A program made the translations under genes and the position numbers. This document shows, piece by piece, positions 1 through 64,000 of a stretch of DNA of 64,000 nt; within the stretch, counting starts at the first letter, position 1; the number at the start of each line of letters is the position of its first letter. The notes below the pieces were generated by a model, which saw only the letters and a program-made list of their open reading frames with translations, ran no database searches and had not been told where the DNA came from. Source of the stretch: an uncultured Candidatus Saccharibacteria bacterium (GTDB lineage Bacteria > Patescibacteriota > Doudnabacteria > UBA920); assembly GCA_964453265.1 (NCBI GenBank), contig CAYVNU010000003.1, positions 3,957-67,956 on the forward strand. The letters are read 5' to 3'.

Positions 1-953
1 ACACCTTTTATTTTTCCAAGTTCATTAATTAAAATCTTTCTTCTCAATTTATATTCTTTAACAATTTTTTTTACATAGCCTGAGCTATTGGAAATTAGTT
101 TACTTGCCGCAAACTGCTCTAAGGTCGGAACACTCAAACGAGCTTGAGCAAATTTTAAAACCGCCCTCATAACTTCCAAATTAAAACTTGCCACACAACC
201 CAACCTTGCTCCGGGAATGCTGAATCTTTTTGAAATGCTATCGCAAACAATTACTCTGTCCCTAAACGTTGCATTACTTAAAAGACTGTTAGGTCTTTTA
301 TCATCAAAGCGAATCTCTCGATAAGTTTCGTCGGATATAACAAACAAGTTTCGTTTTTTTGCAACACTTAAAATCATTTTGAGCTCTGAACTATTCCATA
401 ATTTACCTGTTGGATTATCAGGATTAATAATTACAATGGCTTTGGTTTTTTTTGTAATTTTACTTTCAATAAATTTTTTATCAGTTAATAAAAAATTATT
501 ATCTATCCTGAGCAAAACAGGCACGAGCTTGATTCCGCTCATGACAGAAAAAGATTTATAGGAAACATAGAGCGGTTCAAAAACTATTATTTCATCACCG
601 GGATCTGCAACCGCCTGCATAGCAAACATAATTGCCTCAGCACAACCCAAAGTTGGAACAATATTTTCAGGTTGTAATTTTACACCCCACTGTTCATAAT
701 ATTTTCTCCACGCAGAAATATGCTGAAGAGAACCGGAACTAGGAGCATAACCCAACTGTTTTTCTCTATTTACATATTTATTTATTTCTTTAAAAAAAGT
801 TTTTGGGATCATCAAGTCAGGATCGCCAACATTTAATTTATGAATATAAACACCCCGCTTCTCAGTTTCGTTAATCAACGGTAAAAATTTTCTTATCGGA
901 GAAGCGATGACATTTTGTGCTCTTTTTGAAATTTTCAATTTGTTATTTTTCAT
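1..953 (-). CDS. PLP-dependent aminotransferase, class I/II (C-terminally truncated by window edge)
   Basis: Reverse-strand ATG at 951-953; translation MKNNKLKISKRAQNVIASPIRKF... contains NPDNPTG and SKRFSIPGARLG (PLP-lysine) motifs typical of aspartate/aromatic aminotransferases; not in ORF track because it runs off the window. Confidence 0.75.
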   Translation of the reverse strand, partial: MKNNKLKISKRAQNVIASPIRKFLPLINETEKRGVYIHKLNVGDPDLMIPKTFFKEINKYVNREKQLGYAPSSGSLQHISAWRKYYEQWGVKLQPENIVPTLGCAEAIMFAMQAVADPGDEIIVFEPLYVSYKSFSVMSGIKLVPVLLRIDNNFLLTDKKFIESKITKKTKAIVIINPDNPTGKLWNSSELKMILSVAKKRNLFVISDETYREIRFDDKRPNSLLSNATFRDRVIVCDSISKRFSIPGARLGCVASFNLEVMRAVLKFAQARLSVPTLEQFAASKLISNSSGYVKKIVKEYKLRRKILINELGKIKG

Positions 954-1051
954 AAAGTATATTTTATCTTTAAATTATAAGCAGTATACCATAACCAAGT
1001 ATCAATTTTAAATGCCTCAGCCAAAAGGCTGAGGCATTTAGTCAATGCATA

Positions 1052-4000
1052 TTATTCTGCTAACTCAATACCATCTGAAAGTGCCGCTGATTCTTGCGCT
1101 TGTAAATTGCTTCTGGCAATATCCTCAGAAAAACCAGTACCAGCAGGAATCAACTTGCCAATAATAACATTTTCTTTTAAGCCTCTTAAATAATCAGTCT
1201 TTCCAGTAACAGCAGCTTCTATTAACACCCTGGTAGTTTCTTGAAAACTTGCGGCAGCTAAGAAGCTTTCTGTATTCAACGAGACTTTAGTAATACCCAT
1301 TAATAGCTGGTCAGCCTGAGCTTTTTTCTGGCCATTTTTATCCAACTGTTCGTTAATAAAATTCAGCTTTGATTTATCAACTATTTCTCCAGTGACGAAC
1401 TGGCTATCGCCAGATTCGGTTATGCGCATTTTTGAAAACATTTGACGCACAATAACTTCAATATGTTTGTCATGAATATTCTGACCTTGAGAAACATAAA
1501 TATCTTGGACTTCTTTAACAATATACTTTTGTGCTTCTTGAGTACCTCGTAATTCCATAATTTGACCTGGGTTTAAATTACCTTCAGTCAACTGTTGACC
1601 CTTTACAACCAAGTCGCCATCTTTAACAGTTAAAGAAAAAGATGTTGGAATTACATATTCTTTTACGGCATCACTTTCATGCACAACAATAATCTTGTTT
1701 TTTTCTACTCGAACAATACCACCCTCTTTGGCTTTTATAGCCTTACCCACTTCATCTATATAAAGAGTTTCGCCTGTTGAAACTTTACTACCATCTTTTA
1801 TAGCGCTTTGAGTATTGCCCAAATCATAACTGTCTTTTTGTACATCCGCGCCTTGAATACTAATTAAATATTCTTTATTATTTGGTTTTGCAATATATAC
1901 TTGTCCATCAATTTCACTAACTGTCGCCTGACCCTTAGGTTCCCTAGCCTCAAACAACTCCTCTACGCGAGGCAAGCCTTGGGTAATATCTTTAACCGAT
2001 GCACTACCTCCGGTATGGAAAGTACGCATTGTCAATTGAGTACCAGGCTCACCAATTGCCTGAGCCGCAACAATACCGACCGCTGCCCCGAGCTTAACCA
2101 TGTCATTAAAACCTAAATCATAGCCGTAACAAAGTCTACAAATACCCCGAGTAAGCTTACACTTTAAAACGCTACGACATTTCACTTCTGTAATCCCAGC
2201 TTCAACAATAGCTTTTGCCATAAAATCATCCATCCCCTGATTTTTCTCAACAATAACTTTTCCGTCTTTGTCTTTTACTATCTCAGCGGACACGCGTCCG
2301 AACAACCTTCTATCAAAAGCCTTATTCATCCTCTCACTGTCAGCTAAATTGATAAAATCAAAATCTTCAGTGCCACAATCTTCAGCGTTTACAACAATAT
2401 CTTGCGCAACGTCAACCAAACGCCTAGTTAAGTAACCGGCATCAGCGGTTCTAAGCGCAGTATCAGACATACCTTTACGGCTACCGTGAGTGGAAATAAA
2501 ATATTCCAAAACCTGCAAACCTTCCTTAAAAGAACCTTTAACCGGAAGTTCAATAACATCACCAGCCGGGTTTACAACCAAACCTTTCATACCGGACATC
2601 TGAGTAATTTGTGAAAAAGAACCTCTGGCACCGCTCGACACGAAATAATTAACACTGCCATGCTCAGTTACCGTATGCGTAACGCTTTTGGCAATTTTTT
2701 CGGAAACATCCGCCCAAATTTCCACAACTCTGTTTTTTCTTTCTTCTTCAGTCAAAAGACCTTCTTGAAATTGCTGGTAAGTAGATTCAACTTCTGTATC
2801 AGCCAATTTAAGCATGTCATATTTAGTGCCCGGCACTAACAAGTCATCCATACCCCATGACAACCCTGACTTTTTCATGTAGTAAAAACCTGTGCGCTTT
2901 ATTTCATCAATTAATTCTGCGGTCTTATCATTACCCAAAGTACGATGAGCTTCTCTAACTAAAGCCTGTAATTTCTTTTTATCAAAATTTTCATTTCTAA
3001 AACCAAGTGAAGGCGGCACGACTTTGTTAAAAATCAAACGACCGACGCTGGTTTCAATCATCTGTTCTTCTCCGCCAGAGTCAGATCCGGCTGATTGATG
3101 AAAGCTTTCGGCGGACATTCTCACCTTTACCTTAGCTTGAATATGAACAAAACCACTATGATAAGCCAAAACCGCTTCTTGGGCAGAAGAAAAAACTTTA
3201 CCTTCACCCAAAGCACCATCTCTAATTTTTGTAATATAGTAACAACCTACAACCACATCCTTGTCCGGAGTCATAACCGGATCACCGGAAGCAGGCTTAA
3301 GCAAGTTATGAGCGGAAACCATAATTTCTCTGGCTTCTTTTTGAGCCGCTTCTGTCAACGGTACATGAACAGCCATTTGGTCACCATCAAAGTCAGCATT
3401 AAAAGCCGCACACACCATCGGGTGAAGTTGAATAGCCTTGCCTTCTATTAATACTGGCTGGAAAGCTTGGAAACCCAAACGGTGCAAGGTCGGAGCACGA
3501 TTAAGCAAAACATAATGATCTTTAGTAACTTCTTCTAAAATATCCCAGACTTCATTTCTTGCCTGCTCAATTAACCTATTTGCGCTGCGAACATTATGCG
3601 CATATTCACGAGCAATTAATTTAGAAATAACAAAAGGCTTAAACAATTCAAGAGCCATAATTTTAGGCAACCCGCATTGATGAAGTCTCAAATGAGGACC
3701 TACAACAATAACGCTGCGCCCGGAATAGTCAACGCGCTTACCCAAAAGGTTTTGCCTAAAACGCCCTTGCTTACCCTTAAGCATGTCAGCCAAGCTTCTA
3801 AGTTTTCTTTTTTGTCCGGTACTGGCCGTTACTTCTTTCCCATGTCTAATACTGTTATCAATTAAAGCATCTACAGCTTCCTGTAACATGCGTTTTTCAT
3901 TTCTCGTAATAACTTCCGGCGCCTTAATTTCTAAAAGTTTCTTTAAACGATTGTTGCGGTTAATAACCCTGCGATATAAATCATTCAAATCAGAAGCCGC

Positions 4001-4990
4001 AAAACGTCCGCCGTCTAATTGCACCATAGGACGAAGATCCGGAGGAATTACCGGCAAAGAACTAATTAACATCCATTCCGGCCTTAATCCGGAATTTATT
4101 AAAGACTTAATTAATTTTAAACGCTTTAGAACTTTTCTCTCAGCCTGGCCTTCAAGTTCAGGTAACTCAGCCTGAAGCTCTGCTGCCAGACTTTCCAAGT
4201 TAACTTCTTCCAAAAGTCCTCTTAAAACTTCAGCACCGCTTCCGGCTGAAAAAACCGGTCCATATTTTAATGACAAATCTCTGTATGCTAACTCACTTAT
4301 AACCTGCATTTTTTTAATACTCTTTAACTCACTTCTGGCCTGATCTCTAATAGTTTCAAGAGCATCAAGTTCCTTACTCCATGCATCTTTAAGCCGAGTT
4401 ACCTCAGCATCAATTTCAGCCTGTAACACATCTAGATCCTTGCCGGACTTTTGATTATTGGCACTCTTTGCCTTACCAATCAAACTTTCAAATTTATCTT
4501 CAATTTCTTTTTTCTTAACTTTAAATTCTCTTTCAATTTGTTCTACAGTATTAATACGCGCTTCTTCATCTACATTAGAAATAACATAAGCTGCAAAATA
4601 TACAACTTTTTCAAGTTCTTGAACACCTAAATCTAGTACCAACCCTAAACGGGAAGGAACTCCACGCAAAAACCAAATATGAGCAACTGGCACTGAAAGT
4701 TTAATATGCCCCATGCGCTCTCGCCTAACGCTGGATTTGGTAACTTCCACGCCACACTTATCGCAAACAATGCCTTTATATCTAATTCGTTTGTACTTAC
4801 CACAATAGCATTCCCAGTCTTTAATCGGGCCGAAAATTTTCTCGTCAAAAAGACCATCTTTTTCAGGACGCTGAGTCCTATAGTTAATAGTCTCTGGCTT
4901 TGTAACTTCACCATGCGACCAATTTAAAATTGTGTCCGGGCTGGCCAGTCTTAATCTTACACCTTTGAAATCTTCTGTTTGGGTTAACAT
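1052..4990 (-). CDS. rpoC: DNA-directed RNA polymerase subunit beta'
   Basis: 1312 aa; NADFDGDQMAVHVP catalytic motif, zinc-binding CxxC cluster at the N-terminus, immediately downstream of rpoB. Confidence 0.97.
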   Translation of the reverse strand: MLTQTEDFKGVRLRLASPDTILNWSHGEVTKPETINYRTQRPEKDGLFDEKIFGPIKDWECYCGKYKRIRYKGIVCDKCGVEVTKSSVRRERMGHIKLSVPVAHIWFLRGVPSRLGLVLDLGVQELEKVVYFAAYVISNVDEEARINTVEQIEREFKVKKKEIEDKFESLIGKAKSANNQKSGKDLDVLQAEIDAEVTRLKDAWSKELDALETIRDQARSELKSIKKMQVISELAYRDLSLKYGPVFSAGSGAEVLRGLLEEVNLESLAAELQAELPELEGQAERKVLKRLKLIKSLINSGLRPEWMLISSLPVIPPDLRPMVQLDGGRFAASDLNDLYRRVINRNNRLKKLLEIKAPEVITRNEKRMLQEAVDALIDNSIRHGKEVTASTGQKRKLRSLADMLKGKQGRFRQNLLGKRVDYSGRSVIVVGPHLRLHQCGLPKIMALELFKPFVISKLIAREYAHNVRSANRLIEQARNEVWDILEEVTKDHYVLLNRAPTLHRLGFQAFQPVLIEGKAIQLHPMVCAAFNADFDGDQMAVHVPLTEAAQKEAREIMVSAHNLLKPASGDPVMTPDKDVVVGCYYITKIRDGALGEGKVFSSAQEAVLAYHSGFVHIQAKVKVRMSAESFHQSAGSDSGGEEQMIETSVGRLIFNKVVPPSLGFRNENFDKKKLQALVREAHRTLGNDKTAELIDEIKRTGFYYMKKSGLSWGMDDLLVPGTKYDMLKLADTEVESTYQQFQEGLLTEEERKNRVVEIWADVSEKIAKSVTHTVTEHGSVNYFVSSGARGSFSQITQMSGMKGLVVNPAGDVIELPVKGSFKEGLQVLEYFISTHGSRKGMSDTALRTADAGYLTRRLVDVAQDIVVNAEDCGTEDFDFINLADSERMNKAFDRRLFGRVSAEIVKDKDGKVIVEKNQGMDDFMAKAIVEAGITEVKCRSVLKCKLTRGICRLCYGYDLGFNDMVKLGAAVGIVAAQAIGEPGTQLTMRTFHTGGSASVKDITQGLPRVEELFEAREPKGQATVSEIDGQVYIAKPNNKEYLISIQGADVQKDSYDLGNTQSAIKDGSKVSTGETLYIDEVGKAIKAKEGGIVRVEKNKIIVVHESDAVKEYVIPTSFSLTVKDGDLVVKGQQLTEGNLNPGQIMELRGTQEAQKYIVKEVQDIYVSQGQNIHDKHIEVIVRQMFSKMRITESGDSQFVTGEIVDKSKLNFINEQLDKNGQKKAQADQLLMGITKVSLNTESFLAAASFQETTRVLIEAAVTGKTDYLRGLKENVIIGKLIPAGTGFSEDIARSNLQAQESAALSDGIELAE

Positions 4991-5050
4991 AAAAAGTAAA
5001 AATTAAATTTATTATTCCGAAGTTTTTAGAAATTAATTGACACTGAAATG

Positions 5051-8000
5051 TTATTTTTTCTTTTCTTTCTTATATTTCTTGCTGTCTTTTTTAATTTCAT
5101 CTGCAAACAAAGATGCATCGGGCACCTGCTGAGCTTGCATAACTTCTCCCGGCACAATAATCTCCGACTCTTCGGAAGCTGAACTTACTACACCACCTTC
5201 TCCAAGCAATTCAACATCCAAACACAAGCTTTGTAATTCCTTAACCAATACCCTAAAGCTTTCCGGAACGTTTGGCTTTTTTATAGGCTCGCCTTTTACA
5301 ATCGCTTCGTAAGTTTTACTTCTACCAACCACATCGTCCGATTTAATCGTTAACATTTCCTGCAAAGTATGAGCCGCACCATAACCTTCAAGCGCCCAGA
5401 CTTCCATTTCTCCAAACCTCTGTCCGCCGAATTGAGCTTTACCACCAAGTGGCTGCTGAGTAATTAAGCTGTACGGACCGGTGCTGCGAGCATGCATTTT
5501 ATCATCTACCAAATGATGAAGCTTAAGCATATAAGCAACTCCAACCGTTACTTTTTCATCAAATTTTTCTCCGGTTTTACCATCGTACAAAACTACTTTT
5601 CCGCTTTCAGAAATACAACTCTTTTTTAGTTCCTCTTTAATTTGAGTTTCCGAAATACCGTCCAAAACCGGCGTAGCAACATTATAACCAAGTCTTCTTG
5701 CAGCCATACCTAAGTGAGTTTCCAAAATCTGTCCCAAATTCATACGACTAACCACACCAAGAGGATTTAAAATTAAATCCACTGGCGTGCCGTCTTCCAT
5801 AAATGGCAAATCTTCTACCGGGATAATTTTAGAAATAACGCCTTTGTTTCCGTGCCTACCGGCCATTTTGTCACCCACCTGAATTTTTCTAAGCACAGCA
5901 ACAGATACTTGAATAGAACGAATTACTCCAGATGGCAATTTGTCCCCCGCGTCCCGGCTAAATTCTCTTATATTCACAACCTTACCGTATTCGCCGTGAG
6001 GCAAAGTCAAAGAAGTATCTTTTACATCGCGAGATTTTTCACCGAAAATTACACGTAAAAGTTTTTCTTCTGCTGTTAAATCAGTTTCGCCTTTTGGCGT
6101 AATTTTACCTACTAAAATGTCGCCGGCCTTAACCTGTGCGCCAATACGTATCACGCCAGTTTCATCTAAATCTTTTAATTTTTCTTCGCCCACATTCGGA
6201 ATATCCCTTGTAACCTGCTCCGGTCCAAGTTTGGTATCGCGCACATCTATTTTAAAATCGTCAATATGAATTGAAGAATATAAATCTCTTTGTACCACTC
6301 TCTCGGAAACTAAAATAGCATCTTCATAGTTTCCACCTTCCCAAGACATGAACGCCACTAAAACATTTTGCCCCAAAGCCAATTCTCCATTATGAGTCGA
6401 GGCACCGTCTGCCAACAAATCGCCTTTCTTAACCTTTTGTCCTTTAAATACTCTGGCAACTTGGTTTATAGAAGTTGCTGAGTTGGTTCGCAAAAATTTT
6501 AATAAATGATATTCTTTTTTCTTGCCTTTTTCTCCGACTACCACAATTTTATCGCCCATAGCAGAAACTACTTCACCATCTTCTTCGGCTAAAATAACCT
6601 GTCCGCTATCTCTGGCCGCTTTGCCTTCCATACCGGTACCAACAAAAGGCGCGTCCGGCCTTATGCAGGAAACTGCTTGACGTTGCATGTTGCTTCCCAT
6701 AAGCGCACGGTTTGCATCGTCATGTTCCAAAAACGGAATAAGCGAAGTAGTTACGGAAATAATTTGTTTTGGCGATACGTCTAAACAATCAATATCATCT
6801 GTCGCCGCAATACTCGGAACGCTCCGAACACGCACACTGGACCTGGCTGCTTTAAAGTGTTCATTTTCGTCAATTTCAATATTAGACTGCCCAATTACTA
6901 ACTTTTCTTCTTCGTAAGCATCTAAGTAAATAATTTTTTCAGTCACAACCGGCTTTATTCTAATTTCTAAAAGCTGATTGTTCTTGGCAATTTCTTTTGC
7001 TTGTTTTTCAGTAATCTCATGTCCAGCAGAAACCACTAAACCACCTTTTTCATCTTTAACATCATACAAAGAAATTTGGCCAACCGCGGCTTTACCGTCG
7101 TTCTTAACAGCTTTCTTTACCAACCTATATGGAGTTTCTATAAAGCCAAAATCATTAACCCGAGCATAGGTTGCTAAGTGAGCAACAAGTCCAATGTTAG
7201 GACCTTCCGGCGTGGTAATAGGACATAGTCTGCCGTAATGGCTTCTGTGCACATCTCTAACTTCAAAACCCGCGCGTTCCCTGGAAAGTCCACCCGGACC
7301 CATTGCAGAAAGCCTGCGCTTGTGTTCTAACTCAGCCAATGGATTTGTTTGGTCCATGAATTGTGACAATTGCGAAGATGAAAAGAATTCCTGCATAGTC
7401 GCAACTACCGGTCGCACATGAATTAACTGCGCCGGGGTAACAGTTTCCAAATCTGCTAACGACATTCTGTCTTTAGCAATTCTCGCCATACGAGCCAAAC
7501 CGACTCTAAATCTTGTCTGGATTAATTCCCCCACTGCTCTAACGCGTCGATTAGCCAAATGGTCAATATCATCCGGCGTGCCTTGAGTAATATTTAAACG
7601 AATAATTTCTTTTACAACTAAAATTAAATCTTCTTTAGTTAAAAGCCCGCTTTCATTACCCGAAACATTTAAGCGTTGATTAAATTTATAGCGACCGACA
7701 GCAGACAAATCATATCTATCTGCCATAAAAAACATTCCGCTAATTAAAGAGCGGGCATTATCAACCGTAGCTAAATCTCCCGGACGAATTCTTTTATAGA
7801 CTTCTTTAAAACCTTCATCAGCGTTCGTTGAAGCATCTTTTTCCAAAGTATTTTGAATGTATTTTACATCCGGGTCAGTATCTACATCCGTAAAAGCAGC
7901 CAAAATTTCTTCATTGCTAGAAAGGCCGAAAACGCGCAACAAAGCAGTAATAGGTATTCTTCTTTTTCTATCGATTTTTACACCAATCACACCGGCCGCG

Positions 8001-8536
8001 TCAGTATCAAGTTCAAGCCATGCGCCACGGTTAGGAATAATTTTTCCACCATAATACTGCTTACCGCGAATACTTTCTGCGGAGAAAAATGCGCCCGGGG
8101 ATTTTATAAGCTGATTAACAACAACACGCTCCACACCATTTATAATAAAAGTGCCTCTGGGGGTCATTAACGGAAAATCACCAAAATACACATCTTGTGT
8201 TTTTGTTTTTCCGGTAACTTTGTTTATTAATTTCGCGCTTACGTACAAAGGAGCTTCAAAAGTCGTATTGCGCTCTCTTGAGGTAAATTCATCATACTTG
8301 CTCTTGTCAAAAAAATAATCGCCAAAGTAAAGCTCTAAATTTTTTCCGGTAAAATCACGAATAGGATTCACTTCACCCAAAAGTTCCTTTAAACCCTTTT
8401 CTAAAAACCATTTATAAGAATTTAATTGCACCTCAATTAAATTCGGCAACAAGGCTTCCTCGTGCCTATTTATAAAATATTTTCTGACTTTAACATCCTG
8501 TTTTTCGCTGGCAACTACCTGAGTATTTTTTGACAT
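5051..8536 (-). CDS. rpoB: DNA-directed RNA polymerase subunit beta
   Basis: 1161 aa; conserved beta-subunit blocks ([28 protein letters not shown]), rpoB-rpoC tandem. Confidence 0.97.
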
Positions 8537-8933
8537 GTTTTGTTCCCCTCTATATATATGTTTAAAACAGAATATATAGGATATTATTTGCGCGCAAAAA
8601 CCAGAGCTCTTTATTAAACCTTAAAAAGAGCCTATTGTTTTTGGCTTATTGCTTGTAAATATTTTGCATTCGGGATAATCCCGGTAAAATTTAATGGCTT
8701 AATCTTACGCCTAAAGCGAGTTAATTAAGCTTGTGGTTTACAAATACTTCGTCCCCAAATCGAGTATTATATTTGCTTATCAATACTACATACTTTTAAA
8801 TACTTTGTCAACTCTTTTACTAAAAAAATCACAGAAATCAACCCTTATATCCTAAGTATTCTTAAAAAAACCATTTTTTCTAAACCAAAACAACTAATTT
8901 ACTCAATTATGTATGAATTATGTCAGAAATCTA

Positions 8934-8962
8934 TTGACAAACTATAAAAAAAGTGCTATAAT
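8934..8962 (+). promoter_or_regulatory. sigma-70-like promoter TTGACA-N17-TGcTATAAT upstream of ABC transporter operon
   Basis: ttgaca at 8934-8939, 17 nt spacer, tataat at 8957-8962 preceded by TGc extended -10. Confidence 0.6.
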
Positions 8963-9050
8963 AAGGTCTTTTCCCAATTTTGGCTTATTTGTAAGGATTT
9001 TAAATATTTGGTCATTTTAATAGCTTATTTACTGTGGTATAATTATTTAA

Positions 9051-10001
9051 ATGGAAAATGTCATTAACATCAAAAGTCTTAGCAAATCATACCCTTTTCC
9101 CAAGTCCAAAGGCTTATTTCAAGTTGTAAACAACATAAGTTTCTCTGTACAAAAGGGCGAAATTTTTGGCATTTTAGGGCCAAATGGTGCCGGCAAAACC
9201 ACAACTTTGGAAATAATTGAGTGTTTAAAGCCGCAAACTTCGGGTATTGTTGAAGTTTTAGGCTTTAATAATTTAAAAAACCCAGAAGAAATAAAAAAAA
9301 GAATTGGTATTCAGCTACAATCGAGCCAATATTTACACCATTTGTCATTAAATGAGCTTTTAAAGCTTTTTCAATCTTTATATTCTTCCCCTAACTCAGA
9401 CACCAAAAAAACCCCAAGCCATTTATTAAAATTGGTAAATTTAGAAGACAAGGCTAATGCGGAATTTAAAGACCTCTCCGGCGGACAAAAACAGCGTTTT
9501 ACTATTGCCACTTCTTTAGTCAATGACCCTGAAATCTTATTTTTGGACGAACCCACTACCGGCCTTGACCCAAAGGCGAGAAGAAACTTATGGGAACTTA
9601 TAAAAAAAATAAACTTAAGCGGCATTACCATAGTTCTTACCACTCACTATATGGAAGAGGCTGAATATTTGTGCAACCGCGTAGCTATAATGGACGAGGG
9701 CAAGATTTTAGAAACAGACGAGCCTAAAAAATTAATAGATAGGATTTCTACGACTACTCAAATTTCTTTTTTATCTACAAACCAAATAAACGAAAATATT
9801 TTTAAAGCCCTGCCCGAAGTTACAAAAGTTTTAAACAAATTTCCCAAAACTATTGTGGAAATATCTTCCCTAGACCATATTAACAAGGTGGTAGATATTT
9901 TAAAAACCAATCAAATAAATTTTTCCGGCTTCACAGTAAAAACTGCCAGCTTAGAAGATGTATATTTGGATTTAACGGGAAAGGAGTATGAAAATGAATA
10001 G
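9051..10001 (+). CDS. ABC transporter ATP-binding protein
   Basis: Walker A GPNGAGKTTT, ABC signature LSGGQKQR, Walker B ILFLDEPTTGLD; overlaps downstream permease start. Confidence 0.9.
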   Translation: MENVINIKSLSKSYPFPKSKGLFQVVNNISFSVQKGEIFGILGPNGAGKTTTLEIIECLKPQTSGIVEVLGFNNLKNPEEIKKRIGIQLQSSQYLHHLSLNELLKLFQSLYSSPNSDTKKTPSHLLKLVNLEDKANAEFKDLSGGQKQRFTIATSLVNDPEILFLDEPTTGLDPKARRNLWELIKKINLSGITIVLTTHYMEEAEYLCNRVAIMDEGKILETDEPKKLIDRISTTTQISFLSTNQINENIFKALPEVTKVLNKFPKTIVEISSLDHINKVVDILKTNQINFSGFTVKTASLEDVYLDLTGKEYENE

Positions 10002-10731
10002 TTTTAAAGAACTTTTCCTGGCCAACCTAAAAATTATTTTTAGAAATCATTCAGGACTTTTTTGGAGTCTAGCAGTTCCTTTGGGTCTATATATTGCCTT
10101 AGCGGTTTTACCTATTCCTAATTTGGGTTTTATAAGTTACAAAAATTTTGCCTTACCGGGAATAATAACCTACGTAATTATGCAAGGCGGTATTTATACT
10201 CTAGCCTACTGGCTAATTGACCTAAAAAGCCGTGGGGTAATAAAAAGGTTTTTGGCAACGCCAATTAAAAATAGCGAGTTAATATTAAGTGTTATTGCCG
10301 CGCGCCTTTGCGTAACACTTCTCCAGTCCGTTCTCATAACTTTGGTAGGCATAGTATTTTTTGGCGCTCAGTTCGCGGGAAACCTTATTTCGTGCCTGGT
10401 ACTTATTTTGCTTGGTAGCGGAATATTTTTATGTATTGGGCTTTTAGTTTCAAATTACGCCGGAAGTTACGAGGCCGCAGCGCCAATTACTTCAAGCATA
10501 GGCATGCCATTTGCCTTTTTAGGTAATTTATTTTTACCGGTTGTATTTTTGCCAAATATTTTACAAACAGTTTCTAAATTTTTACCAGTTACCTACCTAT
10601 CAGACGGCCTTCGGCAAGCCTATTTATATGCTTTTGATTTTGAAAAAATTGGTAAAGACATTTTAATTTTAAGCCTCTGGTTACTTGGTATTTTGCTAAT
10701 AACCCTTAAAGTTTTTAAATTAAAAGAATAG
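9988..10731 (+). CDS. ABC-2 family transporter permease
   Basis: 247 aa, six hydrophobic segments, translationally coupled to the ATPase (overlapping start). Confidence 0.75.
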   Translation: MKMNSFKELFLANLKIIFRNHSGLFWSLAVPLGLYIALAVLPIPNLGFISYKNFALPGIITYVIMQGGIYTLAYWLIDLKSRGVIKRFLATPIKNSELILSVIAARLCVTLLQSVLITLVGIVFFGAQFAGNLISCLVLILLGSGIFLCIGLLVSNYAGSYEAAAPITSSIGMPFAFLGNLFLPVVFLPNILQTVSKFLPVTYLSDGLRQAYLYAFDFEKIGKDILILSLWLLGILLITLKVFKLKE

Positions 10732-10734
10732 TAT

Positions 10735-10769
10735 AAAAAAACTCTCCGCTACGAGCGGAGAGTTTTTTT
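10735..10769. terminator. bidirectional rho-independent terminator
   Basis: ctctccgct-acga-gcggagag hairpin flanked by A-run upstream and T-run downstream, between convergent genes. Confidence 0.7.
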
Positions 10770-11093
10770 GACTAAATATTTTATTGGAATATTCCAGGCC
10801 ATACTTAACGCCTGCCCCACCGCAGCGGCTATCCGCAAACCCGTAAAACTACCCTGGCCTTTGTATACAATAATCTTTTTAAGCTCAATTTTTGGATCTT
10901 TAATCTTATTTGATTTCAAAAATATATCCAAGTCATTTAGAATTTCCGAACTTTCACGAGGCTTCACGGCAAAAGACTTCTGCTTGTCTTTTTTCCCCGA
11001 TTTAGATAGTTTAAATACTAACTTTCCATATTCAGCGGTATCGATCTGCAGGATATTTTTGTCAATTTTGTTCATTTTTGTCATTTTTGTCAT
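10749..11093 (-). CDS. tsaB: tRNA t6A biosynthesis protein TsaB-like (short, N-terminal domain only)
   Basis: KGQGSFTGLRIAAAVGQALSMAWNIPI matches the GPGSFTGxRIG core of TsaB/YeaZ; only 114 aa; N-terminus encoded by a 9-bp tandem repeat. Confidence 0.55.
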   Translation of the reverse strand: MTKMTKMNKIDKNILQIDTAEYGKLVFKLSKSGKKDKQKSFAVKPRESSEILNDLDIFLKSNKIKDPKIELKKIIVYKGQGSFTGLRIAAAVGQALSMAWNIPIKYLVKKTLRS

Positions 11094-11097
11094 TTTT
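11060..11097. repeat. 9-bp tandem repeat (tttgtcatt x about 4) forming the overlap between Mur ligase C-terminus and tsaB-like N-terminus
   Basis: ttgtcaattttgttcatttttgtcatttttgtcattttt; encodes KNDKNDKNEQN in one gene and MTKMTKMNKIDKN in the other frame. Confidence 0.8.
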
Positions 11098-12612
11098 ATT
11101 TAGTTCTTCTTTCGCTACGCTTACTTCGTCCCATTCTATGCGATGGTTCCCGGGCAAAACCAAAAATTGTTCGCTACCCTTGCCGGTAATTAAAACAATA
11201 TCATTTTCTTTAGCCAGTTTCAACGCTTCAGCTATGGCATAACGCCTGTCTAAATGCCGCTCTATCCTTTTCTCTTTTCTCTTTTCTCTTAGAACTGTAT
11301 TTATTCCCTCTTCAATATCTTCCGCTATTCTTTCCGGATCACTATCATACACATCGTCGTTGGTGATTATAATGGTGTCAGCAATTTGTGCGGAAATTTG
11401 TCCAAATAAAAATCTTTTTTGCACATCGCGGTGCCCGCCCGTTGAACCAAATACATGGATTAATTTGTTGTGAGGCAAGCTACTTGCAGCCATTAGCGCT
11501 GCTTTTATAGAAACCGGTTCGCAACCATAGTCTACAAAAATTTTAAAGCCTCTATTATTTTCCACTTCTTCCATTCTCCCGCGAATTTTTGTAAAGGTAG
11601 ATATTGCTTTAGCCGAGTCTTCTAATTTTATACCAAGCTGGTTGGCTGTGACCGTAGCAAGCAATGCATTGTACAAATTAAATTCGCCGGGCAGTTTAAC
11701 TTGAAAAGTTACATTGCCAATTTGAAATCCGTCATTCAATTTATTCGCCTTAATATAACTAACCCCCTCTAACTCCCGCTTTGACAAGGGGGAGGATTCA
11801 GAATTCCCCTCCTCTTTAAAGGAGGGGTTAGGGGAGGTTATATTTAATCTGGTTGATATTTTTTTCTCCGCATTAAACTGTAAAAACCACTCAGCATTTT
11901 CATCATCCCCATTCACAATAATAGTTTTGCTGACTTGCTTACCGGCTGACACGCTTACCAGCTTACTCGCTGACTCACTTACCGCTTCAAACAACTTTCC
12001 TTTCGCCTTTCTATAATTTTCAAACCCGCCGTGCGCTTCTATGTGAGCGTGAGACAAATTAGTTAAAACTGCTAAGTCAAACTTTATTCCCAAATGTCTG
12101 TTTTGCGCCAAGCCCTCCGACGTACATTCCACCACTGCGTATTTACAACCGTTATTTAAAATTTGTCTAAGCTGTTTTTGTAAAAGCCACCCGCCCGGCA
12201 TACTTAAACCGTGTTTGTTTATATATTCCGTTTTCCCGTCAAAAAAACTTACGGTGGTAATAAACCCCGCTCCACTTTTTATTGTACTTTTTACGTTTGT
12301 GTCTTTTGTGCTTAATTCCATAGCAACCTGATCACTACTTTTAACATCTGAAAAGTGGGGCGGGGTAAACCCACAACTCTGCTTTCCCTCCTCTCCCTTA
12401 AGGGGAGAGGCTGGGTGAGGGTGGTAATTTAAAATGCTCGATAACATCTGCACCGTAGTCGACTTCCCTGCCGTTCCAGTAACTCCTACTACAATCATTT
12501 TTGATGACGGATTACCAAAATACCAACTCGCCACAATAGCTAAAAACCCGTGGTAATACGGGCGTAAAAATTTAAGTACTGTATTGGGAATAATTTTTTT
12601 TATTAAATTCAT
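11062..12612 (-). CDS. murE: Mur ligase family protein, MurE-like (UDP-MurNAc-tripeptide synthetase) carrying in-frame palindromic-element insertions
   Basis: VGVTGTAGKSTT P-loop, LTNLSHAHIEAHGGFENYRKAKGKLF, C-terminal FGSTGGHRDVQKR and ITGKGSEQFL; two inserted segments (HPHPASPLKGEEGKQSC and PSFKEEGNSESSPLSKRELEG) encoded by palindromic repeats. Confidence 0.8.
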   Translation of the reverse strand: MNLIKKIIPNTVLKFLRPYYHGFLAIVASWYFGNPSSKMIVVGVTGTAGKSTTVQMLSSILNYHPHPASPLKGEEGKQSCGFTPPHFSDVKSSDQVAMELSTKDTNVKSTIKSGAGFITTVSFFDGKTEYINKHGLSMPGGWLLQKQLRQILNNGCKYAVVECTSEGLAQNRHLGIKFDLAVLTNLSHAHIEAHGGFENYRKAKGKLFEAVSESASKLVSVSAGKQVSKTIIVNGDDENAEWFLQFNAEKKISTRLNITSPNPSFKEEGNSESSPLSKRELEGVSYIKANKLNDGFQIGNVTFQVKLPGEFNLYNALLATVTANQLGIKLEDSAKAISTFTKIRGRMEEVENNRGFKIFVDYGCEPVSIKAALMAASSLPHNKLIHVFGSTGGHRDVQKRFLFGQISAQIADTIIITNDDVYDSDPERIAEDIEEGINTVLREKRKEKRIERHLDRRYAIAEALKLAKENDIVLITGKGSEQFLVLPGNHRIEWDEVSVAKEELNKNDKNDKNEQN

Positions 12613-13646
12613 CTTTTAAACACTCTATTAACCGCTCTTAACAAACCATAAAGCCAATATTCAAAAGGCTTAAAAATTATATCATAAGCGCCCGCATATT
12701 CCTTAATAGCATTTTCTAATGTTGAAAAGCCTAATTTAAACCGCACAAACCCTGGCGTGTCCCCGCCCGCAGTTTCTATACCCCAAAAATCGTATTCAGT
12801 AAGACCTGCTACTTTTGCATCTAACATAGCCTTAAAATGAAGTAAGTACGGCGCCATAAGATTTTTATTTTGGTCTGAGGATCCGCCAAATAAATAAGTA
12901 CGGGTTTTTCCGTAGTCTATTATTATTGCGCTGGCTAGCAGTTGCTTGTTGTAAAGCGCCTTATATACATGCAGTTTTAAATCGCCCTGCGGATTCTGAA
13001 TTGCAAAATAGCTAATTAATTTTTCAAAATAGTCTGGGCTTTGCGCTTTATAGCCCTGCCTCTGGGAAGTTTTAGCTATTAATTCTACAGCTTCTTTAGC
13101 TAAAAGTCCTTTGCCGTTTACTAAATGAAATTCGTCTTTAATTTCTACGCCATGTTTTTGCGCTAAGCGAATATTGTAACGCGTCTTATGATGCATGTCC
13201 GCCAAAAGCTCTTCCTCGCTTTTAGTTAAATCTATAACAAGTGTTTTCCCCGGTTGAATATTTTTGGTTTTGCTAACTTGCTTATTTGCTAACTTGCTTA
13301 TTTGTCCCTCTTCTTTAGGCTCTACTCTAATAAAAACCGCATCCACAAATTTCTTTTGCAATCCCTGCAGCAACTCGTCACATGTTACCCGTAACCCGTC
13401 ACCTATTATTGGTCCATAAGGCGCATATAGATAATATTTACCAAAAGGTAAAGACATTTTTATTAACTGCGCTACCCCTACGGTCTCCCCGCTTTCAACT
13501 TGCAACTTTAATCTTGTAACTTGCCGCCCAAGGCCGACCTGCCAGTCGCCCCATTCCCAACTTTGCAAAAAACTGCCCGCTTCTTGGGCAGCAACAAAAT
13601 TATTGTATTCGATTTTTTCATTCTCTAATAATTCCTTAAGCTGCAT
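12609..13646 (-). CDS. FemAB-family aminoacyltransferase (peptidoglycan interpeptide bridge formation)
   Basis: 345 aa, SWEWGDWQ N-terminal motif and overall FemX/FemAB-like layout; 4-nt overlap with upstream Mur ligase gene suggests operon. Confidence 0.6.
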   Translation of the reverse strand: MQLKELLENEKIEYNNFVAAQEAGSFLQSWEWGDWQVGLGRQVTRLKLQVESGETVGVAQLIKMSLPFGKYYLYAPYGPIIGDGLRVTCDELLQGLQKKFVDAVFIRVEPKEEGQISKLANKQVSKTKNIQPGKTLVIDLTKSEEELLADMHHKTRYNIRLAQKHGVEIKDEFHLVNGKGLLAKEAVELIAKTSQRQGYKAQSPDYFEKLISYFAIQNPQGDLKLHVYKALYNKQLLASAIIIDYGKTRTYLFGGSSDQNKNLMAPYLLHFKAMLDAKVAGLTEYDFWGIETAGGDTPGFVRFKLGFSTLENAIKEYAGAYDIIFKPFEYWLYGLLRAVNRVFKR

Positions 13647-13696
13647 ATTTTGAAATTTTGTGTCTATAAATCTTGGTCAATTCTGGTCAATTAAAA

Positions 13697-14251
13697 TTAC
13701 TTTCCAAGTAATTTTAACGCCTGCTTTATTTGCTCGCCCGTAGTTGCCACTGCATCTAACTTGTTAATTATGCTTCTCACTTCATTTTGCTTATACCCTA
13801 AAGCAATAAGTGCATCAAACACCTCACTGCTTCCACCTGTCACCCGTAACCCGTCACCCGTCACTTTTCCTTTTAGCTCCACTATTATTTTCTCCGCTGT
13901 CTTAGTCCCCACTCCCGAAATACGTGTAAAAATTCCGGCATCTTGGTTTGCAATCGCAGATTTTACCGCATCTACCCTTGCTGACGATAGTATAGCTAAA
14001 GCGACTTTCGGACCTACCCCCGAAACAGTAATAAGCATTTCAAAAAACTGCAAAGTGTTAAAGTCAGACAAACCAAAAAGACTCTGTCCGTCCTCGGAAA
14101 CTTTGTGATATATATAGAGCGAAAGACTATGGCCAATTCTGCTTTCTAAAACTTCCGGCGTTACAAAAACCTTATAACCTACGCCTTGATTTTCAAGGAT
14201 TATAAAGTTAGTAGCCTTCTCTAATATTTTTCCTTGCAAAAAAGCAATCAT
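13697..14251 (-). CDS. ruvA: Holliday junction branch migration protein RuvA
   Basis: 184 aa, MIAFLQGKI start, helix-hairpin-helix GVGPKVALAIL motifs; contains in-frame GDGLRVT repeat insert. Confidence 0.9.
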   Translation of the reverse strand: MIAFLQGKILEKATNFIILENQGVGYKVFVTPEVLESRIGHSLSLYIYHKVSEDGQSLFGLSDFNTLQFFEMLITVSGVGPKVALAILSSARVDAVKSAIANQDAGIFTRISGVGTKTAEKIIVELKGKVTGDGLRVTGGSSEVFDALIALGYKQNEVRSIINKLDAVATTGEQIKQALKLLGK

Positions 14252-14376
14252 AAGCTATGAAATTTTAATTAATACAAATCTATAAATGACTACAAAATAA
14301 TCCATTACAAATTCGTAGTTATTTGTAGCGCCCCCATTTAGTAGATTCGTAGTTATTCTACCACCTCCCAAAGCCG

Positions 14377-14405
14377 TTGACAAAAGGCTTAAATTAGCGT
14401 ATACT
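14377..14405 (+). promoter_or_regulatory. consensus sigma-70 promoter TTGACA-N17-TATACT driving the structured RNA locus
   Basis: ttgaca 14377-14382, exact 17-nt spacer, tatact 14400-14405; predicted TSS near 14413. Confidence 0.65.
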
Positions 14406-14413
14406 TTTGCCAA

Positions 14414-14931
14414 CCTGAGTTGGGGGGATTAGCACTGGTGGTCAGCCATGATCATCAGCTTACCCCTCAAGCTCAAGCCAGCTGGCCTTTAGAAGCAGGG
14501 TCAGTTGGCAACGGCAGTCCTACGAGCAATAAGCCTCAGACGTAGGACTGCCGGTAAAAGTTTTAAAAGCCGCAAGCACTGGCTTGCGGCAGGGCACGAC
14601 TAGAACGCAAAGTTCTAGCATCTGAATCGAATATTCAGAGATGAACACACCAAACCCACCATCGGGATTCCCGTCCCAAGTGTGTTCATCCGCCCTTTGA
14701 GGATTCGGCGCGCCTGACAGATCAGGAGCAGGTGTGCCGAGCTGCGGCCAGGTTCCCATTAATTTGGGGAGTTAAAACTCGAGCTCAGAGCTCACCAGCC
14801 GCAGCAAAAAATTAAGGAGGAAAAAATTTTTTGGCCCCTAAAAAGGGCCGATCGGGGGATGAGCATGCAATGGTGCATGCGCTTGCCCTGGGGGCAAGAG
14901 AAAGCGGGTTCAAATCCCCTATCCCCTACCA
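14414..14931 (+). ncRNA. GC-rich highly structured non-coding RNA of uncertain class (candidate tmRNA/ssrA; alternatively unknown sRNA co-transcribed with a tRNA-like gene)
   Basis: About 55-60% GC in a 35-40% GC genome; many perfect local hairpins (13-bp cggcagtcctacg/cgtaggactgccg, 11-bp gatgaacacac/gtgtgttcatc, 9-bp gccgcaagc/gcttgcggc); starts GGGGGAT right after the promoter and ends with T-arm GGTTCAAATCC, acceptor strand ATCCCCT, A73 and CCA; followed by intrinsic terminator; no conserved RNase P or SRP motifs seen. Confidence 0.45.
14854..14931 (+). tRNA. tRNA-like module (cloverleaf with UGG Pro-like anticodon but C at position 33 and one T-stem mismatch; encoded CCA)
   Basis: 7-bp acceptor stem gggggat/atcccct (G1-U72), D-stem gcat/atgc with GG in loop, anticodon stem cttgc/gcaag, loop cctgggg, canonical T-loop gTTCAAATc, discriminator A, CCA 14929-14931; non-canonical C33 keeps confidence low; may instead be the tRNA-like domain of a tmRNA. 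Confidence 0.4.
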
Positions 14932-14993
14932 GTTTTAGGAGTTCGCCTGAGCATTTTTTGCTCGCACTCCAAAAAATTTATCCTCCTCCTTGA

Positions 14994-15028
14994 GGGCGGC
15001 CAGCAACCAGCTGGTCGCCCTTTTTTTT
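14994..15028 (+). terminator. rho-independent terminator after the RNA locus
   Basis: gggcggccagc-aacc-agctggtcgccc stem followed by TTTTTTTT. Confidence 0.75.
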
Positions 15029-15100
15029 ATTCTCACCACTTTATGTGGCTTTTTTTAATTGTAGAAAAATGTTAAAATGAAAATTGGTCATTAATTAACC

Positions 15101-15250
15101 TATTTGTCGTATTAGTCTTATACGTCCTATAGGTCTTATGTGTCCCATAAGACCTATCCGTCCAATTTGTCCTATAAGTCTTAATAAGTCCTATTTGCCT
15201 TATAAGACTTATCAAGCTGTCCGTCCTATCAAGTCCCGTCCTATACAATT
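15101..15250. repeat. array of palindromic GTCCTAT(A/T)AG(A/G)TCTTAT-type repeats upstream of uvrB (candidate operator array)
   Basis: at least six gtcctat copies, embedded palindromes cctatagg, cttataag and aggtcttatg-N4-cataagacct; a related copy at 45345-45382. Confidence 0.6.
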
Positions 15251-15373
15251 TAAGCTTACTTCAAAATTCCAATCCTCCTTCGCCAAGGCTTCCAACTTCG
15301 CCAAGGCTACGTCGGACGAGTCGGCGGACCTATCGTAATAAATTACATCCGATAATAATCGGAGTTTAGTTTT

Positions 15374-17437
15374 ATGAATAAATTTGTACTAAAATCTAAA
15401 TTTAAGCCCGCCGGAGATCAGCCACGCGCGATTGAGGGTCTTTTAAAGTCGCTTAAAGCAAAAAACCGTTTTCAAACTCTACTTGGCGTTACAGGTAGCG
15501 GCAAGACTTTTACTATGGCCAACATAGTAGAAAAAATTCAAAAACCCACACTAATTATTTCCCACAACAAAACCTTAGCCGCGCAACTTGCCGCGGAATT
15601 TCAAGAATTTTTCCCAGACAACGCGGTTCACTATTTTGTCTCGTATTACGATTATTATCAGCCAGAAGCCTACATCCCCCGTTCAGATACCTACATAGAA
15701 AAAGATACCCAAATAAATGAAGAGATCGATCGTTTGAGAAACGCTGCCACCCAAAGTCTTTTGTCTAGAAAAGATGTTTTAATAGTAGCATCTGTTTCCT
15801 GCATTTACGGTCTTGGCGACCCGGCTAACTATTTAGATTTGGCAATGAGTTTTAAAGAAGGAAAGGATTATAAACGAGACAAGTTACTTAGAAGACTAAC
15901 AGATTTACAGTACCACCGTAACGACACAGAACTAGTGCGCGGCACTTACCGCGTGCAAGGTGATGTAGTAGAAATTATCCTTTCGAGCGAAGACACCATT
16001 ATTCTAATGGATTTTTTTGGCGACACGCTAGAAAAAATAGAAAGATTGGATGCCGTAAGTGGACACAAAATAGAAACCTTAGAAGAATTTACCATTTTTC
16101 CCGCTAAGCACTTTGTCACGCCCGAAGAAAAACTAAAAGCTGCTACAGAAAATATTCGTGCAGAAATGTTAGACCGAGTAAAATATTTTAAGTCCCAAAA
16201 CAAACTTATAGAGGCTCAAAGAATAGAACAACGTACAAACTTTGACTTAGAAATGTTAAGTAATACAGGCTTTGTTTCCGGTATAGAAAACTACTCTAGG
16301 CAAATAGAAGGGCGTGAAGCGGGCTCTGCTCCGTCTACTTTAATTGACTACTTTCCCGACGACTTTTTACTTTTTGTAGACGAGTCACATCAAACTATTC
16401 CGCAAATTGGCGCTATGTACGAGGGCGACAAGTCGCGCAAAACCAACTTGGTTGACTACGGTTTCAGACTCCCCTCTGCGCTCGACAACCGTCCGCTTAA
16501 GTTTGATGAATTTGAAAAGAAAATTAATCAAGTCGTTTTTGTTTCAGCAACGCCGGCGCCTTTTGAAATTTTAGCCTCTGTAAACCAAAAAATTCCTAAA
16601 AAGGTTGAGGGTGAAAAATTAATGGTTACCGATGTTAAGCAGACAGACACTATAGTCGAGCAGTTAATAAGACCGACCGGCCTACTCGACCCCACCATAG
16701 AAATAAAGCCCATAAAAAACCAGGTTGATGATTTAATAGAACGCATACATGAACGTATAAAAAAACATCAACGCGTGTTGGTTGCCACACTAACTAAACG
16801 CATGGCCGAGGAACTAACCGAGTACTTAAAAGAAGACGGAGTAAAAGTGCAGTACCTGCACAGCGATGTAGATACTTTTGAACGTTTAGAGATTTTGCGC
16901 GATTTAAGACTTGGCGTTTTCGATGTTTTAGTCGGCATTAACTTACTCAGAGAAGGTTTAGATTTACCCGAAGTTTCTTTAGTTGCAATTCTAGATGCGG
17001 ACAAAGAAGGATTCCTTCGCTCTGAAACTTTCTTTATGCAAATGATGGGCAGAGCAGCGCGTCACCTTGAAGGTCATGTTGTAATGTACGCAGATAGAAT
17101 TACAGGAAGTATGCAAAGAGGGATTGATGAAACCACCCGCAGAAGAAAAATCCAAGAAGCCTACAATAAAAAACACGGTATAACCCCCAAAGGCATACAA
17201 AAAGCTATTGCCGATTCGCGCATGGCAGGCCAAAGGTCCCCCGAAGCTTTAGCGGAGGGGGAAAGCAAACTATATCGTGACCCAAGCCGTATGGACAAAG
17301 AAGAACTAAAATTCTACCTCCACGAACTAGAAGAACAGATGGATTTAGCAGCAAAAAATTTGGAGTTTGAGACAGCCGCAAAGATTCGCGATAGAATTGA
17401 AGAAATAAAAACCTTAAAACGTTTGAGTAAAAAATAA
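15374..17437 (+). CDS. uvrB: excinuclease ABC subunit B
   Basis: 687 aa, GVTGSGKTFTMANI Walker A, UvrB helicase motifs and C-terminal UVR domain (EFETAAKIRDRIEEIK). Confidence 0.97.
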   Translation: MNKFVLKSKFKPAGDQPRAIEGLLKSLKAKNRFQTLLGVTGSGKTFTMANIVEKIQKPTLIISHNKTLAAQLAAEFQEFFPDNAVHYFVSYYDYYQPEAYIPRSDTYIEKDTQINEEIDRLRNAATQSLLSRKDVLIVASVSCIYGLGDPANYLDLAMSFKEGKDYKRDKLLRRLTDLQYHRNDTELVRGTYRVQGDVVEIILSSEDTIILMDFFGDTLEKIERLDAVSGHKIETLEEFTIFPAKHFVTPEEKLKAATENIRAEMLDRVKYFKSQNKLIEAQRIEQRTNFDLEMLSNTGFVSGIENYSRQIEGREAGSAPSTLIDYFPDDFLLFVDESHQTIPQIGAMYEGDKSRKTNLVDYGFRLPSALDNRPLKFDEFEKKINQVVFVSATPAPFEILASVNQKIPKKVEGEKLMVTDVKQTDTIVEQLIRPTGLLDPTIEIKPIKNQVDDLIERIHERIKKHQRVLVATLTKRMAEELTEYLKEDGVKVQYLHSDVDTFERLEILRDLRLGVFDVLVGINLLREGLDLPEVSLVAILDADKEGFLRSETFFMQMMGRAARHLEGHVVMYADRITGSMQRGIDETTRRRKIQEAYNKKHGITPKGIQKAIADSRMAGQRSPEALAEGESKLYRDPSRMDKEELKFYLHELEEQMDLAAKNLEFETAAKIRDRIEEIKTLKRLSKK

Positions 17438-17484
17438 AAAAACAAAGATGACCATTGCACTGTGCGATGGTCATCTTTGTTTTA
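17438..17484. terminator. bidirectional rho-independent terminator
   Basis: caaagatgaccat-loop-atggtcatctttg 13-bp stem with flanking A and T runs between convergent uvrB and TrmB-like gene. Confidence 0.75.
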
Positions 17485-17493
17485 AATGTAAAT

Positions 17494-18249
17494 CTACTTT
17501 CCTACTACCCTCTCATACTTCTCCGCGCTTTGCCAAGCCATTTCAAAAATGGTTTTAAGGGAAGTTACCACGCCTTTGCTGGTAATAACCACGACAAATA
17601 AGTAAGGCGAATAAGAAAAAAAGGCTACACTGTCTTTAAAAAAAACATTGTCGGTTAGAAATTGCATATTTTTTGGCACAAATCTGTTTTCATAAAATTC
17701 GTGCTGCGGCATTTTACGCGCGTGGATTAAGTCTTCCGCACTTTGCGTTAAGAGTTCCCGTACTTTTATTTTTTTTGCCAAAGCCATATTCTTTAATTCG
17801 CCCGGCATATATTCAAACGCACCCATTACGTCGGAAATATTACAAAAAAAATCTACCTCAGGGGAGGCAAAAACTTTTTTGTAAACTTCCAAAACACCCT
17901 CTTTGCCTTCAAACAACTGAATTTGCGGCTTTTCAACTTTTGCGTTATAAAGCGCCAGCATATTCGGCATAAACCTTTTTACCATTTCCTGCTTTTTGTG
18001 TAAGTCCCCTATTATTTTTTCCGGGCTCTCTGCGGTATAGAGAGCTTTTTTTGCGCGTGGCACCACGCTAACCAAACCTTTTTTTACCAACTGTTCCAAA
18101 ATTAAATAGGTAGTCGGCCGCTTTATTTCCGCTTTATTGGAAATGGGGTGCACCGTAGCAGTACCCAATTCCAAAAGCGCCAAATAAACTTGCGCTTCCT
18201 TTTCGTCTAAACCTACTTGTTTTAATACATTTACTATTTCCATGTGCAT
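17494..18249 (-). CDS. TrmB-family transcriptional regulator
   Basis: N-terminal winged-helix LGLDEKEAQVYLALLELGTATVHPISNKAEIKRPTTYLILEQLVKKGLV typical of TrmB sugar-responsive regulators. Confidence 0.7.
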   Translation of the reverse strand: MHMEIVNVLKQVGLDEKEAQVYLALLELGTATVHPISNKAEIKRPTTYLILEQLVKKGLVSVVPRAKKALYTAESPEKIIGDLHKKQEMVKRFMPNMLALYNAKVEKPQIQLFEGKEGVLEVYKKVFASPEVDFFCNISDVMGAFEYMPGELKNMALAKKIKVRELLTQSAEDLIHARKMPQHEFYENRFVPKNMQFLTDNVFFKDSVAFFSYSPYLFVVVITSKGVVTSLKTIFEMAWQSAEKYERVVGK

Positions 18250-18254
18250 TTATT

Positions 18255-18375
18255 CCTTCTCCTTTTAAGGAGAGGGTTAGGGAGAGGTTGAATTCTATAG
18301 ATAGCAACAATACTACATGTCATCCCGGCCTGCGACATTATCCTCCGTAGCTTTAGCGAAGGATGGAGCCGGGAT
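18255..18375. repeat. composite intergenic repeat: palindromic element (family A) plus CCGTAGCWTTAGCGAAGGA element (family B) flanked by atcccggc/gccgggat inverted repeat
   Basis: ccttctccttttaaggagagggttagggagagg at 18255-18287 resembles in-gene copies at 12386-12424 and 62899-62934; ccgtagctttagcgaagga at 18345-18363 matches 24072-24090. Confidence 0.6.
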
Positions 18376-18503
18376 CCAGTTTAATTAGCTATTTCCATTA
18401 TATTCCCCTTTCTCATTTTTGTCAACTTTTCTGACAAATAAATAATACTTAATGAATATACCTATAAACAAAGCTATTTAGTATATTTAATTAGTCATAC
18501 TTA

Positions 18504-18532
18504 TTGACTATATGCTAAATTTATGACATAAT
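18504..18532 (+). promoter_or_regulatory. sigma-70-like promoter TTGACT-N17-CATAAT upstream of GC-rich gene
   Basis: ttgact 18504-18509, 17-nt spacer, cataat 18527-18532. Confidence 0.45.
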
Positions 18533-18644
18533 TGCAAGTTATAAAAAATAACAGTCCAGGGAGCCTGCGGGACTAAAAACTTGGGGTGATACTCTGGCGA
18601 GAGTTTCTAAATACGCGTGACAATCCTGAAGGAGGATTTAAAAA

Positions 18645-19358
18645 ATGCCTGCATATACGATCGCTGACTTCGCCCGGAAACACAAAGGCCTGCGTGTGAT
18701 CGCCCGCCGCCATGCGGTGTACAACAAACCCGTGCTTGGACTGGACGCCCTTACAATGGCTGCGCTCATCTACTCGCGCACCATTGACCCGCAACTTCTT
18801 GGCCTAAGTGCCGAGGGCATGGAACAGATGTACAACCAGGGCGAGCTGCTTGCGGAAATGGGACTTGTTCCTGACCGCATAGTCACAGGCATTGACCTGC
18901 GCAACTGGGAAGGCGGGATGCAAACCGTCGCTGCCATCAAGGCCAAAACCGGCAATGTAGTTCCCTGCCACCGCAGCCCGGCCGTAACCTATCCGTACTA
19001 CGATGCCATGAAGACCGTAGAGGTGTATGAAAAGTACGGTGACCAGGCCGTACACGCTTACCTGTCCGAACAGCCCGGAACGGAAGGACTGTGGACTGAG
19101 TCGGCCGCGGACTTTATGAACCGGATCGAAATGTCAGTTGCGTCAGTAGCGTGGCCGGGAATCACGCTATTTGATCTCAACTTCGAGCAAATGACATTCC
19201 TGCATTTCCACCTTGTCGAGCACCTGCGGCAAGTTGAGATTCCATTTGGCCCCGACGCCTGGTGTCCTAAAAACGGCGGAGGGATCGTCATCGCCAACGA
19301 CGACGCTGTGGGCGAGTTCCACCCGGATCTCACCATGGTTATCAAGATCGTAAGCTAG
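18645..19358 (+). CDS. hypothetical protein encoded on a GC-rich (about 58%) island; likely horizontally acquired
   Basis: 237 aa ORF with strong SD ggagga 8 nt upstream; codon usage/GC sharply different from flanks; many spurious overlapping ORFs in other frames typical of GC-rich DNA; followed by 9-bp-stem hairpin gggagagac/gtctctccc. Confidence 0.6.
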   Translation: MPAYTIADFARKHKGLRVIARRHAVYNKPVLGLDALTMAALIYSRTIDPQLLGLSAEGMEQMYNQGELLAEMGLVPDRIVTGIDLRNWEGGMQTVAAIKAKTGNVVPCHRSPAVTYPYYDAMKTVEVYEKYGDQAVHAYLSEQPGTEGLWTESAADFMNRIEMSVASVAWPGITLFDLNFEQMTFLHFHLVEHLRQVEIPFGPDAWCPKNGGGIVIANDDAVGEFHPDLTMVIKIVS

Positions 19359-19462
19359 CTGGCATCCGACGGCTACAAGGGAGAGACAAACCACGCACAG
19401 TGGCGTCCGTCTCTCCCTACCCTTTATTAGTCCTTAATAAATTAAGCATTAATAATAGGTAT

Positions 19463-19786
19463 ATGAAATTATTACTCAAAGGCTTAGGCGCAAGCCAAGG
19501 CACAGTAGAGGGTGAAGCTAAAATCTTTTTACCCGGGGAAGCTAATAAAGACTTTCCGGAAGGCGCGATTTTAGTTACCACCTTAACCGACCCGACCATG
19601 GTTCAGGCCATGGTTAAAGCCGTAGGTATTGTTACAGATATTGGCGGCATCACTTCTCACCCAGCAATTTTAAGTCGGGAAATGGGTATTCCTTGCGTAG
19701 TTAGCACTAAACAAGGTACTCAAATAATTAAAGACGGGATGAAAATTTTTATTGACGGTACAAAAGGAGAAGTTTATGCCGTATAA
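19463..19786 (+). CDS. stand-alone PEP-utilizing enzyme mobile (phosphohistidine swivel) domain protein
   Basis: GIVTDIGGITSHPAILSREMGIPCVVS matches GGxTSHAAIxARExGIPxVVG motif of PEP synthase/PPDK central domain; start set at MKLLLKG. Confidence 0.75.
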   Translation: MKLLLKGLGASQGTVEGEAKIFLPGEANKDFPEGAILVTTLTDPTMVQAMVKAVGIVTDIGGITSHPAILSREMGIPCVVSTKQGTQIIKDGMKIFIDGTKGEVYAV

Positions 19787-19829
19787 AGTCTTCTAAAAAA
19801 TTATTTATAAACATTAACCTGATTTAAAT

Positions 19830-20954
19830 ATGATTCAATCTGCCAATTCAAAAGAAATTCCAGAGAATAAAAACTGGATTAGAGATTTTGCCCAAGCGTC
19901 TTTTAAACTATATTCGGGTAATACTATAGATGCATTCCAGCCTCTAGACTTTTTTCATTTTTACCCGCTCTGGTACGATTTATGGGTAAACAGATTTATG
20001 TCTGTAATGGATGTTTTACAATGCGATTATAAAAGCTATCAAGAATTAAAACACTTATTACCCGTACCTTCCAGTATGAGAGCAATTTTACAAAAGCTCA
20101 TCCCAACTTTTGCAGGCGTAGACCCCATGCATGCAAAAAACTTTGGTAGGATGGCAAATTTTTTCACGCGCATGCTTAAAGAAAGCTGTGCGGAAGACCC
20201 TTTTGGTTTTAGCCACAACCCTCTTCATACCAGAAATGAACTAAACGAAATAATTCAAAACACCCCCTGGCAACCAGCAACTCCCGAAATTGCCAAACAA
20301 CTAGGACAACTAATTACCGCAGCCGGCTCCTTAGTGCACGGCTTATATAATGACGTAGTTACAGATTTCGGTTGGGATGCCTATGGACCTTACAACATAG
20401 TTTTGCCTGAAAAAAAATATCAAATAATTATTCGTCACTTTCCAGATCTTGCGCCAAAAGAAATATGGGAAAGTAAATTTTTAACACCGGTTCAAGATAT
20501 AAAAATCTATCAATTTTACGAAAACGTAGAATGGGAATTAGCTTTTTTAGGCTGCCATACAGTGCTTAAATCGGGTAGCCCAGTACTTGGATTAAAATAC
20601 TTTGCCATATCTATAAACGAAAAATTTATTACCCCAAATATTATACAGCCCATAATACAAGAATTTAGCGAAAAAGCTGTTAGCATATATAAAGAAATTA
20701 GAAAAAAAGATTTTGAAGAATTAAAACAATTGGTAATGATTCAAGAATGCTACCAACTACACAAAATATTTTCTGCCGCCTACATGAACTGGCAGCCTAC
20801 GGAAGAAATGTTGGAAAAAATAAAAAACCAACCTCTTACTTCTAACTTATTACCTTTTGGCAGATTAATGACCAGCCTTGATGAATACAAAGAACTTTTT
20901 CATATAAATAAATTCGAAAAAGAAGTTTTAGACTTTCCCACTGTTAAGGCATAA
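19830..20954 (+). CDS. hypothetical protein (374 aa), possibly partner of the mobile-domain protein
   Basis: long ORF with lineage-typical codon usage, no recognisable motif. Confidence 0.5.
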   Translation: MIQSANSKEIPENKNWIRDFAQASFKLYSGNTIDAFQPLDFFHFYPLWYDLWVNRFMSVMDVLQCDYKSYQELKHLLPVPSSMRAILQKLIPTFAGVDPMHAKNFGRMANFFTRMLKESCAEDPFGFSHNPLHTRNELNEIIQNTPWQPATPEIAKQLGQLITAAGSLVHGLYNDVVTDFGWDAYGPYNIVLPEKKYQIIIRHFPDLAPKEIWESKFLTPVQDIKIYQFYENVEWELAFLGCHTVLKSGSPVLGLKYFAISINEKFITPNIIQPIIQEFSEKAVSIYKEIRKKDFEELKQLVMIQECYQLHKIFSAAYMNWQPTEEMLEKIKNQPLTSNLLPFGRLMTSLDEYKELFHINKFEKEVLDFPTVKA

Positions 20955-20965
20955 AGCCTTAATCC

Positions 20966-21017
20966 CGTATGTCACCCGCACAAGGATTCCCCTTGTTGTT
21001 TACAAGGGGAATCCTTG
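20966..21017 (+). terminator. terminator-like perfect 17-bp hairpin
   Basis: cacaaggattccccttg-ttgttta-caaggggaatccttgtg followed by ttta; second 7-bp hairpin tgtcaag/cttgaca just downstream. Confidence 0.55.
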
Positions 21018-21184
21018 TGTTTACCTCATGTCAAGACATAGAGCCTTGACAGAAAGGGTAAAAAATAATAAAATATTTTGAAAATCCCGGGCTTTTTTCT
21101 GGGATTTTTAATTTTAAAAATAGCAGGGGGACTGTATTCATGTCTGCTAAATAGCTAAAAATAGCTTTTGGTTATTTTGCGGAC

Positions 21185-21865
21185 ATGAAAAATCATATTA
21201 TTCTTTTGGCCACGCTATGCGTGGCCACCCTGTGTCCAAGGGGGGCGCTTGGACAATGGGAGGCCGAGGCGCGGCTGGCGCCTCACACTCCCAAAGAATT
21301 TTCGGAAGGACATGGCGAGTCCTTCCGGAACGTGGGGGAGGCATGGTTCCGTCTCCCCTCCCTGCGGGGTTTCCGCGGGGAAACAGGAGCCTTCCGGACC
21401 GGCGACTCGTTTGTCGCCGTGTTCGGAGTTGAAAAGGAGTTGGCACACGACCAACTCCTGCCAGGCATTTTTGCCTGGGTTGATTCCGGCGGCATCCGGC
21501 CTGCCGCTGGGATCTCGTGGGCTCGGCATAGCCGAGTAGCTTTAGAGGGGCACGCCATTATGGCGTCCCCGAAAAAACTGCTCGGCCGCAGTGACGCAAG
21601 CCTAAGCCTCACAAGAGGCTTTGCGCTTGGTGTTACTGCCGAGCTAGACCCTGCCCCACACGGCAGGGCGTGGGGTTTGGGGCCTCACGTTAAAAAACAA
21701 ATCAAAGGAGCCGAGCTGGTGCTCGGCCACCTTTGGAAAATTGAAGGGGAAGGAGCCGAACGCCACGGCGAACCTTCCACTCACCCCATGAACCGCGAAT
21801 GGTTCGTGGGTATTAAATTCGCTCTCGGCCACCCCAAGGCCGAGGGCAAAAAATCTCACCACTAG
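21185..21865 (+). CDS. secreted hypothetical protein on second GC-rich (about 62%) island; possible outer-membrane beta-barrel/lipid A deacylase-like
   Basis: N-terminal signal peptide MKNHIILLATLCVATLCPRGALGQ, glycine/aromatic-rich, C-terminal EWFVGIKFALGHP; all six frames open across 21198-21862 as expected for GC-rich coding DNA. Confidence 0.5.
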   Translation: MKNHIILLATLCVATLCPRGALGQWEAEARLAPHTPKEFSEGHGESFRNVGEAWFRLPSLRGFRGETGAFRTGDSFVAVFGVEKELAHDQLLPGIFAWVDSGGIRPAAGISWARHSRVALEGHAIMASPKKLLGRSDASLSLTRGFALGVTAELDPAPHGRAWGLGPHVKKQIKGAELVLGHLWKIEGEGAERHGEPSTHPMNREWFVGIKFALGHPKAEGKKSHH

Positions 21866-21876
21866 CTGATGAGTAG

Positions 21877-21912
21877 GGGCCAGGACATAGCGTTCCTGTC
21901 CCCTTGTTTTTT
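21877..21912 (+). terminator. rho-independent terminator
   Basis: cagga-catagcg-ttcctg hairpin then ccccttgTTTTTTTTc. Confidence 0.6.
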
Positions 21913-22028
21913 TTCTGCAATTTTGGTAAAATACGAAAAGTCTGAGTAATTAAATTTTTCATCCGTGTCGGATAAATTTTATTATCAGATAAGCATAATA
22001 CATTATTCTTAATACATAATACTTTTCT

Positions 22029-22298
22029 ATGCCAAATACTAAATCCGCAATGAAAGCCATGCGCCAGTCTATTACCAGACGCGCACGAAACATTGCCCAA
22101 AAAGATACTTTTAAAACCGCAGTTAAAGAAGTAAAAAAACTTATTACTGCCGGCAAAAAATCTGAAGCCATGGAAGCCATGAAAAAGGCTATGTCCACTT
22201 TAGACAAAGCCGTTAAAAAAGGAGTAATTAAGAAAAATACTTCTTCTCGAAAAAAATCCAGAATGGCAAAAGCTATAGCAAAATTAAAAACCGCTTAA
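22029..22298 (+). CDS. rpsT: 30S ribosomal protein S20
   Basis: MPNTKSAMKAMRQSITRRARN N-terminus and lysine/alanine-rich 89 aa typical of bS20; terminator hairpin aaaaccgc-ttaa-ggcggttttt overlaps stop. Confidence 0.9.
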   Translation: MPNTKSAMKAMRQSITRRARNIAQKDTFKTAVKEVKKLITAGKKSEAMEAMKKAMSTLDKAVKKGVIKKNTSSRKKSRMAKAIAKLKTA

Positions 22299-22306
22299 GG
22301 CGGTTT

Positions 22307-22719
22307 TTAATTTGTATAAAGTATTATGTATTGGGTATTGGGTATAAGGCTTCTACAGCTCTTAATTAAACCATGTATTAACTTATCGCACTTTAATGAT
22401 TGGTTTTCGATCTCCCTATACTTTTCTTCTTCTAAATAACCAATTCCTTTACTTAAATCTGCCTGGCTCCTAACTTCTGTTAGAGAGCCCAAAGCTGTAT
22501 AATAAAATTGAATCTTTTCCTTAAATGAATTTCTGCTAAAGCCTTCGCAATATTTGAAGCAATGGAAATTACAGCCCGTCTTATTTGCGATGTAATGCCA
22601 AACAATTCTTCTTTTGGAAAATTTTTAGTAATCTTATAGACTAAAATAGCTAGATTATAAGCTTCCTGCCAAGCGTATAAATCACGAAATGATTGTATTT
22701 TGTTTTGCGCCTTATACAT
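22307..22719 (-). pseudogene. four-helix-bundle protein gene (23S rRNA intervening-sequence protein family) disrupted by a -1 frameshift
   Basis: N-terminal part QSFRDLYAWQEAYNLAILVYKITKNFPKEELFGITSQIRRAVISIASNIA then frame change; +2 frame continues EGFSRNSFKEKIQFYYTALGSLTEVRSQADLSKGIGYLEEEKY, i.e. the family consensus NIAEGFxRxSxKEFxxFLxIAxGSLxE; a single missing G at about 22541-22547 restores the frame. Confidence 0.7.
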
Positions 22720-22739
22720 TATACCTAATACCTAATACC
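22328..22739. mobile_element. inverted-repeat-flanked cassette carrying the four-helix-bundle pseudogene (IVS-like hairpin element)
   Basis: about 20-bp terminal inverted repeats made of GGTATT(A/G) heptamers: gtattgggtattgggtata (22328-22346) and tatacctaatacctaatacc (22720-22739); repeats abut the start codon and overlap the C-terminal codons. Confidence 0.55.
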
Positions 22740-22743
22740 TATT

Positions 22744-23763
22744 TTATTTTTTATTTATCAAATTGACTACTAGCTTTACCATTACTTCCTTCTGGCCTCT
22801 GTCGCTCTCCGCAACTAAGAGCGCCAGAGCAGCTAAAGCGGTGTCGTTAATTTTTCGCTCACCCTTTTTATTAAGCAGATAATTATTTTCAACTAAGAAA
22901 AGTAAAAACAACAAAGACCCAATGCGTTTATTGCCATCAACAAACGGATGGTCCTTAATACAAAAATAAAGCAAATGAGCAGCTTTTTCTTCTATGGAAG
23001 GATACAAAACTTTTTTATCAAAAGTCTGTTCAATGTTGCCTAAAACAGCTTTAAATTTTTCCCCCACCTCTTGCCCAAACAAACCACCCGCTTCTTTTTT
23101 AACTCCCAACCTTTGTTTAAATTGTAAAATAGATTTTTTTACCTCTTCATACTTTAGACTTTTAGACTCTTTCTTGCTTACGTCCTCTATTTTTAGCTCG
23201 CCTTTGTCATACAAATTCAAAACCGCCCAAGTGTTGGCATAGTCAGAAATAATACTTAACAGTTCTTTTTCGTAACCTGTGGCTTTTTGCGCCTGTATTA
23301 AATTCTGAAATAATTTAACAGTTTGCTGAAGTTCTTTTAAATGTAAATCATGTTCCTTCTTTAATTCCGTAAGCCTTTTTTCATTAACCGCATAGCCTTT
23401 AAGCAAATAATCTTTTAGCCTCTGAGTCGCCCAAATACGGAATTGAGTGCCGCGTTTAGACCTAACTCTATACCCCACAGATATAATTACATCTAGGTTG
23501 TAAAAATTTACAGACCTCTCTACTTGCTTTGAACCCTCGGTTTGAACTACCCGGAATTTCCGGGTAGTTTGATTTTGGCTTAATTCAGCCTCTTTATAAA
23601 GACTCTGGATATGTTCCGATATGGTATCCCTATCTTTATCAAACAGGTCAGCCATTTGAGCCTGATTAAGCCAAACAGTTTCGTCTTCTAATTTTACTTG
23701 AATCTCTGTGCCCGTCTGATCCTTGTATATAATAATTTCACCTTTTTTTATTTCTTCGGTCAT
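22744..23763 (-). CDS. RhuM-family N-terminal domain fused to Fic/DOC domain protein
   Basis: N-terminal WLNQAQMADLFDKDRDTISEHI...RKFRVVQTEGSKQVERSVNFYNLDVIISVGYRVRSKRGTQFRIWAT matches RhuM virulence-protein family; C-terminal HPFVDGNKRIGS is the Fic HPFx[DE]GNGR motif with K for G. Confidence 0.7.
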   Translation of the reverse strand: MTEEIKKGEIIIYKDQTGTEIQVKLEDETVWLNQAQMADLFDKDRDTISEHIQSLYKEAELSQNQTTRKFRVVQTEGSKQVERSVNFYNLDVIISVGYRVRSKRGTQFRIWATQRLKDYLLKGYAVNEKRLTELKKEHDLHLKELQQTVKLFQNLIQAQKATGYEKELLSIISDYANTWAVLNLYDKGELKIEDVSKKESKSLKYEEVKKSILQFKQRLGVKKEAGGLFGQEVGEKFKAVLGNIEQTFDKKVLYPSIEEKAAHLLYFCIKDHPFVDGNKRIGSLLFLLFLVENNYLLNKKGERKINDTALAALALLVAESDRGQKEVMVKLVVNLINKK

Positions 23764-24079
23764 AAATCTCCTTTGAATAAGGTAATATTGACTTTTCTAA
23801 CATTGGCTTATTCATAAGTATTTTTGCCTATGTTCCAAAATGGAACTTATGGCCAGTTACCCGGAATTTCCAGATAACTCAACTGTTTCCATTTTAAAAA
23901 AAATGCGTGTTCTCTTGTGCATTTATAGTATACAATCGTTTACCTAGCGTCAAACCCGCTAGAAAGCCTAACAAATAAGGGTTAACAATATTTTATCCAC
24001 TGTGTAATTTAAAAAGCTTTCTACTAGGTCTTATTGAGCCCTATAAATTTTGATCATTTTTACCTTGCCCGCCGTAGCA

Positions 24080-27028
24080 TTAGCGAAGGAGAGTCATTTC
24101 TTCCATCTCTCCCCAATTATCCCCCACCTTGCCTTCCACTTTTATAGGAACCGAAAGTGATATAGCTTGTTCCATCATTGGAATTAACTTCTTCGCCCAC
24201 TCCTCCACTTTGTCTTCCTTTACCTCAAAAACCAATTCGTCATGCACCTGAAGTAGCATGCGAATTTCCGAGCTTATTGGCTTATTAGCTGAACCGATTA
24301 TTAGCTTGTGAATATTAATCATCGCCACTTTAATTACATCGGCCGCCAAACTCTGAATAGGAAAATTCACTGCCGCTCTTTCCGCTGCCGCGCGTATAAA
24401 AAATTGCCCTGACTTTATTTCCGGAAACTTTCGCATTCGGCCTAGCTCATTACGTACAAAACCTTCTTGGTTAACTTGGAGCTTTACCTGCTCTATATAC
24501 TGCTCAACCTGGGGGTAAGCTTCAAAATATTTTCTTATGTATTGTTTCGCGTCGCCCATTGTCATTTCGCCAACTCGTGCCGATAAACCAAAACTAGATA
24601 CTCCATACAAAATTCCAAAGTTAATAGTTTTGGCATCACGCCGCATATCTTTTGTAAGTTGTTCTGATGATACGCCAAAAATTTCCATAGCCGTCTTACT
24701 ATGAATATCTTCACCATTCTTAAACACTTCCATCATCTTTTTGTCTTTAGCCAAATGCGCCACAATGCGAAGCTCTATTTGGGAATAGTCTAAAGACAAA
24801 AGTTTATAACCTTTTTCCGCCACAAAGGCTTTTCTTACCTGACTGCCCAAGCCTTCACCCCGCACAGGGATGTTCTGCAAATTAGGGTCAATGCTGGAAA
24901 GCCGCCCCGTTGCCGCAATAGTTTGGTTATAACTCGTATGTAGCCTGCCGGTTTTTTTATTTACCATTTCCGGTAAAGTTGTAAGATAGGTACTATACAA
25001 CTTTGTAACCTCTCTATACTCTAAAATTTTTGGAATTATGTCGTGCTGTCCAAGCATCTTCTCCAAGTTATCAGCAGAAGTTGAAACGCCCGTCTTAGTG
25101 CGCTTGTTATTCGTCGCCTCAAGCTTCATTTCGTCAAACAAAACTTCTTTAAGCTGCTTAGGCGAAGCTATATTAAATTCGTGTCCGGCTAATTTATGAA
25201 TTTTCTTTTCTAAATCTTTAATATCTATTTCCGCCTCCCCGGCAAGACGGTTTAAAAGCCTAACGTCTAACTTAATGCCGTTTAATTCCACGTCTGCTAA
25301 AACTTCCATTAAGGGCATTTCTATTTCTGTAAATACTTTAGTAAGATTATTCTTTTTAAGTTCCGGTTCAAACAACTCTTTTAAACGCAAAGTCATATCT
25401 ACGTCTTCACAGCAATACCAACTGACTTTCTCCTTTGGTACTTGATCCATTGTGATTTGGTTCTTACCGACCCCAATTAGATCGGTTATGGGCTGCATTT
25501 GGTAGCCCAGTTCGTTAAAAGCCAAAGCATCTAAACCGTGCTGTCGAGTACCGGCGTTAAGCAAGTACGATGCGATCATGGTATCAAAACTAGCAGTAAG
25601 TTGTAAGTTGTAAGTTGTAAGTACTTGCTTGTCGTACTTTATGTTGTGACCAATTAACTTAACCTTACCCGATGTAAGCAGGGTTTTTAGTTCAGTCGAT
25701 GATGTAAAAAGTTTCGCCGGAACATAAAAAGCCTTACCTGGCTTATCGCATAACCCAACTCCCACTAATTCCGCGGTAATTGGGTCAAGGCCTGTGGTTT
25801 CTGTGTCTACACTAATTTCTAAAGCAGATGACAATCCCTTCATCATCTTCTGTAATTTTTCTTCTGTATCAACAAACTCATAATCCTGCTTTCCAATACT
25901 ACCACCTCCCCCGCCTGCGGCGGGTACTCCTCCTGTTCCAGGAGGAGAGCTTCCACCGTCGCTAAAACTACGGCGGTCAGTCTGCAGCTCGCCCGACGAA
26001 GCCTTGGCGAAGTCGGGAGCCTCCCCTCCTAATATAGGAGGGGTGTCGCCGTTAGGCGACGGGGTGGTATTTTTCGGCAACTTATTCAACAAATTCCTAA
26101 ACTCCAAACTCTGAAATAACTTCACAGTCTGTGACAAATGTTCTTGGTCTAATTCGTAAGCTTTTATTTCCGGGTCTATGCCCGGCACGTTGCACACTAT
26201 AGTAGAAAGTTCGTAAGACATTTTAGCCTGATCTTCCTGCTCAAGCAATAAATTAAGTATTCTGGATTTGAAATTGGAAATTTTAAAATTATTTGGAAAT
26301 TGGAAATTGGAAATTGGAAATTTGGCGCCTTGGGTTTTAGCTTCAAGATGCAATTTATCGTACAATTTTTCCAATGATCCAAAATATTTAATTAACTCGC
26401 TGGCGCCTTTCTCTCCTATGCCTTTAACTCCCGGAATGTTGTCACTCGGGTCACCTCTTAAAGCTTTGTAGTCCACCATTTGGTCAGGGTTCAGCCCAAA
26501 CCTAGCTCTTACCGCTTTACTGTCGTATATAACTGTATCTGCAAGTCCTTTGCGCGGCGTGTAAATTTTTACTTTGCCGTTTACTAACTGCAAAGTATCC
26601 ATATCGCCGGTTAAAATAAATATTTCAGAATTCTCGTGACTTTTTTCATGAAAGTGTTTAGACAGCGTGCCTAAAACGTCATCCGCCTCAAAACCTTCCT
26701 TTTCGTAAATTGGCACATTCATTGCGCGCAACACATTTTTAATAACCGGTATTTGGTCGTACAAAGCCTGGTCAGCTTTTACTCTGGTTGCTTTATATTC
26801 TTTATATTTTTCATGCCTAAAAGTCGGCCCGGCTAAGTCAAAAGTCGCAGCTACATGAGTAGCCTTAATTTCCTTCATGGCCTTTAAAAATATAGTTAAA
26901 AACCCAAATACGGCGCCCGTCGGCCTACCGTCTTTGGTAGTTAAAGTAGGCAAAGCATGGTACGCCCTATGTACCAAAGCATTACCGTCTATAAGTAAAT
27001 AACGTTCTTTTTGTACTTTTTCCGGCAT
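24080..27028 (-). CDS. polA: DNA polymerase I (5'-3' exonuclease, 3'-5' exonuclease and polymerase domains) with low-complexity inserts
   Basis: 982 aa; 5' nuclease N-terminus, polymerase motifs LSLDYSQIELRIVAHL (motif A) and QVHDELVFE (motif C); GC-rich insert 25899-26072 and 7-bp microsatellites inside the linker. Confidence 0.93.
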   Translation of the reverse strand: MPEKVQKERYLLIDGNALVHRAYHALPTLTTKDGRPTGAVFGFLTIFLKAMKEIKATHVAATFDLAGPTFRHEKYKEYKATRVKADQALYDQIPVIKNVLRAMNVPIYEKEGFEADDVLGTLSKHFHEKSHENSEIFILTGDMDTLQLVNGKVKIYTPRKGLADTVIYDSKAVRARFGLNPDQMVDYKALRGDPSDNIPGVKGIGEKGASELIKYFGSLEKLYDKLHLEAKTQGAKFPISNFQFPNNFKISNFKSRILNLLLEQEDQAKMSYELSTIVCNVPGIDPEIKAYELDQEHLSQTVKLFQSLEFRNLLNKLPKNTTPSPNGDTPPILGGEAPDFAKASSGELQTDRRSFSDGGSSPPGTGGVPAAGGGGGSIGKQDYEFVDTEEKLQKMMKGLSSALEISVDTETTGLDPITAELVGVGLCDKPGKAFYVPAKLFTSSTELKTLLTSGKVKLIGHNIKYDKQVLTTYNLQLTASFDTMIASYLLNAGTRQHGLDALAFNELGYQMQPITDLIGVGKNQITMDQVPKEKVSWYCCEDVDMTLRLKELFEPELKKNNLTKVFTEIEMPLMEVLADVELNGIKLDVRLLNRLAGEAEIDIKDLEKKIHKLAGHEFNIASPKQLKEVLFDEMKLEATNNKRTKTGVSTSADNLEKMLGQHDIIPKILEYREVTKLYSTYLTTLPEMVNKKTGRLHTSYNQTIAATGRLSSIDPNLQNIPVRGEGLGSQVRKAFVAEKGYKLLSLDYSQIELRIVAHLAKDKKMMEVFKNGEDIHSKTAMEIFGVSSEQLTKDMRRDAKTINFGILYGVSSFGLSARVGEMTMGDAKQYIRKYFEAYPQVEQYIEQVKLQVNQEGFVRNELGRMRKFPEIKSGQFFIRAAAERAAVNFPIQSLAADVIKVAMINIHKLIIGSANKPISSEIRMLLQVHDELVFEVKEDKVEEWAKKLIPMMEQAISLSVPIKVEGKVGDNWGEMEEMTLLR

Positions 27029-27106
27029 AAATTTTGAATTTAATAGGCTGTAATTTTATAATTAGCTAATTTTACGATACACTGTAATTATAAACTAAAA
27101 ACCTTT

Positions 27107-28459
27107 GTGAACCAACTTTCTAACAATAAGCCACATGCCAATTTAGCCCTACTGCTTTTATGTTTTAGCCTGCTGCTAATTATTCGCGCCTTGTTAGTTT
27201 TTAAAGCTCCTCTTTCCAACTACGGCTATGATTACGGATTTTATTTATTCGCTCTAAAACACACGGCCCTTGCCAATCTCTTTAGCTTGTTTTCCTCAAA
27301 CTATCAGCATCCGCTTTTCTTTTTTGCTCAGATATTTAAATTTGATCCGGCCTTATTTTTAAATTTCAGCTACTTTGGCTTTAACCTTTTTTTAGGTTAT
27401 GCCATTTATTTATTTTTCGGCCAAAATAAAAATGCCGCGCTGTGGTCCGTGGCTTTTTTCGCACTCTCTTTAGTCCAACAGGAAAGCTATTCTATGTTTT
27501 TATACAAATCCGCTTTTGCTCTGCCGTTTATGATTTTAGGGTTTAAATTTCTTATGGAAAAAAAATGGCTAAAATTTTTACCAACATCCTCAATTATTAT
27601 ACTGACTCATAAAACCACCGCGATTATATATTTAATTACACTGTTTGCTTATTTCTTGTATACCTTTTTAAAAAATAAACAGTGGGGACTTGCTGGATTT
27701 TTTTCTTTACCGGCTATTTTAGTAATTAGTGGATTGTTTATTTCGCCAATAAAAAATTATGTTTTCAGTTTTTTTACCCAAAATAACACCTACGTTCAAA
27801 ATGGACTATTTTTACCAGGTATAAATCCTTTAAACCTATTGTGGCCAATAGTTCTTTTAGCTTTGCCGGGCTTATATTTTTACATAAAAAATAAAGCCCA
27901 TACACTGCCAATATTTTTCCTTATTATTTCTACGACATGGATTTTATTTTCCCTGCCTTTTTATCGGCGCATATACATTTATTTAGACCTCAGTCTTATT
28001 TTATTTGCCGGTTATTTTATAAGTATTTTACTTGAAACAGTCGTCACTAAAAAAAATAGCAAAATTTTTTTCACCGGACTAATCTTAGTGTTTATTGGTC
28101 TGTTCTTTAAGCAATTAGATTTTACTATAAAAAAGCAGCCGCTGATTTTAAATACCGAGGTTCTGGAAATTAAGCAATTCAACCAACACCCTGGCTTTAT
28201 ACTCGCACTTTCCGCCAATGACGCGCCCTGGCTCTTAGCCTATGCTGGCAACTACCGGTTAGGCGCGCCCGGGCTATTAGAAGACCCGCAAACTTTTATA
28301 AGCTGGCAAAACTTCTGGCACGGCTTAAACCAAACAGAGTTCCTGCAGCGTTACCCAAGACCACTTTACTTCTACCAACGTTCCTGGCAAATTATAGACT
28401 TTCCGCAAAACTGTTTAAAAAATATTTCCGAAAATTTTTCTGTTTATACTTGCAATTAA
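27107..28459 (+). CDS. polytopic integral membrane protein, putative GT-C-fold glycosyltransferase/mannosyltransferase-like
   Basis: 450 aa with about 11 hydrophobic segments and aromatic-rich loops; no soluble domain; assignment is tentative. Confidence 0.4.
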   Translation: MNQLSNNKPHANLALLLLCFSLLLIIRALLVFKAPLSNYGYDYGFYLFALKHTALANLFSLFSSNYQHPLFFFAQIFKFDPALFLNFSYFGFNLFLGYAIYLFFGQNKNAALWSVAFFALSLVQQESYSMFLYKSAFALPFMILGFKFLMEKKWLKFLPTSSIIILTHKTTAIIYLITLFAYFLYTFLKNKQWGLAGFFSLPAILVISGLFISPIKNYVFSFFTQNNTYVQNGLFLPGINPLNLLWPIVLLALPGLYFYIKNKAHTLPIFFLIISTTWILFSLPFYRRIYIYLDLSLILFAGYFISILLETVVTKKNSKIFFTGLILVFIGLFFKQLDFTIKKQPLILNTEVLEIKQFNQHPGFILALSANDAPWLLAYAGNYRLGAPGLLEDPQTFISWQNFWHGLNQTEFLQRYPRPLYFYQRSWQIIDFPQNCLKNISENFSVYTCN

Positions 28460-28462
28460 AAA

Positions 28463-28500
28463 ACACTCTTTATCTGTTTAAGATAAAGAGTGTTTTTTTG
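28463..28500. terminator. bidirectional terminator hairpin
   Basis: aaaaacactctttatc-tgtttaa-gataaagagtgttttttt between convergent genes. Confidence 0.7.
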
Positions 28501-28510
28501 TTTATTCGTT

Positions 28511-30895
28511 TTATTTTGGCTTTGCGTTATATGCGTTATTTATTAGCACCCCTGCCTGATATTCAGTCATACTCATATCCGGACAAAATTCTCGGCTAAT
28601 CTCCACTCCGCTTGCGTCGTAATTTATTTTACAGCCGTTTGTAATTCCTAGCTGTCTCATTTTTTGCACAAAAGCAAAACCAGGATGACTAGCCGGCACG
28701 TCTTTAAAATATGGCTCTTTTGGCACATCTTCTGTATTAATTTTTGCCGACTTAATTAAAAAGGTGGAAAACTGCCAGCGGTTAATTTTATCTACCGGAC
28801 AAAACTTTCTTATGGTATTTATATAGGAGCAGCCATTGGTTATACCGTTGGCGTAAAGCGCATTAACAGCAGCAAAAGCAGGACTATAAGCATCTACGTC
28901 GGTAAAAGCAGCAGTGGCCGAAACAGGTTTCCAATCGCCAATCTGGAACTTGTCATATAATTTTTGCGCCACCTGCGCACGAGTTAACTCCGTATTCGGA
29001 TCCAGCACTGCCTGCTGCCCACTCGACCCGCATTTTATTGGCACCGATGTATTAACTGAAGACAAAGCTCCACAAACATTCCCCCCACCGTCTACGAAAG
29101 CGCTAGCAGGGGACAAATCTGGGGCTTTAAGCTGGGAATTAAAGTCATTATTTTGAAAATAATTATTACTTGTAATAACCTTTGAGGCAATTATTTCAGT
29201 TCCACTGCCACTATTGCCAAAATTTTCAAAGTCTATTTGACCTGCTGTCGTATTTTGATAAAGAGGATTAGTAAATTTATTGTTTATAAATTTATTGTCC
29301 TTAAAATACACAAACTGCTCTCCGTTTATCATGCGATCAGGTCTATAAATTAACATTAATTTACCTGATTTATCAACTAAATTACCTGAGACAATATTAT
29401 TTTTCCAAGAATTACCATACCAACCACCAATACCGCAAACTTTTGCATTTGTTATTCTATTGTTTGAAATTGTGGCATTTTCCATTTTTTGAGTATTTTC
29501 TACTCCGCAATCCCAAACATTATAAATATTGTTGTTTATAATTTTTGTTTCTAAAGAATTACCTAAAACTATTCCATCATCCGCGGAGCCGCCTTGAGTG
29601 GAAGGATTACCATCCCAACCTCCATCCATATCATTATCAAGATATGCATCTCCAACATCATTATTAGCCACTATTATTCCAGGCGCGTCATAATATCCAG
29701 TCGGTGTTTTAAAACTATTATTTTTTATTGTGATATTTTGTGAATCCCCTAACTGAACAGTTGAATTAAAATGACTGTTGCTAAACAAAATATTAGAGCT
29801 TTTGTAAACAGAAACTAAAGTAGCACCAAATTCAGTATTAGTTAATATACCATTAGAACTTTCTATTACGGCAATCGGGCTTCCGTATCTGCCTCTGGCT
29901 GGATTAAGTGTTTGAAGCCGACAATTTTTTACTGTAAAATTTTGAATTTTATTTATTCTAACGGGACTGTCAGTTAAATTCCTACTGGTTGAAATATCGG
30001 AAGAAATAAGATGATCTTTACAATCCAAAATTACATCTTTGGTATCGTGGATGATTATGCAGCTTTGGCCGGGTTCGGCGTTTAAGTCTTGGGTTAAATT
30101 ATAGGTACCGGGATTTTTTATTTCTCCGCAAGTTGAAACATTGCCCGGAGTTAAAACTGCCGGGGTATAGTAGCCGTAAGACGGCGGCGGATTATTGGTA
30201 CAAACTAAAACCGCGCCGCATTTAGTTGTCTGGTTAGCACTAGTAAAATCCCAATGGCAACCAGTTCTAGCTTCCGGATAATCACATACAGCAGGAGTTG
30301 GTGTGGCAGATGAGGTGTTATTGGGTTGATTAGAAATTGGCTTATTTGCTCCGGTAACCGAAATAGAAACCAATCTTCTAATAGTTGTAGAAGTTACTCT
30401 TTTATATAAAATAAAATTATAAATTTCATCGGTCTTAATTTGAAAATCCGTATACAAACTACCGTTACCGGAAATATTTTTAGATTGCGGTAAAGTTTTA
30501 CCGTTTAAACGAATTAAACCGGTTGTGCCTTGTGGTAAAGTATAATCCAAACGAACCTTCCAAGCGTCTGACGAAGAATTGTATTCCGTAAACCCATAAC
30601 CTAAGCAGCCTTCGTTTTGACACAGCGGCTGCATGTAGCCGTAAGCCTGACTGCCTAAAACTTTTCCGGTTGCTTTTTTCATTGGCACAGCGTGCGAATA
30701 AAAACTTTCGCCGGAAATTTCGCTATAAGCAACCAAAGTCATGGCGCCGACCGAGCCTGAAGCAAAAACTACCATGGCTAAAGCTAACAATAAGCTAAGC
30801 GGCTGGTTAAACGCTTCACCAATTAGAGCAAAAGCTTGCTTGCTAAAACTCTTAGGAACAAGCGCCTGCTTTTTTTTATAAGTATACGGATTCAT
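28511..30895 (-). CDS. large cell-surface protein: N-terminal membrane anchor, right-handed beta-helix (PbH1-like) repeats, C-terminal SLH-like repeats containing conserved Cys pair
   Basis: 794 aa; N-terminus paralogous to next gene; NNNIYNVWDCGVENT...ISNNRITNAKVCGIGGW beta-helix repeats; C-terminal FTDVDAYSPAFAAVNALYANGITNGCSY...FCPVDKINRWQFSTFLIKS resembles S-layer homology domains. Confidence 0.55.
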   Translation of the reverse strand: MNPYTYKKKQALVPKSFSKQAFALIGEAFNQPLSLLLALAMVVFASGSVGAMTLVAYSEISGESFYSHAVPMKKATGKVLGSQAYGYMQPLCQNEGCLGYGFTEYNSSSDAWKVRLDYTLPQGTTGLIRLNGKTLPQSKNISGNGSLYTDFQIKTDEIYNFILYKRVTSTTIRRLVSISVTGANKPISNQPNNTSSATPTPAVCDYPEARTGCHWDFTSANQTTKCGAVLVCTNNPPPSYGYYTPAVLTPGNVSTCGEIKNPGTYNLTQDLNAEPGQSCIIIHDTKDVILDCKDHLISSDISTSRNLTDSPVRINKIQNFTVKNCRLQTLNPARGRYGSPIAVIESSNGILTNTEFGATLVSVYKSSNILFSNSHFNSTVQLGDSQNITIKNNSFKTPTGYYDAPGIIVANNDVGDAYLDNDMDGGWDGNPSTQGGSADDGIVLGNSLETKIINNNIYNVWDCGVENTQKMENATISNNRITNAKVCGIGGWYGNSWKNNIVSGNLVDKSGKLMLIYRPDRMINGEQFVYFKDNKFINNKFTNPLYQNTTAGQIDFENFGNSGSGTEIIASKVITSNNYFQNNDFNSQLKAPDLSPASAFVDGGGNVCGALSSVNTSVPIKCGSSGQQAVLDPNTELTRAQVAQKLYDKFQIGDWKPVSATAAFTDVDAYSPAFAAVNALYANGITNGCSYINTIRKFCPVDKINRWQFSTFLIKSAKINTEDVPKEPYFKDVPASHPGFAFVQKMRQLGITNGCKINYDASGVEISREFCPDMSMTEYQAGVLINNAYNAKPK

Positions 30896-30972
30896 AAACC
30901 TCTTTTTTTCTGGGTAAAATTACCCAATAATCAAAAACTATTTTGGCTTTTGATTATATTTAATTTTTGTTT

Positions 30973-33444
30973 TTAATAGGCTTGGACTTCTACAATACGG
31001 CTGTAGTCTTGTAGCGCCGAATTTACGCTAATTCGAATTTTGTTGGTAGTTACGGCTTGATTAAATTTTACATTTCTTAAAACTTTGTTGTTTCCGGTAA
31101 CAACCGCCTCTGGCTTAGTTACCCAAGAGCTGCCGTTCCAATACTGAACGTCGAAAGCAGTTATGCCAAAGTTACCAAAAGTTGTGTCTGTTGTTGGAGT
31201 TGGCCCGATATAATAATTATCTGCCAAAGTTATAACATTAACCTCGTTAATAGTTTTTTGCCCGCTAAAAGTTATTTCCAACCAATCGGGGTGCTGTCTG
31301 TAAGTATTGTCATTCCAGCCTCCGTTATGGCCCCAGGACCCGCCGGTAACATCTCCATCTATTGCTCCTTCCGGTGAATAACCGTTAAAAACACTCGAAG
31401 CAGTTGTCCTTCCGCCATTTGCCGAAGCAGCTACATTAATTTTTTGATTATTCTGATTATTAGTATTTAACGACTGTGTGGTAAGTAAATTTTTAGCAGC
31501 CGTAATAGCCGGGCCTAAATCGGCAGCGCTTAGTCCTACGTCAGAATAAAACGCTATGCCGCCGCTTGGATTATTATAACCACTTATTATACCCATTTTG
31601 CCAAAAATCTGAGCATACTTATAAGCCGGAAGACTACTGTTTTGCATATCGGAAAAATACAAGGGACTTTGAACATCGCCTAAGTTGTAGCCTTTTTTCT
31701 CTAAAATTTTGCCTAAAAATACTACAAACTGCCAGCGCAAAATTGCGTCATTTTGGCAAAAAGACCGAACTTGAGTATTTGGGTCATATGAACATCCGCC
31801 GGTTATTTGGTTCGCGTACAAAACATTCATTGCGTTAATAGTATCGGCATCTAAATTTGCGGTGTTAGAAAAAACATTTCCGCAACCGCCAGTGCTAGGA
31901 CAACCTAAAGCTAAACCTTCCACCAAACGCTTAGCTGCCTCTCCCCTGCTTACAGCACCCGAGGGCGTGGTACTGGCTGGCCTGTTACTAATCGCAATGG
32001 CAAATGAACTTAAAACATTGCGACCCACATTCGCACCACGACCTAAAATTTTAATTTTATAATTACCATCCACAATTTGCCTGCCGCTTGGATTACTATC
32101 TATATTAAACGAATAGTTTCTGGCGGGTTCAGATCCGGCAATTGGTAGCGCATTTATTTGCACACCAATTTGGTAATTTGCGCTGTTGTTAACGTCGCAA
32201 ACTTCGTTGCCTCTAACATCAGCACATAACAAAATATCCACTGCACCAAAATCTTCAGGCGCCGTGTATTGGACCTGGTAGCTAAGGCTATTGCCTTTAT
32301 ACCAAGGGCTGGACGAAGTGGTATTTAAAATCGCAAAAGGAATTGTTTGAACATTTACATTACCACCCACGGTTCTGTCTGGGGCAATATTTAATTTAAA
32401 GTTTCTACTAAATGGCGGAACGGCTGAAGTAGATGCGGTGATTGTAAAACTGTATTCTAAAGCTGCGGTATTGCGCGGAGTTCCGGAAAGTCTCAGGCTA
32501 TTTCTACTGTCATACGGACAACTGCCGGTAATTCCAACGCAGACATCGCGGTCAAAACGTAGACCTAAGGGTGGGTCTATGTTTGCGTTTATGCTATAAG
32601 TTATAACTTGGCCGTTTGCATCAACTTGAGGCATTACACTAAAAATTGCGGAGAATGCTTGCCCTGCAGTTGCTGTTAATTCTTTATTTGCAAGAATATT
32701 TGTATTTGTTGGGGTAGAATTTTGACAGTTAGCCGGAACCGAACAAGCCGGATAAACCAGCTGTACACTTCTACCGTTGCAAGTTACTGTGGCCGGAGAA
32801 CAAGTTTGTGTTTGAGTAATTAAATTGTCCGGAGTTTGAATTACTACAGTACCCAAAGAACGATTGGAAGTCGAGGTTTGATCTTTATAAAAGACAATTG
32901 TATATGTTGAATTGGAATTTAAAATATACTCGGTAGTTTTTGTGCCTTGTCCGGGAATATTATATACAATCTCCGCTGATGTTGAATTTAGTTTAAAAAT
33001 AGCCACCCTGCCTAAGTTCAATAAATTTCTCTCCCAAGAAACAACAAGCGCCCATTTGTTATTCTGGTCATTATAACCAGCATACCTAAAAGATAGGCTC
33101 TTAAAATTAGCTCTTCCACCCTCTATATTAGCGCCCGATGTTTTACTTACAATTCTAACTTCTGGTAAATTTGTCGTAGTTTCACCTAATACCTGAGGTG
33201 CTTTTTTTAACAAGCTAACATGTTTTTCCGGATAAATAAGCGCTAATCTGGCAGAATCTACGCCTTGAGAAATTTCTGCAGTGGCAACTAACGACATTGT
33301 TAGAACTGAACCTGCGAAAAAAACCACCAAAGCTAAACCAATAATGGAATTGATTTCTGCTTTTAGCACCGCGCGCAAAAAAGAACCTGACTTTTGTTCA
33401 AAAGCCTGTTTTTTCGCTCTGCGCGAATAAATATAAGGGCTCAT
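30973..33444 (-). CDS. large cell-surface protein paralog with SLH-like repeats and C-terminal F5/8 type C (discoidin) domain
   Basis: 823 aa; N-terminal anchor similar to previous gene; LYANQITGGCSY...FCQNDAILRWQFVVFLGKIL SLH-like repeats; C-terminal NGYSPEGAIDGDVTGGSWGHNGGW...WLEITF...KIRISV discoidin-like signature. Confidence 0.55.
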   Translation of the reverse strand: MSPYIYSRRAKKQAFEQKSGSFLRAVLKAEINSIIGLALVVFFAGSVLTMSLVATAEISQGVDSARLALIYPEKHVSLLKKAPQVLGETTTNLPEVRIVSKTSGANIEGGRANFKSLSFRYAGYNDQNNKWALVVSWERNLLNLGRVAIFKLNSTSAEIVYNIPGQGTKTTEYILNSNSTYTIVFYKDQTSTSNRSLGTVVIQTPDNLITQTQTCSPATVTCNGRSVQLVYPACSVPANCQNSTPTNTNILANKELTATAGQAFSAIFSVMPQVDANGQVITYSINANIDPPLGLRFDRDVCVGITGSCPYDSRNSLRLSGTPRNTAALEYSFTITASTSAVPPFSRNFKLNIAPDRTVGGNVNVQTIPFAILNTTSSSPWYKGNSLSYQVQYTAPEDFGAVDILLCADVRGNEVCDVNNSANYQIGVQINALPIAGSEPARNYSFNIDSNPSGRQIVDGNYKIKILGRGANVGRNVLSSFAIAISNRPASTTPSGAVSRGEAAKRLVEGLALGCPSTGGCGNVFSNTANLDADTINAMNVLYANQITGGCSYDPNTQVRSFCQNDAILRWQFVVFLGKILEKKGYNLGDVQSPLYFSDMQNSSLPAYKYAQIFGKMGIISGYNNPSGGIAFYSDVGLSAADLGPAITAAKNLLTTQSLNTNNQNNQKINVAASANGGRTTASSVFNGYSPEGAIDGDVTGGSWGHNGGWNDNTYRQHPDWLEITFSGQKTINEVNVITLADNYYIGPTPTTDTTFGNFGITAFDVQYWNGSSWVTKPEAVVTGNNKVLRNVKFNQAVTTNKIRISVNSALQDYSRIVEVQAY

Positions 33445-33595
33445 AGACCTTGTTTATTTCCGGGTAAACTTTTTTAGTTTTCCCAATAACCAAAAAGCTA
33501 TTTTGGCTTTTGGTTAAATTTTAATTTTTGTTTCAAAAGTTCGGCTTTTTTAAACTATTTTGGTTTAAATTAGCCAAAAAATATTTTGTATTTAT

Positions 33596-33624
33596 ATTAT
33601 AGCACAAACTATAAAAATTTGCAA
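33596..33624 (-). promoter_or_regulatory. minus-strand promoter TTGCAA-N17-TGcTATAAT for surface-protein gene
   Basis: reverse complement reads ttgcaa-atttttatagtttgtgc-tataat; same architecture at 62358-62386. Confidence 0.55.
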
Positions 33625-33631
33625 GGATTTT

Positions 33632-35284
33632 TTATTCCCCAGCTACGCGAAAAACTTCTTCTACATCGGTTATGCCTTGTAGAGCTTTTAGAACGCCGTC
33701 TTGAGCCATGGTAACCATGCCTTGCTGTATAGCAGCTTTTTTAAATTCGCTCATGGGCGATTGTTTTTGAATTAAATCCTGAATTTTTTCCGTAACTTCT
33801 ATAGCTTCGTAAATTCCTACCCGTCCTTTATAGCCTAAATTCTTACACTCCTGACAACCCGGACTGTGGTAAAACTGAAAATTTTCCGGTAGCTTAATAT
33901 TTAATTCTTTAGGCAAAGCATGTAAAATAATTTTTACTCGTTCCATAAGCGTCGGGGAAATAGCATAAGGAATTTTACAAATCTGGCAAATTTTTCTAAC
34001 CAAACGCTGCGCTATAACACACGACAAAGCAGGTCCAATTACAAAGGGTTTAACCCCCATATTAATTAACCTCGGAATTGCGCCCGATGCGTCATTGGTA
34101 TGCAAAGTCGACAAAACTAAGTGTCCGGTTAAAGCAGCCTGCATGGCAGTTTCAGCAGTTTCTTGGTCTCTTATTTCCCCTACCATTACAATGTCCGGGT
34201 CTTGCCTAAGTATGGCCCTAAGGCCTTTGGCAAAACTAAAATCTACACTATGGTCAATCGGCGTTTGTACAACACCCTCTAATTTATATTCTACCGGGTC
34301 TTCCAAAGTAATAATTTTAACCCCGGGCTTATTTAATTCACTAATAAAAGTATAAAGTGAGGTAGTTTTACCGCTACCGGTCGGACCGGTAGTAATTATC
34401 ATACCGTTTGGTTTTTCCAGCTGTCTATTTAATAATTCCAAAACTTCCGGGCGAAAACCCAAAGCACTGAGTTTTAAATTTACCGAACCCGTACCCAAAA
34501 GCCTCATAACAATTTCTTCGCCGTAAGCACTCGGCAAGACTGAAACGCGCACATCAATCGGATTTTGGTTGTGAAAAAAAGTTATTCTGCCGTCTTGCGG
34601 AACATTTTCTACATTTAATTTTAAATGTGAAAGTATTTTAATACGCGTAACCAAACTCTTTTGTAAAGTTTTTGAAATATGCACCATGTCCTGCAAAACG
34701 CCGTCAACGCGGAACCTTAACTTTACAAAATTTTCCTCCGGCTCAAAATGAATGTCTGAAGCTCCGTAAAAAATTGCCGCTCCAAAAATTATATCTAAAA
34801 ATTCGCTGGCATTTTTGTGTTTTTGTGTGTCTTCATTTTTTATAGACTCGAGTAGCTCAGAAAAATTTGTTTCCGAATTTATATTTATTGTCTCTAAATG
34901 CCTGGTTTCCGGCCTTAAGACTTTGCTAAAAAATTTAACAGTTAAATCAAAACTGGTTTTGGAAATTAAGTATAAAGAAACTTTATTTTTTAAGTTTAGG
35001 CTTTGAATTTTTTCCATCAGCCCTGTATTGTAAGGGTCTAGCATGCCTATTCGCAAATCTTCGTTCTCTTTATAAAAAGGTACGGCGCCAAAATTTTCCG
35101 CCTCTTGTTTGGTAAAAATTCCCAAAACATTTAAGTCTACCGGAAAGCCTTTTAAGTCAATATACTGCAAACCCAAAGCCGCGGCTTTAGCCTTAGTCTC
35201 CTCTTCTTCCATTTTTCTATTTACCTCGCCCAGAGCCCGCTGCAAATCTTGGGGAGTGCTTTGTAAAAAACTATGCTTGCTCAT
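33632..35284 (-). CDS. pilB: type IV pilus assembly / type II secretion ATPase (GspE/PilB family)
   Basis: 550 aa; Walker A TGPTGSGKTTSL, GspE N-terminal domain, Asp box and His box, C-terminal tetracysteine CQICKIP...CQECKN. Confidence 0.9.
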   Translation of the reverse strand: MSKHSFLQSTPQDLQRALGEVNRKMEEEETKAKAAALGLQYIDLKGFPVDLNVLGIFTKQEAENFGAVPFYKENEDLRIGMLDPYNTGLMEKIQSLNLKNKVSLYLISKTSFDLTVKFFSKVLRPETRHLETININSETNFSELLESIKNEDTQKHKNASEFLDIIFGAAIFYGASDIHFEPEENFVKLRFRVDGVLQDMVHISKTLQKSLVTRIKILSHLKLNVENVPQDGRITFFHNQNPIDVRVSVLPSAYGEEIVMRLLGTGSVNLKLSALGFRPEVLELLNRQLEKPNGMIITTGPTGSGKTTSLYTFISELNKPGVKIITLEDPVEYKLEGVVQTPIDHSVDFSFAKGLRAILRQDPDIVMVGEIRDQETAETAMQAALTGHLVLSTLHTNDASGAIPRLINMGVKPFVIGPALSCVIAQRLVRKICQICKIPYAISPTLMERVKIILHALPKELNIKLPENFQFYHSPGCQECKNLGYKGRVGIYEAIEVTEKIQDLIQKQSPMSEFKKAAIQQGMVTMAQDGVLKALQGITDVEEVFRVAGE

Positions 35285-35373
35285 TTTTCTTTTTGTTTCA
35301 ACTTTTATTGAATATAATTTATTATAGCATTTTGCTGCTGTAATTAAAAACAGCCTTTAACCAAAGGCTGTTT

Positions 35374-36534
35374 TTAATTACTTGTCTGATTTTTTATAAG
35401 CTCTGCCAACTGCTGCTCTAAAACCACCACAGCTGTATCTTTTACTTCAAACTCGCAAACCCAAAATGGGACTAGACCATAAGTGCTTTGGCGAATAGGA
35501 CTTCCTAAAACTTTTATAAAGCCCTCCGGAGAAACTTCTTGATGCCCTGAAATTATTAAAGAAAAAGTTCTAAATTCTTTCTCGCCTGCCACACAAATTA
35601 TTTTATAACCATGTATACTTTCCATTAACTCCCTTAAAATACCCGGTAAATTTTCTACTCCGGTACCGGCTTTTTCAAAATCCGAAATCATAAGAATAGT
35701 ATACATCGCCTTCTCATCTTCTAAGAGCTTAAGCCTGGCTAAACTTCGACCCCACAAACGTAAAAATTCAAGAGTTCTAGTTTTGTAAAAATGCTTAATA
35801 ACCTCCTGCTGCCTGCCGCCAAGAGCCATGAGCCTGGAAGCCTGTAAAAACACCTTTGGAGTTGTTTGCACTCTTTGAAAACTATTGGTTTGACTAATTA
35901 TGCCAGCCAAAAGACAAGTAGCAATATCTTCGTCTAAAATTTGCTGTTCATAACTCTCTAGCAATTCAGTTAAAATTTCCGCCACAGAAGTTGCGTTTAT
36001 ATCTACTATGTTTATAGCTCCAAAATATTCATTTCCCGGTTTGTAATCGATGTTAATTTTCGGAGCTTGGAAAAATAAGTCCGGATCACGCTCAAATAAA
36101 CCACCTAAATCTTCCGGCCCTAAAGCCCCTAAAACAATAACTAAATCAAAAGGCTCAGCTTCATTTTCAAAACTTACATCGCTTTGGTTAAAAGCTTTGG
36201 GTAAAGACTTTAAATATATTTTTACACCACCTTCTTCAGTTTGATAACTTAATTCCTCAAGCTTATTTTTGTCAGTTTTTATTGAAATTACAAAGCTTTT
36301 TTGTTGTCCAAGATCAGGCTTAATTTCAAAAACTTTAGGTAAAAACCCGGCCTGCTTAGGCAGCTCTCCCTCTGCCGCTACTGAAACTTCTTTTTGAAGT
36401 TTTTGCAAAAATAAGCGCAATGCTAAAGACCCGGCAACCATATCGGCTGTGGGGTTTTTAGGCAAAGCTACCAGAATATTCTTCGCTTTGCTAATTGCGT
36501 CAAAAAATTGTGAATGCGTATTATTTTCTGCCAT
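35374..36534 (-). CDS. DHH-superfamily NrnA-like phosphoesterase homolog with degenerate DHH motif (DYK)
   Basis: 386 aa; DMVAGSLALRLFL, FDLVIVLGA, ATSVAEILTELL and ATCLLAGIISQTNSFQ blocks align with NrnA layout but the DHH triad position reads INIDYKPGNEYFG. Confidence 0.45.
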   Translation of the reverse strand: MAENNTHSQFFDAISKAKNILVALPKNPTADMVAGSLALRLFLQKLQKEVSVAAEGELPKQAGFLPKVFEIKPDLGQQKSFVISIKTDKNKLEELSYQTEEGGVKIYLKSLPKAFNQSDVSFENEAEPFDLVIVLGALGPEDLGGLFERDPDLFFQAPKINIDYKPGNEYFGAINIVDINATSVAEILTELLESYEQQILDEDIATCLLAGIISQTNSFQRVQTTPKVFLQASRLMALGGRQQEVIKHFYKTRTLEFLRLWGRSLARLKLLEDEKAMYTILMISDFEKAGTGVENLPGILRELMESIHGYKIICVAGEKEFRTFSLIISGHQEVSPEGFIKVLGSPIRQSTYGLVPFWVCEFEVKDTAVVVLEQQLAELIKNQTSN

Positions 36535-36601
36535 ATCCGATTATTAATTATTGAGTATACTAAATTTTGCGATAATCGTCAATCTAAGCTAAAATAAAGG
36601 A

Positions 36602-37006
36602 ATGAAAAAGCTTTTGAAGTTAAAGTTAAGTGAGATACAACCGGCAGCCAAAGATGTTTTTGCCGAACTTCAGGGCGGAGAAATACTAGCCTTGGTCGGT
36701 CCGCTCGGCAGCGGCAAAACCACTTTTAGTCAGCACTTAGGCAAAGCCTTAAAAGTTAAAAGCAAAATCACCAGTCCGACTTTTAGCATTTTAAATGTTC
36801 ATTTAGGTAAATTAAAAAATAAAAAATCCGTATATTTTTATCATTTAGATTTATACCGCACCAATAGCTTTAAAGAAGTCAAAGCCTTAGGCCTGACTGA
36901 ATTTTGGGGACAAAAAGACACTCTAACTGTTATTGAATGGGCAGATAAAATTAAAAAATATTTACCCCTTAAAACTCGCTTTATTTATTTCACCCATGAA
37001 AAATAA
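36602..37006 (+). CDS. tsaE: tRNA t6A biosynthesis ATPase TsaE (YjeE)
   Basis: 134 aa; GPLGSGKTTFSQ P-loop and SPTFSIL motif. Confidence 0.85.
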   Translation: MKKLLKLKLSEIQPAAKDVFAELQGGEILALVGPLGSGKTTFSQHLGKALKVKSKITSPTFSILNVHLGKLKNKKSVYFYHLDLYRTNSFKEVKALGLTEFWGQKDTLTVIEWADKIKKYLPLKTRFIYFTHEK

Positions 37007-38198
37007 ATTTTTATTTTTAATATTTGCTAGCATACTTTTATCACAGGCTGCATCAGCTAAAGCTTTAGAAGCCCCCGGCTTTGTTTTTACCTATGAGGGT
37101 CAAAAATACCCCGTAGAAGCAGAGACCCTGGCTTCTTTTAAAGGCCGCTCGGTTAAAGCCCGTAGCAATATATTTTTAAATAATTCTATAACCAAACAGG
37201 AATTATTAGCGTCCTATTTTGGACAGCCTGTAAATTCATTCCCCACTCTTTCTTTTTATAATTATAAACCGGAAAAAATTTACCAATTCATTTTAAGCTT
37301 GTCTGAAAAAATAAACAAAGAAAAAGTTGAGCCAAAGTTAATTTTAGAAAATAACAGGGCGGTAGATTTTACAGCACCCCAGAATGGCGAAGAACTAAAT
37401 GCCTCCATAAGTACTTTTAAAGCTTTAGAAGCCCTTGAAAACAATCAAACTTCCTCGGAATTAGTTGTTTTGGAATTAAAACCAACCCAAAACCTAGGAG
37501 AAACAAACAACCTAGGAATTACCGAACTTATTGCCAGCGGAAAATCTAACTTTAAAGGCAGTCCAAAAAACCGCAGGCACAATATAAGCGTTGGAGTAGA
37601 AAAAATGAAAGGTATTATTGTGGCGCCCAACGAAGAATTTAGTTTTAACAAATACTTAGGCCCGGTGGAAGCCGAGCAAGGTTTTTTACCGGAACTAGTT
37701 ATTAAAGCCAGCGGGACAGTACCTGAATTAGGCGGCGGTCTTTGCCAGGTTTCTTCCACTACTTTTAGGGCGGCCATGGAAGCTGGCTTGCCCATTACCC
37801 AAAGAAGAAACCACGCCTATGCTGTGCAGTACTACTCCCCCCAAGGCACAGACGCGACCATTTACCCTGGAGTAATAGATTTAAAATTTAAAAACAACAC
37901 TCCTGGCGCAATTCTAGTCTGGCCGCATTTTGAAACGGGTGATAATTTAATTTTTGACTTTTACGGCACAAAAGACAGCCGGTTAGTAACACTAGAAAAA
38001 CCAAGAGTCTACGACCGTAAACCAGATGGCAGCATGAAAGCTGAGTGGACTAGAATTATAGAAAAAGACGGTGTAACTTCTTCTTCGACTTTTAAATCTA
38101 TTTACCAATCCCCTGCCCTTTTCCACAAAGAAGAAAAGTTTGTCAGTGCTGTACCAACTCAAGTACCAGCCCCATCTCCAACGCCTTTATCTAACTAA
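36996..38198 (+). CDS. VanW-family protein with signal peptide
   Basis: start chosen at [21 protein letters not shown] signal peptide; VanW core [23 protein letters not shown]...[35 protein letters not shown]...[14 protein letters not shown]. Confidence 0.75.
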
Positions 38199-38254
38199 AG
38201 ATAGTACAAATAGTTTTTTTAGTAGCATATTTTGTCAATTTTATCATTGCATAT

Positions 38255-39295
38255 ATGATCACCTCTTCCAATAATGAAATAGAAATAAACGACATTCCGG
38301 AAATTTCGCAGCCGGAAGATGTTGTAATTGACATTAATCTTCGCCCGCAAAGTTTTGAAGAGTATATTGGCCAACAGGAAGTAAAAGATAATTTGGGAAT
38401 TTTACTTACAGCCGCAAAACAAAGAAATGAAAAAGTAGAACATTTACTTTTTTACGGCCCGCCGGGTTTGGGCAAAACCACGCTTGCCAACATTGTGGCT
38501 AAAGAAATGGGCAGCAATATAAAAACCACTTCCGGCCCGGCTATAGAACGCGCCGGAGACCTGGCTTCCATACTCACAAACTTAAGCGAAGGCGATGTGT
38601 TATTTATAGACGAAATTCATAGGCTAAATAAAGTTGTAGAAGAAGTTTTGTACCCTGCTATGGAGGATTATGTTTTAGACATAGTCCTAGGCAAAGGTCC
38701 GGGCGCGCGCAGCATACGAATGGACTTGCCCAAATTTACTTTAATTGGTGCCACCACAAGAATAGGTATGATATCAAGTCCGCTTAGGGACAGGTTTGGC
38801 GCGACTTTCCGCCTAGAGTACTATAACGAAGAAGATTTAATAAAAATTATTGACCGAAGTTCAAAAATCTTAAATGCAGAATTGGAAGCAGAAGCGCTTG
38901 CTGAACTTGCAAAGCGCTGCCGCTTTACTCCGCGTATTGCCAACCGCCTTTTAAAAAGAGTTAGGGATTTTGCCCAAGTAAACGGCCATGTTAAAATAAA
39001 CAAAGCAGTTGCTATGCAGGCCTTAGAACTTTTAAGAGTAGACTCTTTGGGTTTAGATAAAAACGATATTCGAATACTGGAAGCACTTATAACTAAATTT
39101 AAAGGCCAGCCAGTAGGGCTTTCCACTCTTTCTGCCTCAACCGGGGAAGAGGAAGATACTGTTACCGACTTACACGAACCGTTTTTATTAAGACTTGGGC
39201 TCATAACCAAAACCCCGCGCGGCAGAATGGCAACCGAGGCGGCATATAAACATCTCGGCCTCGATATTCCGGCCGGACAGCAAAAAATTCTTTAA
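38255..39295 (+). CDS. ruvB: Holliday junction DNA helicase RuvB
   Basis: 346 aa; [11 protein letters not shown] Walker [10 protein letters not shown] Walker B, RuvB C-terminal winged helix. Confidence 0.95.
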
Positions 39296-39307
39296 CAAAA
39301 ATTTTAT

Positions 39308-39520
39308 ATGGACTTTTCCAATTTCAACAACCTTTTAACCGCCGGCGTATATTATGTCTTAGTCGCGATTCTAATTTTCTTTTCAGTTTTTAGTGTTTAC
39401 ATTTTAATTCGCTACGGCAAATCAATTATTCTGTCTGTTATAGGAAGCGTATTGTTCGCGCTTTTGTTTTTAGCTATTTTAAACAACTCTTACAATATTT
39501 TACAATCCATAATTTCTTAA
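39308..39520 (+). CDS. small hydrophobic membrane protein (hypothetical)
   Basis: 70 aa, two predicted TM helices. Confidence 0.35.
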   Translation: MDFSNFNNLLTAGVYYVLVAILIFFSVFSVYILIRYGKSIILSVIGSVLFALLFLAILNNSYNILQSIIS

Positions 39521-39523
39521 ACT

Positions 39524-40069
39524 ATGCGCAGGCTTTTTCCCAGCCAATTAGATAACGAGGTTGTTTATTTAGTTGTTCGTCAACACCCGTTTATTTTATT
39601 CATCCGCCTAGTTATTTGGGCTTTTTTTGCTTCTGCCTTGGTAGCTTTTCAACACTTTGGCCCACAGAAAATTCCGGGACTATTTGAAGGTACTTTAGGT
39701 AAATATATTTCTTTGGCTGAACAAGTTTATTTATTAATTCTTCTACTTGGATTGTTTTTAATTTTAATTATATATTATTTAACCATTCAAATAATTACCG
39801 ACATTCGAGTGGTGGATGTTGACCAGTCCGGACTTTTTTCCCACACTGTTTCCGAACTTCATATAGACAAAATAGAAGACGTAACCAGTAAAACCACCGG
39901 CATATTCGGCACAATTTTTAATTACGGTGATGTCTTTGTCCAAACCGCTGGCACCATTGAACGCTTTGAGTTTGACGACGTGCCCAACCCAGCTGCTATA
40001 GAAAAATTAATTTTAGATCTCTACGAACAAAATTCCAACTTTGCCAAAGAAGGCAAAGAAGGACAATAA
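39524..40069 (+). CDS. membrane protein with bacterial PH-like (DUF304-like) domain (hypothetical)
   Basis: 181 aa, two N-terminal TM helices then soluble beta-rich domain. Confidence 0.4.
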   Translation: MRRLFPSQLDNEVVYLVVRQHPFILFIRLVIWAFFASALVAFQHFGPQKIPGLFEGTLGKYISLAEQVYLLILLLGLFLILIIYYLTIQIITDIRVVDVDQSGLFSHTVSELHIDKIEDVTSKTTGIFGTIFNYGDVFVQTAGTIERFEFDDVPNPAAIEKLILDLYEQNSNFAKEGKEGQ

Positions 40070-40188
40070 ATTAACCTAATTGTCCTAATTATTCTAAAGC
40101 GGTTGTCCATTTAACCCTGCTTGGATAATTAGTTATTGTTATTTGTTTAGAGCGCTTAGTATAATTAGAAATTAGAATAATTTGCTTT

Positions 40189-41253
40189 ATGTACGCATTA
40201 ATCATGGCCGGTGGCCAAGGTACCCGCCTGTGGCCAGTTTCCCGAACCAAAAGACCAAAACAGCTTTTAAAATTTGTTGGCAATAAAACTTTACTGCAAA
40301 TGACTTTTGCGCGATTGCGTAAGGGTTTTTCAGTCAAAGACATATTTGTGGCAACCACTAAGGCCTACGCGCCGTTAATAAAAAAACAAGTACCCCAAAT
40401 TATTTCCAACCAATATTCCATTGAGCCGAGTCTTAAAGACCGAGGACCGGCTATTGCTTTAGCTACTTTAATCATGCACCACCAAAACCCCAAATCGTGT
40501 TTTGTGACCTCCTGGTCAGACCACTTTATAAAAGATGAGGCTAATTATTTACAAACCTTAAAAGTCGCGGAAAACTATTTAAATCTGCACCCCAGTACCT
40601 TCATTACCATTGGCATTAAACCCACCTACCCACATACCGGCTTTGGCTATATAGAGTGCGGAGAAAAAAAATCAGCTGACGTATATAAAGTTAAAACTTT
40701 TACCGAAAAACCGGACATAAAAATCGCAGAAAAATTTATAAAGTCCGGCAAATATTTATGGAACACGGGTTACTTTGTCTGTCACACGGACACCCTGTTA
40801 ACTTTATACCAAAAACACCAACCGGAAATTTTTAACATCTTACTAAAAATTAAACCTTTCTTAGGCACAAAAAAACAACAGTGGGCTATAGACAAATTTT
40901 ATCCGGCAATGCCTAAAGTAGATATAGAAAAAGGTTTAATTGAAAAATTAAAAGACGTTACGGTTATACCCGCTACCTTTGACTGGGCAGACATCGGTAG
41001 CTGGTCAGTAATTAAAGACGTTTTGTCAAAAGAAGGCGAAAATTTCCACCATGGCCTAGTTGAATCCATTAGCTCTTCTAACACCTTAATTCACAACCAC
41101 GAAGACAAACTGGTGGCAGCCATTGGTCTTAAAGACTTAATAATTATAAACACCAAAGACGCCTTGCTTATAGCCAATAAACACCACAGCGAACTCATAA
41201 AAGACCTGGTCAACAAACTAAAAACCGACACCAAACTAAAAAAATACCTTTAA
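40189..41253 (+). CDS. manC: mannose-1-phosphate guanylyltransferase (sugar nucleotidyltransferase)
   Basis: MYALIMAGGQGTRLWPVSRTKRPKQLL N-terminal nucleotidyltransferase signature and GDP-mannose pyrophosphorylase-like body. Confidence 0.85.
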   Translation: MYALIMAGGQGTRLWPVSRTKRPKQLLKFVGNKTLLQMTFARLRKGFSVKDIFVATTKAYAPLIKKQVPQIISNQYSIEPSLKDRGPAIALATLIMHHQNPKSCFVTSWSDHFIKDEANYLQTLKVAENYLNLHPSTFITIGIKPTYPHTGFGYIECGEKKSADVYKVKTFTEKPDIKIAEKFIKSGKYLWNTGYFVCHTDTLLTLYQKHQPEIFNILLKIKPFLGTKKQQWAIDKFYPAMPKVDIEKGLIEKLKDVTVIPATFDWADIGSWSVIKDVLSKEGENFHHGLVESISSSNTLIHNHEDKLVAAIGLKDLIIINTKDALLIANKHHSELIKDLVNKLKTDTKLKKYL

Positions 41254-41274
41254 ATAAAAGGTATTTTTTTAATA

Positions 41275-41303
41275 TTGACAAAGCATATGCTTTGTCATAT
41301 CAT
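41275..41303 (+). promoter_or_regulatory. promoter TTGACA-N17-TATCAT whose spacer is a perfect 22-bp palindrome (candidate BrnA operator); leaderless-type spacing to ATG
   Basis: ttgaca 41275-41280; tgacaaagcat/atgctttgtca palindrome 41276-41297; tatcat 41298-41303; ATG at 41310. Confidence 0.55.
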
Positions 41304-41309
41304 ATAAAT

Positions 41310-41588
41310 ATGAAGCCTTTTGAATGGAATTCGGACAAAAACCTATGGATAAAAACGCTTAGAGGGTTGAATTTTGAAGATGTGGTAAAAGCAATAAACC
41401 AAGACAGACTGCTTGATACAATCCCCCACTCTAACCAAAAAAAGTATCCCGGACAAAAAATGTATATTATTCAAATAAATAATTATTGTTGCGTGGTTCC
41501 GTTTATTGAAACTAAAGAAAAAATATTTTTAAAAACCATTTATCCCAGCCGACTAGCTACTAAAAAATATCTTAAGAAAGGAAAATAA
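41310..41588 (+). CDS. brnT: BrnT-family ribonuclease toxin (DUF497)
   Basis: MKPFEWNSDKNLWIKTLRGLNFEDVVKAI...HSN...IIQINNYCCVVPFIETKEKIFLKTIYPSRLATKKY matches BrnT fold signature; ORF-track start at 41292 is a TTG, ATG at 41310 preferred. Confidence 0.7.
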   Translation: MKPFEWNSDKNLWIKTLRGLNFEDVVKAINQDRLLDTIPHSNQKKYPGQKMYIIQINNYCCVVPFIETKEKIFLKTIYPSRLATKKYLKKGK

Positions 41589-41591
41589 TAT

Positions 41592-41918
41592 ATGAGTAAA
41601 ACAACGGGCTTTGATTACGAACTAGATGACTATGAAAAAGAAATAGAAGCGGGTTTAAAAAAAGAAGGTTTTAAAAGCATTCCAAATGCCAAACAGGAAA
41701 TGGCGCGGTATAAAAGCTATGCCAAAGCCATGTTAGAAAAAACCAAAAATATAAACATTAGAATTTCCCAACGCGACTTAGACGGTGTAAGGTACCTTGC
41801 AGAAAAACAGGGCATTCCCTACCAAACCCTTATAAGCTCGCTCATCCACCAATACTCAAACGGCCGTATAGACTACAATGTTCTGCGGGAACCGGGCAAA
41901 ACTTATAAAATCAAATAA
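41592..41918 (+). CDS. brnA: BrnA-family antitoxin
   Basis: 108 aa; C-terminal IRISQRDLDGVRYLAEKQGIPYQTLISSLIHQYSNGRI typical of BrnA; 4-nt gap after brnT. Confidence 0.7.
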   Translation: MSKTTGFDYELDDYEKEIEAGLKKEGFKSIPNAKQEMARYKSYAKAMLEKTKNINIRISQRDLDGVRYLAEKQGIPYQTLISSLIHQYSNGRIDYNVLREPGKTYKIK

Positions 41919-41953
41919 AAACAGAAAAATAACCCTCGGAATTATACCGGGGG

Positions 41954-42652
41954 TTATTTTGAAAGTTTAAATATAACAAAGTCATTTATTTTTTCGTTGC
42001 GAATTTTGTATTCCGGAGTAAGTAATATATCTAGAAGAACTAAACCGCAAGAATAAAAAAGTTTTCCGTACCAATCTACAGGCCTGTGGTTTTCTATTAT
42101 TTCGTATACACCTTCCTTTTTTACCTTTCTATAACTATGGTTTTCACAATACGAACGTCCGGAAAAAAATCTAAAGTCTAACTGCGATTCAGGAGTATTG
42201 TGGATTTTAGGATTACAAAATCCAATATAAGCTTTGCCTTCTGGTTTTAATAGGCGCTTAATTTGCTTAACAATATTTTGTGCTTCTTCTTCCGAAACAA
42301 TACACAAAACCAAGTTACAAATAATAACGTCAAAGCTATTATCTGCAAAAGCATTTAAATTACTATAAACGTTTTCCTTACCAATTTTTAAACCTGCTTT
42401 TTCAACCATTTCCGGGTTTATGTCAAAGCCCAAAACTTCCGCGCCTAAATTTTTAAGTGCTACCAAAAGTACACCCGGTCCACAGCCATAGTCTAAAACT
42501 TTTTTGCCGGCTATGTTGCCCAGCTCACTTAAAAGCGTGTGGTCGTAAGAGGCCAATTTTAAATTTTCAGCCTCAAGCTGGTTAACTACTAAATGCCACT
42601 GATCTTCTTGCGCAATAGACGTCTGTTTAATTGTAGAAGTAGCTTGATTCAT
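41954..42652 (-). CDS. class I SAM-dependent methyltransferase
   Basis: VLDYGCGPGVLLVAL motif I, acidic motif II FDINP, DVIICNLVL motif III. Confidence 0.8.
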   Translation of the reverse strand: MNQATSTIKQTSIAQEDQWHLVVNQLEAENLKLASYDHTLLSELGNIAGKKVLDYGCGPGVLLVALKNLGAEVLGFDINPEMVEKAGLKIGKENVYSNLNAFADNSFDVIICNLVLCIVSEEEAQNIVKQIKRLLKPEGKAYIGFCNPKIHNTPESQLDFRFFSGRSYCENHSYRKVKKEGVYEIIENHRPVDWYGKLFYSCGLVLLDILLTPEYKIRNEKINDFVIFKLSK

Positions 42653-42656
42653 AAAA

Positions 42657-43958
42657 TTATTTAGAAAGCCACATACTTAAACCTAATAGCAAAGTTGATA
42701 CGACTAAGTACATATTTATCTCCCTAAATTTGCCGACTGCTGACTTTAAAATTACAAAACTAGCAAAGCCTGCAAACATAGCCTTATCTAGCCCAAAAGT
42801 CCAAATTGTCACAGCTATTGTTATTAACACGCTCGCCCATTCTGCCAAGTCATACTGTTTATTTGATTCTTTCCAAGGAAGTAGCGTTAAACCTACAAAG
42901 AACAGTGCTCCCGTAGCAGCCAAAGCCGGCACAAAATTAAGTAGCGGAGTTAAAAATAAAAACAAACTCATTAATATAGCACAAACTACAGCCACCAGGC
43001 CGGTTCTGCCACCCTCACCTATCCCAACCGCACTTTCTACGTAAGTTATTAAATTAGATGTGCCTAAAGACGCGCCCAAAACCGTACCCGCACCATCTAC
43101 AATTAAAGCTTCTTTTAATTTAGGTAAGTTGCCTTCTGCGTCGACTATTGGTGTGTTTTGAGTTAATCCAATAAATTTCGCAATACTGCCGTAAAAATCT
43201 AAAATAAACAGTATAAGCACAACTGACCAAATTTTTGGACTAAAAATAATTCCCAAATTTAATGCAAATGTACCGGAAAACATTTCGCTAGAAAATTTAA
43301 TTGGCTCAATGGCATTACTTAAGCCAAATATGTGCGCAAGTACAGATGTGCCAATAATGCTAAGCAAAATTGAACCTCTAACTTTAAAATGTTTTAATGC
43401 TCCGGCAAAAACTAACCCCACATAAAATACATAAGATTCCGGTGAAGCAAGTAGCCCCAAACCTTTTAACTTAATTCCGTCATAAAGTAATACACCAGAA
43501 ACTTTTAATGCGATAAGCATTAAGAAAACCCCGACCGCAGCGGAAAGCCCAAATTTTAATTTGTTAGGAATGGCATTTACCACACCAACTCTTAAGGAAG
43601 TAAAACTTAAAAGCACTGTAAACACCCCAGACCAAAACACCGCACCAATTGCCCCTTGCCAGGTAAAGCCTAAAACTCCAACAACCACATAAGCTACATA
43701 TGCGTTCATTTCTAAACCAGGTGCAACCGCAAAAGGTTTGTTTGCCCAAAGCCCCATAGCTAGCGTTGCAATTACCGAACCAACTACTGTGGCAAAAAAT
43801 ACAGCTGACTTATTCATACCCGCAGCAGAAAGAATAGCCGGGTTAACCACAAAAATATATGACAGAGCTAAAAAGGTAGAAACCCCGGCAAAAATTTCCG
43901 TGCGAATATTTGAGCCTAATTTAGTTATTCCAAAAAAGTTACTGATTTTCTTTAACAT
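42657..43958 (-). CDS. NCS2/AzgA-family purine (guanine/hypoxanthine) permease
   Basis: 433 aa, 12-14 TM; N-terminal TEIFAGVSTFLALSYIFVVNPAIL signature of AzgA-like transporters. Confidence 0.75.
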   Translation of the reverse strand: MLKKISNFFGITKLGSNIRTEIFAGVSTFLALSYIFVVNPAILSAAGMNKSAVFFATVVGSVIATLAMGLWANKPFAVAPGLEMNAYVAYVVVGVLGFTWQGAIGAVFWSGVFTVLLSFTSLRVGVVNAIPNKLKFGLSAAVGVFLMLIALKVSGVLLYDGIKLKGLGLLASPESYVFYVGLVFAGALKHFKVRGSILLSIIGTSVLAHIFGLSNAIEPIKFSSEMFSGTFALNLGIIFSPKIWSVVLILFILDFYGSIAKFIGLTQNTPIVDAEGNLPKLKEALIVDGAGTVLGASLGTSNLITYVESAVGIGEGGRTGLVAVVCAILMSLFLFLTPLLNFVPALAATGALFFVGLTLLPWKESNKQYDLAEWASVLITIAVTIWTFGLDKAMFAGFASFVILKSAVGKFREINMYLVVSTLLLGLSMWLSK

Positions 43959-44088
43959 ATAGTTACTATGTAGCGTGCCGATTTATCGGCTTATTATTAA
44001 ACCTCATTTCAGAAGGCAACTAATTGTCTTCTGAAAAAAGTTCCCGAGTAGCAATGCTGTTTGTAGCCGCTCGGGATCGACAAAAGAC

Positions 44089-44370
44089 TTATCTAGACCA
44101 AAAATGCACAACCTCAAACTTATGCCCACGAGTGTCATAGTATGTTCTGGTAGAGCCCTGAACAACGATAAACGTTTCGCCGTTGTCCTTGATTTCTACA
44201 GAACCTTTCAGAAGACGCGCACTCAAATCGCGGAATACAGCCTCCTGATTGCTCGACTCTGTTTGTATGGCCGCTAACTCTTGTTTTAGGGACGATATTT
44301 TTAACCCCGCAACCCCAACAAGAGCAACAAGCAAAAGCACAAAACAAACAAACCTCTTATCAACTGACAT
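44089..44370 (-). CDS. small membrane-anchored hypothetical protein
   Basis: start chosen at MSVDKRFVCFVLLLVALVGVAG (TM helix) rather than upstream ORF-track start at 44430; terminator hairpin cccgag...ctcggg plus T-run downstream on minus strand. Confidence 0.4.
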   Translation of the reverse strand: MSVDKRFVCFVLLLVALVGVAGLKISSLKQELAAIQTESSNQEAVFRDLSARLLKGSVEIKDNGETFIVVQGSTRTYYDTRGHKFEVVHFWSR

Positions 44371-44526
44371 CGAACACTTCCTCCTTTCAGAATAACAAAA
44401 CATAATATTATAAATAAGACATAATGTCAATAATATTTCGTCAGTTAATTTAACTTTTCTTATATTTTTCCTTATTTAAAAGAATATATTTTGTCGATAT
44501 TTATATAACAACTGCAAATTGTGTTG

Positions 44527-44555
44527 TTGACTAATTTTCGTCAATGTGCTATCAT
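44527..44555 (+). promoter_or_regulatory. promoter TTGACT-N17-TATCAT, ATG 7 nt downstream (leaderless-type)
   Basis: ttgact 44527-44532, 17-nt spacer, tatcat 44550-44555, ATG 44562. Confidence 0.45.
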
Positions 44556-44561
44556 ATAACT

Positions 44562-45332
44562 ATGATAAACGGCTTACTTAAAACTTTGGGCTTTAATGAC
44601 AAGGAAACAGAAGTTTACCTGGCTGTTTTAAAGCATGGCAAAATAACCCCCGGCTCTTTGGCTTCGGCGGTTAATTTAAAGCGCACTACGGTTTACAGCA
44701 TTGCTAAGGAATTAGTAAAAAAAGGCGTAATTGCGGAAGATTTAGGCTCTGCTAACCTATACTTACTAGCAAAGCCTCCTCAAGACTTAGAGAGCTTAAT
44801 AAAAAAACAGGAAAAAGAACTGGAAGAAAAAAGGTTAGTAGTGAGTAAAGCGGTGGAAGAATTAAAAAACATTAACAAAGCTTCTGCTTATCCTATACCA
44901 AAAATTGTTTTTGTTCAGGAAAGTGAAATTGAAAATCATTTATATAAACAAACTCCCAAGTGGGACGAGAGCATATTAAAGCACGGTGGAGCCTCGTATG
45001 GTTTCCAAGACCACACCTTTGTTCAATATTACGAAGACTGGATAGATTGGTATTGGGAAACCGGCAGCGACCCTCGAACGGAATGGAGACTTTTAAGTAA
45101 CAAAATAGCGGAAAAAATAAAAAAGAAAAAATATTCCCGCAGGCAAATACGTTTTTGGCAAGAAAGCCAAAACTTCCAAGCTACCACCTGGATAATGGGC
45201 GACTACGTAGCAATGATAGTTACCAACCAACGCCCACACTACTTAGTTGAAATTCACGACGCAACCTTAGCGCACGACCAAAGAGAAGTCTTTAAAGGCA
45301 TTTGGAAAACACAAATAGAAAACAAAAGCTAA
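44562..45332 (+). CDS. TrmB-family transcriptional regulator (second copy)
   Basis: MINGLLKTLGFNDKETEVYLAVLKHGKITPGSLASAVNLKRTTVYSIAKELVKKGVI winged-helix N-terminus; paralog of 17494-18249. Confidence 0.7.
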   Translation: MINGLLKTLGFNDKETEVYLAVLKHGKITPGSLASAVNLKRTTVYSIAKELVKKGVIAEDLGSANLYLLAKPPQDLESLIKKQEKELEEKRLVVSKAVEELKNINKASAYPIPKIVFVQESEIENHLYKQTPKWDESILKHGGASYGFQDHTFVQYYEDWIDWYWETGSDPRTEWRLLSNKIAEKIKKKKYSRRQIRFWQESQNFQATTWIMGDYVAMIVTNQRPHYLVEIHDATLAHDQREVFKGIWKTQIENKS

Positions 45333-45411
45333 ATAGCGCTAACTTATTTGTCTAATGTGTCCTATTAGTCTTATTTTTTACAAACTAAAAACCGCCCAAG
45401 CCAGGCGGTTT

Positions 45412-46128
45412 TTAGTTTAAAATATTTTGAATTATAGACAAACTCGCCAAACTTGCCGTTTCGGCTCTAAGCAGAATGGGGCCTAAGGTTATAAGTTGGC
45501 AGCTATGAATGGATTTTAAATTATCAACTTCTGCCGTTGTCAAACCACCTTCCGGACCGATTATAATTGCCGCTGATGTTATTTTATCGAAAACCGATAA
45601 TTTCATACCACCAATATCGCACAAAAATACTTTTTCAAAGTCTTTTGCCATCTTTTTCACATCTTCCAAACTTTTTAAATATTCTAATCCAGGCGGATGA
45701 ATTCGGTCAGACTGCTTAGCCGCTTCCCAAAGTATTTTGTTCCAACGTACTGATTTACTAGCAAATTGATCAGCTGACAACTTAGTAGCTGTGTTTTGAG
45801 AATTAAATAAAACTATTTTGTACGCGCCCAGTTCCGTGGATTTTTGAAAAATAAAATCTAAAGCTTTTTCGTTTACATAACTTTGAAATAAAGTAATTTT
45901 TACTTCGGGCTCCGCGGGGGTTTTAACTTTTTCAACAACTTCCAGTTTTAATTCGTTTCTGCCAATTTCTTTTATTTCAACTTTATACCTTTCTTCGTTT
46001 TTTCCTTGCAAATTAAACCTCTCGCCTTTTTTCATTCTGCGCGCAAGCAAAACATGCCTAGCCTCTTCGCCGGACAATTCCAGGATTTGATTTACCGATA
46101 ATTTTTTGTCTGTTAAAAAATAACTCAT
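45412..46128 (-). CDS. rsmE: 16S rRNA (uracil1498-N3)-methyltransferase RsmE family
   Basis: C-terminal IIIGPEGGLTTAEV...LITLGPILLRAETASLASLSIIQ signature of RsmE SPOUT methyltransferases. Confidence 0.8.
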   Translation of the reverse strand: MSYFLTDKKLSVNQILELSGEEARHVLLARRMKKGERFNLQGKNEERYKVEIKEIGRNELKLEVVEKVKTPAEPEVKITLFQSYVNEKALDFIFQKSTELGAYKIVLFNSQNTATKLSADQFASKSVRWNKILWEAAKQSDRIHPPGLEYLKSLEDVKKMAKDFEKVFLCDIGGMKLSVFDKITSAAIIIGPEGGLTTAEVDNLKSIHSCQLITLGPILLRAETASLASLSIIQNILN

Positions 46129-46133
46129 AAAAA

Positions 46134-46439
46134 CTAACTCTCAACATTTATTGCAAACACCAAATCCTTCCCCAAAACTTGGTTTAACGCGTATATTATT
46201 CTACTGGCCAAAACTTTAATCCTGTAAGCAATGTCTTTGCTTAAACAAGCAACAAACAATACTCCTTTTTTAAAATCCATCGCCCTGGTCTCTTCTGCGC
46301 CGTTTTCAAAAAAACCAACAATTATATTTTGCCAGTGCTTTAAAATCTGATACCTTGCCAGTGCTAAATCAAGTTTATAAGCCTTACTGGTTTTAGTTAA
46401 AACCTTATCTATTTTTGTAAAATTTTTATAGTTAGACAT
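46134..46439 (-). CDS. DUF721 (DciA-like) protein downstream of recF
   Basis: 101 aa; LALARYQILKHWQNIIVG...VLFVACLSKDIAYRIKVLASRIIYALNQVLG pattern and conserved position after recF. Confidence 0.65.
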   Translation of the reverse strand: MSNYKNFTKIDKVLTKTSKAYKLDLALARYQILKHWQNIIVGFFENGAEETRAMDFKKGVLFVACLSKDIAYRIKVLASRIIYALNQVLGKDLVFAINVES

Positions 46440-46458
46440 TTTGTTTTAAGTTTATTTT

Positions 46459-47538
46459 TTACACCTCTTCGACTGCCGGACTTAATGTAACATGCTGAGC
46501 CGGCATTTCCAGCGGATGAGTCGTGGTAATAAAGGTTTGAAATTTTCCTTGTAAATATTTAAGCAAAAAAGTCCTGCGTGTGTCGTCCAGCTCTGAAAGC
46601 ACGTCATCTAAAAGTAAAATGGGCTTATCGTTTCCCCGACTAAGGAATTCAAGTTCTAAAATTTTTAAAGACAAAATTTGGCTTCTCAGCTCTCCTCTTG
46701 AAGAAAATGGAGGCAAAAGCAAACCTTCGCTTTTTAAAGTAAAATCGTCTTTGTGCGGACCAACCAAACAAGAAGCCGAAAGAAGTTCTTTTGAGCGATA
46801 ATTTTTAAGTTTTAAACTTATTTCATTTTTTATTTCTTCCACTGTTTCCCCGGGCAACGTTTCGTAAACCACTTCAACCGGCCTATGAAAACCAGAAATT
46901 GAACTATAAATTTCGGCAATGCTTGTGTTTAAAAAGTTAACAAATTGTTTTCTTTCAAAAATAATTTGAGAGCCAATTTCTGCAAGCTGTTCGTCCCAAA
47001 CATCCAAACCAGAAACCTGTGCACGACCGGCTTTTATATCTTGCAAGAGCCTGCTTTTTTGAAACAAAATTCTTTTGTATTCACCAATAACTTCTAAATA
47101 AGCGTGGCTCTTTTGTGACAACACCATGTTAAAATATTTTCTTCTTGCGTCCGGGGTTTTGCTAAACAAATCCACATCTGTTGGATCAAAAATAACTACA
47201 CTTATAAAATTCTGAGCTTCTTTTCTTTTTTTCTTAACACCATCCAATAAAAAATTTGCGTAAATCTTTTCTCTTCTTTCTAAGAAGATTTGCAGAGTAT
47301 GCAATTGCCCTTCTTTTTCGGTTTGAATTTTTATATCAATTTGATTTGAATCTTTTAAAAAAATAAACTCGTTGTCGTCCCTAAAAGACTTAAACAAAGA
47401 AGCAAAATAAACCGACTCCAGTAAATTTGTCTTACCCACAGCATTTGGTCCAGATATAACTACAACATCACTTGTTACATCTAAATTTAGACTTGGATAA
47501 TTTCTAAAGTTTTTTATTTGAATATTGGTAATTTTCAT
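46459..47538 (-). CDS. recF: DNA replication and repair protein RecF
   Basis: 359 aa; GPNAVGKTNLLESVYF Walker A, SMC-like signature and LLLDDVLSELD Walker B. Confidence 0.93.
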   Translation of the reverse strand: MKITNIQIKNFRNYPSLNLDVTSDVVVISGPNAVGKTNLLESVYFASLFKSFRDDNEFIFLKDSNQIDIKIQTEKEGQLHTLQIFLERREKIYANFLLDGVKKKRKEAQNFISVVIFDPTDVDLFSKTPDARRKYFNMVLSQKSHAYLEVIGEYKRILFQKSRLLQDIKAGRAQVSGLDVWDEQLAEIGSQIIFERKQFVNFLNTSIAEIYSSISGFHRPVEVVYETLPGETVEEIKNEISLKLKNYRSKELLSASCLVGPHKDDFTLKSEGLLLPPFSSRGELRSQILSLKILELEFLSRGNDKPILLLDDVLSELDDTRRTFLLKYLQGKFQTFITTTHPLEMPAQHVTLSPAVEEV

Positions 47539-47664
47539 ATGAGCGATCCGAACTTACGAACACATCCCCGCCTGCACTTGCCTGCGGCTTCGAGCCCTGG
47601 CGGGCAGGCGAATGTTCCGAATTTGAACCATTCGGATAAAATGAGAATTGTTCGTGCTGATATA

Positions 47665-48765
47665 TTAATTTTTAATAGGCATGACTAAGTACAAATAACC
47701 ATTGTCACTGACAGGAAAAAACACAGCAGGAGAACTATCGTTAATTAATTTAATTTCTATTTTTTCCCCCTCCACAACCTGTAGGGCCTCCAAAATATAT
47801 TTATAATTTAACATAACGGTTCCGGCTTGCCCGCTAATTTCAGACGGCACCTCAACAACACTTTTTCCTAAATCCCCGTTTTCCGCAGTTAACACCAAAC
47901 TGTTTTTTTCTGGCAAATAATTAAACTGCACACTGTTACTATTTTGACTAAAAATAGCGGCAGCCTTTAGCGCGTTAACCAAACCGGTTTTTAAAGTAAC
48001 AATTGTTGTTAAAAATTCAGAAGGGATTATTTCTTTGTAGTCAGGAAACTGTCCTTCTACAAGCCTGCTCACCAACAAAGTTTCGTTAAAAGCAAAAGCT
48101 ATTTGGGTTTCTGTTACCACCACACCAACAACACCCTTGTAGCCACCGCATAACCTTGAAATTTCGGAGGCGGTTTTATGCGGAATTATAACCATCTTTT
48201 CGTCTTCGTTTTGATCTTCAAGGTTTAATTTTCTTTCTGCCAGCCTATACCTGTCGGTTGCTGCGGTTTTTAAAGTTTTTTGACCTAACACCATCAACAC
48301 ACCACTAATTTCTGGTTGGGTTTGGTTTGTTGATGTGGCAAAAATTACTGAATCCAAAGCTTTTTTTAAGTTTTCTGACATAATCTTGTAACCACCGCCG
48401 GTTTCTACTTGTGGTATTAAAGGAAATTCTTCTGCAGGCAAAGTTTTTATGCTGGTGTGATAGTTTTCTGTTTCAACCTCTAAAACACCTTGTTTACTCA
48501 AAAGTGAAATATTTTTATTTGGCAAACTATTAACCAAATCTATTGCTGTTTTGGCGTTTAATGTAAACTCCCCTTCTTCTTCAACCTTACATCTAATTAG
48601 TGTTGTTATTGCTATTTCTAAGTTGGTAGAAGATATTTTTAACATCCCGTTATCTGTCTTTAGTAAAAAATTATTTAATATGGGAAGTGTGTTGTTAGGA
48701 GAAATTATTTTTCCAACAATCCCTAAGCCAGATTTTAGATTTTCTTGAGTGCAAACTATTTTCAT
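47665..48765 (-). CDS. dnaN: DNA polymerase III beta sliding clamp
   Basis: 366 aa, three-domain clamp layout, dnaA-dnaN-recF synteny. Confidence 0.93.
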   Translation of the reverse strand: MKIVCTQENLKSGLGIVGKIISPNNTLPILNNFLLKTDNGMLKISSTNLEIAITTLIRCKVEEEGEFTLNAKTAIDLVNSLPNKNISLLSKQGVLEVETENYHTSIKTLPAEEFPLIPQVETGGGYKIMSENLKKALDSVIFATSTNQTQPEISGVLMVLGQKTLKTAATDRYRLAERKLNLEDQNEDEKMVIIPHKTASEISRLCGGYKGVVGVVVTETQIAFAFNETLLVSRLVEGQFPDYKEIIPSEFLTTIVTLKTGLVNALKAAAIFSQNSNSVQFNYLPEKNSLVLTAENGDLGKSVVEVPSEISGQAGTVMLNYKYILEALQVVEGEKIEIKLINDSSPAVFFPVSDNGYLYLVMPIKN

Positions 48766-48934
48766 ATATAATTTAATTAATATAAAGAAGTAATAATATT
48801 AATAAGGGTTGTTGATTTGTGGATTAAGGAAAATACTTAGTAAATAACAGTAATTGTTTATTTTTTTGTTGTGCACAAGTTGGTTGGTAATAAGTTAATA
48901 AAAATAATTTCTTCAATTATTTTTATTAACTTAT

Positions 48935-50293
48935 TTATATAAACAGTTTATCCAGAATTAAATCCACTTCTTGTTTAAACTCCGGTTTTTCTTGTAAAAG
49001 ACCCTGCATTTTTTCTACTGCATGCATTACCGTGGTGTGGTCACGCCCGCCAAAAAAATCACCAATGGAAGGAAAGGAGCTGTCTAGCTGTTTTCTGATA
49101 ATATACATTGCAATTTGTCTGGGTTTTACAAATTCTTTTTTCCTTGATTGTTTAATTAGGTCTTCTAGCGTGATGTTATAAAATTCTGCCACAAGCTCCG
49201 CGACTTTTTTTGCTGATGTGACTCTTTTTTTAATACCAATAATGCTGGTTAATATATTTTTAGCTTCTTCTAAAAACAATCCCCTGTTTTGCATTTGTTG
49301 GTATACAGCAAGTTTGTTTAAAGCGCCTTCTAGTTCTCTTACGTTGTTTTGTATATTTTCGGCCAGATAAAAAAGTATGGGTTCGTCAATTCGGACGCCG
49401 CGTTTCTCCATTTTGTTTCTAAGTATGGCCATGCGGGTTTCTAGGTCGGGAGCCTGGATGTCCGCGACCATTCCCCACTCAAATCGTGAGATTAATCTTT
49501 GTTCTACAGCCGCTATTTCTTTTGGTGCGCGGTCAGATGTAATAATAATTTGTTTGCCCTTATCCCTTATTTCATTAAAAGTATGAAAAAATTCTTCTTG
49601 CGTTCCTTCTTTGCCTGAAATAAACTGAATATCGTCTACCATTAAAACGTCAACTTCTCTATAACGCTTTTTAAACTCCTCGGTACGTTTTTGTTTTATT
49701 GAGTCTATGTAGTCATTGGTAAATTTTTCACTACTAACGTAAAGAATTTTGCAACGAGGGTTGCTTGCAAGCATTTTATGTCCAACAGCTTGCATTAAAT
49801 GAGTCTTACCTAAACCTACTCCACCATAGATAAATAAAGGATTATATTGGGTTCCTGGGGTTTTTGCGACGGCATGGCTCGCAGCATGAGCCAACTCGTT
49901 ATTTTTTCCAGTTATAAAGGTTTCAAAAGTGTATTTTGGGTTTAGTCCTGATGTTGGAATTGTTTGATTATTTTCCAATCCTTCAAATTTTCCGGATTTT
50001 TTTTGACTTGATTGATTTTTTGCGGAGTTGTTAGAATTTTGCGCAGTACTTGACCCTATTTGGTATTTTATTTCCTTTACTTCGGGCGCTAATGACTTTA
50101 AGGCCTTAAGAATTTCGGGTTGATATTTGCTGCTAATCCAGTTTTTATGAAACATGTCAGGTGTGTGGATTAAAATAAAATCCTGTCCCCGTTCTGCAAT
50201 TCCAGTGCTTTTAAACCAGGTATTAAAATTTGCTTTGCTTAAAGATATTTCTAAATGTCCGAGTATGGCTTGCCAAAGCTGCTGATTGTTCAT
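48935..50293 (-). CDS. dnaA: chromosomal replication initiator DnaA
   Basis: 452 aa; AAA+ GGVGLGKTHL Walker A, DDIQFISGKEGTQEEFFHTFN Walker B/sensor, C-terminal DNA-binding HTH. Confidence 0.97.
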   Translation of the reverse strand: MNNQQLWQAILGHLEISLSKANFNTWFKSTGIAERGQDFILIHTPDMFHKNWISSKYQPEILKALKSLAPEVKEIKYQIGSSTAQNSNNSAKNQSSQKKSGKFEGLENNQTIPTSGLNPKYTFETFITGKNNELAHAASHAVAKTPGTQYNPLFIYGGVGLGKTHLMQAVGHKMLASNPRCKILYVSSEKFTNDYIDSIKQKRTEEFKKRYREVDVLMVDDIQFISGKEGTQEEFFHTFNEIRDKGKQIIITSDRAPKEIAAVEQRLISRFEWGMVADIQAPDLETRMAILRNKMEKRGVRIDEPILFYLAENIQNNVRELEGALNKLAVYQQMQNRGLFLEEAKNILTSIIGIKKRVTSAKKVAELVAEFYNITLEDLIKQSRKKEFVKPRQIAMYIIRKQLDSSFPSIGDFFGGRDHTTVMHAVEKMQGLLQEKPEFKQEVDLILDKLFI

Positions 50294-50667
50294 TTGTTTT
50301 GATTGTCTTAGTTATTATTCCTAGAGAAATTTATGGTTGTGTCTATGTTGAAGATTGGAAAAGGTTGTAATCTGCCTTTTTTGTCTACGTAAGTACTATT
50401 TTAACAGGCAGTTATCAACATGTAAAACCTATAAAAAACGGCTTATATAAAGGGTAAATAAATTCATCTGTTAATATGGTGTGGATATTTTGTGTTAAAA
50501 ATTTAGGCTTCTGATAGGGTTGACTTTTGCACGACTTTTTTAGTATAATATTCTAAGAATTAACAATCCAAAAAGACTCTCAATTAAATTACTGTTCATA
50601 AAATACTGTTTGTAAATGTGGCAGCTGTTTTAATTAAGTGTAGTCTTTAGGGCTATTTAGGGAAAAC
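50294..50667. other. putative oriC: dnaA-rpmH divergent AT-rich intergenic region with DnaA-box-like sequences
   Basis: TGTGGATAT (50483-50491, reverse complement of TTATCCACA with one mismatch), TTATCAACA (about 50413), additional boxes TGTGGATTA (about 48819) and TTATCCAGA (about 48951) in the dnaA-dnaN spacer; AT-rich unwinding-element-like stretches. Confidence 0.6.
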
Positions 50668-50802
50668 ATGAAAAGAACTTATCAACCAAAAGTTGCAAGA
50701 AGAAAAAAAAGACATGGTTTTTTAAAACGCATGTCCAGTAAAACCGGCCGTAACGTTTTGGCCAGGCGCAGGGCTAAGGGTAGGAAAAAGTTGTCGGTTT
50801 AG
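50668..50802 (+). CDS. rpmH: 50S ribosomal protein L34
   Basis: [44 protein letters not shown], 44 aa, below ORF-track size cut-off; canonical position before rnpA. Confidence 0.9.
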
Positions 50803-50823
50803 TAAGTAATATTTTTACAAATT

Positions 50824-51156
50824 ATGTTTGCAAAAAAAAACCGTCTATCCAAAACTAGGGACGTTCAGGCTGTCTTTGCGGGTGGACGAGTTTTTTTTAA
50901 CCCTTATTTTAGCTTAAAAGCTAAGAAAAATGGGGTAATTCCAAGATTTACGGTTGTAGTTTCAACCAAGGTTTCAAAAAAAGCTGTTCATAGAAACAGA
51001 ATTAAAAGGGTTATTCGGGAATTTTTAAAATTAAAAACTACCTTAATTTTTCCGGCTGATTATGTGGTTATTGTAAAGCCTGCCATGACAAAACTTTCCG
51101 AAAAATTAGCAATAGACAGCTTGGAAAATTTAATGCTTAAAGCCCGTATTTTGTAA
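50824..51156 (+). CDS. rnpA: ribonuclease P protein component
   Basis: 110 aa basic protein MFAKKNRLSKTRDVQAVFAGGRVFFNPYFSL, rpmH-rnpA synteny. Confidence 0.88.
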   Translation: MFAKKNRLSKTRDVQAVFAGGRVFFNPYFSLKAKKNGVIPRFTVVVSTKVSKKAVHRNRIKRVIREFLKLKTTLIFPADYVVIVKPAMTKLSEKLAIDSLENLMLKARIL

Positions 51157-51159
51157 AAT

Positions 51160-51450
51160 ATGAAAATTTTAAATTTTTTTGTAAGTTTGCCCAAGTATTT
51201 TGCGGTTTCGGTGATTAGGCTTTATCAAGTTTTGCTTTCTCCTGATCACAGCTGGCTAAGGTATAAATACCCTTATGGTTTTTGTTCTTACTATCCGTCC
51301 TGTAGTGAATATTCAAAGCAGGCAATAACTGATTTTGGCTTATTTAAAGGCTTTTTATTAAGTATTGTTAGAATTATTAAGTGTAATCCCTTGTCTCTTC
51401 CATCAGTGGATTTGGTACCAAAAAAATTAACTAAAAAAATATGTTTTTAA
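51160..51450 (+). CDS. yidD: membrane protein insertion efficiency factor YidD
   Basis: YQVLLSP...CSYYPSCSEYSKQAI conserved cysteine motif. Confidence 0.85.
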   Translation: MKILNFFVSLPKYFAVSVIRLYQVLLSPDHSWLRYKYPYGFCSYYPSCSEYSKQAITDFGLFKGFLLSIVRIIKCNPLSLPSVDLVPKKLTKKICF

Positions 51451-52169
51451 ATTTATATAATGAAGTAATTTATCGCCCACTTTTAAATTTACTAGTGTTT
51501 TTTTATAAAGTGATTCCAGGACATGATATTGGAATTGTTATTATTTTGTTAACCTTGTTAATTCGTTTGCTTCTGGCCCCAAGTTTTCACAAGTCGCTTA
51601 AAAGTCAAAAAGCAATGAATGACTTACAGCCAAAGCTAAATGATTTAAGAGAAAAACATAAAGACGATAAAGAAGGTCAAGCTAAGGCCATGATGGCTTT
51701 ATACAAAGAACATCAGGTAAACCCTCTTTCGTCATGCCTGCCTTTGCTTGTTCAATTGCCAATTTTAATTGCTCTCTATCAGGTATTTAGCAAAGCTTTG
51801 GCTAATCACCTAACTGGTTTGTATGGTTTCGTAAATTTTACGGGTACAATTAATCCAAAATTTTTGGGACTCATTGATTTATCTAAGCATGCCGGACAGA
51901 CTACGGCCGGAATAGTTTTGGCGGTTATAGCTGGAGCTGCGCAGTTCTGGCAGTCTAAAATGATGTTGCCGCAAGCCAGTAGTCAAGATGCAACAACTAA
52001 AGCTATGCAAATGCAAACAACTTATGTTTTGCCTATTATTAGTATTGTGATTGCTTTAAAGCTCCCTGCCGGGCTTCCTTTGTATTGGATAGTTACAACA
52101 CTTTTTGCAATAGGTCAACAGTATTATATTCACAGAAAGCCAGCGCAAGTTGTTACAAATAACCAATAA
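51441..52169 (+). CDS. yidC: membrane protein insertase YidC/Oxa1 family (short form)
   Basis: 242 aa, five TM helices, conserved position after yidD. Confidence 0.85.
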   Translation: MFLNLYNEVIYRPLLNLLVFFYKVIPGHDIGIVIILLTLLIRLLLAPSFHKSLKSQKAMNDLQPKLNDLREKHKDDKEGQAKAMMALYKEHQVNPLSSCLPLLVQLPILIALYQVFSKALANHLTGLYGFVNFTGTINPKFLGLIDLSKHAGQTTAGIVLAVIAGAAQFWQSKMMLPQASSQDATTKAMQMQTTYVLPIISIVIALKLPAGLPLYWIVTTLFAIGQQYYIHRKPAQVVTNNQ

Positions 52170-52207
52170 TATATTTTTGTTATCGAGAATTGTAAAATAC
52201 CAACACA

Positions 52208-52678
52208 ATGACCAATTATGAAAAAATTGAACAGGTAAAAAAAGTAATATTAGAGCTTTTAAGTGAAGCTGGTTTTTCTGCGACTGTTGAATTTGAAGAA
52301 AGTATAACCAAGGGGTTAGTTTTTAACATTCTTTCCCAGGAATCCTATATGTTAATTGGGAAACAAGGTAACACACTTCATGCCTTACAAATTTTAATTC
52401 AGGCATTGGTTTTCAAAAAATTTAGTGGACAAGAGCCGATGTGGTTTAGCATAGATGTGGATGATTACAAAAGAAAACGTGAGTGGTATTTAAAAGAAAC
52501 CGCTAAAACCGCGGCGGATAAATTAAAAAAAACCGGAAGGGCTCAGGGTCTTGAACCTATGCCGGCATATGAGCGCCGTTTTATTCATTCTTTCCTACAA
52601 GAAAGTGAGTCCGATATATTTTCTGAAAGCGACGGGCAAGAGCCGTACCGCAGAATAATTTTACGCTTAAAGAAATAA
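52208..52678 (+). CDS. jag: RNA-binding protein Jag/KhpB (KH and R3H domains)
   Basis: 156 aa; R3H motif YERRFIHSFLQ; jag follows yidC as in most bacteria; bidirectional terminator aaaacccttcc-acact-ggaagggtttt at 52680-52712. Confidence 0.8.
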   Translation: MTNYEKIEQVKKVILELLSEAGFSATVEFEESITKGLVFNILSQESYMLIGKQGNTLHALQILIQALVFKKFSGQEPMWFSIDVDDYKRKREWYLKETAKTAADKLKKTGRAQGLEPMPAYERRFIHSFLQESESDIFSESDGQEPYRRIILRLKK

Positions 52679-52705
52679 TTAAAACCCTTCCACACTGGAA
52701 GGGTT

Positions 52706-53893
52706 TTAAAATATAGCTAAAATAATCCAGAAGACAAGCGCTAGGTCGTTTTTAAAGTAGGGGTTGTCTATTTGACCTTGCGCTAGTAGTGCTATTAAGA
52801 ATAGTGCGACAGAAAGTTTAAAAATATTTTTACGGTCAATTAATCCGCGGTATATTAAAAGACTTATTAGCCCTATAAAACCTATTAGTCCTATTACTCC
52901 CGTTTCAACCCACAAATCCAAAAAAATATTGTGTGGGAAGTTGTGATCAGGTAAAGTTTGGTCGCTAATTAAACTTCTATATTCTTTTGCATACCCACCA
53001 AGACCTAAACCGAATAACGGCGATTGTTTAATTGCTTTTATTCCACTTTCCCAAAGAACAATACGTGACAAAGCTGACTTTTCTCCTTTAAAAGGAGCGG
53101 TTATTCTACTGCTTAAACTGGCGCTGGAATAAAAAATTATAACTAAAAAAAATGCTGCCCCAGCAAGGGCAAATTTAATTTTTTTGTTGCCCGATAAAAT
53201 AAAATAAACAACCCCAGCTGTTAAGATTCCTAGTAGCCCGGAACGGGAAAGTGAAAGTAATAACCCAAGTAGCCCTAAAAACCATAAGCATAAAAATAAA
53301 TTTTGCAATTTCTTTCTTTCCGGACTTTGTTTGTCAGGTGACAAAAGGTCAGGTATTAAAAAACTTAAAATTGGCGTTACCCAAAGAGCGAAAAAATTAG
53401 GGTGGACAAAAAAACTTACCGCTCTTTTTTGTTCAATGTCATTGCCGGCAAAAAGTTGCGATAAGCCAAGGCCAAAAAAATATTGGATTACGGCAATAAG
53501 GCCGGCCAGGCCGAGCAGTAAATAGCAATAAGTTACGAGCCTATGCTTTGCTGAAGAATTATTTTTAAAAATGAATCGAGCAATATAGTAAGTAATAATT
53601 GGCTGAAAAAATATTACTAAAAATTCTCCAAAATTTTTTCTACCCAGCCCGCCTATATAAAAACTAATTATTCCACTTAAGGAGAAAATCCAAATAAATA
53701 TATTTTCTTTTGAAATGGTAATTAAACTAGATAGGAAATTTTTTGTTTGATGATTTTTTATTAAATAACCAATAAATAAAATCCATACAAAAAAAAGCCA
53801 AATAATAAGAAAATTTGCTGGGATTTGGAATAATTTAAAAGTTATACTGTAAGTAGGAGCTAAAATAAAACTAAGCAGAATTAAATATTCCAT
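52706..53893 (-). CDS. O-antigen ligase (WaaL/Wzy_C) family membrane protein
   Basis: 395 aa, about 10 TM, central periplasmic loop LSLSRSGLLGILTAGVVYF characteristic of Wzy_C. Confidence 0.65.
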   Translation of the reverse strand: MEYLILLSFILAPTYSITFKLFQIPANFLIIWLFFVWILFIGYLIKNHQTKNFLSSLITISKENIFIWIFSLSGIISFYIGGLGRKNFGEFLVIFFQPIITYYIARFIFKNNSSAKHRLVTYCYLLLGLAGLIAVIQYFFGLGLSQLFAGNDIEQKRAVSFFVHPNFFALWVTPILSFLIPDLLSPDKQSPERKKLQNLFLCLWFLGLLGLLLSLSRSGLLGILTAGVVYFILSGNKKIKFALAGAAFFLVIIFYSSASLSSRITAPFKGEKSALSRIVLWESGIKAIKQSPLFGLGLGGYAKEYRSLISDQTLPDHNFPHNIFLDLWVETGVIGLIGFIGLISLLIYRGLIDRKNIFKLSVALFLIALLAQGQIDNPYFKNDLALVFWIILAIF

Positions 53894-53895
53894 AA

Positions 53896-56466
53896 TTAGT
53901 TAGAATTATTAACAGGTCCAAAATTTACATTTACGCTTGTGTCTGCGCTTTTACCTAAAACATCCACTGCTTTAACGGCAATGGTGTGTGGGCCAGCAGA
54001 ATATTTATTATAGATGCTAAAAAAATATGGTTGGCTTGCAAGGCTTGCAACAACACTTCCGTCTATGTAAACATCAACTCGAGAAATTGAATTTTTCCCC
54101 GCAGCTGAAACATTTATATTAAAAGGTGAGGAGAGTATATTGGAATCTTCTAAAGGTTCTAGAATGCTAACGCTGGGATTTTCTGAATTGTTGTCCGGCG
54201 GCAGGGGTTGCCCCAGACCTTGTGGGTATTTATAACCGTTTGCAAGAGCCCAGGCAATTACGGCGTTTTCCCATGCAGGCAGCTCTGGTTTTTCACTATG
54301 GAGCACTGTAAGTTTTTCATAAATAATTTGATTTGGTGGAGTTAAATTGGTGGCAGGTTGGTTGGTAAACGAATCTATTGCTGCTACTTGGTGTACAGTG
54401 TCTGTTTCTGTGGGTACGGAATAATCGGCAAAAATCTCGTCTTTGGTAGAAGGTGTATTGGTACTCGGCAGTTTACCGGAAAGCTCGTCGACAGTAATAT
54501 GTTTAATTCCAATAGGTTGAAAAAAATCTTCAGCCGGTTTGTCTTTTAAAGCTTTTTCCATGAACTCGTGCCAGATGGGCGCGGCGACCAAAACTCCGTC
54601 AGCTCCTTTTTTTAAATAGGTTCCGTCATTGTTGCCTGTCCAAACCCCTGCGGCTAAAGAAGGGGTAAAACCCAAAGTCCATCCGTCGTGCCACTTTTGA
54701 GTTGTGCCGGTTTTTGCCGCGACTTTTCTCCCTGGTAAAATTAACGGGGAGTTAGAACCAAAAACGTAAGTTCTTGCCGCATTATCTGTCATAATGCTGG
54801 TTAGTAAAAAAACTGCCTGCGGGTCTAAAACTGTTTGCGGGTTTTCTTTGTATTCTTCTAAAATTTTACCGGCTGAATCTTCTATTTTTAGAATGGCGGT
54901 TTTTTCGTTTTTTACTCCTCCATTGGCAAGTGTGGAGTAAGCGGCTACGTGGTCGAGAAGTCTTACTTCACAACCCCCCAATACCAATGAAAGTCCGCAG
55001 TCGGAAAGCGGGCTGGTTATGCCTAGGTTGCGAGCGGTTTGTACCGCGTTATCTACCCCGACTAGTGCTAAAGTTTTTACAGCGGGTATGTTTAAAGAGC
55101 CGGCTAAGGCTGAGCGCATGGAAATCGGCCCTCTTTCTTTGCCGTCGTAATCTTGGGGTATGTAGTCTTTGTCTCCGTATTTGCCAAAGTTTGTTGTAAC
55201 GTCCAGTAACATTGTGGCGGGCGCGTATTTAAAGTCTTTGCCAAAAGCGGTTACGTAAACGTAAGGTTTAAAACTGCTGCCTGGTTGGCGTTCGGAAATT
55301 GCCACGTTTACATTAGGTTCAAATAGGCAGTTTTTGCCCGGGGTACAGCCTTCAGGCTGGGATGTGCCAAAGTAGTCTTTACTGCCGACTAAGGCTAAAA
55401 TTTGGCCCGTTTTTGGGTCTATGGCAACTAGACTGGCATTGTTGGCATTGTATTTTTTCCCGTTTTTTTCAACGCCGGTTTTTACGGCTTCTTCAGCAAT
55501 TTTTTGTAAGGCCGGATCTAATGTCGTATAAACTTTTAACCCGCCTTCTTGCAAGGTTTTTTCTCCGAATTTTTGGGCCAAGTAATCTTGCACCATAAAA
55601 ACAAAATGTGGTGCGGTAATTGCTGTTCTGGTTTTAGTAAATTCAACTTTTTCTTCTTTGGCTTTTTTTTCTTGTTCAGCGTTAATGTAACCTTGTTCGC
55701 GCATTAAAGAAAGTATATGGTCTTTTCTGCCGTCTAAAATTTTACGATTCGGACCAAGTGGGTTATAGCGGCTGGGTGACTGGGGTAAAGCGGCTAAATA
55801 GGCGCTTTGCGCTAAGGTTAAATCTTTAGCATCTTTATTAAAATAACTTTGTGCCGCGGCTTCAATGCCATAAGCATTTCTGCCGTAGGGAATTTCATTT
55901 AAATAAAGTTTTAAAATATCATTTTTAGAAAATTTTGCTTCAAGGCTCAAAGACAAAATAGCTTCGCGGATTTTACGGTCAAAGCTTTTGTCGTTATTTA
56001 AAATAGCATTTTTTACAAATTGCTGGGTTAGAGTGCTACCGCCGCCGCCGGAAGGGCCTAAGTTTACAGCATACCGAAATATAGAACGGAAGATTCCTTT
56101 AAAATATAGTCCGTGGTGGTTGTAAAAATCTTTATCTTCAATGGCTATGGTGGCGTGTTGTAAGTCGGGAGAAATTTGATCTAAGTTTACCAGCGTGCGT
56201 TTTGCTTCTCCATGAATTTCATAAAGCAGACTGTTGTCGCGCGCGTAAATTTTTGTGCTTTCTGCAACTTTTCTTTCCAGCAGTTTGTTTGGGTCAGGCA
56301 GGTCTTTGGCATAATAGGCAAAAGTCAGGGCAATAAAAATTAGGCCAACCGCGAATATTCGAAAAAACCAAGTTAAAAGATTTTTTCTTTTCCAGTTAAA
56401 TTTAAAAGACAATCTCTTTTTTAAAGAGCTCTTATTGTCCTTGTTTTTATAGTTATATATGCGCAT
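53896..56466 (-). CDS. class A penicillin-binding protein (glycosyltransferase GT51 + transpeptidase) with C-terminal Ig-like extension
   Basis: 856 aa; GT51 motifs EDKDFYNHHG and GGSTLTQQ; transpeptidase SxxK (SGSSFKPY), SxN (SLN), KTGTT. Confidence 0.93.
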   Translation of the reverse strand: MRIYNYKNKDNKSSLKKRLSFKFNWKRKNLLTWFFRIFAVGLIFIALTFAYYAKDLPDPNKLLERKVAESTKIYARDNSLLYEIHGEAKRTLVNLDQISPDLQHATIAIEDKDFYNHHGLYFKGIFRSIFRYAVNLGPSGGGGSTLTQQFVKNAILNNDKSFDRKIREAILSLSLEAKFSKNDILKLYLNEIPYGRNAYGIEAAAQSYFNKDAKDLTLAQSAYLAALPQSPSRYNPLGPNRKILDGRKDHILSLMREQGYINAEQEKKAKEEKVEFTKTRTAITAPHFVFMVQDYLAQKFGEKTLQEGGLKVYTTLDPALQKIAEEAVKTGVEKNGKKYNANNASLVAIDPKTGQILALVGSKDYFGTSQPEGCTPGKNCLFEPNVNVAISERQPGSSFKPYVYVTAFGKDFKYAPATMLLDVTTNFGKYGDKDYIPQDYDGKERGPISMRSALAGSLNIPAVKTLALVGVDNAVQTARNLGITSPLSDCGLSLVLGGCEVRLLDHVAAYSTLANGGVKNEKTAILKIEDSAGKILEEYKENPQTVLDPQAVFLLTSIMTDNAARTYVFGSNSPLILPGRKVAAKTGTTQKWHDGWTLGFTPSLAAGVWTGNNDGTYLKKGADGVLVAAPIWHEFMEKALKDKPAEDFFQPIGIKHITVDELSGKLPSTNTPSTKDEIFADYSVPTETDTVHQVAAIDSFTNQPATNLTPPNQIIYEKLTVLHSEKPELPAWENAVIAWALANGYKYPQGLGQPLPPDNNSENPSVSILEPLEDSNILSSPFNINVSAAGKNSISRVDVYIDGSVVASLASQPYFFSIYNKYSAGPHTIAVKAVDVLGKSADTSVNVNFGPVNNSN

Positions 56467-56543
56467 AGGCTAATTATAGCGATTTTTCCGAGTTTATAAA
56501 AGGTGTTATAATTAGCAGGTAATTATCTATAAATATATAAAAT

Positions 56544-57707
56544 ATGAGTCAAATAGAAGAAATTTTAACTAGGGGTGTTGAGGAAGTTATAGACAAGGCG
56601 CATTTGGAAAGTCTTTTAAAGGGCAAAAAGAAGTTGCGGATTAAACTTGGTATAGACCCTACTTCCCCTAACATTCACATTGGTAGGGCTGTGGTTTTGT
56701 GGAAACTTAGAGCTTTTCAGGAGCTGGGGCATAAAGTGGTTTTTATAGTGGGTGATTTTACAGGCCTAATTGGCGACACTTCAGACAAAGAGTCAGAGCG
56801 GCCTATGTTAGATGAAAAAACTATTAAAGCAAATTTAAAAAGTTATTTTGCACAGGCAGCTAAAATTATAGACCCGAAAAAAGCCGAAATGCATTATAAC
56901 TCCAAGTGGCTTAAGAAACTTGGTTTTGCGGAAATAGGTAAACTGGCAGACTTGTTTAGTCTGCATGAATTTGAAGCCAGAGAAAATATTGCCCTAAGGC
57001 TTAAGGCAGGTAAAAGAGTTTCTTTGCGCGAACTCCTCTACCCTCTTATGCAAGGCTATGACAGCGTGGCTGTTAAGGCCGATGTAGAACTTGGTGGCAC
57101 GGACCAAAGGTTTAACTTGCTCGCTGGAAGAACCATTCAGCCGTTTTACAAGCAGCCGGCTCAAAATATTTTAATGACTGTTTTAATGGAAGGCACGGAC
57201 GGACGTAAAATGTCTTCTTCGTGGGGCAATACTGTAAATATATCCGAAGAGCCAAATAATATGTTTGGGAAAATAATGTCTATTCCAGACAGTTTAATAA
57301 AAAAATATTTTACTTTAGCCACGCGCGCTCCTTTGCAAGAAATAGATGAAATTTTAAAACTGCCTAATCCACGCGACCAGAAATTAAAACTCGCAGAAGA
57401 AATTACCAAACTTTACCACGGCGAGAAAAAAGCTTTGGCTGCCAAAGAAGCATTTATAAACCAGTTTTCTAAAGGCGAATTGCCGGAGGAAATAGAAACA
57501 AAAAAAATAAAAATTGGTAGCTATAAACTTTCTGAATTAATGGTTTTAACCGGACAGGTTGCTAGTAAATCGGAAGCGCGTAGACTCATAGAACAAAATG
57601 GCGTAAAGGTTAATCAGCAAACTAGTAGCGATGTAGAACTTGTGCTAGACGGACAAAAAGAATATTTGCTGCAAGTAGGAAAAAGAAAATTTGTAAAAAT
57701 AAAGTAA
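56544..57707 (+). CDS. tyrS: tyrosine--tRNA ligase
   Basis: 387 aa; HIGR (HIGH) and KMSSS (KMSKS) class I motifs, C-terminal S4 domain. Confidence 0.93.
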   Translation: MSQIEEILTRGVEEVIDKAHLESLLKGKKKLRIKLGIDPTSPNIHIGRAVVLWKLRAFQELGHKVVFIVGDFTGLIGDTSDKESERPMLDEKTIKANLKSYFAQAAKIIDPKKAEMHYNSKWLKKLGFAEIGKLADLFSLHEFEARENIALRLKAGKRVSLRELLYPLMQGYDSVAVKADVELGGTDQRFNLLAGRTIQPFYKQPAQNILMTVLMEGTDGRKMSSSWGNTVNISEEPNNMFGKIMSIPDSLIKKYFTLATRAPLQEIDEILKLPNPRDQKLKLAEEITKLYHGEKKALAAKEAFINQFSKGELPEEIETKKIKIGSYKLSELMVLTGQVASKSEARRLIEQNGVKVNQQTSSDVELVLDGQKEYLLQVGKRKFVKIK

Positions 57708-57873
57708 TTGGGACTTACGTAGACAGGTAAATAATAGAGTTCGATCCTTCGGCATGCTCAGGGCAGGCTTTTATGGAGAACCTATTATTTACCTAAAATA
57801 AAAAATATCTTCTCCACAAGGTCGAAGTATATTTTTTAGAGTAAAGATATTACTTGCTTTAGTTTGGTAAATT

Positions 57874-57905
57874 AAAACCCCCCTGTCGAATGACAAGGGG
57901 GTTTT
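57874..57905. terminator. bidirectional terminator, perfect 14-bp stem
   Basis: aaaacccccctgtc-gaat-gacaagggggtttt. Confidence 0.7.
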
Positions 57906-57915
57906 AAAATTTTGC

Positions 57916-58041
57916 TTAAACTATTTCTTCAGAAGGGCTTTCGGTGCCTGTTTCTTCTTTGTCTTCGTCTGTTGTTTGGGTGTCGTCGCTGGCACTTCCA
58001 GCATCCGGCATATTTGCCGGAGGAACATCTTCGTAAAACAT
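57916..58041 (-). CDS. small acidic hypothetical protein (41 aa)
   Basis: MFYEDVPPANMPDAGSASDDTQTTDEDKEETGTESPSEEIV with purine-rich SD aggaagaaaggg upstream; below ORF-track cut-off; speculative. Confidence 0.25.
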   Translation of the reverse strand: MFYEDVPPANMPDAGSASDDTQTTDEDKEETGTESPSEEIV

Positions 58042-58101
58042 ATTTTTCCCTTTCTTCCTTTCTCCTAAAAAGTGAAAGGATGTTAAAGTAGAATTAGTAT
58101 A

Positions 58102-58647
58102 TCAGCGGATTTTTTTTATGTCCAGGTGTTTTGTAAAAAAGTGGCCGGCAGACATGGCAATGGCAACCGCATCTGCGGCATCATCGGGTTTGGGCGGACT
58201 TTTTAATTTAAAAGTTTTTTGAATAATGTACTGCACTTGTTTTTTTTCCGCTTTGCCATATCCGCAAATAAAGTTTTTTACTTGGAGCGGGGTAAATTCA
58301 TAAATCGGAATTTTATGTTTTTCACAAATGTATAAAATCACTCCCCGAGCTTGGCTTACGCTCATTACTGTTTTTTGATTGGTGGTAAAAAAAAGTTTTT
58401 CTATTCCGACTGCTTCGGGCTTATATTTTGCGATTATTTCGGATGCATCGTCCGCCAAAATTTTTAACCGCTCTGCGTCAGAAAGTTTTTTGTCCGTAGC
58501 AATTACCCCAAAATCAACCAACACAGGTTGGTTTTTTCCGCCATAGGCGGATCCGCCCAAATACCCTTTAGGGTTTTTGGCGGAGTTTATTTCAATAATT
58601 CCGTAGCCCGTTGTGGCAGTGCCGGGGTCAATGCCGAGAATAATCAT
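58102..58647 (-). CDS. ruvC: crossover junction endodeoxyribonuclease RuvC
   Basis: MIILGIDPGTATTGYGII N-terminal catalytic Asp motif; yebC-ruvC synteny. Confidence 0.9.
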   Translation of the reverse strand: MIILGIDPGTATTGYGIIEINSAKNPKGYLGGSAYGGKNQPVLVDFGVIATDKKLSDAERLKILADDASEIIAKYKPEAVGIEKLFFTTNQKTVMSVSQARGVILYICEKHKIPIYEFTPLQVKNFICGYGKAEKKQVQYIIQKTFKLKSPPKPDDAADAVAIAMSAGHFFTKHLDIKKIR

Positions 58648-58996
58648 TTTTTTTAAAATTTATTACTACCACTGGTTCATTATTGTAATTAGGATATAAT
58701 TTGCTCCAAATGAATGAGGTGTTAGTGGGTGTTATCCCTCTTCCAAACTTGCTTACGTCTTTGGTTTGGTCTTTCAGATCTTTGAAATTTTTATATGTTT
58801 CGATAGCGATAATTATTACTTCAGCCTGCCCTATCGAGCATTCAAATATTATTTTTTCACCTGGTATAGGTAGAGAAACAAAATCTGCTAAAGGCCTAGC
58901 CTCAGCTGTTTTATTTCCCGATAATATTTGTTCAAAAAATTCTTTTTTTACAAATATTTTTCGTGGTTCTTCAGTTTTTATTTCAAGAGTTTCCAT
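58628..58996 (-). CDS. ASCH/PUA-like domain protein (hypothetical)
   Basis: 122 aa; EFFEQILSGNKTAEAR resembles ASCH N-terminal motif. Confidence 0.4.
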   Translation of the reverse strand: METLEIKTEEPRKIFVKKEFFEQILSGNKTAEARPLADFVSLPIPGEKIIFECSIGQAEVIIIAIETYKNFKDLKDQTKDVSKFGRGITPTNTSFIWSKLYPNYNNEPVVVINFKKNDYSRH

Positions 58997-59718
58997 TATA
59001 AGTTTGCTGAAGTATGAACTGCAATAACGTCCTCATCCTTCTCCAGCTCCGCAAATAACGCGTCTACCTTTGGCTTCTGCTCTTCGGTTAAGTCTACGCC
59101 CTGCGAAGATTCTTTAATAACATCGGCGCGGGCGATTTTCGCTCCCGCTTTTAGCAAAGATTCTTTTATTTTTTGCAAGTCTAAAGGTTTGGTATACACC
59201 TCTAAACCTTCTTGGCTTTCTCTTACGTCGTCTGCACCTGCGTCAATAGCCTTTAACTCAATCTCCGATAAGTCATCGCGGTCACGCTCAACTAAAATTT
59301 GTCCTTTGGTAGAAAATTGCCAGGCTACACTATTTTGCGCCCCTATGCTGCCGCCGTGCTCGGAAAATATGTGGCGAATGTTTTGAAAAGTTCTATTGGT
59401 GTTGTCTGTGGCGCATTCAACTAAAAATGCTGTGCCAAAAGGGCCGTAGCCTTCGTAAACAACTTCGGTTATGCTGCCCGCTCCCCCGCCCGTTGCGGCT
59501 TTTATGGCCCTTTCTATGTTGTCATTCGGCATGCCTTGGTCTTTGGCATAGTCTACGGCGCTTTTAAGTTTAAAATTCACGCCAGGGTCGCCACTACCGC
59601 CGCCCTCTTTAACGGCAATGGAAATTTTTTTCCCTAACTTTGAATACAAAAGTCCGCGCTTTTGATCAAGCACACCTTTGGTTCTTTTAATTTGTGACCA
59701 CTTACTATGTCCGGACAT
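58996..59718 (-). CDS. yebC: YebC/PmpR family DNA-binding transcriptional regulator
   Basis: MSGHSKWSQIKRTKGVLDQKRG invariant N-terminus; start placed at this Met rather than upstream ORF-track Met. Confidence 0.9.
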   Translation of the reverse strand: MSGHSKWSQIKRTKGVLDQKRGLLYSKLGKKISIAVKEGGGSGDPGVNFKLKSAVDYAKDQGMPNDNIERAIKAATGGGAGSITEVVYEGYGPFGTAFLVECATDNTNRTFQNIRHIFSEHGGSIGAQNSVAWQFSTKGQILVERDRDDLSEIELKAIDAGADDVRESQEGLEVYTKPLDLQKIKESLLKAGAKIARADVIKESSQGVDLTEEQKPKVDALFAELEKDEDVIAVHTSANL

Positions 59719-60523
59719 CTTCAGATAAATTTTTAGTTTTTTCCCCAATCTTTAATTTAGCGAGACTATCACTTACGGTGTCATGACTGACTTTAATATA
59801 ATAGTCTTCAGCATCAACAATAACATGCATGCCTACATCTAAGATCATTACTTTTTTTTCACCGGTTTTTGTATTTATAATTAAAAACCAAGTATCCAAA
59901 GGATGCGTTTCTGAAATGCTTAGTGCAATACCGTTTTTTTCGGCTAATACCAAATCTTTTTCTATGGTCTCACGGATTATATTTATACTTTCTGGGTCAT
60001 ATTCATATTCTTCAGAATTACTTAAATCAAATATTTCAAACCCGTCTTTAGAAATGTCAGAAATTAATAAAGACTTAATCCCCTGTCTATCCTCCATAAG
60101 TCTTACAGTATTTGGTAAGTTAAATTTATGTTCACCTTTAGGAATTAAACCGTTTATTTTTTTTAACGCCATCATTTTACTGAAGTTTTTTTCAACTTGT
60201 TCATTTACATTTTTTATGATCTCGGGTTTACTTTCTTCCCAAGTAGGTTTACGTGGCACATAAATTCCTGGGTCTTCTAAAGGCTCGTCCTCACTATTTT
60301 TTAACATTTGGAAAGTAGAAACTATAGCATTATCTTTTCGTATAAAACTCTGTGTTAAGGTTCTAGTTTTACTTCCAACACTAACAATTACGTCAACAGA
60401 TCTTACTATGGACTCTACTCCTCCTTTTAGTTCTTCCTGACCTTTTTCCTTTTCTTCTTCGGAAATAAAAGCTTGGCTTTGGCTAAAACCTTGGTCGGGG
60501 TTTTGTTTATAAATCTTGCTCAT
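59705..60523 (-). CDS. hypothetical protein (272 aa)
   Basis: long ORF in operon-like array yebC-ruvC, no recognisable motif. Confidence 0.45.
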   Translation of the reverse strand: MSKIYKQNPDQGFSQSQAFISEEEKEKGQEELKGGVESIVRSVDVIVSVGSKTRTLTQSFIRKDNAIVSTFQMLKNSEDEPLEDPGIYVPRKPTWEESKPEIIKNVNEQVEKNFSKMMALKKINGLIPKGEHKFNLPNTVRLMEDRQGIKSLLISDISKDGFEIFDLSNSEEYEYDPESINIIRETIEKDLVLAEKNGIALSISETHPLDTWFLIINTKTGEKKVMILDVGMHVIVDAEDYYIKVSHDTVSDSLAKLKIGEKTKNLSEDVRT

Positions 60524-61338
60524 TTAAATGATATTAATATTGTCAGTTCCCCTTTAATAGCCGCGCGGTCTTTTAGTTGGTGCATTACTTCGTCCGGATT
60601 GCCGCGAATAAATTCTTCATGTATTTTGGTTAGTTCGCGCGCTACCACAACTTGTGAATTTGGAAAGGCGTTGGAAATATAGGAAAGAGTTTTTAAAATT
60701 CTTTCCGGTGACTCGTAAAAAATTGCTGTGGCTTCAGCGCTTGCTGCAGCTTCCAGTGCCCCAACTGCTTTGGCTGCGGTTTTTTGTAAAAAACCTAAAA
60801 ACATAAATTTGTCGGTAGGTAGGCCGGAAGCAGAGAGTGCAACAATAGCCGCACTGGCGCCAGGAATTGGCACTACACTTACATTTTGTGCCACGCATTC
60901 CCGAACCAGTCTAAAGCCTGGGTCAGAAATTCCAGGCGTGCCTGCGTCGGTAATTAAGCACCCGTTTTCTTTAATTAACCTTCGTGATAACTCTTTAAGC
61001 ACTTGTTGTTCGTTGTGCTCCGCAAACTGAACAATTTCTTTGTCTTTTAAGAAATTTTTAATCTTGATCGAACCCAAATGTATTTGAGCGGAAACTAAAG
61101 AATTCCTTGATTGTCCCATCCCGAGTGCATCCGAGGGATCGCTTTGTTCTTCAGGGTTAAGGGATTCCTCACTGGCGTTCGGAATGGTTGCAGGACTAAG
61201 TCCGTCAATATACTGCAATAATCTCTTGCTATACCCTGGGTTTTCGGCAATTATAAAATCGCACAATTTTAAAGTTTTAATTGCGCGCAAAGTAATATCT
61301 CCTAAATTTCCAATTGGGGTTGCTACGACATACAACAT
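60520..61338 (-). CDS. rsmI: 16S rRNA (cytidine1402-2'-O)-methyltransferase RsmI (tetrapyrrole-methylase fold)
   Basis: MLYVVATPIGNLGDITLRAIKTLKLCDFIIAE N-terminus typical of RsmI; contains an acidic low-complexity insert. Confidence 0.85.
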   Translation of the reverse strand: MLYVVATPIGNLGDITLRAIKTLKLCDFIIAENPGYSKRLLQYIDGLSPATIPNASEESLNPEEQSDPSDALGMGQSRNSLVSAQIHLGSIKIKNFLKDKEIVQFAEHNEQQVLKELSRRLIKENGCLITDAGTPGISDPGFRLVRECVAQNVSVVPIPGASAAIVALSASGLPTDKFMFLGFLQKTAAKAVGALEAAASAEATAIFYESPERILKTLSYISNAFPNSQVVVARELTKIHEEFIRGNPDEVMHQLKDRAAIKGELTILISFK

Positions 61339-61370
61339 AGTATAATTGACAAGAATTAAAAGATTTAAAT

Positions 61371-61789
61371 GAATGACAAGATTTAAGACAACTTGCCCGG
61401 GTGATTTTTAATAGCGGTATTGCGTGAAGCCGTCATAATAGCTGTTATTTCGTCAGCCTCTTTTAACAAATCTTCAACAAAAGATAGTTCTACAATTTCT
61501 GAAGCGATTAATAATTCAAGCCAGCCTAAAGTTTCGTCAGATTCTTCAACCACCGTACCCATTTTAGAAATAAAGTCTTTAGGAGACTTGCATCTGCATG
61601 CTGCGCGGTAGTTACTAAAAACACTGGTTCCTGAGCGCATTATTTGGTCACCAATTTTTTTGCCTGTATTTCCGTGGTTCTTTTCTAGGTATTGTGCAAG
61701 TTTTATTATACTAACCGCAAACTTTTTTGTTCTGGCTTTTAATTCGTTGGGATTCATAATCATTTAAATCATTTAAATCTTGTCATTCT
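61371..61789. mobile_element. inverted-repeat-flanked cassette around the intact four-helix-bundle gene (IVS-like hairpin element)
   Basis: gaatgacaagatttaa (61371-61386, overlapping stop codon) and its reverse complement ttaaatcttgtcattc (61774-61789, 11 nt upstream of start codon); extra atttaaatga direct repeats on both sides. Confidence 0.55.
61383..61763 (-). CDS. four-helix-bundle protein (23S rRNA intervening-sequence protein family), intact copy
   Basis: FAVSIIKLAQYL...IGDQIMRSGTSVFSNYRAACRCKSPKDFISKMGTVVEESDETLGWLELL matches TIGR02436-type consensus. Confidence 0.7.
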   Translation of the reverse strand: MIMNPNELKARTKKFAVSIIKLAQYLEKNHGNTGKKIGDQIMRSGTSVFSNYRAACRCKSPKDFISKMGTVVEESDETLGWLELLIASEIVELSFVEDLLKEADEITAIMTASRNTAIKNHPGKLS

Positions 61790-61800
61790 TTTAAATCTAT

Positions 61801-62076
61801 CTATTCGTCTTTGTTTTCCAGTCCAAACATTTCTTCTATTAGGGCGTACTCGTTGCGTAGGCGTTCCCTGTATTCATTTAGTTCCCACTTTTCATCACCT
61901 GTGGCTTCTTGGTATTTGTCCTCAGTTTGTTCAAGTTCGTCGTTTATAACTTCCATGCGCGCGTAAGCTTCATCTTCTGTTTGAGGCGCTTCTAAAACCC
62001 AGTCTTGATATGAAAGACCTAAACGGTCTTCGTATTTTTCTTCAAATAAATCTCTAACTTTTTCTTCGTCTAACAT
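61801..62076 (-). CDS. small acidic hypothetical protein
   Basis: start chosen at MLDEEKVRDLFEE; the longer ORF-track N-terminus is encoded by a terminator T-tract; weak RBS, speculative. Confidence 0.3.
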   Translation of the reverse strand: MLDEEKVRDLFEEKYEDRLGLSYQDWVLEAPQTEDEAYARMEVINDELEQTEDKYQEATGDEKWELNEYRERLRNEYALIEEMFGLENKDE

Positions 62077-62131
62077 ATGTATGTGTTGTTTGGTTAATGC
62101 TTTATATATATTAGCGCAAAATATAAAAATT

Positions 62132-62189
62132 AAAAACCCCTTGTTTGGCACCTAAGCCGTCGGGCATAAAAGGTGCTAAAGGGGTTTTT
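62132..62189 (-). terminator. intrinsic terminator with nested stems and U-tract on minus strand
   Basis: aaaaacccc...gcacct-loop-aggtgc...ggggttttt; minus-strand downstream sequence aatttttatattttg. Confidence 0.65.
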
Positions 62190-62357
62190 AGGAAAAGCCT
62201 AAAGAAGAGTAAAAGTTATGCGCAAACCGCATAACCAAAAGTCCAGAAAATTAGGACATTAATGGCGCGTTAAGCGCTGAAATTCAATTTTATTAAATTG
62301 TATTTTAATTTTTGTTTCGTTCTCCAAAAAAGGAGAAGAAATAGCTTTTCTATATAT

Positions 62358-62386
62358 ATTATAGCACAGCTAAATTTTTTTTGCAA
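62358..62386 (-). promoter_or_regulatory. minus-strand promoter TTGCAA-N17-TGcTATAAT
   Basis: reverse complement reads ttgcaa-aaaaaatttagctgtgc-tataat; identical architecture to 33596-33624. Confidence 0.5.
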
Positions 62387-62469
62387 GCCGCGAACTTGTT
62401 ATTGTGAGTTTTGTGTTCAAAGAGGAAAAGAATAAATTGCTTTGACCACACTAACAATGACGGGGTTTC

Positions 62470-63453
62470 TTACAGCGTTGTAATTGGTCTGCTTTGGGTA
62501 ATATAAAATTTTCCTTTTTCAAAAGCCCATTCAATATCTTGCGGTTGTTTGTAGTGCTGTTCAATTTTTTTGCAAATTTTTGCAAGTTCTACAATTTGTT
62601 TTCCGGAAAGTTTTTGCTTGCCGCCTTCTTTTGTAGAAAGTCTTTTATTTATGTTACCTTTTTCAGTTTTTACAATTTTCATATTTTGCTCAGAAATATT
62701 TATGTTCAAAATAGAAAAATCTTTTTTGTCTATTATGTAGGTGTCAGGGGTTATAAGTCCCCCGACTATAGCTTCGCCCAAACCAAAGCCGCCTTCTATA
62801 ACCATTTGATTGTAGTTTTTAGTAACCGGATGCACGGTAAAGCAAATGCCGGAAACTTCGCTCTGCACCATTTTTTGAACAACCACGGCTACACTAATAC
62901 CTCCTCTCCCTTTGGGAGAGGGTTGGGGTGAGGGTTCCTTTTGTTTGGTTGCCTTGTAAAACCCTTTCTCAAACCCGTAAAATATAGCTCTAGGTGTAAA
63001 TAAAGAAGACCAGCACATTTTAACCTGCTTGATCAGATTTTTTTCAGTAACATTTAGGTAAGTTTCTAACTCCCCTGCCCACGAGGCAGTTTTGCTGTCT
63101 TCGGCTGTAGCGGAAGATCTGACAGCAACAAACTTTGCACCAAGTTTTTTATATTCGCCTGATATTTCTTTTTGTAAATTTTCTGGCATCTTTTCCTCTA
63201 ATATTAGTTTTCGTATTTCGCTACTTGCTTTGTCTATGGAACTTATGTCTTTAGGGTTTACTTTTTTTAAAATCAACTGTATGCCAGCCTTGATTTTAGT
63301 TTCTTGTATAAACTTGTCAAAAGCCCCGGCTAAAACTACAAAACCCGGCGGTACGTTTACTCCTGCTTTGCTCATTTCACCCAAAGACGCACCCTTACCT
63401 CCGGCAATTTTTACGTCCTTTTTAGAAAGTTGTAAAAAAGTTTTTATGTTCAT
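62470..63453 (-). CDS. PEP synthase/pyruvate phosphate dikinase N-terminal ATP-binding (PPDK_N) domain protein with in-frame palindromic-element insertion
   Basis: KIAGGKGASLGEMSKAGVNVPPGFVV nucleotide-binding motif; SPQPSPKGRGG segment encoded by repeat at 62899-62934. Confidence 0.75.
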   Translation of the reverse strand: MNIKTFLQLSKKDVKIAGGKGASLGEMSKAGVNVPPGFVVLAGAFDKFIQETKIKAGIQLILKKVNPKDISSIDKASSEIRKLILEEKMPENLQKEISGEYKKLGAKFVAVRSSATAEDSKTASWAGELETYLNVTEKNLIKQVKMCWSSLFTPRAIFYGFEKGFYKATKQKEPSPQPSPKGRGGISVAVVVQKMVQSEVSGICFTVHPVTKNYNQMVIEGGFGLGEAIVGGLITPDTYIIDKKDFSILNINISEQNMKIVKTEKGNINKRLSTKEGGKQKLSGKQIVELAKICKKIEQHYKQPQDIEWAFEKGKFYITQSRPITTL

Positions 63454-63458
63454 AAAAA

Positions 63459-63950
63459 TTATTTAATTTTCCTCACAATCCCCTTGTTAGCATCTACTTC
63501 AACCATGTCTCCATCCTTAAAAACTTTGGTAGCGATTTTAGTGCCGATTATGCAAGGAACGCCGAGTTCTCGCGAAACTATGGCTGCGTGGGAAGTTATA
63601 CCACCCATATCAGAAATTATTGCCGAGCATTTTTTTAGCGCAGGCATTAAATCGGCAGTTGTGGTGTGAGATACAAGAATACAGCCCTTAAAGGCCTTTT
63701 TAAAGTCTTGGCCTGGGTTTATTATTACAGCCTTGCCTTGCACTATACCGGGGTAGGCAACCTGTCCTTTAATTTGTGAAATCTTATTGTTGTTAAAGTT
63801 TATAATTTTTTTATATATTATTCCCCACTCTTTTTTGCTTAAATTAAAAGCATTGCCATTAAAAAAAATAGTTCCCGAAACAGGGGTATATTTTACACCA
63901 GGGAAGATTCGTTTATGTGAACACAAATATAAAAATTGTTTAAAATTCAA
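63459..63950 (-). CDS. PEP-utilizing enzyme mobile (phosphohistidine) domain protein
   Basis: ISDMGGITSHAAIVSRELGVPCIIGT phosphohistidine motif; immediately upstream of the PPDK_N gene on the same strand. Confidence 0.75.
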   Translation of the reverse strand: MNFKQFLYLCSHKRIFPGVKYTPVSGTIFFNGNAFNLSKKEWGIIYKKIINFNNNKISQIKGQVAYPGIVQGKAVIINPGQDFKKAFKGCILVSHTTTADLMPALKKCSAIISDMGGITSHAAIVSRELGVPCIIGTKIATKVFKDGDMVEVDANKGIVRKIK

Positions 63951-64000
63951 ATTTAAAATTTCAACTACCGGTAAATTTAGTTGTTTGGAAAGTTTTTTTG

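Follow-up and report, generated by a model that had tools for sequence, protein, structure and literature searches.

A GC-rich gene for a predicted phosphoglycerate-mutase-like protein in a Patescibacterial gene cassette with a stand-alone phosphohistidine swivel: probable vertical inheritance and a candidate phosphoryl relay

The window analysed here is a 64,000-nucleotide stretch of DNA from an uncultured member of the CPR (Patescibacteria). On its plus strand, at positions 18645–19358, lies an intact open reading frame, here called X, which encodes a protein of 237 amino acid residues. Transcribed divergently from X, on the minus strand at 17494–18249, is the gene for a transcription regulator of the TrmB family, which is of the sugar-sensing type (PF01978, E 5e-17; matches to the NCBIfam TrmBL1 and TrmB models are weak). 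As an earlier note on this DNA had described, X is followed by a gene for a stand-alone phosphohistidine swivel protein and this in turn by one for a protein of 374 residues, here called Y, which is without a family match.

The swivel protein (19463–19786, plus strand; 107 residues) matches PF00391 over 72 of the 72 model positions (E 2e-25) and carries the motif GGITSHPAIL, with the TSH catalytic histidine. In NCBIfam it matches best the central domain of PEP synthase and the C-terminal domains of rifamycin phosphotransferase and PigC; compared with the matching segments of PEP-utilizing enzymes it gave E values of 1e-31 to 1e-20. Y (19830–20954, plus strand), characterised from its homologues and an AF2 model, is the constant partner of the swivel. 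It has at least 145 homologues, all from the CPR or of unassigned source, in which no Pfam domain was found except in the fusion protein P0133, and it contains invariant His, Cys and Asp residues. The AF2 model of Y is confident (pLDDT 91.8) and has no match among PDB folds (best E 0.24), nor does Y have one among PDB sequences. Neither an ATP-grasp domain (PF01326) nor a PEP/pyruvate TIM barrel (PF02896) was found in X or Y by searches of Pfam and NCBIfam and, for Y, of PDB folds and sequences.

X is conspicuous for its base composition. The region 18555–19415 has a GC content of 55.7%, compared with about 38% for the window, 36–39% for the flanks and 22–33% for the adjacent intergenic DNA; the anomaly was recognised in the earlier note, where it was put at about 58%, a figure slightly too high. 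Among all 861-bp segments of the 64 kb the region has a z-score of 4.6, a value reached by 0.02% of segments. The open reading frame itself is 56.4% GC with a GC3 of 67%, while the 38 other genes of the window range from 0.25 to 0.44, and only two of the 40 open reading frames of at least 150 residues exceed 0.45, namely X and 21185–21865. Codons that are rare elsewhere in the genome are common in X (ATC, 71% vs 5%; CTG, 40% vs 6%) and, besides GC3, GC1 and GC2 are shifted, i.e. amino acid usage is affected. By both sliding-window GC and codon usage the composition of X is thus atypical, as had been supposed. A chimeric assembly is excluded, as the GC-rich gene recurs, in the same position, in more than 12 independent assemblies (NCBI, JGI, ENA and Logan).

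Upstream of X, a consensus scan and alignment identified a sigma-70-type promoter (18504–18532, plus strand; TTGACT, 17 nt, CATAAT with a TG extension). It has 10 of 12 consensus matches in addition to the TG, and the boxes are kept in an alignment of six orthologous upstream regions, which bears out the AT-rich promoter placed here by the earlier note; it is close to consensus. A perfect palindrome, TAGTCA-N7-TGACTA (18492–18510), overlaps the −35 box and is a putative TrmB operator on the basis of its sequence and position. It occurs once in the window against 0.07 occurrences expected by chance, and an identical or near-identical palindrome is present at the same place in the orthologous loci L001, L005 and L010 and in the deep relative L031. 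The archaeal TrmB and TrmBL1 proteins are sugar-responsive regulators with palindromic operators that overlap the promoter. The likeness here lies in the divergent PF01978 gene and the perfect palindrome over the −35 box; the archaeal TGM motif, however, differs from TAGTCA-N7-TGACTA, and the host is bacterial (CPR).

The 5′ leader (18540–18644, plus strand, start approximate), delimited by sequence and alignment, includes two small hairpins (18554–18573 and 18591–18604) and a strong Shine-Dalgarno sequence, GGAGGA, at 18631–18636, 8 nt 5′ of the ATG of X, in agreement with the earlier note. The leader is kept in the window, L001, L003 and L010; L005 and L012 either lack it or differ there. 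Its folding energy is no better than that of shuffled sequences (z = −0.35). The second leader hairpin shows one compensatory change (ACTCT/AGAGT to ACTCC/GGAGT), a pair that is the only positive sign for a structured RNA. Between X and the swivel gene lies a further hairpin (19379–19417, plus strand; −26.1 kcal/mol, z = −2.9), identified from folding energy and alignment and followed by a T-rich stretch. The earlier note had placed a 9-bp hairpin at 19385–19411, a span that proved too short; the structure consists of a 9-bp outer and a 4-bp inner stem. A G+C-rich hairpin of differing sequence occupies the same place in eight of eight aligned loci and also in L018 and L031. A strict terminator scan of the plus strand did not call the 19379–19417 hairpin; its sequence and position suggest a terminator or attenuator that splits X from swivel-Y. 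Promoter and palindrome are shared by most loci, the post-stop hairpin by every locus checked.

That X encodes a real protein is indicated by 31 homologues, down to E 1e-14, and 30 invariant alignment columns. The family forms 39 clusters among 1.8 billion representative sequences, all of them small unnamed proteins; where a source is named, in a few clusters, it is Patescibacteria. X misses every curated family threshold of Pfam and NCBIfam: none of 30 family members matches PF00300, even at E ≤ 10, and PRK14120 scores 15.9 bits on X against a cut-off of 366. Weaker signals were obtained from a colinear NCBIfam phosphoglyceromutase match to X (E 0.006) and from sub-threshold PF00300 matches to its deep relatives (E 0.0018; 18.4 bits against a cut-off of 21.7). 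The AF2 model of X (pLDDT 94.7, pTM 0.91), which includes a PGM-like helical cap, matches 273 PDB chains at E ≤ 1e-3 in Foldseek, and the best 50 of these matches are all dPGM/BPGM (E about 1e-8, probability 1.0, TM 0.47–0.54). By this confident model X is a strongly diverged protein of predicted histidine phosphatase (cofactor-dependent phosphoglycerate-mutase-like) fold.

The active-site motif of this superfamily is retained in part. At least 90% of 30 aligned sequences of the X family carry R21, R22 and H23, and the residue after RH is A or F, not G. The X profile reaches RHG-bearing relatives; in hhalign (probability 100%, E 4e-40) H23 is aligned with the RHG/RHA histidine of 14 deep relatives. 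R86 is invariant and is placed by hhalign on the conserved second Arg of the deep relatives; weak alignments with E. coli GpmA (hhalign) and 4eo9 set it opposite R62 of GpmA, the hhalign comparison of X with GpmA being by itself not significant. The second catalytic histidine (H184 of GpmA) is replaced by the invariant Asn179 in the motif FDLNFEQ of the window's X subfamily; in the deep relatives this position reads [ST]H[FW]E. Opposite the dPGM general acid, Glu89, is Tyr116 of X, in an hhalign alignment of only 4.8% probability. X thus keeps the RH motif and R86 but not the second catalytic His; with Asn179 in its place, and Tyr116 at the Glu position, X could be a slow catalyst or a carrier only.

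Compared with dPGM and BPGM (PF00300), X therefore shares the predicted α/β fold, the R22-H23 motif and a size of about 240 residues, and has an 'L-x-x-x-G...Q-G...L' helix and R86 at positions that match the dPGM motif. It differs in a TM score of only about 0.5, in having RRH-A/F for RHG, in the loss of the second His, for which the deep relatives have [ST]HFE, and in the apparent Tyr at the Glu position. Unlike dPGM, X also has a family-specific C-terminal W-x-P-K-x-GGG hairpin and is always linked to the swivel and Y. A PDB sequence match of X to gp135 of phage phi92 (E 0.002, shared FDL-FEQ) was taken as chance because gp135, an initiator of the phage tail tube, has the fold of a tube protein (PMC13450770).

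The gene order TrmB, X, swivel, Y is common to the window and the loci L001, L003, L005/L013, L012/L016, L022, L010, L011, L014 and L029. Two deep relatives of about 25% identity, L018 and L031, also have this order, with swivel and Y joined in a single polypeptide. The TrmB gene directly adjoins X in divergent orientation in the window and in L001, L003, L005, L010, L012/L016, L018, L022 and L031. Extra genes lie between TrmB, X and swivel in L003 and L029. In L029 one gene separates TrmB from X, and an unrelated GC-rich gene adjoins X; in L003/L004 a histidine-phosphatase-like gene that is unrelated to X stands before the swivel gene, downstream of X. The swivel-Y pair is duplicated in L001 and L029, and in L017 it is without an adjoining X-like gene. 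In L015 this second histidine-phosphatase-like gene stands in place of X (hhalign of X against its 299-residue protein is by itself not significant), and the L015 cassette has a GC content of 44% in a host of about 58%, the opposite direction from the anomaly of X. A literature search for X/swivel/Y gene pairing in the CPR found nothing relevant.

The earlier note explained the GC-rich block by probable recent horizontal acquisition, the promoter being the host's and the coding DNA behind it foreign; on this view the gene would not yet have ameliorated. X does share with horizontally acquired islands a sharp, gene-sized anomaly of GC content and codon usage, but the comparison across relatives contradicts this origin. 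At every orthologous locus X is 52–61% GC while the flanks are 34–51%, GC3 of the orthologues is 56–82% without decay, and X is equally GC-rich and in the same position in all relatives down to those of 25% identity; because such homologues are present in sister genomes, the reading of a recent transfer fails. Nor does a resident promoter with a foreign gene behind it fit, given that promoter and palindrome are conserved with X in most loci and the hairpin in all of those checked. Between pairs of loci, the identity of X correlates with that of TrmB, swivel and Y (r = 0.72–0.82). Unlike an acquired island, X is conserved in place and composition and diverges together with its neighbours. The identity orders of X and Y are imperfectly congruent, as seen when L003 is compared with L005. 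Signatures of mobility are likewise lacking: no tRNA was found in the window (ARAGORN), a search for flanking repeats as insertion scars across 18100–19900 gave only short, chance-level matches, and the genes bordering the X unit are those for TrmB and swivel, with no integrase or other mobility gene. The clusters of the family point to no source other than Patescibacteria among those that are named. A recent acquisition is consequently highly improbable.

Synonymous sites give the same picture. Between the window and L001, 39% of the four-fold sites of X are identical, where composition predicts 29%; the corresponding values are 44% and 28% for uvrB and 32% and 27% for Y. As X is no more conserved at these sites than the two controls, its synonymous sites have turned over and yet stayed G or C, and conservation at the nucleotide level, looked for in the same comparison, was not seen. 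Saturated four-fold sites together with a GC-rich X in all loci indicate that the composition is actively maintained. An alternative that dispenses with selection on the transcript is an ancient transfer of X from a higher-GC donor, followed either by recombination that replaced X again and again from a pool of higher-GC CPR, or by locus-specific GC-biased gene conversion (gBGC). The plasticity of the locus (extra genes in L003 and L029, duplicated swivel-Y in L001 and L029), the other GC-rich gene beside X in L029, the divergent composition of the L015 cassette and the incomplete congruence of L003 and L005 could all be accommodated in this way, and a shift of GC1 and GC2 is what a directional substitution bias predicts. 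Swivel and Y, 100 bp away, are however AT-rich in the same genomes, so that any conversion bias would need to end at the hairpin. Effects of gBGC reported in bacteria amount to a few GC3 points, not the 30–40 seen here, no higher-GC donor lineage was seen, and the GC content of X is flat (0.52–0.61) regardless of that of the host. We regard such a history as decidedly unlikely. A third possibility is that the block is primarily a structured non-coding or dual-function RNA to which the open reading frame is secondary. Structured RNAs are the classic GC-rich islands of AT-rich genomes, and the block matches the extent of the transcript between promoter and hairpin. Some orthologues of X fold better than their synonymous shuffles (z = −4.3 and −5.3) and the neighbouring GC-rich open reading frame Z is extremely hairpin-rich (z = −11.9). 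Against this stand the strong protein conservation, with its invariant residues and a confident model of a known enzyme fold, the unconserved synonymous sites, and the lack of an Rfam match (nothing at gathering threshold in the whole window and nothing relevant at E ≤ 10 in 14000–22500). Moreover, the z-score of the window's X is −0.26 and the mean of eight orthologues (about −2.5; range −0.3 to −5.3) equals that of control genes (−2.2 to −2.9). A primary RNA function is scarcely tenable.

X may instead have a gene-specific GC set-point of about 55–60% that would be older than its split from the RHG/THFE-bearing relatives. Selection acting on the stability or expression of the transcript, and not origin, may maintain the composition, a reading that draws on the composition together with the strong promoter and Shine-Dalgarno sequence and that is the weakest step of the account. 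Two causes of the GC-richness were rejected. Excess mRNA structure is absent from the window's X when compared with synonymous-codon shuffles, as given above, and the translational selection of the genome would not produce these codons: C-ending codons for Phe, Tyr, Ile and Asn make up 64–86% in X against 10–19% in the reference set of RNA polymerase subunits, trigger factor and S20.

From gene order, motifs and structural models, the best reading of the function is a phosphohistidine relay, native to the host and under TrmB control, in which X would serve the swivel protein as acceptor or as partner enzyme. The proposed operon would run from the divergent TrmB gene through promoter and palindromic operator to X, the hairpin, swivel and Y. 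Y, with its invariant His/Cys/Asp cluster, would load a phosphoryl group onto the swivel histidine, which would hand it to His23 of X; X would then use it in mutase or phosphotransferase chemistry on a small phospho-metabolite, which would probably derive from a sugar. Through TrmB, sugar supply would turn the operon on or off, and the hairpin 3′ of X would permit an excess of X over swivel-Y. The earlier suggestion that X is the partner of the swivel in a split PEP-dependent phosphotransferase is upheld in outline, by the fold of X with its RH motif and by the deep linkage to swivel and Y, but not as to PEP, as the cassette has no PEP/pyruvate-binding or ATP-grasp domain. Like the swivelling phosphohistidine domain of PEP synthase, PPDK, PTS enzyme I, rifamycin phosphotransferase and PigC/RedH, the 107-residue swivel protein is a full mobile domain with the TSH catalytic histidine motif. 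Unlike in these enzymes, the swivel here is separate or fused only to Y, and its partners are Y and X in place of the ATP-grasp domain or TIM barrel. The partner reading is also favoured by the different histidine-phosphatase-like gene that takes the position of X in other CPR genomes.

X could alternatively resemble SixA and act as a phosphohistidine phosphatase that removes the phosphoryl group from the swivel so as to reset or drain it; it would then regulate the relay or serve as its safety valve, and would be neither a productive acceptor nor a metabolic enzyme. SixA is a protein of about 160 residues that is not known to be encoded with its target. X shares with it the superfamily fold and the RH nucleophile motif and is tightly linked to the gene for a phosphohistidine carrier. 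SixA dephosphorylates the phosphohistidine of NPr in the PEP-driven relay PTS-Ntr (PMC7948535, PMC6282199), so that by analogy the X/swivel pair would couple a histidine-phosphatase fold to the phosphohistidine of a relay of the PEP-utilizer-driven type; SixA-NPr was the only documented precedent found for such a pairing. The target of SixA is HPr-like, whereas that proposed here is a swivel domain, and X, at 237 residues and with its PGM-like helical cap, is nearer to dPGM/BPGM in size and in its top fold matches. The loss of the second catalytic His (N179) argues against efficient hydrolysis, and a strong promoter and Shine-Dalgarno sequence of its own, with a hairpin before swivel-Y, fit an abundant enzyme better. 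We therefore consider a SixA-like role unlikely. For the whole explanation, in which X is native to an old operon of the CPR, has been inherited vertically, and has a GC set-point and a part in the phosphohistidine relay, we judge the evidence to be on balance favourable. It is conceivable, if doubtful, that the relay is an undescribed three-component system specific to the CPR, in which Y, an enzyme of novel fold, charges a free swivel that then primes or feeds X, and that X, Z and the extra gene of L029 belong to a class held at a fixed high GC content independent of the genome.

X is a counter-example to the routine inference that a gene of atypical GC content has been acquired by recent horizontal transfer. 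It has kept a GC content of about 55–60%, and codons that the genome avoids, despite full synonymous turnover and in genomes of 34–51% GC; its composition is set by something other than ancestry. The candidate causes, which are mRNA stability, codon-dependent control and local conversion bias, would inform the evolution of base composition in reduced genomes. If the GC set-point class is real, it would imply composition-based control of expression, or mRNA protection, in minimal cells. The operon joins three proteins without annotated function, among them the widespread CPR protein Y, under a regulator of the sugar type. The central metabolism of the CPR is sparse and poorly understood, and a dedicated phosphoryl relay that supplies a mutase-like enzyme would, if the proposal is true, close part of this gap.

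The block at 18555-19415, which an earlier note had described as a GC-rich island holding a single gene, was confirmed as such, with 55.7% GC compared to 36-39% in the flanking DNA and 22-33% in the adjacent intergenic stretches; it lies 4.6 standard deviations above the mean of all 861-bp windows of the 64 kb, which has 38.1% GC overall. The 237-aa ORF within it (X, 18645-19358, forward strand) has 56.4% GC and 67% GC at third codon positions (GC3). Among the 40 window ORFs of at least 150 aa, GC3 exceeds 0.45 only in X and in a second GC-rich ORF, Z (21185-21865). In X, ATC makes up 71% of Ile codons (5% in the rest of the window) and the shares of TTC and CTG are 62% and 40% (background 11% and 6%), while TTA and AGA are not used. 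The amino acid usage is shifted too (A, G, P, V, H and W up; K, N, I and S down) and therefore the pressure acts on composition as such.

The promoter and ribosome-binding site proposed for X were both found, the former at 18504-18532 (TTGACT-17-(TG)CATAAT) and the latter, GGAGGA, 8 nt ahead of the ATG. A strong hairpin does follow the stop codon, but it spans 19379-19417 and not 19385-19411; a G+C-rich hairpin of varying sequence occupies this place in all loci examined and probably acts in termination or attenuation, so that X can be expressed at a different level from the downstream genes. These genes are, as had been stated, a stand-alone mobile domain protein (PF00391; the swivel, 107 aa, 19463-19786) followed by a 374-aa protein with no assigned role (Y, 19830-20954). 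A perfect 18-bp inverted repeat just past the Y stop codon (CACAAGGATTCCCCTTGT / ACAAGGGGAATCCTTGTG, 20979-21019) is likely to terminate transcription of X, swivel and Y. The -35 box is overlapped by a perfect palindrome, TAGTCA-N7-TGACTA (18492-18510), which occurs once in the window (0.07 copies expected by chance) and is a candidate operator for the divergently transcribed TrmB-family regulator (PF01978; 17494-18249, reverse strand). Among related loci in other genomes and metagenomes (L numbers), the palindrome recurs in L001, L005 and L010 and, with little change, in L031, a deep relative, and the -35 and -10 boxes are conserved along with it. A leader of about 90 nt with two small hairpins is common to the window, L001, L003 and L010, and shows a single compensatory change among them; L005 and L012 lack it, and it folds no better than shuffled sequences. 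The regulatory architecture travels with the gene, and the suggestion that foreign coding DNA was inserted behind a host promoter did not hold, as promoter and palindrome are conserved with X in most of the related loci.

X is a real protein gene, neither an RNA nor an assembly artefact. The family comprises 31 homologues with 30 invariant columns, including RRH, DxRN, SPAVTYP, GD..H, LW.E, FDLNFEQ and W.P..GGG, and searches with Rfam and ARAGORN gave no RNA family or tRNA for the region. A chimeric join, raised as a possibility in the earlier note, is excluded because independent assemblies from four archives have the gene at this position. Homologues with a named source are from Doudnabacteria, Magasanikbacteria or the 'Patescibacteria group', and on this basis the window looks like a CPR/Patescibacteria genome.

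The order TrmB (divergent), X, swivel, Y is kept in every related X locus, also where the outer flanks differ (ruvA-uvrB in the window, L001 and L003; yebC/ruvC and gyrA in L005 and L012). X has 56.1, 55.6 and 59.8% GC in L001, L003 and L005, respectively; across the genome-collection loci it has 55-61% (GC3 0.67-0.79) with flanks of 35-50%, and in nine metagenome loci 54.5-61% compared to 34-51%. The GC content of X does not track that of its host. In seven full cassettes the pairwise identities of X correlate with those of Y, the swivel and TrmB at r = 0.72-0.82, the same range as these three show among themselves. At four-fold sites of conserved residues, X of the window and of L001 (75% amino acid identity) are 39% identical against a composition-based expectation of 29%, comparable to uvrB (44/28%), Y (32/27%) and TrmB (47/26%); deeper comparisons are at chance. 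Substitution at the synonymous sites of X has therefore kept pace with that in its neighbours, and despite this turnover GC3 has not fallen to the genomic level of ~0.33 or begun to approach it. By standard amelioration reasoning, leftover foreign composition should largely have vanished at such divergence. A profile search with X against 1.8 billion representatives found only 39 clusters, the fringe members of which are ~25% identical to X (hhalign between the two groups, probability 100%, E = 4e-40). Two of these fringe relatives could be placed on contigs, L018 and L031, both with the order TrmB, X-like gene and a fused swivel-Y; the X-like genes have 56% GC (GC3 0.70) and 52% GC (GC3 0.56), respectively, and the adjoining genes 34-38% (GC3 0.24-0.34). 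This deep branch is decisive: homologues of similar GC in the same cassette down to ~25% identity refute, many times over and on the note's own terms, the recent horizontal acquisition that had been proposed.

The closest relative with accessible DNA sequence, L029 (X 82% identical), has an extra GC-rich gene directly upstream of X (2550-3266; 238 aa, 52.7% GC), which is unrelated to X and has no Pfam match, and a 321-aa gene between TrmB and this extra gene.

What keeps X GC-rich must be sought elsewhere than in recent transfer, which is excluded by the conserved cassette and GC in relatives. Specific RNA structure was rejected, since z scores of X coding sequences against synonymous shuffles (-0.26, -0.8, -4.3, -1.3, -5.3, -4.0, -3.3 and -0.6) are on average at the level of control genes (-2.2 to -2.9). 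Conserved synonymous sites were rejected because four-fold sites are as variable as in the neighbours, and the genome's own codon preference because C-ending codons for F, Y, I and N make up 10-19% in RNA polymerase subunits, trigger factor and S20, compared to 64-86% in X. The GC-rich block coincides with the extent of the transcript, from promoter to hairpin; X and Z both lie behind near-consensus promoter matches, and a third GC-rich block (14.4-15.0 kb) lies behind a conserved TTGACAAAA box. We tentatively suggest that selection favours a GC-rich transcript of greater stability and high expression, a reading that falls somewhat short of even odds; the rival explanation is that the composition is set by GC-biased conversion specific to this locus, or by recombination within a gene pool of higher GC.

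The third block (14355-15040, 51.5% GC) lies between ruvA and uvrB and contains no convincing ORF or Rfam family. At its end is a tRNA-like element (~14855-14930) that carries a GGTTCAAATCC T-loop and terminates in CCA; it scores 22.7 bits with the Rfam tRNA model (gathering score 29) and is not called by ARAGORN. Both L001 and L003 conserve the upstream box, ATTCTACCA..CCC..TTGACAAAA, and the block is probably an unannotated structured RNA. L018 has a 1.6-kb stretch (~9000-10600) of 50-56% GC in a 35% GC genome, with no called gene, which may be another structured RNA or a GC-rich gene. Upstream of uvrB, the window has a degenerate tandem array of about 10 copies of the 9-bp unit GTCCTATAA (15106-15206), which L001 and L003 lack at the equivalent position. 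At 22307-22719 (reverse strand), a 23S-rRNA-intervening-sequence/bAvd-like four-helix-bundle gene is divided between two adjacent ORFs covering PF05635 positions 1-61 and 67-105; the L001 orthologue is a single 129-aa gene, and the split is a frameshift, pseudogene or sequencing error.

The AF2 model of X, built with the family alignment as input (pLDDT 94.7, pTM 0.91), gave 273 Foldseek matches in the PDB at E ≤ 1e-3, of which the 50 best are without exception cofactor-dependent phosphoglycerate mutases (dPGM) or bisphosphoglycerate mutases (E ~1e-8, probability 1.0, TM ~0.5). The sequence is weakly consistent with this: an NCBIfam phosphoglyceromutase match is colinear (E = 0.006), the dPGM 4eo9 aligns over the L..G...QG..L...R segment, and deep relatives match PF00300 below threshold. 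X shares size, cap and fold with dPGM. In profile-profile alignments His23 corresponds to the RHG histidine and Arg86 to the second arginine; unlike in dPGM, the second catalytic histidine is replaced by Asn179 (FDLNFEQ; [ST]HFE in deep relatives). X thus keeps the phosphohistidine-forming half of the active site, with the other half changed. As it fails all curated Pfam and NCBIfam thresholds, it was assigned to a new and divergent family within this fold and not called a phosphoglycerate mutase.

The swivel covers the whole mobile domain, including the TSH histidine. Y is widespread and highly conserved in CPR, with 145 or more homologues at 45-75% identity, and apart from occasional fusion to the swivel no Pfam domain was found in any of them; its invariant residues include H43, H170, D175, D179, C242, H243 and E306. 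Its model (pLDDT 91.8) matches no PDB fold (best E = 0.24), nor does its sequence match the PDB, and Y, with its invariant His/Cys/Asp cluster, may represent a novel fold. The swivel and Y form the core of the cassette, with varying genes at the X position: in L015 this is a 299-aa protein that carries a VRHAQK motif and matches PF00300 weakly, and in L017 an unrelated 134-aa protein, and L003 and L004 have a protein like the 299-aa one besides X. Recruitment of two unrelated histidine-phosphatase-like families beside swivel-Y argues for a functional link of the fold with the phosphohistidine carrier. In L015 (3755-6077; CP064975, Moraniibacteria-like, ~58% GC) the contrast is reversed, the cassette (the 299-aa protein, swivel and Y) having 44-45% GC and the region around it 55-61%; swivel and Y, too, seem to have a composition of their own whatever the host. 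The window has a single swivel-Y pair; the second pairs directly downstream of the first in L001 (8217-9598) and L029 (5582-6957) are tandem duplications.

The proposal that X is a partner of a split PEP-dependent phosphotransferase is supported in outline by fold, motif, linkage and fusion, though not in its chemistry; 'PEP-dependent' is not established, because the cassette contains no ATP-grasp or PEP-barrel domain. In the relay that we infer, Y would charge the swivel histidine from a phosphoryl donor, the swivel would hand the phosphoryl group to His23 of X, and X would act on a small phospho-metabolite, which the control by TrmB suggests to be derived from a sugar. In the main rival reading, X would hydrolyse the phosphorylated swivel, as SixA hydrolyses NPr~P (PMC7948535). 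We favour an acceptor or enzyme role because X resembles dPGM in size and cap, lacks the second catalytic histidine and has strong expression signals of its own.

X is a newly recognised and highly diverged version of a known enzyme fold, with an unusual and conserved compositional anomaly, and the TrmB/X/swivel/Y operon is undescribed and deeply conserved in CPR.

Follow-up and report, generated by a model that had tools for sequence, protein, structure and literature searches.

The window analysed here, a 64,000-nt stretch of DNA from an uncultured Candidatus Saccharibacteria bacterium, carries at 21046-21914 what its sequence signals suggest to be one transcription unit, in which a promoter, a 5′ hairpin with a U-tract, a Shine-Dalgarno (SD) sequence, an upstream ORF (uORF) of 4-6 codons, a hairpin at the start codon, a coding sequence (CDS) filled with hairpins and a terminator follow one another (Table 1). 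The promoter, the main ORF and the terminator are all on the + strand. A promoter equivalent to the predicted one was observed at the same relative position in the homologous loci L006 (858-886, 11/12 consensus positions), L003 (7846-7874, 10/12) and L001 (6134-6162, 9/12). The hairpin at the putative 5′ end of the transcript looks like a terminator, and a hairpin followed by a U-tract was found 5-14 nt after the promoter in L001, L003, L004 and L006; in L006 it is not the terminator of the upstream gene, because that gene is on the other strand. This 5′ hairpin may serve as a stabiliser or as an attenuator. At the other end of the unit, the outer stem and the tail of the terminator are nearly identical in L006 (AGGGGCAGGC...GCCTGCCCCT TGTTTTTTTT). 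The first-pass annotation had described hairpins on both sides of the GC-rich segment, and both exist, as an 18-bp stem upstream and as the terminator stem, but the former lies just 3′ of the upstream gene, to which, rather than to the present unit, it probably belongs.

Table 1. Predicted features of the locus (window coordinates)
Feature	Coordinates	Strand	Remarks
Perfect 18-bp hairpin	20979-21019		Inverted repeat I2, 100% complementary; 5′ of the predicted promoter
Putative sigma-70-like promoter (TTGACA, 17 nt, TAAAAT)	21046-21074	+	11/12 consensus
5′-end hairpin, ~14 bp (AAAAUCCCGGG / CUGGGAUUUU), then U-rich tract	21078-21117	+	Leader MFE fold; inverted repeat I8
SD-like AGGGGGA	21125-21131	+	8 nt upstream of the uORF AUG
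Start hairpin (uORF start region with main AUG)	21137-21189	+	Inverted repeat I1; AUG 21185-21187 pairs with 21139-21141
Putative uORF, 4 codons (MSAK, stop TAG)	21140-21154	+	In frame with the main ORF
Main ORF	21185-21865	+	226 aa; period-3 substitutions, in-frame indels, five homologues; CDS tiled by ~25 hairpins
Intrinsic terminator (AGGGG.CAGGA ... UCCUG.CCCCU, then UUGUUUUUUUU)	21875-21914	+	Stem 21875-21904, T-run to 21914; helix 30 on A1

No SD precedes the main AUG, and in each of the five loci a GGAGG-type motif is located 8-12 nt 5′ of the AUG with which the uORF begins. Counterparts of the uORF, each in frame with the main ORF, would encode MAAINL (L001), MVAINL (L004) and MFVSAD (L006). 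In L003 the stop codon of the uORF is lost, so that the uORF may not be essential. The start hairpin was obtained when each of the five sequences was folded separately, and on alignment A6 its 24 pairs were 86.7% paired, with 12 both-sided changes compared with 1-3 in slid controls.

The pattern of substitution demonstrates, at the level of the sequences compared, that the ORF at 21185-21865 is genuine and that its protein is under purifying selection. Differences at the third codon position exceeded those at the first and second 2-4 fold in six of six pairwise comparisons (e.g., 17/13/55), dN/dS was ~0.29 (with a pN of 0.23), the indels in the CDS were all multiples of 3, and the stop codons aligned. 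Contrary to the earlier description of six open frames across the segment, stops (4-7 each) interrupt every frame except + frame 0, and the chance of one frame remaining open across 226 codons at this composition is ~4e-4. A homologue of 40% identity retains the motifs LGRAD, GVTAEL, WGxGPHxKK and GWFVGxK, and its replacements are conservative. The signal peptide attributed to the 226-aa ORF was borne out, in that a signal-peptide-like N-terminus (a basic start, a hydrophobic core of 10-12 residues with Kyte-Doolittle values of 2.2-3.0, small residues and a conserved QWE/QNL) is present in all five homologues despite their variable sequence. The mature protein is predicted to begin at QWE. The product, of 187-231 aa in the family, is probably a small exported protein of a very rare family, whose mature part is Gly/Ala/His/Trp-rich and, as far as the models go, probably all-beta. 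The proposal that it might be an outer-membrane beta-barrel or a lipid-modifying enzyme gained no such footing. Profile searches of Pfam, NCBIfam and PDB gave no match to the protein, even at E values up to 1-10, and no profile or solved-structure sequence match linked it to the outer-membrane beta-barrel families (OmpA/OmpW/OmpX/PagL-like). The structure prediction suggested by the first-pass annotation, with a PagL-like barrel in mind, yielded in two AlphaFold (AF2) runs, on 5 sequences only, models that were entirely beta and of low confidence, with pLDDT values of 38 and 35; barrels dominated the Foldseek list, with non-significant scores and a best E value of 0.06. The beta-amphipathic periodicity was significant only in the distant homologue P0005 (z = 3.0), with values of 0.4 and 0.15 in window-type proteins. 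An outer membrane is generally held to be absent from Saccharibacteria.

The whole of this ORF is tiled by ~25 near-perfect RNA hairpins, which had been missed in the first-pass annotation. Relative to shuffles, the + and - strands had folding z-scores of -18.65 and -13.96, respectively, the + strand fold being ~29 kcal/mol more stable, and the locus was the strongest structure outlier in the window, as its counterparts were in L001, L003 and L006. Covariation was analyzed on alignment A1, which comprises the window and three syntenic Saccharibacteria-type loci (four sequences). Its 253 pairs were 93.2% paired, and both-sided changes occurred at 44 pairs, compared with 4-9 in slid controls and 17.9 ± 3.3 in shuffles, although with five sequences in all, three of them close, such counts do not represent independent events. 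When the codons were shuffled synonymously, ~100 kcal/mol of folding energy was lost, with z-scores of -12.8 for the window gene and of -10.0, -8.7, -13.2 and -5.5 for the others of the five genes, versus +0.1 to -3.9 in four control genes. Furthermore, pS was 0.54 in the gene (unsaturated) versus 0.75-0.84 (saturated) in rpsT, RhuM/Fic, uvrB and trmB, and 8 of the 29 covarying CDS pairs involved codon positions 1 and 2 only. These comparisons demonstrate, as far as sequences can, that both compensatory changes and the choice among synonymous codons have preserved the ~25 hairpins of the CDS. A locking of codon phase, with wobble positions pairing with wobble positions, was not seen, and the stems occurred in all three phases.

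In the distant L006, the hairpins over WGxGPH, KGxE..G.LW and GWFVG were kept with compensatory changes, and only ~20 pairs shared identical alignment columns with the window group, so that part of the structure appears to have been replaced, rather than conserved, between the two. As for known RNAs, Rfam 15 at the gathering threshold gave no match in the window, L001, L003 or L006, a permissive Rfam scan of 20900-22050 returned only sub-threshold chance matches (the best at 30.9 bits against a threshold of 50), and ARAGORN found nothing.

The GC content of the ORF was 0.59, compared with a whole-window mean of 0.38 (sd 0.054), and the 300-nt windows of highest GC in the whole stretch (0.61-0.63) were those at 21201-21550. 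The GC-rich island noted earlier at 21185-21912 is thus real and the richest of the window, although the 62% given for the whole interval was too high. An assembly chimera or artefact, which the first-pass annotation had considered, was ruled out by the independent assembly L007, which matches window positions 20981-22114, including both junctions with the AT-rich flanks, the sole difference being the 5-nt loop of the upstream hairpin, which is inverted in L007. Orthologues of native GC, also considered there, were not what we observed: the syntenic orthologues are GC islands too (0.61-0.64 versus 0.43-0.45), and the 40%-identical homologue, on a 30%-GC contig, has a similar GC excess, structure and layout. 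The GC excess goes together with selected RNA base pairing. An import of the island is not supported; its 20-point GC excess is explained by selection on the whole mRNA to fold into the ~25 conserved hairpins. The other GC-rich island of the window (island 1, 18645-19358) is different in nature, with GC1/GC2/GC3 values of 0.63/0.39/0.67 and no excess of RNA structure (z = +0.33 and -0.12); the hairpin phenomenon is absent from 18560-19400.

The family comprised five members only in word-indexed protein, HMMER profile, genome, metagenome, viral and phage/plasmid tblastn searches. A 985-aa match, P0006, proved to be a repeat protein that aligns over one beta-strand stretch only, and was discarded as spurious. 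In L001 and L003, orthologues occupy the same site in the order uvrB ... X ... rpsT ... RhuM/Fic ... polA, so that the absence or non-synteny in relatives that would mark a foreign island was not seen, and their protein divergence equals that of the neighbouring genes. This synteny points to vertical inheritance of the gene. In L006, the gene adjoins a Y1 transposase.

The reading that we favour, and consider fairly probable, is that of an exported-protein gene whose mRNA, nearly fully paired and protected by its structure, would be translated through an on-ramp provided by the uORF. A 30S subunit would be unable to load on the folded main start site, and ribosomes would initiate at the accessible SD and the uORF instead. 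Translation of the uORF would melt the 5′ arm of the start hairpin and expose the main AUG 21-30 nt downstream, where the terminating ribosome could reinitiate or a second ribosome could initiate, and the hairpins of the body would then be unwound by the elongating ribosomes. The start hairpin could instead place the SD beside the main AUG. On a transcript free of ribosomes, RNases (and perhaps Rho) would find few unpaired AU-rich sites at which to enter, given the hairpin at the 5′ end, the paired, GC-rich body and the strong terminator, so that the message would last long and be expressed solely via the uORF gate. Both the stability of the mRNA and the on-ramp are what we infer from the anatomy of the unit. 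Dense and stable hairpins should slow elongation, which fits poorly with a simple rationale of high output.

Several known systems share parts of this layout. In the leaders of ermC, cat-86 and cmlA, a very short leader ORF, preceded by an SD, overlaps the left arm of a hairpin, and the right arm occludes the downstream initiation region. The same arrangement, with the leader ORF over the 5′ arm and the 3′ arm occluding the main start, was found in 4/5 loci, and the hairpin in 5/5. Unlike in those leaders, what is occluded here is the AUG, and an SD is absent from the main gene. Constitutive coupling is more likely here than ligand-induced stalling, because the leader peptides (MSAK, MAAINL, MVAINL and MFVSAD) have no common arrest motif and differ between lineages, and because there is no antibiotic-resistance context, again unlike in ermC, cat-86 and cmlA. 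The genomes of ssRNA phages of the MS2/Qbeta type likewise have their CDSs within conserved hairpins, with starts that are masked by structure and opened by translation of the upstream cistron. As in these genomes, the CDS described here is embedded in conserved hairpins and its start is masked by RNA structure, but it is a gene of chromosomal DNA in conserved synteny, without replicase or coat genes, and the phage collections contained no match to it. The mRNAs of type I toxins of the hok/sok kind are compact, long-lived and self-inhibited, and their main ORF is translated via an upstream or overlapping frame (mok in the case of hok) with an accessible ribosome-binding site. These mRNAs have recently been treated elsewhere (PMC9841398, PMC11228461). 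Our locus resembles them in its folded mRNA with the main ORF behind an upstream frame that holds the accessible ribosome-binding site. It differs in its product, which is no hydrophobic peptide of under ~60 aa, as the hok-type membrane peptides are, but a protein of ~200 aa with a signal peptide, and in a structure that spans the 680-nt CDS. In addition, there is no evident processing step here and no evident long-range helix closing 5′ on 3′, and a consensus scan of the - strand opposite the leader, which could miss a promoter, gave no sign of an antisense RNA or promoter.

A second group of comparisons concerns RNAs that are constrained as such. Large structured noncoding RNAs such as OLE, ROOL and GOLLD appear as GC-rich islands in AT-rich genomes, and have been sought by the GC-rich intergenic-region approach (PMC6429828, PMC8632094, PMC11109978). 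The locus is like them in being a GC-rich island of ~0.7-0.8 kb in an AT-rich genome that folds with extreme energy, shows covariation and is bounded by a promoter and a terminator of its own; unlike them, it is coding by its codon statistics, is matched by no Rfam model and is made mostly of simple local hairpins. In the dual-function sRNAs SgrS/SgrT, RNAIII/hld and AzuCR (reviewed in PMC12612679 and PMC12310071), a single transcript is also constrained both as RNA and as coding sequence, but their proteins are usually of < 50 aa and their base-pairing and coding parts are largely separate, whereas in the present locus the structure coincides fully with a 226-codon ORF, and there is no known trans target. 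In the limited collection of literature that was searched, no equivalent was described in Saccharibacteria or CPR bacteria.

One alternative is a bifunctional RNA, in which the folded transcript of ~800 nt would act as RNA (as a scaffold or a sponge, or by being exported or packaged), and the ORF would be its second function or would have arisen de novo inside an older structured RNA. In amount and conservation, the structure is comparable to that of large structured RNAs and surpasses any control mRNA, the protein is less conserved between the window and L006 than are the 5′ leader and the terminator, and amino-acid changes co-vary with pairing partners; moreover, the family is tiny, lineage-restricted, of odd composition and without detectable fold relatives. 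We nevertheless regard this alternative as unlikely, as Rfam matched none of the loci, obvious multi-helix junctions, conserved loops and pseudoknots are missing among the mostly simple local hairpins, and inspection of the loop sequences revealed no common motif. Furthermore, many hairpins are replaced in L006, so that a demand that any structure will satisfy fits better than a specific architecture.

Selection or mutation could also act on the DNA, with complementarity kept by intrastrand template switching at quasi-palindromes, or with DNA hairpins or cruciforms as the relevant structures, and the RNA structure would then be a by-product. That both strands fold far better than shuffles and that many stems are perfect Watson-Crick duplexes would be consistent with this. 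Such an explanation is nonetheless improbable. G-U pairs are common to all four sequences (e.g., at A1 columns 460-585, 546-561, 549-558 and 642-676), and one-sided changes at Watson-Crick pairs led to G-U more often than to A-C (214 versus 161, a modest asymmetry). The advantage of the + strand in folding energy argues in the same direction, as does the hairpin field, whose limits coincide exactly with the + strand promoter and terminator of the transcript and which includes a start-codon hairpin with translational logic.

The first-pass annotation had suggested a possible acquisition from a high-GC donor. On such a reading, the GC content would be that of the donor and the hairpins incidental to an ordinary, recently imported gene. 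High-GC Actinobacteria are the hosts on which Saccharibacteria live, and this, the sharp GC contrast with the flanks and the transposase beside the gene in L006 would suit an import. We consider it very improbable, however, in view of the syntenic orthologues, as divergent in protein sequence as their neighbours, and of the GC excess kept in a 30%-GC genome. Among 5.8 billion protein clusters, the search for taxonomic best matches brought up no homologue from a high-GC organism. The GC1/GC2/GC3 values of the ORF (0.66/0.50/0.62) do not have the donor signature of GC3 > GC1 > GC2; a donor-type mutational bias is not indicated, because the increase in GC affects all three codon positions, GC2 included, and is not dominated by GC3, which is below GC1. 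Finally, synonymous-shuffle z-scores of about -9 to -13 are unreachable from composition alone. Scarcely credible is a purely noncoding structured RNA with a 226-codon ORF as a chance product, since the scarcity of stop codons in GC-rich sequence and the lack of a Pfam match, structure match or confident fold are contradicted by the period-3 substitutions in the frame of the ORF, the dN/dS of 0.29, the closure of the other five frames, the in-frame indels with a conserved stop, and an ORF kept at 40% identity with conservative replacements and the character of its signal peptide preserved.

The favoured reading of a structure-protected message with a uORF on-ramp can be carried further, though only tentatively and with little weight: the entire 680-nt coding region might double as a large selected RNA structure, and the mRNA of this episymbiotic CPR bacterium would then represent a new class, that of "armoured" or bifunctional messages. 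The mRNA could be stored in a masked form and released on a cue such as host contact, or the RNA could have a function of its own, with the exported protein co-evolving with the fold codon by codon, and the protein gene may have been born inside an older structured RNA.

RNA structure in bacterial coding regions is usually weak and local. The locus is unusual in that a complete gene with clear selection at the protein level is under selection for structure as strong as that of dedicated structured RNAs. It provides a natural test case for the limits of overlaying two codes, for the entry and passage of ribosomes on such a message, and for the benefit that extreme mRNA structure may bring to a cell with a minimal genome. 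For annotation it carries a warning, in that a GC-rich island need be neither foreign DNA nor a noncoding RNA, even where the surrounding genome is AT-rich. The device formed by the uORF and the start hairpin is compact and conserved, and is potentially reusable as a translational gate.

The most GC-rich segment of the window, as the first-pass annotation had proposed, is that of a 226-aa ORF on the + strand (21185-21865), here termed gene X. Across 300-nt segments with starts between 21201 and 21351 the GC content is 0.61-0.63, and over the ORF it is 0.59; the mean of the whole window is 0.38 (sd 0.054). The flanking hairpins are also real, i.e., a perfect 18-bp stem 3′ of the upstream gene (20979-21019) and a terminator after the ORF. 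Contrary to the first-pass annotation, not all six frames are open: only + frame 0 is, with 4-7 stops in each of the other five, and the probability that one frame stays open across 226 codons at this composition is about 4e-4. An assembly error was not borne out. An independent metagenome assembly of the locus (L007, 1134 nt) matches window 20981-22114, both AT-rich junctions included, and therefore the island is not a chimera. The sole difference lies in the 5-nt loop of the upstream hairpin, and could reflect loop inversion or an assembler ambiguity at the palindrome.

Among 5.8 billion protein clusters, a search recovered the protein itself and three relatives with 62-66% identity (loci L001, L003 and L004); one distant member, P0005 (187 aa, ~40% identity; locus L006), came from an exhaustive profile search. 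Further searches gave no members beyond P0005, and the family is taken as five in all. The window and the three close relatives, one of which sits in a MAG labelled Candidatus Saccharibacteria, share the gene order uvrB, variable genes, X, rpsT, RhuM/Fic, polA. Gene X is a real protein-coding gene: in a DNA alignment of the window and its close relatives (A1) all indels within the ORF are multiples of three, the stop codons are aligned and substitutions follow a strong three-nucleotide period in phase with the ORF. At codon positions 1/2/3, L001 and L004 differ 17/13/55 times, and the window and L001 46/44/86 times; dN/dS was 0.29 (Nei-Gojobori).

The transcript of this gene is exceptionally folded. 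The + strand of 21150-21920 gave -416 kcal/mol versus -298 ± 6 in dinucleotide shuffles (z = -18.65; - strand, z = -13.96), and ~25 nearly perfect hairpins, mostly local, follow one another along the fold. When 300-nt segments were regressed on GC, the locus was the strongest structure outlier in the window, and likewise in L001, L003 and L006. An RNAalifold consensus on A1 comprised 253 pairs with 93.2% of the cells paired, whereas only 40-53% were paired when the partners were slid by 1-3 columns; 44 pairs showed two-sided changes, while slid controls had 4-9 such pairs and column shuffles 17.9 ± 3.3. Permutation of synonymous codons within each gene, which leaves protein, codon usage and GC3 unchanged, cost about 70-100 kcal/mol in the four close genes (z = -12.8, -10.0, -8.7 and -13.2) and about 43 kcal/mol in L006 (z = -5.5), versus z = +0.1 to -3.9 for four control genes of the window. 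Consistent with this, the synonymous sites of gene X are far from saturation (pS 0.54), whereas they are saturated (pS 0.75-0.84) in rpsT, RhuM/Fic, uvrB and trmB, which have similar amino-acid identity. Stems occupy all three codon phases, and 8 of the 29 covarying pairs within the CDS involve codon positions 1 and 2 only, so that amino-acid replacements themselves follow the pairing partner. Hence, gene X is under dual selection, for the protein and for RNA pairing. Changes in formerly Watson-Crick pairs gave G-U in 214 cases and A-C in 161, and this bias, together with conserved G-U pairs and the better + strand energy, favors selection at the RNA level over the DNA level, although not overwhelmingly. 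The main single-stranded linkers between hairpins are A-runs at 21570-21580, 21691-21698 and 21848-21854 (conserved Lys-Lys codons). In L001 two such runs form A_AAA_AAA heptamers immediately 5′ of stable hairpins, formally arranged as at a -1 frameshift site.

The GC excess and the structure are properties of the family, as is seen from the distant homologue. The L006 contig has ~30% GC, and its gene is again a GC island (0.53-0.55; fold z = -12.4). In the codon alignment with L006, identical columns hold only about 20 base pairs, yet several hairpins clearly correspond with compensatory changes (e.g., GCCGAGC/GCTCGGC versus ACCGAAA/TTTCGGT under the motif KGxE..G.LW, and others under WGxGPH and GWFVG), so that the structure is partly conserved and partly replaced. 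Heavy pairing as such is what the family has kept. Acquisition from a high-GC donor, which had been suggested for gene X, is very unlikely judging from these comparisons, because the orthologues are syntenic and diverge as their neighbors do, no relative was found in a high-GC organism among the 5.8 billion protein clusters, and the excess persists in a 30%-GC genome. Nor is the composition a donor signature, since every codon position is raised and GC3 does not lead (GC1/2/3 of 0.66/0.50/0.62, similar in the relatives, versus about 0.45-0.52/0.30-0.33/0.31-0.37 in native genes here). The other GC-rich segment, island 1 (18645-19358, +; 237-aa ORF, GC 0.56), is a different thing, because its codon-position GC differs (0.63/0.39/0.67) and its RNA is no more structured than expected (z = +0.33 for the fold, -0.12 for the synonymous shuffle). 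Its ORF has no Pfam match; it is ordinary GC-rich coding sequence and a better candidate for foreign origin than gene X. It is followed by an ORF for a stand-alone PEP-utilising mobile domain (19400-19786).

The elements of the transcription unit are listed below.

Predicted and conserved elements around gene X (window positions)
Element	Position	Strand	Evidence or remark
Promoter TTGACA-17-TAAAAT, near-consensus, predicted	21046-21074	+	sequence
5′ hairpin followed by U-tract	21078-21117	+	counterpart in every locus
Shine-Dalgarno (SD) motif	21125-21131	+	8 nt before the uORF
Short upstream reading frame (uORF), MSAK*	starts 21140	+	4-6 codons across loci
Start hairpin; 5′ arm, uORF start region; 3′ arm holds main AUG	21137-21189	+	covariation
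Intrinsic terminator	21875-21914	+	outer stem and U-tail almost identical in window and L006

The promoter occupies the same relative position in L006, L003 and L001, and in every locus a stable hairpin with a U-tract lies within 5-14 nt of the -10 element. This hairpin belongs to the gene X unit rather than to the preceding gene, because the upstream gene of L006 is divergent. The main AUG lacks its own SD, and the ~20 nt directly after it are AU-rich and unpaired. The start hairpin formed in 5/5 sequences folded singly; in a further alignment (A6) it has 24 pairs (86.7% paired), with two-sided changes in 12 pairs versus 1-3 in slid controls. Thus, a covarying hairpin occludes the start codon, and a uORF with an SD lies in its 5′ arm. 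The uORF peptide is MAAINL* in L001, MVAINL* in L004 and MFVSAD* in L006. The uORF shares the frame of the main ORF in all four loci in which its stop is kept, at AUG-to-AUG distances of 45 (window 21140-21187), 42 (L001 6240-6284), 42 (L004 61-105) and 51 nt (L006 952-1005). The chance of a shared frame is ~1 in 27, and it could be a coincidence or hint at occasional stop read-through. The stop is lost in L003, and the hairpin may instead simply place the SD beside the main AUG, an arrangement known from some genes of phage T4.

The N-termini of the proteins differ in sequence, but all keep a basic start and a 10-12-residue hydrophobic core (Kyte-Doolittle 2.2-3.0), and small residues precede the conserved mature N-terminus in each homologue; the region therefore behaves like a Sec signal peptide, from which we infer export. 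The public gene call for the L004 homologue begins too far downstream (L004 103-147), and with an in-frame ATG at L004:103 as the start, the signal-peptide-like N-terminus (MAITRTQQLASAALMAALATL...) is complete and the conserved start hairpin is regained. Of the proposed secreted outer-membrane barrel or lipid enzyme, the signal-peptide-like N-terminus stood, but a barrel or PagL-like fold was not established. No sequence relatives were found in Pfam, NCBIfam or PDB; AlphaFold, run twice on the 5-sequence alignment, predicted all-beta meanders with low confidence (pLDDT 38 and 35), and Foldseek against PDB gave nothing significant (best E 0.06). Transmembrane barrels dominate this non-significant list, which with such a model is a hint at most, and beta-amphipathic periodicity reached significance in P0005 (z = 3.0), whereas the window-type proteins fell short of it. 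The lineage is regarded as having no outer membrane, and such a barrel would be odd there. As far as the models go, a secreted beta-rich protein would be a fair description. A divergent Y1 (IS200/IS605-type) transposase gene adjoins the distant homologue (L006 30-680, -), and a 12-bp inverted repeat (AGGGTGACCCTC ... GAGGGTCACCCT) follows its terminator (L006 1640-1720); such elements may occasionally have moved the family.

Several known systems resemble parts of this arrangement. The hok/mok type I toxin mRNAs are also folded, inert, stable messages with uORF-dependent translation (PMC9841398, PMC11228461), but in gene X no small toxin and no antisense RNA was detected. The logic of the start device resembles that of leader-peptide attenuators (ermC, cat-86), although no conserved arrest peptide is present, and ssRNA phages likewise have translationally coupled cistrons embedded in structure, but here there are no phage genes. 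In AT-rich genomes, GC-rich islands have pointed to large noncoding RNAs (PMC6429828, PMC8632094, PMC11109978), and gene X has the same appearance, but it is predicted to be translated and has no Rfam family match. The proteins encoded by dual-function RNAs known so far are usually < 50 aa (PMC12310071, PMC12612679), and a limited literature search yielded no account of a bacterial gene as large as this one with its entire CDS under covariation-supported structural selection.

The only other region that approached gene X in the structure scan, 14300-15100 (+; GC about 0.52, z = -13.1), lies between a ruvA-like gene (13697-14251, -) and uvrB (15374, +). It lacks a long ORF, and no Rfam family reached the gathering threshold there. 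Positions 14855-14927 resemble a tRNA and end in ACCA; this element scored 22.7 bits as Rfam tRNA, below the 29-bit threshold, and was not detected by ARAGORN. The corresponding spacer of L001 and L003 has a promoter and a tRNA-like piece and aligns only partly with the window; ARAGORN calls "tRNA-???" at L001 2221-2290. The region may encode a tmRNA that is divergent or permuted, or else a large noncoding RNA of another kind.

Gene X is a real and unusual feature, a protein gene with an mRNA armoured by conserved hairpins and probably entered via a uORF and a start hairpin. We propose that ribosomes would load at the uORF, because the 30S subunit is unable to open a stable helix, and that translation of its 4-6 codons would unwind the 5′ arm of the start hairpin, so that the main AUG, 21-30 nt downstream, would be freed for reinitiation or fresh initiation. 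Elongating ribosomes, with their helicase activity, would then read through the CDS hairpins. A ribosome-free transcript would be protected from 5′-end-dependent and single-strand-specific RNases, and perhaps also from Rho, by its 5′ hairpin, its paired GC-rich body and its terminator. The message would thus be long-lived, with its output controlled at the uORF gate.

Follow-up and report, generated by a model that had tools for sequence, protein, structure and literature searches.

Why should genes of a family best known from the intervening sequences (IVSs) of 23S rRNA lie between protein-coding genes, each closely bracketed by inverted repeats? The question arises from two loci in the window, the whole 64-kb stretch of DNA that was analyzed. 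Locus 1 lies between rpsT and a RhuM-Fic gene, and locus 2 lies between a gene for a 91-amino-acid (aa) protein and rsmI; the window contains no tRNA and, at Rfam gathering thresholds, no rRNA, in agreement with the initial annotation, which had placed both cassettes outside rRNA. That annotation had also assigned the genes to the four-helix-bundle (4HB) family of IVS proteins, and both match PF05635/TIGR02436 above the curated cutoffs. The answer that we favor, with a probability of roughly 55%, is that the two loci belong to a widespread class of IVS-like hairpin cassettes in mRNA operons, in which a 4HB gene is looped between inverted arrays of 7- to 9-nucleotide (nt) units and the hairpin is presumably processed. 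The features of the two loci are as follows.

Locus 1, 5′ arm: 22709 to 22741, minus strand; heptamers GGTATTA/GTATAAN (gene strand), recovered in inverted-repeat pairs I1 and I3 and by TRF, and kept in orthologues.
Locus 1, frameshifted 4HB gene: 22307 to 22719, minus strand; split into open reading frames (ORFs) 22480 to 22719 and 22307 to 22492.
Locus 1, 3′ arm: 22321 to 22350, minus strand; inverted heptamers ATACCCA (gene strand), recovered in inverted-repeat pair I1 and by TRF (22328 to 22345).
Locus 2, 5′ arm: 61758 to 61806, minus strand; array of 9-nt units of the GATTTAAAT/GAATGACAA type (gene strand), recovered in inverted-repeat pairs I1 to I4, by TRF, and by a 16-nt core.
Locus 2, intact 4HB gene (124 aa): 61383 to 61757, minus strand; supported by PF05635, TIGR02436, a 2RLD match, and an AF2 model.
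Locus 2, 3′ arm: 61345 to 61386, minus strand; inverted array with the unit family of the 5′ arm, recovered in arm matches 61345 to 61383 and 61353 to 61386, by TRF, and by the 16-nt core.

At locus 2, the arms adjoin the gene at both ends: a single nucleotide separates the end of the 5′ array from the ATG, the TAA codon (61383 to 61385) falls within the 3′ arm, and rsmI starts 7 nt beyond that arm. A perfect 16-nt core, GAATGACAAGATTTAA, occurs at 61371 to 61386 and at 61773 to 61788 (chance expectation, 0.14), and the longer inverted repeat that includes this core spans 34 nt with 88% complementarity. TRF resolves both arms into units with a period of 9, with 4.4 copies in the 5′ arm (61758 to 61797) and 4.0 copies in the 3′ arm (61351 to 61386). 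The ORF at 61383 to 61763 (minus strand) scores 51.7 bits against PF05635 (cutoff, 33.8) and 73.4 against TIGR02436 (cutoff, 24). Its product is a 100% match to a database protein of 124 aa (P0001), and because this twin has 124 aa, the true start is the ATG at 61757. The protein matches PDB entry 2RLD (E = 1e-13), and its AF2 model (pLDDT, 94) contains four helices (residues 3 to 27, 29 to 54, 59 to 85, and 91 to 118) that form a single-domain antiparallel bundle resembling 2RLD, 2GSC, and Avd. In a Foldseek search with this model, 2RLD is the best match (TM, 0.81 to 0.93), followed by 2GSC, 8UB7, and 4DWL.

The gene at locus 1 is broken, and its two ORFs (22480 to 22719 and 22307 to 22492, both on the minus strand) match the N- and C-terminal halves of the PF05635/TIGR02436 profiles (positions 1 to 61 and 67 to 105) in two different frames. 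The N-terminal half scores 66.0 against PF05635 and 60.5 against TIGR02436, and the C-terminal half scores 27.0 against TIGR02436 (cutoff, 24). When aligned with three intact 129-aa orthologues (98%, 85%, and 80% identity), the window copy alone shows a single gap column (A2, column 231), which corresponds to a 1-nt deletion at 22541 to 22548 that changes GCGGAAGG to GCGAAGG on the gene strand; the frameshift reported in the initial annotation is thus confirmed at the place proposed. Relative to L166, L169, and L170, the 3′ arm carries a 7-nt insertion (alignment columns 433 to 439), an extra heptamer that displaces the in-arm stop codon and so adds eight residues. One intact orthologue (P0241) carries both PF05635 and PF22296 and matches PHROG 3206, “Avd protein of DGR” (1e-12).

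The locus 1 ATG (22717 to 22719) lies within the 5′ arm, and the arm pair (22321 to 22350 and 22709 to 22738) spans 30 nt at 83% (pattern expectation, 0.00). TRF detects arrays with a period of 7 in both arms, with 2.6 copies at 22328 to 22345 (3′ arm) and 4.6 copies at 22710 to 22741 (5′ arm). The stem is weaker than that of locus 2, with a break every 7 nt, and in this lineage its outer part is composed of 4-bp GUAU/AUAC blocks between uncompensated 3-nt mismatches. The rpsT terminator hairpin (22281 to 22313; inverted-repeat pair I7) is a separate structure outside the locus 1 arm.

Under a single scoring scheme, the inverted repeats of the two loci score 24 and 17.5, whereas none of the remaining 56 ORFs of the window exceeds 12, a value that equals the 99th percentile of random windows. 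A terminal stem is predicted in both the minimum-free-energy (MFE) and the centroid folds of each cassette, which bears out the original proposal that the ORF lies in the loop of a long stem. The tight bracket described in the initial annotation also stands far above chance, but its description as plain repeats of 16 to 20 bp does not hold, the arms being arrays of about four to five units of 7 to 9 nt (about 33 nt). Both this tandem structure and its occurrence throughout the family had been overlooked. The two cassettes are independent, as proposed: their arm units are distinct, their proteins are unrelated (BLASTP E = 29), and no near-identical copy of either is present in the 64-kb window. 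No terminator-like site occurs in 61250 to 61900 or 22200 to 22850, and the short GC-rich hairpin and U tract of an intrinsic terminator are found in neither cassette. The arms were rejected as promoters or terminators, as neither exceeds the shuffle expectation. Searches of the window for an RNase III gene and, with PADLOC, for defense systems returned no match.

The same bracket recurs across the family. Our survey covered about 150 homologous loci from more than 10 phyla, and because these loci were picked by homology to the two window proteins, the census describes their subfamilies rather than PF05635 as a whole. Among 77 genome loci, the median inverted-repeat score is 13, and 46% of loci score at least 16, compared with a median of 6 and 1% scoring at least 16 for control ORFs from those loci (P = 2e-29) and a median of 7 for arm pairs taken across loci (P = 7e-20). 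When gaps are allowed in the alignment, the score reaches at least 14 at 69% of 147 loci. In a TRF census, 213 of 364 short-period arrays fall within the 320-nt flanks of 4HB genes, where their density is 4.3 per kb versus 0.22 per kb elsewhere (approximately 20-fold). A period of 7 is the most common (120 of the 213 flank arrays), copy numbers are narrowly distributed (median, 4.4 to 4.6; interquartile range, 4.0 to 4.7), and an array spans about 33 nt. Units are 7 to 9 nt long and combine a conserved 4-nt core with a variable spacer, and their sequence differs from locus to locus. Under strict TRF criteria, arrays are present on both sides in just 50% of loci.

Of the inverted array pairs, 62 surround a 4HB ORF and 18 are hairpins without an ORF. 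No cargo other than 4HB was present in the array pairs surveyed (62 cassettes); apparent exceptions proved to be host genes with a separate element on either side, and there the arms have the wrong polarity. Sense polarity is maintained, in that the 5′ arms are rich in GAWT on the sense strand (250 occurrences of GATT versus 100 of AATC), a bias mirrored in the 3′ arms. L018 and L125 hold second cassettes with unit families of their own, and the unit of a cassette recurs in 25% of the other arrays nearby, versus 9% expected, the remaining 75% having different units. Perfect examples of the bracket are also present in finished sequences: a plasmid from a Nostoc isolate contains (AATTCGT)4.5 and (ACGAATT)4 around a 4HB gene, and a plasmid of a cultured Gloeocapsa has an inverted-array bracket around a 4HB gene too. 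Culturable carriers include Nostoc (with a cassette on pNFSY06 of Nostoc flagelliforme), Gloeocapsa PCC 7428, Flavobacterium columnare (gmk-4HB-nadD), and Bacteroides thetaiotaomicron (BT_0352). The 23S sarcin-ricin motif is absent from all 160 of the 160 homologous loci searched.

The cassettes occupy intergenic spacers in operons and lie in the sense orientation. The 4HB gene is co-oriented with its upstream neighbor at 59 of 66 loci, against a baseline of 67% (P = 3e-5), and the median gaps around it are 60 and 44 nt. Ratios of dN to dS between 0.03 and 0.16 indicate purifying selection on the ORF. Both window cassettes are found at fixed sites in relatives with protein identities down to 67 to 80% and saturated synonymous divergence, and both are vertically inherited. 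Neither of the refuting conditions named in the initial annotation held: relatives keep the repeats around the genes at these sites, and the repeats are not terminators. For the closest pair, the window copy of locus 2 and L001, the gene has a dN/dS of 0.07, and 81 of 85 arm positions are identical despite a dS of 0.44, such that the arms are conserved far above silent sites. Over 230 locus pairs, flank conservation is 0.63 versus 0.40 at 4-fold sites, a difference that we take as no more than suggestive, because identity is inflated when low-complexity arrays are aligned with gaps.

What the arms have in common is largely their units. Arm identity averages 0.83, compared with 0.79 after permutation of unit order, and the effect is individually significant at 3 of 32 loci; arm complementarity therefore arises mostly from the presence of a shared unit family in both arms, and the mirrored order adds little. 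Because this effect is weak, we refer to the arms as inverted arrays rather than as exact inverted repeats. Mismatches within the arms carry no strand-specific signature of RNA pairing (83 compatible with G:U in the sense orientation versus 86 in the antisense orientation, with 242 transversions), and the energies of sense and antisense duplexes are equal. Like the small effect of unit order, these results weigh against the hairpin-cassette explanation.

Under the hairpin-cassette explanation, read-through transcription would include the cassette in the RNA of the operon, and the arms of the cassette would pair into a stem of about 20 to 35 bp. By analogy with rRNA IVSs, this stem may be cut by an RNase specific for double strands, most likely RNase III, and the cut would free or uncouple the 4HB message from the neighboring cistrons. 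The classical S23p-bearing IVS of 23S rRNA would then be the rRNA-resident special case of a larger population in mRNA operons. Locus 1 is poor material for RNase III, because its outer stem is reduced to 4-bp blocks split by mismatches, and the suggestion in the initial annotation that the repeats form an RNase III substrate is weak for this locus.

The region upstream of rsmI documents the fate of cassettes over time. A full cassette is present there in the window, L001, and L003; L163 has an internal deletion; and L161, L164, L173, and L174 retain ORF-less hairpins (z-scores of −2.6 to −8.5). The hairpin of L173 is built of TAACTAA/TAACTGG units, and the units of the ORF-less hairpins at this site are unrelated from one lineage to another. 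Cassettes thus sometimes decay, through frameshift, nonsense mutation, or internal deletion, and leave an ORF-less hairpin at the site.

The initial annotation had called the cassettes mobile, and one alternative is that they are DNA-level mobile elements, with the arrays as terminal inverted repeats, the ORF-less hairpins as nonautonomous, MITE- or REPIN-like derivatives mobilized in trans, and the 4HB protein in an accessory role. Within the operon comprising the 91-aa gene, rsmI, yebC, and ruvC, a 4HB cassette occupies three different spacers across lineages, as might be expected of such an element, and ORF-less hairpins and solo arrays are frequent nearby. The layout recalls that of RAYT genes between inverted REPs, and 4HB genes occur on cyanobacterial plasmids. 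Transposon-remnant or mobile-element origins were proposed for IVSs (PMC4990558). Against this, no transposase, nuclease, or recombinase domain is encoded in or beside the window cassettes, the window holds no near-identical copies, the sites are fixed among relatives at saturated synonymous divergence, no target-site duplication was recognized (the arm ends are fuzzy), and a clean empty site upstream of rsmI was found in none of 8 related genomes, each of which has an array hairpin there, whether complete, truncated, or ORF-less. The evidence does not support recent mobility, and we consider a mobile-element origin unlikely. That the bracket reflects nothing more than chance inverted repeats, generic terminators, or artefacts of metagenome assembly is highly improbable. 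It is true that metagenome assemblies are the source of the window and of most loci and that AT-rich, low-complexity spacers can yield spurious repeats, but the scores lie far beyond those of controls in the window and in 77 to 147 loci, the arms are without terminator-like sites, and the bracket occurs in the finished plasmids of cultured Nostoc and Gloeocapsa. Coxiella isolates, moreover, have matching heptamers and stem arms, though inside the 23S rRNA gene.

A plain requirement for a stem leaves the tandem periodicity, the conserved 4-nt core, and the narrow copy number unexplained. These features bring in another possibility, which we hold only tentatively and which is compatible with the hairpin-cassette explanation: the arrays may be protein-binding sites, instead of or besides being stem halves, such that a 4HB ring binds the units in its own flanks (as RNA or DNA), autoregulates, and might act on solo arrays or ORF-less hairpins elsewhere, much as TRAP or HutP rings bind spaced triplets. 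The core-plus-spacer design and GAWT polarity of the units are consistent with such binding, as are the four to five copies per array, given that relatives crystallize as pentamers (five chains in 2RLD; a homopentameric toroid for Xanthomonas S23p [PMC4990558]), although a 7-nt spacing does not obviously fit a pentameric toroid. Unit families differ from paralogue to paralogue, both at the two window loci and in the second cassettes of L018 and L125, and nearby arrays share the cassette's unit more often than expected (25% versus 9%), but 75% of those arrays have other units. Avd, a structural relative, is an adaptor that binds nucleic acid and reverse transcriptase, and papers on the heptamer repeats of Nostoc and Beggiatoaceae posit an as yet unnamed binding partner (PMC4679880; bioRxiv 10.1101/2022.06.06.494920). 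The ORF-less hairpins that occupy one site with unrelated units in different lineages argue the other way, since they favor structure over sequence recognition. A broader and rather unlikely extension is that a 4HB (S23p- or Avd-like) ring protein is the missing partner of heptamer tandem repeats (STRR, TAACTGA, and similar). Each paralogue with its own inverted arrays would then head a unit family as an autoregulated “master” locus. Its targets or nonautonomous derivatives would be the solo arrays and the hairpins without an ORF, whether in the spacers of operons or even within genes, and 23S IVSs would be copies that landed in rRNA.

Our analysis suggests that three poorly understood subjects hitherto treated apart, namely, the S23p ORF of 23S IVSs, the very large “four helix bundle” family of hypothetical proteins (including Avd), and the heptamer repeats of cyanobacteria, Beggiatoaceae, and Bacteroidetes, share a single design, in which a 4HB gene sits within a hairpin of inverted heptamer arrays in a transcribed spacer. 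If the stems of the hairpin cassettes are RNase III sites, rRNA-IVS-like processing elements would be present in many operons of many phyla, affecting operon mRNA maps and gene annotation. The 4HB protein is also a concrete candidate for the binding partner of the heptamer repeats, and if that partnership exists, it would constitute an unrecognized pan-bacterial protein-plus-repeat system, acting posttranscriptionally or generating repeats, despite the tens of thousands of 4HB genes already annotated.

Among known systems, the free-standing 4HB genes (TIGR02436/PF05635; 2RLD, 2GSC) and Avd (4DWL, 8UB7) share the sequence family and the fold. Free-standing 4HB proteins are single-domain proteins of about 120 to 130 aa, with several paralogues possible per genome, and their genes are annotated as isolated hypotheticals. 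We found no description of an inverted-array bracket around them in the literature that we searched; membership of the window proteins in the family and fold is established. One survey lists 4HB genes among CRISPR-array-associated genes; we speculate that this association is a spurious signal from the flanking arrays. Assignment to the Avd component of diversity-generating retroelements (DGRs) was rejected (NF033474 equivalog score of 20 versus a cutoff of 80), the window contains no YxDD-containing ORF of at least 150 aa that could represent a reverse transcriptase, and, with neither a reverse transcriptase nor a template/variable repeat nearby, the window cassettes are not DGRs.

In REPIN-RAYT systems, a gene lies between inverted copies of a short repeat that is also present as gene-less hairpins in spacers, and 4HB cassettes likewise have gene-less hairpins in nearby spacers. 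They differ in that they lack a Y1-transposase domain, have arms of tandem 7- to 9-mers where a REP is one imperfect palindrome of about 35 nt, and show no sign of having multiplied into many identical copies. Long-range pairing between the flanks of a functional RNA in a polycistronic transcript also underlies the RNase III stems that surround 16S and 23S rRNA and those of phage T7 early mRNAs. Those stems are of unique sequence without tandem units, and their cleavage is demonstrated; those of the 4HB cassettes are composed of tandem units, and their cleavage is proposed.

Heptamer direct repeats (the cyanobacterial STRR, the TAACTGA repeats of Beggiatoaceae, cyanobacteria, and Bacteroidetes, and those of Nostoc) occur in the same phyla as 4HB cassettes. 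TAACTGA-type repeats consist of 7-nt units in 2 to 6 contiguous forward copies at or just before start codons (PMC4679880), a definition that also covers the arrays in 4HB flanks. The published repeats are single direct arrays before diverse genes, with one inverted case described by MacGregor and no link to 4HB, whereas the 4HB arrays are inverted pairs around one gene family and are enriched 20-fold.

A further comparison is with the 23S IVSs of Coxiella and also of Leptospira, Xanthomonas, and Brucella. By definition, these lie inside 23S rRNA (helix 9, 25, or 45) and are transcribed with the rRNA precursor, whereas the window cassettes lie between protein-coding genes. The Coxiella burnetii IVS (helix 45) has a 28-bp terminal stem that RNase III cuts in vitro, with ends mapped by RACE, and its 5′ arm contains two to three tandem copies of GACAGAT plus a degenerate copy directly before the S23p ATG, in a copy number that varies among strains (PMC4990558). 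Cutting by RNase III, demonstrated there, is a prediction for the window cassettes. The Coxiella ORF is thought to be unexpressed, unlike the intact free-standing 4HB ORFs, which are under strong purifying selection; Xanthomonas S23p forms a homopentameric toroid (Lin 2006, via PMC4990558). The resemblance noted in the initial annotation is nonetheless real: both kinds of element have a sense ORF of the same protein family in the loop, a decay-prone reading frame, and terminal inverted repeats, whose stem is strong at locus 2 and weaker at locus 1. They also share tandem units before the ATG, a feature of Coxiella rather than a formal criterion of IVSs, which recurs at 22710 to 22741 with a period of 7 and at 61758 to 61797 with a period of 9.

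Each of two loci in the window (38% G+C) holds a gene for a four-helix-bundle (4HB) protein of the S23p/Avd-like family between two inverted arrays of short tandem units (the arms), and gene and arms together constitute a cassette. The 64-kb window contains no rRNA or tRNA and resembles part of a Patescibacteria (CPR) genome, its RsmI and 4HB proteins having their nearest named relatives in "Candidatus Doudnabacteria" and "Patescibacteria group" MAGs.

22307-22741, minus strand: locus 1 cassette, 4HB gene frameshifted
22321-22350 and 22709-22738: locus 1 arms, 30 nt at 83%
61345-61806, minus strand: locus 2 cassette
61383-61763, minus strand: locus 2 4HB ORF, start ATG at 61757, intact, 124 aa
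61371-61386 and 61773-61788: locus 2 arms, perfect 16-nt core, extending to 34 nt at 88%

The locus 2 start was assigned to the ATG at 61757, and not to the ORF end at 61763, because the database twin of the protein is 124 aa long. In profile searches, this protein scores above the curated cutoffs of both PF05635 and TIGR02436, and it matches PDB 2RLD at 1e-13. Its predicted model is a four-helix bundle (pLDDT 94), whose structural matches are, best first, 2RLD, the Xanthomonas S23p protein 2GSC, and Avd of diversity-generating retroelements. At locus 1, a PF05635/TIGR02436 family gene is divided between two frames. Its orthologues of 98%, 85%, and 80% identity all align as intact 129-aa proteins, and against these three only the window copy is missing a base, at 22541-22548 (GCGGAAGG to GCGAAGG), bearing out the frameshift that the initial annotation placed near 22541-22547. 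The window copy also has one additional heptamer in its 3' arm relative to the orthologues, displacing the normal stop codon, which is sited in that arm. The two cassettes have no units in common and their proteins no detectable similarity, so the initial annotation was correct in considering them independent.

The tight bracketing by inverted repeats that had been claimed for both genes is real, with inverted-repeat scores of 24 at locus 2 and 17.5 at locus 1, as opposed to 12 or less for every other ORF in the window under the one scoring scheme applied, in which random windows have their 99th percentile at 12. But these are not plain repeats, since the arms are tandem arrays, composed of 9-mers of the GATTTAAAT / GAATGACAA type (4.0 to 4.4 copies) at locus 2 and of heptamers of the GGTATTA type (2.6 and 4.6 copies) at locus 1. 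At both loci, the start codon is abutted by or lies within the 5' arm, and the ORF ends inside the 3' arm. Folding each whole cassette as sense RNA yields a long-range terminal stem in both the MFE and centroid structures.

This architecture is linked to the gene family as a whole. The survey took in 80 loci of species-representative genomes and another 80 of metagenomic origin, picked by homology to the two window 4HB proteins and spanning Patescibacteria, Verrucomicrobiota, Planctomycetota, Bacteroidota, Desulfobacterota, Nitrospirota, Acidobacteriota, Chloroflexota, and others. The 23S sarcin-ricin motif occurs in 0 of 160 loci, so all appear to be free-standing. Direct reading of the flanks reveals, almost everywhere, an upstream array (e.g., GGATTGCG-GGAATGCG-GGATTGCG) and its reverse complement downstream, with a unit that differs locus by locus. 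The median inverted-repeat score is 13 at 4HB genes, compared with 6 at control ORFs of the same loci (P = 2e-29) and 7 in cross-locus pairings, where the upstream and downstream flanks come from different loci (P = 7e-20). Over the 745 kb examined, 213 of 364 short-period arrays, among which period 7 is commonest, are located in 4HB gene flanks of 320 nt, which amounts to 20-fold enrichment. Copy number is tightly 4 to 5 and arm length about 33 nt. Under strict TRF criteria, arrays flank the gene on both sides in half of the loci; the figure under a gapped-alignment criterion is 69%. Inverted array pairs enclose a 4HB ORF in 62 cases and form ORF-less hairpins in 18, and no other cargo was seen in these pairs.

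An assembly artefact is ruled out because the same design is present on finished plasmids of two cultured cyanobacteria, as (AATTCGT)4.5-ORF-(ACGAATT)4 on Nostoc flagelliforme pNFSY06 and (GATTTTA)3-ORF-(TAAAATC)4 in Gloeocapsa PCC 7428. The Gloeocapsa cassette (NC_019759.1, 12242-12610) lies between DUF1156 and Swt1-family HEPN genes, within an apparent defence-type operon of a mobilizable plasmid. Some Bacteroidales loci have very long cassette-unit arrays adjoining the 4HB gene, with ATTGCGG repeated 31, 22, and 12 times (L021:3498-3713 and 7999-8158; L019:2556-2666), far above the usual 4 to 5 copies.

The cassettes are oriented with their surroundings. Of 66 loci, 59 have the 4HB gene co-oriented with its upstream neighbour, where the baseline rate is 67% (P = 3e-5; crude, from mechanical gene calling), and by the same crude calling the median gaps to the neighbours are 60 and 44 nt, leaving essentially no spacer outside the arms. 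On the sense strand, 98 of 142 loci have a GAWT-rich 5' arm and 22 show the reverse, indicating that polarity relative to transcription is conserved. The window agrees with the co-oriented, spacer-filling arrangement: a 91-aa gene, the locus 2 cassette, and rsmI follow one another on the minus strand; the locus 1 cassette follows RhuM-Fic and is convergent with rpsT. The 4HB ORFs are under purifying selection (dN/dS = 0.07 at dS = 0.44 between window locus 2 and its homologue L001; 0.03 to 0.16 in other pairs), and despite this dS, the arms of locus 2 and L001 are identical at 81 of 85 positions.

Both window cassettes are inherited vertically. Locus 2 occupies the same site in L001 (94%) and L003 (67%), and locus 1 adjoins rpsT in its 98%, 85%, and 80% identical relatives, including where another gene lies upstream. 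Across related loci, the site upstream of rsmI is a decay series.

Complete cassette: window, L001, L003
Arms present on both sides, about 270 nt deleted within the ORF: L163
ORF-less hairpin, right arm homologous to that of the window: L161
ORF-less hairpins of unrelated units: L164/L165 (ATACTAAT), L173 (TAACTAA), L174 (TACGAAC)

Folding z-scores of the ORF-less hairpins range from -2.6 to -8.5. Cassettes also occupy the rsmI-yebC spacer in L004, L010, and L164 (whose copy has an in-frame TGA) and the yebC-ruvC spacer in L174, and their presence in three spacers of one operon shows that they moved over evolutionary time scales. In L163, L173, and L174, which have no cassette in the rsmI-yebC spacer, this spacer is filled by solo arrays of 3'-arm polarity, such as TCAAATC-TTAAATC-CTAAATC (L163:3240-3300, L173:2240-2290, L174:2205-2275). 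These may have been left behind by lost cassettes or may be elements in their own right.

The window has further repeats. A solo array of the locus 2 unit family at 11055-11097 (AAATGACAA, 4.7 copies, gene strand) overlaps both the stop of a Mur-ligase-like gene and the start of the ORF that follows, and a search for an inverted counterpart found none. Upstream of uvrB, an intergenic array at 15106-15212 (about 10 copies of a 9-mer, GTCCTATAA / GTCTTATAA) gives two strong hairpins on folding (-31.4 kcal/mol, z = -6.4) and may represent a third unit family in the form of an ORF-less array hairpin. Perfect or near-perfect arrays of 7- to 8-nt units (about 3.4 to 4.4 copies) lie within essential protein-coding genes.

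26293-26322 and 25596-25622: intragenic arrays, polA
13834-13864: intragenic array, ruvA
11267-11290, 13269-13304, 13492-13524, and 11929-11987: intragenic arrays

In PolA, TTGGAAA (4.3 copies) encodes FPISNFQFPNNFK, and addition of three heptamers, being 21 nt, would keep the reading frame. PolA (24080-27028) also has a low-complexity Gly/Pro/Ser-rich insertion between exonuclease domains, and RsmI (60520-61338), at 272 aa versus 221 to 222 aa in many close homologues, contains some 50 aa of internal insertion that is variable. A small GC-rich palindrome occurs twice (CCTCTCCCTTAAGGGGAGAGG at 12390-12410 and CCTCTCCCTTTGGGAGAGG at 62903-62921; 0 expected by chance), as SPLKGEEG- and SPKGRGG-like peptide insertions in a Mur-ligase-like gene and a PEP-utilising enzyme gene. 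Adjoining rpsT, a GC-rich island at 21201-21900 (55 to 66% G+C versus 27 to 38% in its flanks) has frames open on all strands and a 226-aa ORF at 21185-21865; the locus 1 orthologue loci have other genes in its place, and either foreign origin or a chimeric assembly may account for it.

By analogy with Coxiella, we infer that a cassette would be transcribed by read-through from its host operon, that its arms would pair in the RNA, and that RNase III would cleave the paired arms. Several features constrain this model and keep a binding-site role for the arrays alive. Arm mismatches display no G:U strand asymmetry (83 versus 86, with 242 transversions), and sense and antisense duplex energies of the arms are equal. 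Arm complementarity is largely accounted for by the unit family that the two arrays share, mirrored unit order being weakly supported, and in the locus 1 lineage clean pairing is confined to about 9 to 10 bp next to the loop, the rest being 4-bp cores between uncompensated mismatches. Moreover, a stem requirement alone does not explain the tandem periodicity, conserved core, and narrow copy number. The arrays may serve as recognition sites of the ring-shaped 4HB oligomer, which is compatible with an RNA stem.

Least supported is a DNA-level transposon: occupancy of three spacers in one operon fits movement, but no transposase accompanies the cassettes, the window has no identical copies of them, and the sites are fixed. 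For the same reasons, the proposal that the cassettes are mobile is not supported, movement being evident over evolutionary time.

Annotated free-standing 4HB genes are extremely numerous. Direct repeats of heptamers that end at start codons, their partner unknown, have been reported from Beggiatoaceae, cyanobacteria, and Bacteroidetes (PMC4679880), and heptamer repeats also from Nostoc (bioRxiv 10.1101/2022.06.06.494920). The array-associated genes of one CRISPR-discovery survey include "23S rRNA IVP" (PMC10910872), an entry that the flanking tandem arrays could have produced as a by-product. A full-text search of mostly open literature, in which subscription journals were thinly covered and an earlier mention is possible, found no papers linking 4HB genes with inverted tandem arrays or describing cassettes resembling the 23S rRNA intervening sequence (IVS) in mRNA operons, and no Rfam family matches the cassettes. 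The cassettes join three unexplained features and are directly testable.

The closest parallel is the classical IVS of Coxiella, a 428-nt element in helix 45 (Warrier et al. 2016, PMC4990558). Its 5' arm has two or three tandem GACAGAT heptamers and a degenerate one directly 5' of the S23p ATG, heptamer number differs among strains, the S23p ORF is in decay, and RNase III cuts mid-stem, with ends determined by RACE (PMC4990558). Rotated, GACAGAT becomes GATGACA, which is near the GAATGACAA units of locus 2. Among the defining IVS features, residence in rRNA is the one in which the free-standing cassettes depart from this IVS. The two are alike in gene family, stem, tandem-heptamer arm, sense orientation in the host transcript, and proneness to ORF loss.
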